Part shown: positions 1-25,095 of the stretch, piece by piece | Layout: the number at the start of each line of letters is the position of its first letter | Numbering within the stretch: position 1 is the first letter of the stretch | NCBI GenBank assembly: GCA_016788805.1 | Contig: JAEUSE010000001.1 | Span: forward strand, 1-25,095 | Reading direction: 5' to 3' | DNA: 25,095 bases | Source of the DNA: Candidatus Doudnabacteria bacterium | Lineage (GTDB): Bacteria; Patescibacteriota; Doudnabacteria; UBA920 | The notes under the pieces: generated by a model | What the model was told of the DNA's origin: nothing | What the model saw: only the letters and a program-made list of their open reading frames with translations | Databases searched by the model: none | Program-made: the position numbers and the translations under genes

Positions 1-402
1 GACGTATTCTTGCTTATCCGTCAGTGGGCCGCCGCAGTGATTACAGGCATCGATGGCATGATGCTCCTCGGAGGTTATTTCATCTTCGGATGGCTTTGGC
101 CGGTGGTAGGAAGTGGCATCACGCGGCTGCTTGGTAGAACCATCAGTGTCACTACGGCCGCCAGAACGAGGACGCTTCTTGCGGCCGAAGACCATGGTTT
201 CTAGCTCGGTGATTCTGGCATTCTGGTTTTCGATGATGGCATCATACCTAGCCGTTAGCTCGGCTATGATCTGAGGGCATTGTTTGTGCTCGTCAGTTAT
301 TACATCGAACTTATCCTTCAGCTCATAGTAGAGGCGTTTAAAGTTACGCCCCTCGGTTAGCTTTTGCTTGATCTGTTCGTCGGTGAGTTTGTGCCTGCCC
401 AT
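1..402 (-). CDS. IS66-family transposase (TnpC-like), 5' portion; runs off the left edge of the window
   Basis: Hand translation of the minus strand from ATG at 402 is open to base 1: MGRHKLTDEQIKQKLTEGRNFKRLYYELKDKF...ARITELETMVFGRKKRPR...SYHRPKPSEDEITSEEHHAIDACNHCGGPLTDKQEYV. A coiled coil ending in LxxxxFGRK followed by a CxxCGGxL zinc finger is the IS66 TnpC N-terminal architecture. It is absent from the supplied ORF track, probably because it has no stop in the window. Confidence 0.8.
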   Translation of the reverse strand, partial: MGRHKLTDEQIKQKLTEGRNFKRLYYELKDKFDVITDEHKQCPQIIAELTARYDAIIENQNARITELETMVFGRKKRPRSGGRSDTDGSTKQPRDATSYHRPKPSEDEITSEEHHAIDACNHCGGPLTDKQEYV

Positions 403-429
403 GTTTTTGTTTCTTTATTGTTCATGGTT

Positions 430-438
430 ATTGTAGCA
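430..438 (-). promoter_or_regulatory. Putative extended -10 promoter (TGcTACAAT) for the IS66 transposase
   Basis: Minus strand reads TGC-TACAAT, 27 nt upstream of the ATG at 402. Confidence 0.45.
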
Positions 439-474
439 TGACCCCGGCTGGTGAGCAGGCATAACCGTACTCAT

Positions 475-493
475 CCACCACCTTTGCAACATC
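475..493. repeat. Left terminal inverted repeat of the IS481-like element
   Basis: CCACCACCTTTGCAACATC versus TCAAGACCTTTGCAACATC (reverse complement of 1506-1524). Positions 480-493 are a perfect inverted match to 1506-1519. Confidence 0.75.
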
Positions 494-494
494 C

Positions 495-524
495 TTGAAC
501 CAAAAACGGTAGGCGTCCTACACT
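495..524 (+). promoter_or_regulatory. Putative sigma70-type promoter of the IS481 transposase
   Basis: TTGAAC (495-500), 18 nt spacer, TACACT (519-524). A Shine-Dalgarno GAGGAG at 547-552 lies 6 nt before ATG 559. Confidence 0.5.
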
Positions 525-558
525 GTTAAGTGCTAACCATAACAGAGAGGAGCCTACC

Positions 559-1524
559 ATGGCTTATTCTAGCAATCCTAACTTACCAAAAGCGAGAGCA
601 ATTGCCATGCAATTGCTGGTGCGTGAGCAACTACCCGCAGGGGTAGTTGCGAATAAGTGTGGCGTGCATCGCAGTACGATCTACCGTTGGAAGCGGAAAT
701 GGGATGTCCTAAACCAAGATGTGCAAATGGACAACCCCAACCGGTCCAACCGAGTCTACAGCCGCACCAACCACCTGAGCCGCTGTACTTGGCGTATTCC
801 GACAGCTGCATCGCGTCCATACACTAGCCCCACTGCCATCAGCCCCGAGCTTGTGCGGCTCGTCCTTGCGGTTCGCGCACAGCTGAAACGTTGTGCTGAG
901 GTGGTCTGGCATCACCTCGCCACTGTCCTCGGTGTTTCAGTGTCACTGAGTAGTGTCCGACGCATTCTGTGGCGCTCGGACATTGCCCGTGGCCGAAAGA
1001 ACCGCATCCGCCGAGATAACCCCAGACGGCCAGCGGTGACTGCCCCTGGTGAACTGGTTCAAACCGACACCATCCACCATGTCGATCCGAAGACTGACAG
1101 GCGATTGTACTACTACACGGTCATTGATCTGTTCACCAGGATGACCTACGTCATTCTGGCGCCCAAGCTCCGGCAAGGCATTGCCGCACAGGCCATATTA
1201 GAAGCCCAGAGAGCATGGGGCTTCACAATCTCCATAGTGCAAGCAGACAATGGTCCCGAGTACGGACGCTACTTTGAACAGGTCATGAAGTAGCACGACA
1301 TACCAACCAGACACAGTAGGCTCCACCGCCCCAATGACAATGCCCACATTGAACGCTTTAACCGCACCATCCAAGAAGAATGCATTGGGCATTCCTGGGA
1401 CAGGAGCGTACCGCTCCCGTCCCAGCAAGCCAAGCTTTGCGCTTGGCTTGGGTACTACAACACACAAAGAGTACACTTAGGGATACATATGTTGACGCCT
1501 ATGCAGATGTTGCAAAGGTCTTGA
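559..1524 (+). pseudogene. IS481-family transposase with premature in-frame TAG at 1291-1293
   Basis: N-terminal HTH (AGVVANKCGVHRSTIYRWKRKW) and integrase core (PGELVQTDT, VQADNGPEY). After the TAG the same frame continues 76 codons (HDIPTRHSRLHRPNDNAHIERFNRTIQEEC...YYNTQRVHLG...MLQRS) to TGA at 1522-1524. This continuation contains the third DDE residue. Confidence 0.85.
1506..1524. repeat. Right terminal inverted repeat of the IS481-like element
   Basis: GATGTTGCAAAGGTCTTGA, an inverted copy of 475-493 that encodes the last transposase codons and the TGA stop. Confidence 0.75.
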
Positions 1525-1559
1525 GTTCTCTACGCAATTTATAAAATGAGAAAATATAG

Positions 1560-1565
1560 TATAAT
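1560..1565 (+). promoter_or_regulatory. Putative -10 box (TATAAT), 7 nt before ATG 1573
   Basis: TATAAT-atacttt-ATG with no Shine-Dalgarno in between. Confidence 0.5.
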
Positions 1566-1572
1566 ATACTTT

Positions 1573-2532
1573 ATGGTAAAACCCAGAGAGCTCTCGCTTA
1601 AAGAAAAAATCCAGGTCCGTAAAAAGCTACCCCGCACGCTAGGGCTCGCGTCCCTAGCCTTAACGGGATTGCTGCCCTTTATGGCACATGAGCATTTTGA
1701 TAACAAGCAAGAATATGCTGACCAAGCAAGGGCCGCTAAAGCCAAAGTAGTAGCCGCACAAGCCGTCCACGAAACTGCATCTGCCAGAGCGGCTGAAGAA
1801 CAAGTGGCAAATATGCAACAAAAAGTGCGACATAGTCTTTTCTTTGGCTATGGCTATGCGGCACTTGCTGCGATGCAGGCGCTTGGTCTTGCGGGGAGTG
1901 AGCGTCGAGTTTGGCGCGGTATACACCTTGCTACCTCGCGAAAAGGCCAGGTGATGATGGGTGGTCTTCTGCCGCGGTTGAATATTGAGAGTAGTCTGCC
2001 CGCAAGACCGACCTTTAGGAAGAAGATGGCAGAAGATAGGTATGCTTCAGCTACAGGAGGGTCCGCCATGCCTGAAGGTATTAAAGACTCTATCCACGGT
2101 GCGTTTTATAAGTTGGAGCGCGTTAAGTATGACAGGGAAAAGCCACTTCAAGGTAACAATGCTTTTGTTGGTGCGCTTGGCGCGACCGCACATGCGCTGG
2201 AGAGTCTAGGCGATGCGGAGAGTGCATGGAGTGGTGAGTTACTGGCCTCACCGTTTTATAAAGTCGGTTCTCGTGCCCCGGGTTTGCGAGCAGTATCTTC
2301 ACGCAGACTTTCCGGTCTTCGGACGGAATCAGAGTGCAGAACGAACAATCTTGTGACAGACTTGAGTGCACTTGATTTAGTATTTCCGATACAAGAGGGC
2401 GACCCGGTTGACCCAGCGGCAAACGGTGGTTGGGGTGAGTATATAGGTGGTTTAAGCCGCAGTAAAATCAAAACAGTAGAGCTTGTTTACGATTGCCTCG
2501 TAGCAGCACATCGCGCCGGTGTCTCAAGATAA
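1573..2532 (+). CDS. Hypothetical protein with two N-terminal hydrophobic segments; no family recognised
   Basis: Long ORF (track 1546..2532). Start moved to ATG 1573 because of the -10 box 7 nt upstream. Hydrophobic stretches TLGLASLALTGLLPFM and LFFGYGYAALAAMQALGLAG flank an Ala/Gln-rich helix. Confidence 0.65.
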   Translation: MVKPRELSLKEKIQVRKKLPRTLGLASLALTGLLPFMAHEHFDNKQEYADQARAAKAKVVAAQAVHETASARAAEEQVANMQQKVRHSLFFGYGYAALAAMQALGLAGSERRVWRGIHLATSRKGQVMMGGLLPRLNIESSLPARPTFRKKMAEDRYASATGGSAMPEGIKDSIHGAFYKLERVKYDREKPLQGNNAFVGALGATAHALESLGDAESAWSGELLASPFYKVGSRAPGLRAVSSRRLSGLRTESECRTNNLVTDLSALDLVFPIQEGDPVDPAANGGWGEYIGGLSRSKIKTVELVYDCLVAAHRAGVSR

Positions 2533-2608
2533 AGTGGCAGCAGCACTTAAAACCATACAGTACCGGTATTAACGATTTACATACGTACGTTTAACGATGC
2601 GGATGTAG

Positions 2609-3538
2609 TTAGCGGGAGCGCCAGTCAGAGACGACGTCGGCTATGGTGGTGTCGAGGCTAAGCTCGGGTTGCCAACCGGTGTGAGCAGAGATCTTGTCGT
2701 GGCTACCATAGATGTCTGGTGTGTCCGAGGGGCGCATGCGAGCTGGGTCCTGTTCGACTGTAACTTGCGAAGCGGCTTTTGCCAGAATGAGGTCCAACAT
2801 TTCCTGGCCGCTGTGGCTTTGGCCAGAGCAGATATTATATGTTTCACCGGAGCGACCCTTTTCGAGCAGTAAGCGGTAAGCGCGTGCTATGTCACGCACA
2901 TCGGTATAATCGCGTTTGGCTTCCAGATTGCCCACCATGACTTTGTTGGCTGCACCCCGTTCGACGTCGATTACCTGCTTGGTAAGGTCGGGCACTAAAA
3001 AGCCCAAGTTCTGGCCCGGTCCAATGTGGTTAAATGGCCGAGCGATTACCACCTCGAAGCCGCGCGTCGTGTAGTATTTGCCCATTTCTTCTTGGCCGAT
3101 TTTACTGACAGCATACGGTGAATTGGACAGCACGGGGGACTGCTCAGTTATGGGCAAATCTGCATTTGAATCATACAAAGACCCACTGCTAACGACGATA
3201 AACTTTGGTTTTACGCCTTGCTTTGTAGCTTCTTCAAATAGGTTAACCTCTAGCCCAACATTGGTTGCGACGTAGAGGAGCGGTTGGTCAAACGAGGGGC
3301 CAACAGCAGCCATACCAGCCAAGTGAATTACGCCCTCAACATCCTGAAAGTCTATGTTGGCGACTTCCTCTGGTTTGCTTAAGTCAGCAACGATATATTT
3401 ATACAAGCCTTCGGGCTCTTTCATACCGGGCAGCACCGGGCCACCGACGCCTATAACATCGTAGCCAGCTGCGGACAACTCTTTTACTAAATGATTGCCA
3501 ACAAATCCGTTGGCGCCTGTGACGATAATTTTGCTCAT
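2609..3538 (-). CDS. rmd: NAD(P)-dependent extended SDR, Rmd-like (GDP-4-keto-6-deoxy-D-mannose reductase; family often labelled GDP-mannose 4,6-dehydratase)
   Basis: TGANGFVG Rossmann motif, YAVSK catalytic motif, and RPFNHIGPGQ and VGNLEAKRDYTDVRD segments typical of the Rmd/Gmd branch. Start at MSKIIVTG (3538) puts the Rossmann motif at the N-terminus. Confidence 0.7.
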   Translation of the reverse strand: MSKIIVTGANGFVGNHLVKELSAAGYDVIGVGGPVLPGMKEPEGLYKYIVADLSKPEEVANIDFQDVEGVIHLAGMAAVGPSFDQPLLYVATNVGLEVNLFEEATKQGVKPKFIVVSSGSLYDSNADLPITEQSPVLSNSPYAVSKIGQEEMGKYYTTRGFEVVIARPFNHIGPGQNLGFLVPDLTKQVIDVERGAANKVMVGNLEAKRDYTDVRDIARAYRLLLEKGRSGETYNICSGQSHSGQEMLDLILAKAASQVTVEQDPARMRPSDTPDIYGSHDKISAHTGWQPELSLDTTIADVVSDWRSR

Positions 3539-3544
3539 GCCGGT

Positions 3545-3553
3545 AGTATGACA
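3545..3553 (-). promoter_or_regulatory. Putative extended -10 (TGt-CATACT), 6 nt before ATG 3538
   Basis: Minus strand TGT-CATACT-accggc-ATG. Confidence 0.4.
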
Positions 3554-3594
3554 GACGTCGCTATACGTCGCAATAAACCGTATCAATATACTAG

Positions 3595-4761
3595 CTAGCG
3601 TGTGCTGCTGAGCTGCTCAAGAGCTGCGGCAACAATGCGCGCATTCTCTTCCCAGCTATATGCTTGCAGCCTTTCTCGTCCACTGCGAATAAGCTTTTGT
3701 TGCAGCTTTTCGTCCGAAAGCAGCAGGGCTAGTTTTTCTGCAATATCTGTCGGGTTTTCTTTATCGAAATATAGCACTGCGTCTTTGGCGACCTCACGGA
3801 ACACAGGTATATCACTAGTGGCAACGGGCACATCGTACTGCATGGCTTCAAAAATGGGCATACCAAAGCCTTCATAATGTGACGGCATAGTAAAACAGCG
3901 AGCGTTAGAATAGAGGGCAATTTTTTCTTCGTCACTGATATAACCTGTTTGAATTATATTGCACCCTGCACGAATTGCGGCTGCAATTGCTTCGAGTATT
4001 TCCTCGTCTTTCCAGCCTTTGCCACCGGCGAGTACTAGCGAGTAGGCGTCACGTATTTCCTGTGGCAATAGCGCGTATGACTCCACGAGCTGTTTGATAT
4101 TTTTGCGCGGTTCAATCGTACCTAAATAGAGAATATACTTGTTGGCTTGAATACCGAGACTGGATAAGCGTTCGGGAATCGTATCGCTTCTAATGACAGT
4201 ATCAGCAACTGGTGGTATGGGTGTAACGATTATTTCTGCACGCATGTCTGGGTAGTAATGCAGTAGACGTTGTTTTGTGAACTCTGAGATGGTGATGATG
4301 AGGTCGGCTGAGTTGATTGAAGGTGGGCAAAACCTTCGTAGGTAAGTAAGGTTAACAGGCTGAGTGAACTCAGGGCAATCTAGAAAGCTCAGGTCATACA
4401 CAGCGAGAGCTATCTTGCGTCTACGGATTGCCCGGAGTGCAACGTAGTTCGTGTAAAACACAATGTCAGCTGACCTGGTCGAGGTAAAAAGCTCAAGGGG
4501 CGGCTGAAAACCAAGCCGTCTAGTGACCGACAAGATTTTACCTGGAATCAGTAATATCTTGCGGAACGTAACACCAGGAATGCTTGGAGTCTTCTTGTGG
4601 TTAGTATTGAGAAAGTCGAAGTAATAACCATGCAGATTTTTGCCGTTGGCTTGTTCTCCAAGCTTCCGAATCAAAAAGTCGACATAATACCCAATCCCAG
4701 TTTTGGTATTATCAATCATCGGTGATGCTTCAAAAAGTATATCTAGCGATTTATTACGCAT
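3595..4761 (-). CDS. Glycosyltransferase family 4 (WbdB/MtfB/WbpY-like mannosyl- or rhamnosyltransferase)
   Basis: YLGTIEPRKN, YEGFGMPIFEAM (EX7E) and SDIPVFREV motifs of GT-B GT4 enzymes. Confidence 0.88.
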   Translation of the reverse strand: MRNKSLDILFEASPMIDNTKTGIGYYVDFLIRKLGEQANGKNLHGYYFDFLNTNHKKTPSIPGVTFRKILLIPGKILSVTRRLGFQPPLELFTSTRSADIVFYTNYVALRAIRRRKIALAVYDLSFLDCPEFTQPVNLTYLRRFCPPSINSADLIITISEFTKQRLLHYYPDMRAEIIVTPIPPVADTVIRSDTIPERLSSLGIQANKYILYLGTIEPRKNIKQLVESYALLPQEIRDAYSLVLAGGKGWKDEEILEAIAAAIRAGCNIIQTGYISDEEKIALYSNARCFTMPSHYEGFGMPIFEAMQYDVPVATSDIPVFREVAKDAVLYFDKENPTDIAEKLALLLSDEKLQQKLIRSGRERLQAYSWEENARIVAAALEQLSSTR

Positions 4762-4770
4762 ACTGCACTA

Positions 4771-4779
4771 ATAGTATCA
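4771..4779 (-). promoter_or_regulatory. Putative extended -10 (TGa-TACTAT), 9 nt before ATG 4761
   Basis: Minus strand TGA-TACTAT-tagtgcagt-ATG. Confidence 0.45.
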
Positions 4780-4803
4780 CGGGAGTTGGCGGGGGTCGCT
4801 ACC

Positions 4804-4832
4804 TTGCTGTGGACATAGTTTAAGGGTAGAAT
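4804..4832 (+). promoter_or_regulatory. Putative promoter of the wzm-wzt-methyltransferase-GT operon
   Basis: TTGCTG (4804-4809), 17 nt spacer, TAGAAT (4827-4832), 10 nt before ATG 4843. Confidence 0.5.
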
Positions 4833-4842
4833 TGATTGGTAC

Positions 4843-5646
4843 ATGCAAAAATTACGAGAGAAGTATCACTATCCACGTATCTTACTACGCGAGTTGGTGA
4901 AGACAGATTTTAAGCTTCGGTATCAAGGATCAACCCTTGGATACTTGTGGTCATTACTTCGACCGCTCTTTATGTTCACCATCTTGTATCTAGTTTTTGT
5001 TAAATTCTTAAAGATTAATAACAAGGTTGAGCACCCTGCCGTGTATCTACTGCTAGGTATCGTGCTTTGGAACTACTTTGTCGAGGTAACGACAGGAAGT
5101 ATCACTGCCATTGTTGGTAAGGGTGACTTGATGCGCAAGATCAACTTCCCAAAGTACGTTATTATCCTCGCCGGGTCAGCTAGCGCGCTCATCAATCTAG
5201 GGCTTAACTTTATTGTGATTGCTATATTCATGTTTATTAACCATGTGGATTTGACGGTTTACGCATTATTAATAATCCCGCTCGTGCTACAACTTTTCAT
5301 TCTTTCGCTCGGTGTAGCATTCTGGTTGAGCGCGCTCTTTGTCAAGTTGCGCGATGTCATATACATATGGGATGTTGTGACTCAAGCAGGGTTCTACTTA
5401 ACTCCTGTGCTATACCTAATCACGCTACTACCCGACAGACTTGCTAGACTGTCAGTTTTGAACCCAATGGCCCAAATCATTCAAGATGCACGGTACGGAC
5501 TCGTGACGAAGCAATCAGCCACCATGGCCAGCTATTGGGAAAACGCCCTAGTATGGCTAATCCCCATCCTACTATGCTTGATTATATTCGCAACTGGTGC
5601 TCTGTATTTCCGCTCCCAGTCCAAGAAGTTTGCGGAGGAGGTCTAA
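4843..5646 (+). CDS. wzm: Polysaccharide ABC transporter permease (Wzm/RfbD, ABC-2 type)
   Basis: ELVKTDFKLRYQGSTLGYLWSLLRPL N-terminal signature, about six hydrophobic helices and an LNPMAQII motif; directly upstream of the ATPase. Confidence 0.93.
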   Translation: MQKLREKYHYPRILLRELVKTDFKLRYQGSTLGYLWSLLRPLFMFTILYLVFVKFLKINNKVEHPAVYLLLGIVLWNYFVEVTTGSITAIVGKGDLMRKINFPKYVIILAGSASALINLGLNFIVIAIFMFINHVDLTVYALLIIPLVLQLFILSLGVAFWLSALFVKLRDVIYIWDVVTQAGFYLTPVLYLITLLPDRLARLSVLNPMAQIIQDARYGLVTKQSATMASYWENALVWLIPILLCLIIFATGALYFRSQSKKFAEEV

Positions 5647-5650
5647 CATA

Positions 5651-6871
5651 ATGTCGGAAAAACAACCAGACAAACAAATCGCAATTCGCGTAGACCACGT
5701 TAGCAAAAATTTTGTTCTGCCACACGAAAGAGTCACGAGCGTTAAGAGCGCGTTCGTAAAACTCTTCAAGAAAAAGGACAAGAGTAAAGAAGTGCAGCAT
5801 GCTTTGCGTGATATCAACTTTGAGGTGCAAGAAGGTGAATTCTTCGGCATAGTTGGGCGTAATGGTTCGGGCAAAAGCACACTACTCAAAATACTTGCGA
5901 ACATCTATCTGCCAACAAAAGGCAAAATCTATACTCGCGGAAAACTTGTGCCATTCATCGAGCTAGGTGTTGGTTTCAACCCAGAGCTTACTGGTCGAGA
6001 AAATGTGTACTTGAATGGGGCGCTACTTGGTTTTAACACTAAGGAGATTGACGCAATCTACGACGAAATCGTTTCCTTTGCCGAGCTTGAAGACTTCATG
6101 GACCAGAAGCTAAAGAATTACAGCTCGGGCATGCAAGTCCGCCTTGCCTTCTCGATGGCCACTCGTTCTGAAGCCGACATACTGCTAATCGACGAAGTAC
6201 TGGCTGTTGGCGACGCCGAATTCCAGCGCAAATGTTTTAATTATTTTCATGAGCTCAAACGCAAAAAGAAAACGGTAATCTTCGTAAGCCACGATATGAA
6301 CGCAGTACGCGAATATTGCGATCGAGCCATACTCATCGAGTCAAGTAGGGCTCAACAGATGGGCACTGCTGACGCAATCGCCCAACTCTACACGAGACTT
6401 TTCATTGAATCGACCAACAAAGATGATGATGCGGCGAAAAATCCTGATTTGCGCTGGGGTACCAAAGAAGTGTCCTACACGAGCATAGCTGTCACGCCTC
6501 GTGTTCTATCAGACGAGGAGTATCTCCAGATCAAACTAGTTGCTACTGCCGCCAAAGACATCGAGGGAGCTGTGTTTGGCGTTAGGGTGCGTAATGCGGC
6601 TGGGCTTGGCCTTCTTGGTACGAACTCAAAGCTTCTCAAGCGTCCCGTTCCCCCGCTTAAAGCTGGCGAGACCATTAAGCTTGAATGGAGAGTCCCGAAT
6701 GTATTTAAGGACGGCAAGTATTCGGTTGATCCAGCCATCACTCTACAAGATGGTGAGATATGCGATTGGTGGGACGATGCAGCGACATTTACTACTAAAA
6801 AAAATGATCACATTCCATATGTCATTGCACCTGATATTGAAATGACCATAACAATAGCAAACCAGTCATGA
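5651..6871 (+). CDS. wzt: Polysaccharide ABC transporter ATPase with C-terminal Wzt_C carbohydrate-binding domain
   Basis: Walker A GRNGSGKST, signature YSSGMQVRLAF, Walker B LLIDEVLAVGD, H-loop VSHD, plus about 150 aa of beta-rich C-terminal extension. Start moved to ATG 5651, 4 nt after the wzm stop. Confidence 0.93.
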   Translation: MSEKQPDKQIAIRVDHVSKNFVLPHERVTSVKSAFVKLFKKKDKSKEVQHALRDINFEVQEGEFFGIVGRNGSGKSTLLKILANIYLPTKGKIYTRGKLVPFIELGVGFNPELTGRENVYLNGALLGFNTKEIDAIYDEIVSFAELEDFMDQKLKNYSSGMQVRLAFSMATRSEADILLIDEVLAVGDAEFQRKCFNYFHELKRKKKTVIFVSHDMNAVREYCDRAILIESSRAQQMGTADAIAQLYTRLFIESTNKDDDAAKNPDLRWGTKEVSYTSIAVTPRVLSDEEYLQIKLVATAAKDIEGAVFGVRVRNAAGLGLLGTNSKLLKRPVPPLKAGETIKLEWRVPNVFKDGKYSVDPAITLQDGEICDWWDDAATFTTKKNDHIPYVIAPDIEMTITIANQS

Positions 6872-8007
6872 GGATTAGTTATTCCCAAAACAAAGAAGAC
6901 ATTATCTTGCAAGGCTTTTTCCCTGATATTAAAAACGGTTTTTATGTAGACGTTGGTGCGAATCATCCAGTCGACCTGTCAGTTACAAAACTTTTTTATG
7001 AAAAAGGCTGGCGGGGGATAAACGTAGAACCGAATGCATACCTATATGGCAAGATTGTTGCCGATAGAAACAGGGATGTAAACCTGAATATTGGCATAGC
7101 AGATAAGGCGACCATGCTTACTTTGCGTGAATACCCTGAAGGGGATGGGCTATCAACTTTTCAGCCGGAGTCACAAAAAGCCTATGAAAATAAAACCAGT
7201 GAGTATCATAAATTCACAGAAAAGCATGTTGATAGAAAAGTTGCAGTTCGCCCGCTTAAAGACGTACTTGCTGAATATGCTGAGAATAAAACAATCAACT
7301 TCATGAGCATAGACGTTGAGGGTTTTGAGTATCAGGTCATTAGGGGCAATGACTGGGAAAAATTTAGGCCGCAAGTTATCTGCATTGAGGCAAATCACAT
7401 CGTTCAAGACTGGCGCCCACTTTTGCTTGAGGCTCATTATAAGCTGGCTTTTTTTGATGGCTTAAATAATTATTATGTTGCAGACGAGTGTTCGGAACTT
7501 GCCGAAAATTTCTCGTATGTCAAAGCGGTGCTCATTGATGGGCCGATAACTCCGAAGCCTGTTGCTGACGAAATCGAAAGTTTTCGTTTGAGAGAGTTAG
7601 CGCTTGAAGAAAAACTGGCGCGGAGAACAGCCCTTAATCAGAATCTGAGCAATGAAATTAGAAGGCTAAACACCCACATCGCAGAGCAGGAAAGGCTCAA
7701 GATGAGTGTTAAGCACTTGATAGTCGTTATACATAAGATAGTACTGCTCAACATTGAGAAGCTGAATAGGCAGGCCAAGAGACCCTTGCCAAAGATTCCA
7801 CAAAGCCTCTCTGCCGTGCTAGCAGTTACAGAACGAGAGAAGCAGTTGCATTTGTATGATGTTAGTGTTTATTACGACTATGCTCCAAAGAATCGAATCT
7901 TGTACAAAATAACACTCAACACATACATGGCGTCTTTACGAGTCATCTATGCGGCCGCCAAGATACTATACAAAGGCCTGCGCTTGATTCGGAGGGTTGT
8001 AAGATGA
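6868..8007 (+). CDS. FkbM-family SAM-dependent methyltransferase with C-terminal coiled coil (WbdD-like chain terminator candidate)
   Basis: YSQNKED, FYVDVGANHP, GWRGINVEP and SIDVEGFE motifs. Heptad-rich aa ~232-279 and a basic amphipathic C-terminus. ATGA overlaps with both neighbours. Confidence 0.85.
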   Translation: MRISYSQNKEDIILQGFFPDIKNGFYVDVGANHPVDLSVTKLFYEKGWRGINVEPNAYLYGKIVADRNRDVNLNIGIADKATMLTLREYPEGDGLSTFQPESQKAYENKTSEYHKFTEKHVDRKVAVRPLKDVLAEYAENKTINFMSIDVEGFEYQVIRGNDWEKFRPQVICIEANHIVQDWRPLLLEAHYKLAFFDGLNNYYVADECSELAENFSYVKAVLIDGPITPKPVADEIESFRLRELALEEKLARRTALNQNLSNEIRRLNTHIAEQERLKMSVKHLIVVIHKIVLLNIEKLNRQAKRPLPKIPQSLSAVLAVTEREKQLHLYDVSVYYDYAPKNRILYKITLNTYMASLRVIYAAAKILYKGLRLIRRVVR

Positions 8008-10397
8008 AAAAGGCGCTTCTAATCGATGGACAAGTCTTTCAGAGTGCTGCCTGGCATCGAGGTATGGGAAAGTATTCCCTAGCACTGCTACAGTATCTCC
8101 TACAAAACCGTAACTACTCATATAGCAAAACCATGATCATCTTTAATAGCTCATTGCCGCTAGAAGAAGAAGCGATAATTGCCATAAAAAATGCATTACC
8201 GGACGCCAACCAAATATTTCTTGACTTGAAAATTCCAAATGACCCGGCAAAGGTGGATATTCCATTGATGCAGACAGAGAATCGGGAGATATTAGAAAAG
8301 AATATTTCAAGTAAACTTGGGGTAACCGAATACGATTTTTTAATACTAGCACTTTTTATAGATCAAGTTTGTTCCGTATTTCCGAAAACGTCTCATACGA
8401 ATCTACTCGTTTTTTATGATTTAATCCCACTGCAATACATTGAGAGATATAAGGGCTTGTCTGCTTTTCCAAACTATCTAAAGCGTTTTACCGAACTATT
8501 CAAGGCAGATGTGTTGTGGGCGATATCACAAACCGTTGCGGACGATTTGGTGATAAACCTAGGGATTTCTGCGAGTAAGGTTGTTAACATTGACGGTGCG
8601 CCAATTCAGAGAAAAGATATTACGAATAAAAAACCTAAACTCAAACTCCCCGAAAGATACCTGCTCATGCCATCTGGTAACGAGCTGAGAAAAAATAATT
8701 TGCGTGCAGTACAGGGCTTTGAACAATACCGAAGAAAAACCGGTGATGATATCAAGTTGGTGCTTAGTTCTTACTTTGACGAGGGTACGAAGAGTCAGCT
8801 AATGGCCGAATCAGACAGCATCATCTTTAGCGGCAACGTATCTGAGGCAGAGTTGGCTTGGATGTATCAGCATGCGGAAGCACTTCTTTTTGTGCCCGAG
8901 TATGAGGGGCTAGGATTACCAATACTCGAAGCAGTTGAAGTGAATCTTCCTATTATTTGCTCCAATATCGGAGTATTTAATGAAATAGCAACGGACGCGT
9001 TCTTTTACTGTGACTACCTTGATTCTAGCTCTATATGCACGGCAATCGAGACAGCACTCTCGGCAGATGATGAAGCTCTATTGATTAAACTTTCTGAGTA
9101 CAAAGCCATATTGCAACGCTACAGTTGGCCTCAAACCGCTCAAAAAGCACTGGCATCTTTGAGTAGAAGGGCAACAAAAAAAACTAGCAACAATCGAATG
9201 AAGCTTGCCGTGCTAGGACCTAATCCCGCTGGATATTCTGCAATCGGAAAGCTAGTTGTACAGATGCACCCAAGTCTCAGTGAGCACTTTGACATTGATT
9301 ATTATCTCGAAAGCGCCAAGACAAGTCACTCGCTACCGCGGGTTGAATACCTGTCTTCTATAGCAAATGTTTGCGATGCATCGATGTTTACCAAAAAGAC
9401 TTATAAAAAGTATGATGCGGTCCTATACCACATTGGCAACAGTGAGTTTCACGTCGAGACAATACGGAGCGGGCTATATCTACCTGGACATGCAATTATT
9501 CATGATACTCATCTGGGTAATATTTTCGAGGGAGAGTTATTGGCTCACAACTATATCTCGAAACAGCGATATGAACAGGAAACCATACTTGGCAACGATA
9601 TAGATGGCCGCGGAGCAAGCTTTTTGTGCTCCCTAGTTAGTAGGCAGATTAGTCTGATTGCACATTCAGGGTACGCAACGGATGTAATTCGTACGCAAAT
9701 TATCAATCATCGTGCACAGGTGGCACAGGCAAGCTTACCGGTTCCCGCACCCAAAAGGCTTACATTGAAGAAGCAAGACGAAAAATTCACGATAGGCTTT
9801 GCTGGTATAATTCATCCCGCAAAGGGACTACATGTAATTGAAAGAATTGCACAAGATGATACGTTCTCAAGCTGTAACATTCATATTTTTGGTATGTCGC
9901 TCGTACCTAACGAAACCCTTGATCGATTAAGAGCATATCCTAATGTAACGGTAGACATCAACGTAACTGATTTTGAATTTCAAATGATGCTCAGGCGTCT
10001 CGATGTTCTTGTAAATTACAGAAAAGAATATAGAGGTGAAGCGTCTGCAGCGACGCTAGAAGCGATGCGATTTGGGGTTATACCTATCGTAACAAAAATT
10101 GGCTGGTACGATGAACTCCCTGATACAGTTGCACTAAAGGCAGGCACTGAAGATGAGGTTATTGAGCGTATCCTTGAATATATCAGAACTAGTTTCCCGG
10201 ATAGACAGAAACGAGCAAATGCCGCAAGGGCATACGTAGAAGAGCAACACAGCTATGAAGAGTATGCTAAGAACCTACACGAGCTTATTAGTGGCAAAAA
10301 TAACGGTACGTTAAATAGTGTAATCGCAAAAGCGATTAAATCAGGTATATCGAAGAAGAAATTATTGAAAATAATCTCTGATCTTAATAGCGCATAA
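8004..10397 (+). CDS. Two-domain GT4-GT4 glycosyltransferase (WbdA-like polymerase candidate)
   Basis: First GT-B module with RGMGKYS, RKNNL and YEGLGLPILEA. The second module starts near aa 399 (MKLAVLGP, nt 9198) and has YHIGNSEFH, IIHDT and GEASAATLEA. Confidence 0.85.
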   Translation: MKKALLIDGQVFQSAAWHRGMGKYSLALLQYLLQNRNYSYSKTMIIFNSSLPLEEEAIIAIKNALPDANQIFLDLKIPNDPAKVDIPLMQTENREILEKNISSKLGVTEYDFLILALFIDQVCSVFPKTSHTNLLVFYDLIPLQYIERYKGLSAFPNYLKRFTELFKADVLWAISQTVADDLVINLGISASKVVNIDGAPIQRKDITNKKPKLKLPERYLLMPSGNELRKNNLRAVQGFEQYRRKTGDDIKLVLSSYFDEGTKSQLMAESDSIIFSGNVSEAELAWMYQHAEALLFVPEYEGLGLPILEAVEVNLPIICSNIGVFNEIATDAFFYCDYLDSSSICTAIETALSADDEALLIKLSEYKAILQRYSWPQTAQKALASLSRRATKKTSNNRMKLAVLGPNPAGYSAIGKLVVQMHPSLSEHFDIDYYLESAKTSHSLPRVEYLSSIANVCDASMFTKKTYKKYDAVLYHIGNSEFHVETIRSGLYLPGHAIIHDTHLGNIFEGELLAHNYISKQRYEQETILGNDIDGRGASFLCSLVSRQISLIAHSGYATDVIRTQIINHRAQVAQASLPVPAPKRLTLKKQDEKFTIGFAGIIHPAKGLHVIERIAQDDTFSSCNIHIFGMSLVPNETLDRLRAYPNVTVDINVTDFEFQMMLRRLDVLVNYRKEYRGEASAATLEAMRFGVIPIVTKIGWYDELPDTVALKAGTEDEVIERILEYIRTSFPDRQKRANAARAYVEEQHSYEEYAKNLHELISGKNNGTLNSVIAKAIKSGISKKKLLKIISDLNSA

Positions 10398-10440
10398 GAA
10401 ATAGCAACAAGCGTTACATTAGTGCGTACATTATCAGTGC

Positions 10441-12180
10441 CTATGGCACTGATACATCGAGCCAAACGAGTCCGCCCATATTCCACATAGTGGATCCTTC
10501 GAGTATCGGCTGAAAGAATTGCCGATACGTACCACTAGCTTGTGCTTGGGCAACGCTAAACGCGAAACTAAACTCTGCGATCTGACCGGGCAAAGCGACA
10601 TGTTGGTTCGCGGCAAGCGTAACACCGTCTGCTTCATAGACACGCGAGAAAGTGCCAGATGCACGGTTGTTGGTAGGCCAAGAAGCACTAAGTGGACTCG
10701 CATTGTTTATGGGATTAGCTGTGGCAAGATGAACGGGGTAAGTTTTGCTGATTAATGCGCTCGTATCATCATACCAGGGCAGAGTGCCACTATTTGAGAA
10801 TCGGAAGAATGAAGTAGTTGATTGCCCCTTTTGGACTATGGGGTAAATGCTTTGGCCAGCAAATGTAGCTGCGAAGGTTACAGGCTTTACTGTTATTGCA
10901 GTCCAGGCTACGCCGCCCATATTCCACATTGCGGAACCTTCCAGGACGGGTTGGAAGTACTCTCGATATGTACCGACGGGCGCGTTTGCAGTAAGAGTAA
11001 AATCGAATTGTACGATTTGCCCTGGTTGAGCAATGTGCTGATTTGGTGCCAATGTTACGCCATCGGCTTCATAGACATGCGCAAACGTACCTGTCGCACG
11101 ATTATTGGCCGGCCAGCCACTACTGAACTGACTGGCGGTGTTTATGGGCTGAGTTGTAGCCAAGTGAACAGGATATGTTTGGTACTGGGGGGCACTCACG
11201 TCGTCATACCAAGGAAGATTACCTGCATTTGAATAGCGCAATGACGATAGTGTTGAGCGTCCAGATACGATGGTCGGATATGCGCTCTGCCCGGCATATG
11301 TTGCTGCGAATTTGCGTGATGTTACACCGAACCAGTCGTTGAAATAAACCCAAAAATTACGGTTTCCATACGCGCTACATCCATCATCCTGGCCGCCATA
11401 GAGGTTGCTTAGCGCCATTGCGTTCGGTTGGTAAGGTGTGTAGTTATATAATGCGGCGGTACCCTGTGTTTCGATATACACAGGGCTACTACCACAGGAA
11501 GAGGGGACATCCCATTGGATATTACGCGTCACACCAGCTTTAAAGTTATAACTATCAGGGTAGGTAACATATCGACGCATTTGTTTAGCAGCGCTAGTTA
11601 CTTGATTGTAAAAGCCGTAATAGCTCGTATCGCAGTTAGCGGAACCGCCTACACCACTATCTGGGCAAGCATAACCCATCGCTCTATTATATTGCCAAGT
11701 TGCTGACCATGGGTCTGTGACGAGTGCTGTTTCTTTTTGTAGCATTACAAGTAACACTTGAGGGTTAATGCTATAAAGTTGCCCGGCATCCCAAATTATT
11801 TGTGCAGCACTTTTACCTCCATTTACCACCACGGGACTACCGTCAGCATTAAAACGCCCGATGTTATTTTCATGGGTAGTTGGGTTCTCGTTATATTCCT
11901 TCAGGCAAGTGTAGGGCGGTTGGTTATACACGCCACCCAACCAAAAAAATGCTTGATGGTTACGATCGCAGGTAGGTACTTTTGCATTCAAGAAATCTTG
12001 AATCTGCTGTGGCGTCATCGTGTCTTTATTGAAGAATATTGAATCGTCAATTATGTGGCCAGCTTTCCAGTCTGCCGCGGTGATTGCGCTAGCATTTGAC
12101 GGTAGGTACGACACCGCCAAAGCCAGGCAGAGAGAGCTGACTAGAGAGATGTAGACTACGGCCCGTCGCGTCTGTTTCAT
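10441..12180 (-). CDS. Secreted protein: signal peptide, lysozyme-like/'hemagglutinin'-type domain (aa ~33-285) and two tandem Ig-like repeats
   Basis: Signal peptide ending ASA. INPQVLLVMLQKE, AMGYACPD, ALYNYTPY and YGNRNFW motifs match a domain I recognise from actinobacterial and Saccharibacteria secreted proteins. The repeats are directly visible. Confidence 0.7.
   Translation of the reverse strand: MKQTRRAVVYISLVSSLCLALAVSYLPSNASAITAADWKAGHIIDDSIFFNKDTMTPQQIQDFLNAKVPTCDRNHQAFFWLGGVYNQPPYTCLKEYNENPTTHENNIGRFNADGSPVVVNGGKSAAQIIWDAGQLYSINPQVLLVMLQKETALVTDPWSATWQYNRAMGYACPDSGVGGSANCDTSYYGFYNQVTSAAKQMRRYVTYPDSYNFKAGVTRNIQWDVPSSCGSSPVYIETQGTAALYNYTPYQPNAMALSNLYGGQDDGCSAYGNRNFWVYFNDWFGVTSRKFAATYAGQSAYPTIVSGRSTLSSLRYSNAGNLPWYDDVSAPQYQTYPVHLATTQPINTASQFSSGWPANNRATGTFAHVYEADGVTLAPNQHIAQPGQIVQFDFTLTANAPVGTYREYFQPVLEGSAMWNMGGVAWTAITVKPVTFAATFAGQSIYPIVQKGQSTTSFFRFSNSGTLPWYDDTSALISKTYPVHLATANPINNASPLSASWPTNNRASGTFSRVYEADGVTLAANQHVALPGQIAEFSFAFSVAQAQASGTYRQFFQPILEGSTMWNMGGLVWLDVSVP
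10444..10875 (-). repeat. Intragenic ~145-aa repeat, copy 2 (aa 436-579)
   Basis: Same motif string as copy 1 with long identical blocks (YPVHLAT, VYEADGVTLA, MWNMGG). Confidence 0.9.
10882..11310 (-). repeat. Intragenic ~145-aa repeat, copy 1 (aa 291-433)
   Basis: FAATYAGQS-YP...PWYDD...TYPVHLAT..PIN...VYEADGVTLA.NQH...PGQI...GTYR..FQP.LEGS.MWNMGG is shared with copy 2. Confidence 0.9.
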
Positions 12181-12740
12181 TTACGGACCTCGACCTTTTG
12201 GCTATCAGAGCCAGTTGCCGTATCATTCTTTGCCGTCAGCATAATCGTGTAGTTTCCGGCAGGTATATCAGAAATAGGTATATCAAGGCTACAGCTATAG
12301 TACGTCTCAAGATTTTTAATACTGGAAGTGAAATCTTTGTTGTAGTTTGACCCGCTCAGGTTGATGGTACAGTTACCACTCTGAATGCTAACGATTGCAC
12401 GCACAACAATAGGACCGCCTGTTTCGTCTTGAGCCGCTGCTGAAAGGGACACCTGTGCCGTATTGCTAGTTGAGGATGAATCTTGGTTGTTCTGCTGCGC
12501 TTGATTCTTTATCTGATCAGCTAGCCCCGTCTCATTACTGCTGGGTGGATTGTAGTTAACGTCAGTATCACTTGTCGTTTTAGCCGGGCTAGCCGGAGCA
12601 GAAGGAGAAAGTGCTATAAAGTTAGTCACGTGCGTTTTTTCGAGTACTACAAGCAAAAGTCCGATTGTCAAGACGGCAGCAAGTGAGATTAAAACTACTT
12701 TACGTGTATTTCTTTTTTTGTGTGAGAGCTGTTTGACCAT
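12177..12740 (-). CDS. Single-pass membrane protein with Ser/Thr/Gln/Asn-rich linker and a small beta-rich (Ig-like) C-terminal domain
   Basis: Basic N-terminus (KKRNTRK), one TM helix, low-complexity linker and two Cys in the C-terminal domain. ATGA overlap with the downstream secreted protein. ATG 12740 follows an AAGGA Shine-Dalgarno; an alternative start is at 12761. Confidence 0.75.
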   Translation of the reverse strand: MVKQLSHKKRNTRKVVLISLAAVLTIGLLLVVLEKTHVTNFIALSPSAPASPAKTTSDTDVNYNPPSSNETGLADQIKNQAQQNNQDSSSTSNTAQVSLSAAAQDETGGPIVVRAIVSIQSGNCTINLSGSNYNKDFTSSIKNLETYYSCSLDIPISDIPAGNYTIMLTAKNDTATGSDSQKVEVRK

Positions 12741-12769
12741 GTTTGTTTCCTTGCAAGGCATGTAAGGTT

Positions 12770-12778
12770 ATTTTAACA
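12770..12778 (-). promoter_or_regulatory. Putative extended -10 (TGt-TAAAAT)
   Basis: 8 nt before ATG 12761 and 29 nt before ATG 12740. Confidence 0.45.
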
Positions 12779-12860
12779 TGCATGTGCTTAAAAAATCAAG
12801 TCGCCACCCCTCGTCGCAACGCAGCAATATTCTTTGCAAATGCCAATGTGCTCATTCGAG

Positions 12861-14600
12861 TTATTTTGTCTGTGGGAATGGTTGTAGCCGCTCGCGAACA
12901 TCATAATCATATATCCAGATTTTTATGACATCACCAGTTCTAATACCGGCTGCCTCAGTGCGGCTCGCCGGCTCGCCATATATCTTCACCAAGTCTTGAT
13001 CAGAACAAGACCAGTAACCATAGTTTAAGCCGCCTCTGTCGATGATCAGCGCTGTTTTTATGCCCTTTTGAGGACGATACCAATCTTCTCGCGAATCAAA
13101 TGGCACTGGTTTATTACAGTTTATCTGAGGCGTGTAGCTAATACGATTACTTGACCAAAAGCGTATAGGTGGTCCATACCAAAAATCTGTAACAATTGTA
13201 TCAACTTTATTCGCAGTCAAATAACCAATAATCTGGTTAATCGATGTTTTTGAGGGAACCGGCTTTATTTGATTCTGTACTTTGTATGCAGAACTGACGG
13301 TAGGATAATAGGTGATGATGCCGACGACTAGAACTAAACAAAGCAGTGCCACATATCTCTGCTGACTATAATACTGTCTTAATGCCCATACGAAGCCGAC
13401 GATGGCAATAAGTGGTAATAGAGTCAGGTATCTAGTGTTCATGAAGTCAATAATCTGCCCATTTCCCATATCGGCGACCGCATACCCTGAGAGGACGTAT
13501 TCGGCCAGGATGACGAAATAGCTAACTGCCAACGTCGTAAGAATGAAATTATTTTCTTCAGTAATATTCTCCTTTGCTTTGTAGCGTCTATTCGTTCTAG
13601 CCAATATTAAGATGAGCCCAATGACACCTAGTACGAGAATCATGAGATTGATGAATGCCAACAAGCTGTTGACGCCTATCTGTAGGCCAAATATTGAACC
13701 GCCCTGTAGTTCCATCAATTGTCTGAAAGTTACTTGCATTGAAGGCCAAAAATGCTCGTAGGGGAGCACGGTAGGCTTATTAAGAAAGGCATAATCAAAG
13801 TAAATCGAATGGGAGTAGGCCAATATCCATTTGATGATTTTTGCACCAATTACGACGGTTAAGATTAACGCAACAACTCGTAACATGCCCAGTGTAAATT
13901 TATGACTCTGAAACCAATACCAAACAATCACGGCTAAGATTGGCACGAGTATCGAATATATAAAGAAACTATCGCCAGCCAGCAGAAGACAAAACAATAT
14001 ACTACCAACAAGACCCCAGTAGACTTTCCTGCGAGATATGCTTTCGCTCTTTAGCAAATCGCGGATAATAAAAATAAACCACAACGACAGCGGAAATCCG
14101 ATATTCCTAAACGTAGTATTACCTATGCCAATGTTAAACGTAACCGAGGCAAACATAAGAGAGGAAAGCAGTAATATTATTGGTATCTCGTATTCTCTTC
14201 CGAAAAGTTTTATTAACAAAAATGCCCACGCTAGAATGGTGGTAAGTACGAGAAAAATGTTTAGGAAAGTGAAGCTCTTGTAGCGATATGGAAGATGACC
14301 TTGAACGTACAATACGGGTATCATTAAAATATTTGCATGAGACCCGGGAAGTGCAACGGTGTTACCCTCTACACCATGGCTGAATTGATGGGTAGCGATA
14401 AGGGCATCTGAATTAGTAGAAAAATAGTTGCTTGTATTGAACGCTGCATACACCGTCGTTAACAATAAAACTATCACAGACAACGCGAGGGCGGTTTTGT
14501 ATAAAATAGAGTTACGATTGCTGAATAGTCGTGACGCTTGATTAAGAATGAGCGGTAAGTTACGGTACTGTCTTTTAAAGATTTGATGTAGTATATTCAT
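12861..14600 (-). CDS. Polytopic GT-C-type membrane glycosyltransferase, GtrC-like (copy 1)
   Basis: About 12 TM segments, acidic NSDA after the first helix, then LAGDSFFIYSILVP, NTRYL, TDFWYG and IYGEP. This motif order resembles phage P22-type GtrC as I recall it; no search was run. Confidence 0.6.
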   Translation of the reverse strand: MNILHQIFKRQYRNLPLILNQASRLFSNRNSILYKTALALSVIVLLLTTVYAAFNTSNYFSTNSDALIATHQFSHGVEGNTVALPGSHANILMIPVLYVQGHLPYRYKSFTFLNIFLVLTTILAWAFLLIKLFGREYEIPIILLLSSLMFASVTFNIGIGNTTFRNIGFPLSLWFIFIIRDLLKSESISRRKVYWGLVGSILFCLLLAGDSFFIYSILVPILAVIVWYWFQSHKFTLGMLRVVALILTVVIGAKIIKWILAYSHSIYFDYAFLNKPTVLPYEHFWPSMQVTFRQLMELQGGSIFGLQIGVNSLLAFINLMILVLGVIGLILILARTNRRYKAKENITEENNFILTTLAVSYFVILAEYVLSGYAVADMGNGQIIDFMNTRYLTLLPLIAIVGFVWALRQYYSQQRYVALLCLVLVVGIITYYPTVSSAYKVQNQIKPVPSKTSINQIIGYLTANKVDTIVTDFWYGPPIRFWSSNRISYTPQINCNKPVPFDSREDWYRPQKGIKTALIIDRGGLNYGYWSCSDQDLVKIYGEPASRTEAAGIRTGDVIKIWIYDYDVRERLQPFPQTK

Positions 14601-14610
14601 GTATTAGGTA

Positions 14611-14616
14611 ATTATA
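14611..14616 (-). promoter_or_regulatory. Putative -10 box (TATAAT), 10 nt before ATG 14600
   Basis: Minus strand TATAAT-tacctaatac-ATG. Confidence 0.45.
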
Positions 14617-14717
14617 TAGCAAATTAGGCAGGTCCAACACTAACCGTTTCTTGCTCGATAAGGTATGACTGTGATGGCATAGGCTTTTTGGACACGGAGA
14701 AATTGAACGATGACTTG

Positions 14718-16340
14718 TTAAAGAAATTTGCTGGAGATATCGTAGTCGAAAATCATAAATGTCTTACCGTTTACATCAATAGTGCGCTTCGGTTCTCCGA
14801 ATTGTTTGGTGATATCTTCTTGCGTACAAGTCTTTGGCCCAATTATGGAAGGGTCAATAAAGTAGAATGAGGCTTCGGACTGTTTTTCGAGACGACTACT
14901 TGTTGTGAGCCACTTGAAGCGCAAGGTCTGCCCACTTTCTGTGCATGCAACGGGGAGAAAAAGGATCTGTCCGCCAGACATGTAGGTATTAATATTTGCC
15001 TGCCAGAAATTTGCGTAGCCTTTTTTAAGACCCTGAGCTTGAGCGGCGGCTACGATGTCAATGTTCAGTGCATTGCTTCGATTGGAGACTGTGCTTGAGC
15101 CCTGATCAGCCGACACGGAATGGACTGTTTGCAAAAGGTTTGCAAGGGTTGCTGCTGTAAGTAATATAGTTAGTATTCGTGACAGATTTACATTTTTATA
15201 GCGCCCTATAGCTATCGCAAGCAAGACGATGCCCGCATAGACAAAGAGCATATAAAAACGATAATTGCTGATATCTGCGAGCGTGCTAAACGCGTTAGTT
15301 AAGAAAACACTTCCAAGTACGAATACAAAAAGCACTGACCAAAGTGCTTCGATACTTGTGCGTTTAATCTCAGCAGTTTGAAGGTATTTTTTGTATGAAA
15401 ATACCGAAATGAAGATAGTAACAAGTAGTATGGCGTTAATGAGCGGAACAATTGTGGAAGCTGCAACTGGTTTACCCAAGAAATCAGCGCCAAATATATG
15501 AAAAATTTCGTGAAACGAGGCAAGGATATTACTTATAATTGACTCGAAAGTAACAAAGACCGAGGGTGCATTTGTGTTTATAAAAATTCCGGCACTTGTG
15601 CCAAGTACAGAAAAAAGTTTGTTCATCACGTAACTCAGTCCTACTGCGAGATAGAGCAATGCCGCTGTATTATTATCGATTTTCTTAAAATATTGGAGCG
15701 AGATAAGTGCGATTAAGATAGGGGCAATCGTAAAGAAGGTAAAGTAGGGGTCGCTGTACATCATAGCGCCAGTCAAGAGTATAGCGACGGACAGACCTAC
15801 TCTTGAGCGCGTCGACTTGATGACTAGGTCTTTGTTGCATACGGCTGCAACTAAGGCAAATGCTGCGAATGATAACCCCATCTCAAAACTGCGCCAATTT
15901 GAGTTGAGGTACCACGATACGATTGGGTATCCAAAACTTGCAAGCCACAAGAAGGGTAAAAGTACCGTATAAGTTAAATTAATCTTGAGCTTTTTGAGGA
16001 AGTAGAGAGAAGAATAATAGAAAAGTGTAAAAGACCCTAAAACAAGTAGGAGTGACTCGAGGATTAGGAGCTTTCTGCTATAGGTAAAAATGCTCTCGAG
16101 AACTATAAAGAAAGGAGCAAGAATTACAAAAATGTCTTTGGCGCCAAAATAAAAAGTTTGCCCGCTAAACGGCTTCCAGTCCTTAACGGCTAATTGCCAA
16201 TACACGTCGTCGCTGTTGAATGGCCTATACTTTCCGATAAATACAATATTGAAAGTGAGGACGGCAATGCTTATGCAAAAAACAATGAACCAGGGGCTCT
16301 TAATAATTGCTAGCGATCGTTCTTTTACTTGTTTAGACAT
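14718..16340 (-). CDS. Polytopic GT-C-type membrane glycosyltransferase, GtrC-like (copy 2)
   Basis: FNSDD in the first external loop, then YSDPYFTFFTIAP, FGADFLGK, NYRFY, GYANFWQAN and QFGEP. Colinear with copy 1. Start is ATG 16340 or TTG 16361. Confidence 0.62.
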   Translation of the reverse strand: MSKQVKERSLAIIKSPWFIVFCISIAVLTFNIVFIGKYRPFNSDDVYWQLAVKDWKPFSGQTFYFGAKDIFVILAPFFIVLESIFTYSRKLLILESLLLVLGSFTLFYYSSLYFLKKLKINLTYTVLLPFLWLASFGYPIVSWYLNSNWRSFEMGLSFAAFALVAAVCNKDLVIKSTRSRVGLSVAILLTGAMMYSDPYFTFFTIAPILIALISLQYFKKIDNNTAALLYLAVGLSYVMNKLFSVLGTSAGIFINTNAPSVFVTFESIISNILASFHEIFHIFGADFLGKPVAASTIVPLINAILLVTIFISVFSYKKYLQTAEIKRTSIEALWSVLFVFVLGSVFLTNAFSTLADISNYRFYMLFVYAGIVLLAIAIGRYKNVNLSRILTILLTAATLANLLQTVHSVSADQGSSTVSNRSNALNIDIVAAAQAQGLKKGYANFWQANINTYMSGGQILFLPVACTESGQTLRFKWLTTSSRLEKQSEASFYFIDPSIIGPKTCTQEDITKQFGEPKRTIDVNGKTFMIFDYDISSKFL

Positions 16341-16370
16341 TCGTGACTCTACCGGTGCCAATTATCAGGC

Positions 16371-16378
16371 AGTATAAT
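16371..16378. promoter_or_regulatory. Overlapping divergent -10 boxes (AGTATAAT)
   Basis: TATAAT on plus (16373-16378) and TATACT on minus (16371-16376), between the divergent GT-C and HAD genes. Confidence 0.45.
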
Positions 16379-16502
16379 GGTAACATATATGCAGTGCACA
16401 GGAGTTAACCATCTGGTTGATTGCATTAGGCGTAAGCCTTGATTAAGTTAAAGATTAATCTCATGCAGAAATTGTTTAACGGAACACTACCAAAAGGTGA
16501 AA

Positions 16503-17063
16503 ATGATTAAGGGTTTTTTCTTTGATTTGGACGGCACTCTAGTAGATACCCATAGGGCTAACTTTGAGGCGTATCGGCAAGCCCTTGAGGATTTTGGTAT
16601 TGAGCTGACGTTTGACGAATTTAAAAAGAGTATTGGGCATCAGGCAAAAACCTTTTTACCTTGGTTTGCACCAAACCTAAGTAGTGATGAGCTAGATGAA
16701 ATTGCAGAGAAAAAGAAACGATACTATAAGGAATATGTACATCTATCGGTCCTGAATACGCAGCTAGTGGAGTTCTTAAAATACCTCAAGCCCCATCATG
16801 CCATAGTACTAGTAACCACGGCAAAGCGGGCAAATGCCGAGACAATGCTTGAACATCATGGGCTAATGGACATGTTTGACCAAATGATTACATTCGAGGA
16901 CGTCACAGACTCTAAACCATCCCCTGAAGCGTACCAGCTTGCATTGGAGCGTACGAAGTTACAGCCCAATGAAGTGATTGCTTTCGAGGACTCTTCAGCT
17001 GGCATCTCGGCTGCAATCGAAGCGGGTATAGCAGTCGTCGAGGTGAAGGATTTCAGGCCATGA
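16503..17063 (+). CDS. HAD-superfamily phosphatase, subfamily IA (beta-phosphoglucomutase-like)
   Basis: Motif I FDLDGTLVDT, motif II VTT, motif III KPSPEAY, motif IV FEDS. Start is ATG 16503 or GTG 16497. Confidence 0.88.
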   Translation: MIKGFFFDLDGTLVDTHRANFEAYRQALEDFGIELTFDEFKKSIGHQAKTFLPWFAPNLSSDELDEIAEKKKRYYKEYVHLSVLNTQLVEFLKYLKPHHAIVLVTTAKRANAETMLEHHGLMDMFDQMITFEDVTDSKPSPEAYQLALERTKLQPNEVIAFEDSSAGISAAIEAGIAVVEVKDFRP

Positions 17064-19180
17064 GTCTCAAAAAAGTACTGATTGTACCGGTCATTATATC
17101 TGCAATACTATTGGCTGTTTTTTCAAAAACCATTCTAGAAAGTCTTGAGGTGTTAACGAAAAACGTAACGATAACTCCATCATTTATTCTAGTGATTCTT
17201 GCCGTAATATGTCTTCAGTTCATCGGACATTGGTTGCGCGCATATAAAACACGCTATATTTTACGACCAGTCAGACATACCACCACCAAATTTCAGTTTC
17301 GAGCGCTTAGTCTGGGATATCTTTTTAATGCCATATTACCCCTTCGGTTAGGCGAGTTTGTCAGGTCCTACGTAATGGCTACGGCAGATAGGATAAGCTG
17401 GGGCTTAACTCTTGCCGTCGTCCTATTTGAGCGTAGCGTAGACGCACTTTTTCTTGGCAGCATAGCGTTAGTATTTGTTGTCTTAGCTTGGGTTGGCTTC
17501 GAGCACATTGCCATAGGACTTGTTGCGCTTTTAGCCTTTGGCTTTATTATTCTGGCGGGTGGTGCTGCACTCATAAATGAGGACAAGCGATTAATCCATG
17601 TAATCTATCGATTTTCATCAATGTTCAATACACACGTTAAGCAGGCAATCCGATTCAAAGCGTGGTCAATCATATACGGGCTGCAGCAGATTGCTGCAAA
17701 TCTCTCAATTGCAAAGTATCTCTCGCTGTCATTGGCAAGCTGGGTGTTTTATTTTGCATCTGCAGCTCTTCTCTTTACGCAGCTAAACATAACTACCAAT
17801 GGTGCGAAGGATGTAGTAATGCTCAGCGCAGCCCCGTACTATGGGGTCTCGTTGCCGTCTGGGCCGGGAAGCCTCGGTTCATACTCAAGCTCTGCCAATG
17901 ATATTAATGCACAGGTCGGCCTACGGGGTGACGAGCAGCTAATTTTTGACCTAACATCCTGGGCAGTTATAGTACTACCGGTTGCATTAGTTGGCGTTGC
18001 GCTTCTCTTGTCGAAGACAAAAGAACCCTTTGGTCGAAAATTAACGAAGAGCTCATCGCGTCATTCACTAATGGATAAATTGTCACGCGAAGAAGACATC
18101 AGTGATGAAATGGAACTATTCCTAGAAAACTATTTCTCGGGCAATGTTCTTTCTAAAATCGTACACCGCTTGGAGCGAAGCGGTGAGTTTAAGCTCCTTA
18201 AATACTTCAAGGGTGGCTCTGATGCAATCACCATTCTTGCGGCCGAAAAAGATGGAAGGGTTGTCGTTAAGAAAATTATAGCACTTGAATATAAAGACAG
18301 ACTAAAAGCTCAATATGACTGGCTAAACAGCCGCAAACATAAAAACATTGTCAAAGTACTTGGCGAGCAGACGGGGAGCGACTATTACGCAATCGATATT
18401 CACTATGATGAGCAGGATGATATGTTCTTCGATTTTCTTCATAGCCACCCTGTCGAAGATTCGGAAAAAGTACTGAGGACTGTTTGGGATTCTTTGCACG
18501 AAATACTATATAAAAAAACTGAGTACAGAACAGACTATAAAGCGCTTGATACCTATGTCGCCAAGCACATATGGGGCTGCCTTGAAAAGGCATCTGCGGT
18601 CAACACTGATCTAGCCACTGCAGCATCGTGTGACGCGTTAATTATTAATGGAAAACAGTATGACGGCATACACAAAATCATCGATAAAATTAACAAACAC
18701 GAACAAGCACGGATGGATCTTGCAACATATGCTCATGCCAAAGAAGTCGATGGCGACATTGCGCTAGACAACATTCTAGTTTCGAGGAAAAATCAGAAGC
18801 CTGTCATTATCGACCCAGCGCCAGATGGAAATATCATTAATGGACCGGTTTTTGATTTTGGCAAAAACATGCAATCTCTATACTGTGGTTACGAATTTTT
18901 GTTCAGGAGCAACGAAGTTGTTGCATTAGAAGGTGTGAATAAAATAAATTTTCAAGATAGGCGCACTGACCAGTATGTTCGTCTATGTGAGTATGTTCGC
19001 AACACTCTAGCTCCAAAGTATTTGTCTGAGGGCGAGCAAAAGGCGGTTATATTTCATGCTGCAACATTACACATCAGACGGCTGAAACACCAAGTGTATC
19101 AAAATCCATCAATTGCACTAGCTATGTATGCTGCAGGCGTTAAAGCTTTAAATGAATTCTACTGGCAGTATGTAAAATAA
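17060..19180 (+). CDS. Fusion of a UPF0104/LPG_synthase_TM (flippase-like) domain with an APH/choline-kinase-like phosphotransferase domain
   Basis: aa 1-320: about 8 TMs with GYLFNAILPLRLGEFVR, ERSVD and LPSGPGSLG. aa ~375-706: KGGS loop, VVKK, DGDIALDNIL, IIDP and DFGK kinase-like motifs. Confidence 0.72.
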   Translation: MSLKKVLIVPVIISAILLAVFSKTILESLEVLTKNVTITPSFILVILAVICLQFIGHWLRAYKTRYILRPVRHTTTKFQFRALSLGYLFNAILPLRLGEFVRSYVMATADRISWGLTLAVVLFERSVDALFLGSIALVFVVLAWVGFEHIAIGLVALLAFGFIILAGGAALINEDKRLIHVIYRFSSMFNTHVKQAIRFKAWSIIYGLQQIAANLSIAKYLSLSLASWVFYFASAALLFTQLNITTNGAKDVVMLSAAPYYGVSLPSGPGSLGSYSSSANDINAQVGLRGDEQLIFDLTSWAVIVLPVALVGVALLLSKTKEPFGRKLTKSSSRHSLMDKLSREEDISDEMELFLENYFSGNVLSKIVHRLERSGEFKLLKYFKGGSDAITILAAEKDGRVVVKKIIALEYKDRLKAQYDWLNSRKHKNIVKVLGEQTGSDYYAIDIHYDEQDDMFFDFLHSHPVEDSEKVLRTVWDSLHEILYKKTEYRTDYKALDTYVAKHIWGCLEKASAVNTDLATAASCDALIINGKQYDGIHKIIDKINKHEQARMDLATYAHAKEVDGDIALDNILVSRKNQKPVIIDPAPDGNIINGPVFDFGKNMQSLYCGYEFLFRSNEVVALEGVNKINFQDRRTDQYVRLCEYVRNTLAPKYLSEGEQKAVIFHAATLHIRRLKHQVYQNPSIALAMYAAGVKALNEFYWQYVK

Positions 19181-19184
19181 TGAG

Positions 19185-19670
19185 TTAAGTGATACGCGAT
19201 TTCTTAAAAACAAAGCGGTCATAAGTGAAATAATTGTAAATTAGAACAAATAGTACCATAAACCCAAATGCGCCCGTATTGGAAACGAAAGCGTAGCTAA
19301 AAGGCAAACCAATTGATTGTGAGGCATTAAATGCAAGCTGGTATATTCCATCAAAATGAATAAATATACTTAACAGCGTGGGCCTGATAATCCACATGCC
19401 GAAACCAGTAAAGACAAAAAACTTGAACATGGTTTTATGGCTCAAGCTGCTTCCGCGCCATGTAATGAGCCCGTGTGTTAGAAAAGCGCAAACCAAGGCA
19501 AATGTACCGGAGGCTATGCCCGCTAAGCCGATCTGACTCGGTTCAGTAAACAATAATTGTGTTAGGAATGTATAGAATAGAAAATCAACGGTAGTATTGA
19601 ATATACCAACCGCAAGAAAAACTACTGCTTTTTTATTGCCTTTTTTCTCGGCGTGGACAAGTTTATTCAT
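19185..19670 (-). CDS. gtrA: GtrA-family small flippase-like membrane protein
   Basis: 161 aa with four hydrophobic segments; FLAVGIFNTTVDF at the N-terminus and a YNY...RFVFK C-terminus typical of GtrA. Confidence 0.8.
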   Translation of the reverse strand: MNKLVHAEKKGNKKAVVFLAVGIFNTTVDFLFYTFLTQLLFTEPSQIGLAGIASGTFALVCAFLTHGLITWRGSSLSHKTMFKFFVFTGFGMWIIRPTLLSIFIHFDGIYQLAFNASQSIGLPFSYAFVSNTGAFGFMVLFVLIYNYFTYDRFVFKKSRIT

Positions 19671-20392
19671 TGTTTGCCTTCTAGATAGTCCTGTAATTCT
19701 TCAGGTGTGCCAAATATGTATTTTTTGTCTATATTTGCTATTTCTATGCGGCCATTTCTTTCGATTAATATGTTAAAAAGATGCGACATGTAGTACTCCT
19801 TTAGGTGAGCAGGCAATGGACTGAGCATAAAAGTTTCGGCTAAGTTCTTAAAAAGCCTTCCGGACGAGAAGTAGTATCCTCCAAGTATGGCGTTATTGGA
19901 TATGGCTATTTTTTCGGCTGTACGTATAACGTTGCCATTGCTGTCTTTTTCTGCATAGCTATAACGGGGGTCATTTGAATGGAAGGTGAGTAGCATGCCA
20001 TCAGGCTTATCTTTCGCTATTGCATTTCGAAAGTATTCCTTAGATTCGAAATAAATGTCGCAGTCGGCAATGCTTATTGCAGTATCATCATCGATGTATT
20101 CCTTGGCGGCAAGGCAGGATTCTACTGCGCCATGAGTATCATGATCCAGTATGCTAATTTTTGCTCCCGGAAGTTGAGCTAATATCTTGGCACTAAGTCC
20201 AAAAGCATCATCTTGGTCCTTTCGAATCACGAAGATATGTTGCACGTTATCTAGTTTACTGAAACTTTCTAGTGCTCGCATAAACATAGGTTTGCCGTCA
20301 ACTTCTATTAGGGGTTTTGGTGTAGTGTAGCCCGCTGCCGTAAAACGACTGCCGAGACCGCCCATGGGCATGAGGACTTGCAGATCTGACAT
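19667..20392 (-). CDS. Sugar/polyol-phosphate nucleotidyltransferase (NTP_transferase family)
   Basis: LMPMGGLGSRF..GY..PKPLIEVDGKPM N-terminal signature, T.GAVES, DCD and FGTPEEL. ATG 20392 overlaps the upstream TAA by one base. Confidence 0.8.
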   Translation of the reverse strand: MSDLQVLMPMGGLGSRFTAAGYTTPKPLIEVDGKPMFMRALESFSKLDNVQHIFVIRKDQDDAFGLSAKILAQLPGAKISILDHDTHGAVESCLAAKEYIDDDTAISIADCDIYFESKEYFRNAIAKDKPDGMLLTFHSNDPRYSYAEKDSNGNVIRTAEKIAISNNAILGGYYFSSGRLFKNLAETFMLSPLPAHLKEYYMSHLFNILIERNGRIEIANIDKKYIFGTPEELQDYLEGKQ

Positions 20393-21168
20393 TACGAGAT
20401 CTCCTTGCACGCATAATCTTCTGTTGATCTAGCCTGTGGATATTTTAAGAGTCCAAGCCTCCATCGCAGCAAATTTACTCCCGCTATTTTAGCGATATTA
20501 AAATTACGTGCGTTCGAGACTTGGTCTTCTTCGCGCCATGTGATTGGGACATAAGCAAATCTGATTTTTCGTTTTATTAAGTCAAGTAAAAGCTCAAAAT
20601 TGAAGGTTAGTTTATCTGCAAATTCGAGGTAGGTTCTTTGCTCCAAATCTTTTAATGCAAAGACATTCAGTCCAGATCCAAGGTCGGTACATTTGCGGCC
20701 CGTGAAGACTGTATAAGCTATATTCAAAAGGCGATTTCCCCATATACGCTTCCAGTCATAGCCTTGCAGATGCGAGCCTTTACTGAAGCGGGAGCCGAGC
20801 ACTGTTTGAGTTTCTGGATGGGCAAGGGCGTAGTCCAGTAGCAAGTTCGCCTCGTCGCTCTTAGCTTGATTATCGCCATGAAGTATAACTACGTGTGTGC
20901 AGCCCATAGCTTGGCCTTTTAGAAAGGCGACTTTGTGCGTTCCTCCCAGACTATAGTTTTTAACGTTTTGATATACATGAAGGTTTTTTAAGCGACCGGA
21001 TTTTTTATACTCTAACGCTGCGTGTACGGTGTTATCGGGGCTGCCATTATCAATAACGGCAATCTCCTCTACCCGATGGGCTAGCGTATCGTCAATCTCA
21101 TCGAGCGTTCGTATGATTTGCTTCTCGCACCTATATGCGGGGATAGCCAAAAGTACTTTCTGTTTCAT
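20392..21168 (-). CDS. Glycosyltransferase family 2, DPM1/GtrB-like polyprenol-phosphate glycosyltransferase
   Basis: IPAY, VIDNGSPD, N.SLGGTHK, HGDNQ (DxD-position variant), VLGSRF, GNRLLN, CTDLGSG and FELL...YVPI motifs. No C-terminal TM helices. Confidence 0.82.
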   Translation of the reverse strand: MKQKVLLAIPAYRCEKQIIRTLDEIDDTLAHRVEEIAVIDNGSPDNTVHAALEYKKSGRLKNLHVYQNVKNYSLGGTHKVAFLKGQAMGCTHVVILHGDNQAKSDEANLLLDYALAHPETQTVLGSRFSKGSHLQGYDWKRIWGNRLLNIAYTVFTGRKCTDLGSGLNVFALKDLEQRTYLEFADKLTFNFELLLDLIKRKIRFAYVPITWREEDQVSNARNFNIAKIAGVNLLRWRLGLLKYPQARSTEDYACKEIS

Positions 21169-21174
21169 ATTGTT

Positions 21175-21183
21175 AGTATAGCA
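21175..21183 (-). promoter_or_regulatory. Putative extended -10 (TGc-TATACT), 6 nt before ATG 21168
   Basis: Lies in a 23-nt intergenic gap: TGC-TATACT-aacaat-ATG. Confidence 0.6.
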
Positions 21184-21191
21184 GCCCTGAG

Positions 21192-21908
21192 TTACTTCAG
21201 TTTATCCAACAGCCACACACGAGGCCCGGGCGGTATTAAGCGCAAAATTGCACCAGCAAACGGGGATGGCTGTCGGGGTGTTTTAGTGCCTTGATCAATA
21301 ACATAATCAACTAAATTTGGCGGTAAGTTCTGTTCGCCAAGCCAACCTTTAGCTGGCCACTCTATTAGTCTTGCGAACTCGGCCAATGCTTCTTCGCGGT
21401 CGGAAGGATTTTTCGGGTCGAAAGGGTAGTCTGTCGGTTTAACATGGACAGTTTGTTCGGCGCCATTTATTTTACGCCCTTCGTGCTGCAGCGTCTCGGA
21501 AAGCCGTCGCGCCGAAGGGGCATGCGCTACGGTTGTCAGACTCGTTGTGGTCACGCCAGCTTCCGTAAGCATCGCAAGCGAAAACCGTGCGTTCTCCCCG
21601 CCGTTTGTAGCTCGCGGTTCGAGCAACACCGTAGGTGTTGTGTAATTGCGGTTGTGTGCATCTTTCTCAAGCTGCACATGTAAATAGTGCGCTTCAGACG
21701 TGAATCCTTGCTTTATTATATCGCCTGAGTCTTTCCCTACGCCCCCGGTAATTACAGCTGTTGTAACAAGACTAGGGATTATTAAGTCTCCCAAGGCGTG
21801 TGCAACAAGCGGATCTGCGCGTCCAAACACGACTGCTGCTTCTGGCTGGCTTGGCAACGAGGGGGCACTTAGAAAGTCATACAGCTCTAAAATTTCAGGG
21901 TTGGCCAT
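21192..21908 (-). CDS. YdcF/DUF218 (SanA/ElyC-like) family protein
   Basis: VVFG, VITGGVG, SEA..L and LLEPRATNGGENARFS motifs. Start moved to 21908 (MANPEILE) because ATG 21914 lies only 1 nt from the -10 box. Confidence 0.75.
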   Translation of the reverse strand: MANPEILELYDFLSAPSLPSQPEAAVVFGRADPLVAHALGDLIIPSLVTTAVITGGVGKDSGDIIKQGFTSEAHYLHVQLEKDAHNRNYTTPTVLLEPRATNGGENARFSLAMLTEAGVTTTSLTTVAHAPSARRLSETLQHEGRKINGAEQTVHVKPTDYPFDPKNPSDREEALAEFARLIEWPAKGWLGEQNLPPNLVDYVIDQGTKTPRQPSPFAGAILRLIPPGPRVWLLDKLK

Positions 21909-21915
21909 AATCATT

Positions 21916-21924
21916 ATTATAACA
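21916..21924 (-). promoter_or_regulatory. Putative extended -10 (TGt-TATAAT), 7 nt before ATG 21908
   Basis: Perfect TGnTATAAT consensus. Confidence 0.6.
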
Positions 21925-21980
21925 TAAAATTATTAAGATATATCTCGTTATTCTTGCGCGGGATGAGAGTGCAAGCTTTG

Positions 21981-21989
21981 TGCTACACT
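21981..21989 (+). promoter_or_regulatory. Putative extended -10 (TGc-TACACT), 7 nt before manC ATG 21997
   Basis: TGC-TACACT-agagtct-ATG with no Shine-Dalgarno. Confidence 0.6.
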
Positions 21990-21996
21990 AGAGTCT

Positions 21997-23070
21997 ATGA
22001 AAATACTCATTGTCGCAGGGGGGCAGGGGACGAAGATGTGGCCATACAGTCGCACTGACAAACCCAAACAATTTCAAAAAATCGTCGGTGAAGAAACTCC
22101 GTACGAAAATAACATTAACACGTTGCTTAAAGAGTTCCCAGCGGAAGACATCTTTGTCTCAACAAAGCGGAAGTTTATCAAATACGTATCGGAACAATCT
22201 CCGCAAATCCCGCTTAAAAACTACATTATAGAGCCAGATATTGCCAAAGATCGTGGTCCGGGTGAGGGTCTGGCATTCCTGCGGTTGAGCATGGTGTGTC
22301 CAGGCGAACCGTTTTTCATGGTGCAGTCCGACTGCTACCGCGAGCCAGCCGAAGAGTTTCTAAAGATGATCCGTCAGGCCGAAAAGTTGGTTAAAAAGCA
22401 CAAGAAGCTGATAACAGGGGGTATAAAAGCAACCGAACCAAGCATCGGAGTCGATTATTTGCAGCTAGGTCAGAACCTCGATGACGACGCTTATGCAATC
22501 GACAAGTTTGTCTTCCGCAAAGACACCATGAAAGAAACGCGTGAGCTTATACAGAGCTTTCATGTCGTGACGCACTGCAACCACATGTGCTGGTACCCAG
22601 AGCTGGCGCTTGAGGCGTATAAGAAATATCGTCCAGATTGGTACGAGAAGCTTATGGCTATTAAAGAAGCTATAGATAACCCTGGCGAGCACGAAGCAGT
22701 AGAGCGTCTATATAGCGAAATGGAAAAAGGCGCTACCGAAGAGGTAACGACCAACGTTATGGATAAAGGTGAAGCTATAGTTATCCTGTTGCCTTTTAAG
22801 TGGACCGATCTTGGCACCTGGAGCTCGGTGTACGATTATTTTTCAACGACGCCAGAGAACTACGAAGATGGCAATGTCGTGTCGGTAGATACGACTGGCT
22901 CACTGATTAAATCCAGCCACAAAGATAAACTGATTGCGGTTGCTGGCGTTGAAGATATGGTAATCGTCGATACTGACGATGTACTGCTAGTCATACCAAA
23001 AGAAAAAATAGACAAGATAAAAAATATTCAGGCCGTTCTGACTGAACGAGAATCAACCGAATATCTCTAA
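21997..23070 (+). CDS. manC: Mannose-1-phosphate guanylyltransferase (monofunctional, no cupin isomerase domain)
   Basis: AGGQGTKMWPYSRTDKPKQF (GGxGxRLWPxSRxxxPKQF variant), IIEP, WTDLGTW and a C-terminal IAVAGVEDMVIVDTDDVLLV segment. Confidence 0.88.
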   Translation: MKILIVAGGQGTKMWPYSRTDKPKQFQKIVGEETPYENNINTLLKEFPAEDIFVSTKRKFIKYVSEQSPQIPLKNYIIEPDIAKDRGPGEGLAFLRLSMVCPGEPFFMVQSDCYREPAEEFLKMIRQAEKLVKKHKKLITGGIKATEPSIGVDYLQLGQNLDDDAYAIDKFVFRKDTMKETRELIQSFHVVTHCNHMCWYPELALEAYKKYRPDWYEKLMAIKEAIDNPGEHEAVERLYSEMEKGATEEVTTNVMDKGEAIVILLPFKWTDLGTWSSVYDYFSTTPENYEDGNVVSVDTTGSLIKSSHKDKLIAVAGVEDMVIVDTDDVLLVIPKEKIDKIKNIQAVLTERESTEYL

Positions 23071-23086
23071 ACGAAAGGATGCATGT

Positions 23087-23866
23087 ATGGCGAAAAAAGT
23101 AATAGCGTTTGATCTTGATGGCACCCTTGCGCCAAGTAAATCTACCCTCCCCGATCGCATGGCGGAAGCCCTGGGCGGTTTGCTTGGTTACTTCCATGTT
23201 TGCGTTATTTCGGGTGGTAAATTTGACCAGTTCAAGCTGCAGCTCATAGATAATCTACACGTTAGCCCAGACAAGCTTGAGAAGCTCCATATAATGCCAA
23301 CTTGCGGTACCAGGTATTACACATATGATGTCGCCAAAGACGATTGGGAGCAGGTGTACGCCGAAGATTTTGGAGAGGACGATAAGCAGCGCATCACCGC
23401 AGCGATTGAAGAGGCGATCGATTACTTCGGCTACCGCCCTAAAAAGCTTTATGGCGAAATGATCGAAGACCGTGGAAGCCAGGTGACGTATTCCGCTCTG
23501 GGCCAAGACGTCGTAGCAGAACTAGGCGATGAAGGTGTGGAGCTTAAAGAAGCATGGGATCCAGATTCGACGAAGAAGCTGAAACTACAGAAGTATTTGG
23601 CGGAGAGGCTTCCTGATTTTGAAGTTCGTGCGGGAGGCGCAACCTCCATAGACGTGACCAAGCCGGGCATAGATAAAGCATACGGCATGGAAAAACTCAT
23701 GGAAATGCTGCAAATAAGCAAAGATGACATCTTATTCCTCGGTGATAAACTGCAAGAAGGAGGCAATGACTACCCAGTAAAAGCTATGGGTATCGACAGT
23801 CTTGAAGTTTCCCGCTGGGAAGACACCTCACTGGTGTTAGAAGGCATCTTGCACATCACTAAGTAG
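23087..23866 (+). CDS. HAD subfamily IIB enzyme resembling eukaryotic-type phosphomannomutase (PMM2/Sec53-like)
   Basis: FDLDGTL, ISGG, IEDRGSQVTYSALG, GGATSIDV, GIDKAY and FLGDKLQEGGNDY parallel the PMM motifs FDVDGTL, IEFRNGMLNVSPIG, GGQISFDV, GWDK and FFGDKT..GGND. It follows manC with an AAGGA Shine-Dalgarno. Confidence 0.78.
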   Translation: MAKKVIAFDLDGTLAPSKSTLPDRMAEALGGLLGYFHVCVISGGKFDQFKLQLIDNLHVSPDKLEKLHIMPTCGTRYYTYDVAKDDWEQVYAEDFGEDDKQRITAAIEEAIDYFGYRPKKLYGEMIEDRGSQVTYSALGQDVVAELGDEGVELKEAWDPDSTKKLKLQKYLAERLPDFEVRAGGATSIDVTKPGIDKAYGMEKLMEMLQISKDDILFLGDKLQEGGNDYPVKAMGIDSLEVSRWEDTSLVLEGILHITK

Positions 23867-23870
23867 ACCC

Positions 23871-24956
23871 ATGAAAGTTTTATACGTCACTCGCAAGTTT
23901 CCGCCTACCGTTGGTGGGATGGAAACTGCTGCTTACGAAATGCATGCCGCCCTGAAGAGTATGGCAGATACCCGACTTATCAAATATGGCGGTGCCAATA
24001 AGTATTTGCCTCTTGTGTACCCTATATTATTCCTGCGAGCGTTGTTTGCCGGCTGGATATTTCGTCCAGATGTGATCTATCTACAAGATGGCATGCTTGC
24101 CCCGATGGGGATTGCGCTGCGAGCGCTGGTGCGTCGGCCATGCGTCATGTCAGTGCATGGGCTGGATGTGACATTTCGTAATCCGACCTACCAGAAAGTG
24201 ATGAAGTTTTGCTTCCCCAAGATAGACTGCATCGTAGCAGGGAGTATGCAGACCGAAAAAGAAGTCAGACTGCGCTATCCCGATCTTGAGCCGCACCGCG
24301 TCGTATATGGCGTACGCGACTCATTTTATAAGAACGAGGACAGGGATGTATTGCGCAGCAACCTTTGCAAAGAGCTTGCTTTGTCAGAGGCTGTGATCGT
24401 GGATAAAAAACTTATAGTAACCACAGGTCGCTTGGTAAAACGAAAAGGCGTGAACTGGTTTGTCCGAGAAGCCGTGCCCATGTTAGCGGCCAATCAAGAG
24501 GATTTCGTATACATGGTCGCTGGCAATGGTCCGGACAAAGAACATATACAGGATGCTATCGACCAAAATAATTTACACAGTAAAGTGCTGCTTCTGGGGT
24601 ATATATCTGACACTGCGCGCGATTTGCTTTACAATACTGCAAATATCTTTCTCATGCCAAACATCGCCGTACCGGGTGACATGGAAGGCTTTGGGCTGGT
24701 TGCCTTAGAGGCAGCTTCGTGCGGGACGCCAGTATTTGCCGCAGGCATAGAGGGTATCGTCGATGCGGTAGCGGACGGCAAAACAGGCAGGCTTCTACAA
24801 AGTGAAAAACCGGAAGCTTTTATCGCGGCAATCACTAGTGAATTACACAAATCGGCTTTCGATCGGGAAAAAGTACGACAGTATGTGCTCGATAATTTTT
24901 CATGGGAGCGCACGGCGACGGGCTACCTGAAGATTTTCGAATCACTTTGCAAGTAA
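23871..24956 (+). CDS. Glycosyltransferase family 4
   Basis: FPPTVGGME, TGRLVKRKG and MEGFGLVALEAASCG (EX7E) motifs. Confidence 0.88.
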   Translation: MKVLYVTRKFPPTVGGMETAAYEMHAALKSMADTRLIKYGGANKYLPLVYPILFLRALFAGWIFRPDVIYLQDGMLAPMGIALRALVRRPCVMSVHGLDVTFRNPTYQKVMKFCFPKIDCIVAGSMQTEKEVRLRYPDLEPHRVVYGVRDSFYKNEDRDVLRSNLCKELALSEAVIVDKKLIVTTGRLVKRKGVNWFVREAVPMLAANQEDFVYMVAGNGPDKEHIQDAIDQNNLHSKVLLLGYISDTARDLLYNTANIFLMPNIAVPGDMEGFGLVALEAASCGTPVFAAGIEGIVDAVADGKTGRLLQSEKPEAFIAAITSELHKSAFDREKVRQYVLDNFSWERTATGYLKIFESLCK

Positions 24957-24957
24957 G

Positions 24958-25095
24958 CTATTCGACGGTCACAGATTTAGCCAGGTTGCGGGGCCGGTCG
25001 ACGTTGAGGTCTTTGGCGACGGCAATGTGGTAGGAAAAGAGTTGCATGACTATGGCGACGAGCAATGGCGAAGTTTGTTCCATTGTTTCTGGTAT
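24958..25095 (-). CDS. glmS: Glutamine-fructose-6-phosphate transaminase, 3' end only
   Basis: Minus strand translates to IPETMEQTSPLLVAIVMQLFSYHIAVAKDLNVDRPRNLAKSVTVE-stop, the conserved GlmS C-terminus. Not in the ORF track. Confidence 0.95.
   Translation of the reverse strand: MPETMEQTSPLLVAIVMQLFSYHIAVAKDLNVDRPRNLAKSVTVE

Follow-up and report, generated by a model that had tools for sequence, protein, structure and literature searches.

Organization of the locus

The window analyzed here, a 25,095-nucleotide stretch of contig JAEUSE010000001.1 from Candidatus Doudnabacteria bacterium, contains a cassette of seven genes together with neighboring genes for secreted proteins and glycan synthesis:

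2609..10397, ABC-transporter-dependent glycan line (by Pfam: epimerase/dehydratase, GT4, Wzm, Wzt with Wzt_C, FkbM methyltransferase, double GT4)
10441..12761, minus strand, sec194 and sec579: a membrane-anchored S/T-rich small protein and a secreted protein with two Ig-like repeats
12861..14600, minus strand, GTC1: 579 aa, ~9 TM, C-terminal extracytoplasmic domain; candidate GT-C transferase
14718..16361, minus strand, GTC2: 547-aa polytopic membrane protein; candidate GT-C transferase
16362..16496, divergent spacer of 135 nt between the GTC operon and the HAD-fusion operon
16497..17063, plus strand, HAD-IA hydrolase: capped, beta-PGM/sugar-phosphatase-like; putative phosphatase or phosphomutase of the donor pathway
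17060..19180, plus strand, fusion gene (PplT/UPF0104 plus kinase), 706-aa product
17060..18034, plus strand, N-terminal PplT/UPF0104 (MprF-flippase-like) membrane domain of the fusion
18140..19180, plus strand, C-terminal eukaryotic-like/APH-fold small-molecule kinase domain of the fusion
19185..19670, minus strand, GtrA-family 4-TM protein: candidate flippase/escort, or membrane partner of the TM-less GT2
19667..20410, minus strand, short sugar-1-phosphate nucleotidyltransferase (NTPt) without an LbH tail: candidate dedicated NDP-sugar pyrophosphorylase
20392..21168, minus strand, TM-less GT2: predicted polyprenyl-phosphate sugar synthase (DPM1/Ppm type)
21192..21914, minus strand, DUF218 gene (PF02698, 1e-4, under the cut-off): accessory
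21997..24956, plus strand, ManC, HAD-type phosphomannomutase and GT4 (by Pfam): GDP-mannose supply for the backbone

All seven cassette ORFs are present and uninterrupted, and the tightly packed units described in the initial annotation are borne out by the coordinates: the HAD and fusion genes overlap by 4 nt, as do the NTPt and GtrA genes, and a gap of 4 nt separates the end of the fusion gene from the convergent GtrA stop. The GT2 and NTPt genes overlap by 19 nt as called, or by ~1 nt when counted from the orthologue-supported ATG at 20392; orthologue alignment likewise favors an ATG at 16503 as the start of the HAD gene, and the ATG at 16340 is the probable start of GTC2 (Atlas record). 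The DUF218 gene, located 23 nt upstream of the GT2 gene on the same strand, probably opens the GT2 operon, and its homologues adjoin the module in three other loci (L004, L007 and L012). A -10 site shared by the divergent operons had also been proposed; a TATAAT is indeed present at 16373-16378 within the spacer, but promoter-like sites are no more common in the region than in shuffled sequences (22 vs 21.2 in the promoter scan). The spacer has no Rfam match. Among the families originally assigned, HAD_2, UPF0104-type, GtrA, NTP_transferase and GT2 are recovered by Pfam, whereas the kinase and both GT-C assignments have no Pfam support.

Conservation and rarity of the cassette

Every one of the 16 genome loci with flanking sequence, those of Saccharibacteria, Roizmanbacteria and three Leifsonia genomes included, has the HAD, fusion, NTPt and GT2 genes together within ~6 kb, and in each the HAD gene immediately precedes the fusion gene. 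In the three Leifsonia genomes these four genes form a single co-directional run, and in a distant metagenomic 645-aa clade the order polytopic protein-GtrA-GT2-NTPt-fusion-HAD is encoded on one strand, adjoining an ABC transporter. At least 14 of the 16 loci encode a GtrA protein, of one or the other of two subtypes, and each of the 15 loci with flanks encodes a large polytopic membrane protein; in L009 a polytopic protein and GtrA are fused. A further arrangement has a stand-alone kinase homologue with GT2, NTPt and a 13-TM protein encoded after it. Co-occurrence elsewhere, which had been put forward as a check on the module, is thus a property of all related loci, and such conservation of synteny across phyla implies that the gene grouping is not due to chance. 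The cassette is nevertheless rare, being present in 1 of 400 other Patescibacteria and 0 of 200 other Microbacteriaceae, and a literature search found no published description of it.

Enzymes of the putative donor pathway

The HAD protein (Pfam HAD_2, 2e-34) retains all four motifs, which are invariant across the 16 orthologues. It scores under the cut-off for every equivalog model, those of beta-PGM and MupP among them, and may be either a phosphatase or a mutase. The kinase domain has no sequence match in Pfam, NCBIfam or PDB, and its assignment comes only from the predicted structure and conserved motifs: the catalytic residues are invariant, and the structural matches are maltokinase, GlcN kinase and MTR kinase, so that in its predicted fold the domain looks like a sugar kinase. 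The NTPt (Pfam NTP_transferase, 5e-9, also NTP_transf_3) is most similar by profile to an uncharacterized NDP-sugar pyrophosphorylase of V. cholerae (4evw, 3e-31), followed by weaker matches to HddC, GlmU, GMPPB and RmlA. Three other NTP_transferases are encoded separately in the genome, namely GalU, a GlmU/MurU-like enzyme and ManC, in addition to a phosphohexomutase and a PMM, and we therefore regard the NTPt as an extra, dedicated enzyme. Together with the co-occurrence of the three genes and the sugar-kinase-like fold, this favors the earlier suggestion that the module makes its own NDP-activated donor.

It is highly improbable that something other than a sugar is activated, with a LicA/LicC-like pair yielding a CDP-aminoalcohol or CDP-polyol (phosphocholine, ethanolamine, glycerol) for phosphodiester decoration. 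The NTPt profile matches sugar-1-phosphate enzymes, with no match to LicC, IspD or TarI at E 0.001; the kinase domain finds its best matches among sugar kinases; the partner is a DPMS-type GT2, i.e., an NDP-sugar user; and Pfam scans of the ORFs in the window detected no LicD, CDP-alcohol transferase or LTA-synthase-type enzyme.

Proposed lipid-carrier loading, flipping and transfer

The GT2 (Pfam Glycos_transf_2, 9e-12) has a polyprenyl-phosphate sugar synthase fold, which is consistent with the loading of a lipid carrier originally attributed to it. The N-terminal domain of the fusion protein matches LPG_synthase_TM in Pfam (5e-21), and the best Swiss-Prot structural matches of this membrane domain are archaeal UPF0104 proteins and AglD. 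The GtrA protein (Pfam GtrA_DPMS_TM, PF04138, 8e-8, 32.9 bits) had been proposed to flip the loaded carrier; a flipping step is retained here, but the UPF0104 domain, of the AglD/MprF type, is the better flippase candidate, and by analogy with type III DPMS, the role of GtrA may rather be to pair with the TM-less GT2 as its membrane partner. Under our model, PplT and GtrA are two redundant candidate flippases.

The PplT systems that have been studied experimentally all involve the head groups of glycerolipids, with flipping proposed for GpgSDF, HexSDF and MprF, which raises the alternative that the product is a membrane glycolipid: GT2 would glycosylate a glycerolipid, PplT would flip it, and the polytopic proteins would be unrelated neighbors. 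We consider this very unlikely given that all top structural matches of the cassette GT2 are DPMS/Ppm/AglJ-like, whereas the transferases of the studied systems are GT4 (GpgS) or MGDG-synthase-like (HexS), that GtrA and the polytopic protein accompany the cassette with the regularity described above, and that the cassette loci are situated in polysaccharide clusters. Both the GT4 and the MGDG-synthase-like transferases have GT-B folds.

The fusion of a kinase to a lipid-flippase domain has no known counterpart, and the polyprenyl-linked route that we favor does not account for the tethering of a soluble-substrate kinase to a flippase. A lipid-translocator domain is always fused to the kinase and, in one protein (P0062), to the HAD as well, as would be expected if the kinase and/or HAD acted on the lipid-linked sugar rather than on soluble precursors. 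In one version, a phosphosugar would be placed on the carrier and the HAD would strip its terminal phosphate before flipping, like the PRP domain of polyprenyl-phosphoribose synthases; HAD phosphatase activity on polyprenyl-P-ribose-5-P is documented (PMC11127046). In the other, the kinase would phosphorylate the lipid-linked sugar, and a phosphosugar would be delivered outside. However, stand-alone soluble kinase homologues accompany the same GT2 and NTPt, free sugars are the substrates of the closest kinase folds, and in cyanophage S-8S56 a HAD_2 domain is fused to the NTPt family of the cassette, a soluble protein, which links the HAD to soluble steps. Such lipid-linked action therefore appears quite unlikely.

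Neither GTC1 nor GTC2 has a sequence match in Pfam, NCBIfam or PDB and, as with the kinase domain, no sequence-level link connects them to any characterized protein. The two are paralogues (21% identity). The Atlas predicted structure of GTC1 resembles PMT_2/GT39 clusters (TM 0.65-0.69) as well as a GT-C of Saccharimonadota that carries a PIG-L fusion (TM 0.82), and that of GTC2 resembles PMT_2-type clusters (TM 0.74). GTC1 has an acidic NSD motif after TM1, which is placed outside because of the basic residues at the N-terminus; the corresponding N49-S50-D51 of GTC2 is invariant with GTC1 and with the L001 orthologue (41% identity to GTC2). The candidate assignment of the two proteins as GT-C transferases comes from these PMT_2/GT39-like models, which stem from one source of predicted-structure matches. 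The polytopic partners in other loci fall into four or more families among which no similarity is detectable; the most common of them matches YfhO.

Candidate acceptors

Two kinds of candidate acceptors are associated with the genes next to the module. In other loci, wzm/wzt, rmlABCD and GT2/GT4 polymerases adjoin it, as the glycan line does here. Downstream of GTC1, directly after it and on the same strand, sec194 and sec579 encode a candidate acceptor or partner, and sec579 has orthologues beside the module, paired with sec194, in 12 of the 13 patescibacterial loci; relatives without the module lack the sec579 orthologue and possess only a paralogue of its N-terminal domain (31-39% identity). 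Most sec194 orthologues contain S/T/P-rich linkers. Thus, the acceptor could be these co-conserved secreted proteins rather than a polysaccharide. In that case, with the same donor and carrier chemistry, GTC1 and GTC2 would be PMT/GT39-like O-glycosyltransferases of sec194 and sec579, as their models also suggest. We view this exclusive version as unlikely: the Leifsonia copies and the distant clade lack both sec579 and sec194, the ABC-transporter glycan line present in every locus is an equally good acceptor, the S/T enrichment is modest (0.28-0.48 in the best 50-aa window), and PMT_2-like folds also cover ArnT-type lipid and glycan transferases.

Proposed mechanism

Taken together, we propose, as the reading that we consider reasonably probable, that the cassette encodes an extracytoplasmic glycosylation system of the three-component type, supplied with its own NDP-sugar, the target being the mannan of the adjacent locus or the co-encoded surface proteins. 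On the cytoplasmic side, at the membrane, the kinase domain, HAD and NTPt would convert a sugar or sugar phosphate to the dedicated NDP-sugar without a classical phosphomutase, in one of three possible orders: from a sugar-omega-phosphate via the 1,omega-bisphosphate and the 1-phosphate to the NDP-sugar, like the phage AfhE/AfhF route; from the 6-phosphate via the free sugar to the 1-phosphate, like MupP/AmgK/MurU; or from the sugar via the 6-phosphate to the 1-phosphate, with HAD as a mutase. The TM-less GT2 would move the sugar onto polyprenyl phosphate, and the PplT/UPF0104 domain, with or instead of GtrA, would bring the polyprenyl-P-sugar to the outer leaflet, where GTC1 and GTC2 would transfer it to the Wzm/Wzt-exported mannan at two positions, or to a second acceptor. 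This whole route, from donor synthesis through carrier loading and flipping to outside transfer, is in line with the initial annotation and is supported by the linkage, the gene fusions, the folds, the intact catalytic motifs and the extra NTPt.

Comparison with known systems

The combination of kinase, HAD and NTPt has precedents, but tests of family membership fail. In phage HY126, AfhE/AfhF form a kinase, HAD and pyrophosphorylase route to UDP-D-arabinofuranose, with RB69 gp51, gp52:53 and gp55 as counterparts (PMC13326640). Like this route, the cassette combines a putative anomeric kinase of the APH/GlcN-kinase-like type with a putative HAD phosphatase and a short nucleotidyltransferase, which would yield an NDP-sugar from a sugar phosphate without a mutase; however, it lacks the arabinose-5-P isomerase, its kinase is fused to the flippase domain rather than to the nucleotidyltransferase, and the product of the phage route is used on DNA rather than loaded on a lipid carrier. 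The two nucleotidyltransferases are unrelated by profile (probability 1%), and the kinases show a weak profile link (probability 40%). The MupP-AmgK-MurU pathway of MurNAc salvage in Pseudomonas similarly comprises a HAD-IA phosphatase, an APH-fold anomeric kinase and a short uridylyltransferase, but feeds peptidoglycan and has no GT2, GtrA or GT-C. The cassette HAD is rejected as MupP (46 bits against a cut-off of 359) and the NTPt as MurU (no match to MurU models); the MurU/GlmU-like enzyme of this genome is a separate gene on contig C155.

PplT flippases occur in glycolipid operons (PMC12713373). In MprF, GpgSDF and HexSDF the cargo is a glycerolipid, the characterized PplT domains flipping glycerophospholipid derivatives and not polyprenyl-P-sugars, and their partners are aminoacyl transferases or GT4/MGDG-synthase-like enzymes, whereas the partners in the cassette are the kinase and a DPMS-type GT2.

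The three-component systems, namely GtrA/GtrB/Gtr* of Shigella and Salmonella, CsbB/GtcA/YfhO, and GacI/J/K/L of streptococcal rhamnose polysaccharides, share with the cassette a GT2 polyprenyl-P-sugar synthase, a small GtrA-family protein, a polytopic GT-C-like transferase and an adjoining ABC-transporter-exported backbone glycan. They use housekeeping UDP-Glc or UDP-GlcNAc, in contrast to the private donor expected from the kinase, HAD and NTPt; furthermore, the cassette GT2 lacks the TM helices of the GtrB type, a PplT flippase-like domain is added, and the GT-C candidates match no curated family. In archaea, a neighborhood of UPF0104, AglD-like GT2 and PMT/STT3-like genes has been described, with the flippase role only predicted (Makarova et al. 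2015, PMC5898192). It has in common with the cassette the DPMS-like GT2, the UPF0104/PplT domain and the GT-C-like enzyme, but contains no donor-making enzymes; moreover, AglD is a fusion of GT2 and UPF0104, whereas the cassette encodes GT2 as a protein of its own and joins UPF0104 to the kinase. Given that this trio has already been predicted for archaea, the general scheme is known, and what is new in the cassette is the built-in set of putative sugar-activating enzymes and the kinase-flippase fusion.

Organization of the locus

The window spans the entire 25-kb contig of a genome of 1.25 Mb (89% complete), and the closest relatives of its proteins come from uncultured Candidatus Saccharibacteria. 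ORF calls and Pfam matches confirm that the seven genes of the cassette exist, are intact and are packed as described in the initial annotation.

Genes of the cassette and the adjoining DUF218 gene
12861-14600, minus: GTC1, polytopic candidate GT-C transferase; intact ORF
14718-16361, minus: GTC2, polytopic candidate GT-C transferase; intact ORF; followed by a 135-nt spacer to HAD
16497-17063, plus: HAD; intact ORF; 4-nt overlap with the fusion gene
17060-19180, plus: 706-aa fusion protein (PplT/UPF0104 membrane domain and kinase domain); intact ORF; 4-nt gap to the convergent GtrA gene
19185-19670, minus: GtrA; intact ORF; last gene of the convergent run
19667-20410, minus: NTPt, short nucleotidyltransferase; intact ORF; stop/start overlaps with its neighbors in the run
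20392-21168, minus: GT2, polyprenyl-phosphate sugar synthase type; intact ORF
21192-21914: DUF218 gene, 23 nt upstream of GT2

The Pfam matches within the cassette are HAD_2, LPG_synthase_TM, GtrA_DPMS_TM, NTP_transferase and Glycos_transf_2; searches of Pfam, NCBIfam and PDB sequences yielded no match for the kinase domain or for either polytopic protein. The DUF218 gene probably heads the GT2 operon. Promoter and terminator scans of the region returned sites at chance level, and Rfam and repeat scans yielded nothing relevant. One flank of the cassette encodes an ABC-transporter-dependent glycan line (epimerase/dehydratase, GT4, Wzm, Wzt with a Wzt_C domain, FkbM methyltransferase and a double GT4), and the other encodes ManC, a HAD-type phosphomannomutase and a further GT4. 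Over the glycan locus and the cassette, the G+C content is ~40-45%, lower than at the contig ends (~50%; ~52% at the start and 47-49% at the end). An ORF at the contig start (559-1293, plus strand, 244 aa) encodes a transposase/integrase with an HTH and a partial rve domain, i.e., an IS integrase fragment.

Conservation and distribution of the gene set

A locus scan with the fusion protein as the query, across 185,579 species represented by one genome each, found 17 loci encoding this protein. The co-occurrence of the cassette genes elsewhere, on which the initial annotation had staked its reading, is borne out by these loci: HAD immediately precedes the fusion gene, and NTPt lies within a few kb of it, in all 16 loci with flanking sequence, and GT2 is present in each of the 15 loci whose sequence covers its position. 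GtrA-family proteins, which fall into two subtypes, were found in at least 14 of the 16 related loci. Outside Saccharibacteria, the carriers include one Roizmanbacteria MAG and three genomes of Leifsonia (Actinomycetota, 67% GC), namely Leifsonia sp. TF02-11, L. shinshuensis DP-L11 and Leifsonia sp. McL0607 (L014-L016), in which GtrA, HAD, the fusion protein, GT2 and NTPt follow one another in this order, after a polytopic protein (552 aa) and an ABC transporter.

When the kinase domain was the query of an exhaustive profile search, 284 clusters were obtained at E<=1e-30 and 604 at 1e-10, in which the homologs are either fused (~700 or ~640 aa) or stand-alone (~330-375 aa). The kinase-domain homologs number 1272. 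The locus of a 645-aa representative of the fused proteins has the order polytopic protein-GtrA-GT2-NTPt-fusion-HAD on one strand, with an adjoining ABC transporter, and in another locus a stand-alone kinase homolog precedes GT2, NTPt and a 13-TM protein. Furthermore, parts of the cassette are tied together by three gene fusions: HAD, the PplT domain and the kinase form one polypeptide of 897 aa in a JGI metagenome (P0062); a polytopic protein of family P2 (~590 aa) carries a C-terminal GtrA domain in locus L009 (13897-16122, minus strand, 741 aa); and HAD_2 is fused to an NTPt of the same family in cyanophage S-8S56. The grouping of these genes is more than chance.

Even so, the cassette is rare. 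Of 400 other Patescibacteria sampled, one has the kinase domain; it was not found in the single same-genus genome or the 13 same-family genomes of the sample, nor in 200 further genomes from the Leifsonia family. This rarity, the lower G+C content and the IS integrase fragment on the contig together suggest accessory behavior, so that the cassette is probably a transferable, accessory part of a variable surface-glycan locus. The G+C content of the cassette in the three Leifsonia genomes is native (67%), and the hosts of cultivated Saccharibacteria are Actinomycetota, so the cassette may conceivably have passed between epibiont and host lineages.

Two individual records deserve separate mention. 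In locus L004, an inositol-monophosphatase-family gene (12840-13805, plus strand) and a DUF218 gene are located between the fusion gene and NTPt, and the product of the former is a further candidate sugar-phosphate phosphatase. The NCBI protein P0015 (534 aa), listed with 95% identity to 64% of the fusion protein, carries ill-fitting precomputed PF20274 and PF00072 (response-regulator type) assignments; the record may be mis-assigned, or the gene call may be chimeric.

The fusion of a kinase with a putative flippase domain

The N-terminal part of the fusion protein belongs to the PplT/UPF0104/MprF family, with a PF03706 match above the gathering score and an MprF-like 8-TM fold, and the C-terminal 345 residues are predicted to fold as a protein-kinase-like/APH domain. 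The catalytic residues characteristic of APH enzymes, namely the strand-3 Lys (K405), the HxDxxxxN catalytic loop (H-G-D566...N571) and the metal-binding Asp (D585), do not vary among 30-32 homologs. The Leifsonia ortholog matches PF01636 (24.8 bits vs the cut-off of 23.2), and the fusion protein from the window is unmatched; comparison of the kinase domain with the PDB, using either the single sequence or a 32-row profile, gave no match. Foldseek with the full-length model retrieved generic protein kinases only, with weak scores, and sugar kinases appear among the structural neighbors of the kinase domain only in a wide VIA search. The protein is not MprF proper, given that its C-terminus has no DUF2156 (the aminoacyl-PG synthase domain) in Pfam and adopts a kinase-like/APH fold instead. 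Nor is it AglD, a single polypeptide comprising both GT2 and UPF0104: here GT2 has its own gene, on the other strand, and UPF0104 is joined to a kinase. Fusions of PplT domains to kinases or HADs have been listed, uninterpreted, in a preprint (10.1101/2022.03.11.483950).

The fusions suggest another reading, namely that the kinase or HAD acts on a lipid-linked sugar rather than on a soluble precursor, and there is a precedent for such action in the PRP domain of polyprenyl-phosphoribose synthases (PMC11127046); the stand-alone kinases and the HAD-NTPt fusion, however, favor soluble substrates.

Putative enzymes of donor synthesis

NTPt belongs to the family of the uncharacterized Vibrio cholerae NDP-sugar pyrophosphorylase 4evw (profile E 3e-31), with remoter profile matches to HddC, GlmU, GMPPB and RmlA. 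The homolog search yielded orthologs with generic names only, and the one paper found on 4evw is irrelevant to the sugar used by NTPt. The genome separately encodes GalU, a GlmU/MurU-like enzyme, ManC and one phosphohexomutase; judging from this gene content, NTPt appears to be an extra, dedicated enzyme. An alternative is a phosphocholine-type decoration of the LicA/LicC/LicD kind, against which stand the absence of a LicD-type enzyme (zero LicD in the Pfam matches of the window ORFs) and the unfitting NTPt profile, in which none of LicC, IspD and TarI is matched at E 0.001.

HAD retains all four catalytic motifs and is closest to the beta-PGM/YqaB subfamily, scoring below every equivalog cut-off (for the beta-phosphoglucomutase equivalog TIGR01990, 93.7 bits vs 189.4), so from its sequence it would be either a phosphatase or a mutase. 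The NTPt family is represented in nineteen Synechococcus phage records. In cyanophage S-8S56 (OQ504984.1; L026:3341-4726), the 461-aa HAD_2-NTPt fusion, of which the HAD part is 27% and the NTPt part 35% identical to the respective cassette proteins, is located in a phage glycan cluster with a GT11, a sulfotransferase and a second HAD. No kinase gene was seen near this fusion, which leaves a mutase as a possible role for HAD.

Proposed lipid loading and transfer outside the cell

Two of the proteins have the features expected of a Gtr system: GT2 has the predicted fold of a polyprenyl-phosphate sugar synthase, and GtrA is a small 4-TM protein that matches PF04138 (32.9 bits vs the cut-off of 26.1). 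GT2 (258 aa) has no hydrophobic segments, and its model stops after the catalytic domain, as in the DPM1/Ppm type; the C-terminal TM helices of the GtrB/CsbB type are absent. GT2, which lacks TM segments, may have GtrA as its partner in the membrane, given that PF04138 includes the DPMS membrane domain; flipping would then fall to PplT. The polytopic-GtrA fusion in L009 argues that GtrA acts together with the outside transferase. A glycerolipid product is unlikely, because the known PplT glycolipid operons use GT4 or MGDG-synthase-like transferases, which are GT-B enzymes, whereas GT2 of the cassette is DPMS-like.

GTC1 and GTC2 are paralogs (21% identity) with basic N-termini and an N-S-D motif after TM1 that is invariant in three sequences; the basic N-termini and the position of the motif would place it outside. 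Predicted structures from the Atlas, the sole structural source for these proteins, match PMT_2/GT39 clusters (TM 0.65-0.74). One matched cluster is a Saccharimonadota family of 875 aa that combines the same fold with a PIG-L (GlcNAc-deacetylase-type) domain, which hints that some relatives may handle N-acetylated amino sugars. In each of the 15 loci with flanks, one or more polytopic proteins of 450-640 aa are encoded; these form at least four families without BLAST similarity to one another, and profile-profile comparisons gave probabilities of 45%, 0.2% and 0.2% with tiny alignments. PDB profile searches with these families returned nothing useful, and in structure comparison the commonest family of the other loci matches YfhO (TM 0.62).

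The strongest alternative concerns the acceptor, which could be a protein, with the chemistry otherwise unchanged. Downstream of GTC1, on the same strand (10441-12761, minus), are genes for sec194, which has a TM anchor, an S/T/N-rich linker and a small Cys-containing beta domain, and sec579, a secreted protein with a signal peptide, a lysozyme-like N domain and two Ig-like repeats that correspond to a 62-nt direct repeat at 10472 and 10913. PMT-like enzymes glycosylate secreted proteins of this kind in Actinobacteria. Both proteins accompany the cassette, with orthologs of sec579 in 12 of the 13 patescibacterial loci, and relatives without the cassette have only a distant paralog of the sec579 N domain (31-39% identity); the pair, however, is missing from Leifsonia and the distant (645-aa) clade. 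A paralog of the sec579 N domain is also encoded in the window's own genome, on contig C251.

A proposed pathway and its implications

The lipid-carrier scheme, together with the precedents for sets of kinase, HAD and nucleotidyltransferase, suggests a four-step reading of the cassette. The kinase, HAD and NTPt would make a private NDP-sugar at the membrane; GT2 would load this sugar onto polyprenyl phosphate; the PplT domain and/or GtrA would translocate the lipid-linked sugar; and GTC1 and GTC2 would transfer it outside, to the Wzm/Wzt-exported mannan or a second acceptor. Conserved linkage, predicted folds and the extra NTPt support, with refinements, the original proposal of a self-made NDP-activated substituent that is loaded onto a lipid carrier, flipped and transferred outside. 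It is conceivable, albeit improbable, that PplT is a true polyprenyl-phosphate-monosaccharide flippase in one membrane assembly with an Afh-like, mutase-independent route, in which a common sugar phosphate that has no mutase (e.g., fructose-6-P or ribose-5-P) would be converted to an NDP-furanose or another rare NDP-sugar new to cellular glycan synthesis, the kinase tether coupling donor synthesis to export.

To our knowledge, no flippase has been firmly identified for polyprenyl- or dolichyl-phosphate monosaccharides: both GtrA and the flippase of Dol-P-Man are proposals. GtrA is likewise termed a proposed flippase in PMC11127046. The PplT domain, built into a polyprenyl-P-sugar cassette, is a concrete flippase candidate. 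The kinase, HAD and nucleotidyltransferase may together represent a route to a nucleotide sugar not previously described, or a novel route, independent of a mutase, to one already known. Saccharibacteria are epibionts of Actinobacteria, and the surface glycans of the carriers likely matter in host contact and phage recognition. The named Leifsonia carriers are expected to be cultivable and, if so, could serve as a model for genes that are otherwise known mainly from uncultured bacteria.

Comparison with known systems

Full-text searches of the literature found no paper describing the cassette, and a Saccharibacteria Tn-seq paper does not mention it. In Pseudomonas, the MurNAc salvage enzymes MupP/AmgK/MurU are the same set of HAD, kinase and short nucleotidyltransferase, yielding UDP-MurNAc, one of two known products. 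HAD of the cassette scores 46.4 bits vs the MupP cut-off of 359, and MurU models are absent from the NTPt matches. The cassette kinase is weakly related to gp52 of phage RB69, from the phage UDP-arabinofuranose (Afh) route, with H-G-D...N and I-D-P motifs common to both (hhalign probability 40%; 1% for NTPt vs RB69 gp53). An arabinose-5-phosphate isomerase/SIS gene is absent from the window and the loci, and the cassette has no AfhE-type NTPt-kinase fusion. Thus, the cassette resembles these two routes and is a member of neither.

In its three membrane functions (DPMS-type GT2, translocator and GT-C-like transferases), the cassette follows the established lipid-carrier scheme, which has been reviewed (PMC8035078) and shown for pentofuranoses (PMC11127046). 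The combination of UPF0104 with an AglD-like GT2 and a PMT/STT3-like enzyme has been predicted to be an archaeal glycosylation module (Makarova et al., PMC5898192). What the cassette adds to this trio is the donor pathway, and we accordingly class it as a three-component glycosylation system with a built-in, uncharacterized donor pathway and a kinase-flippase fusion.
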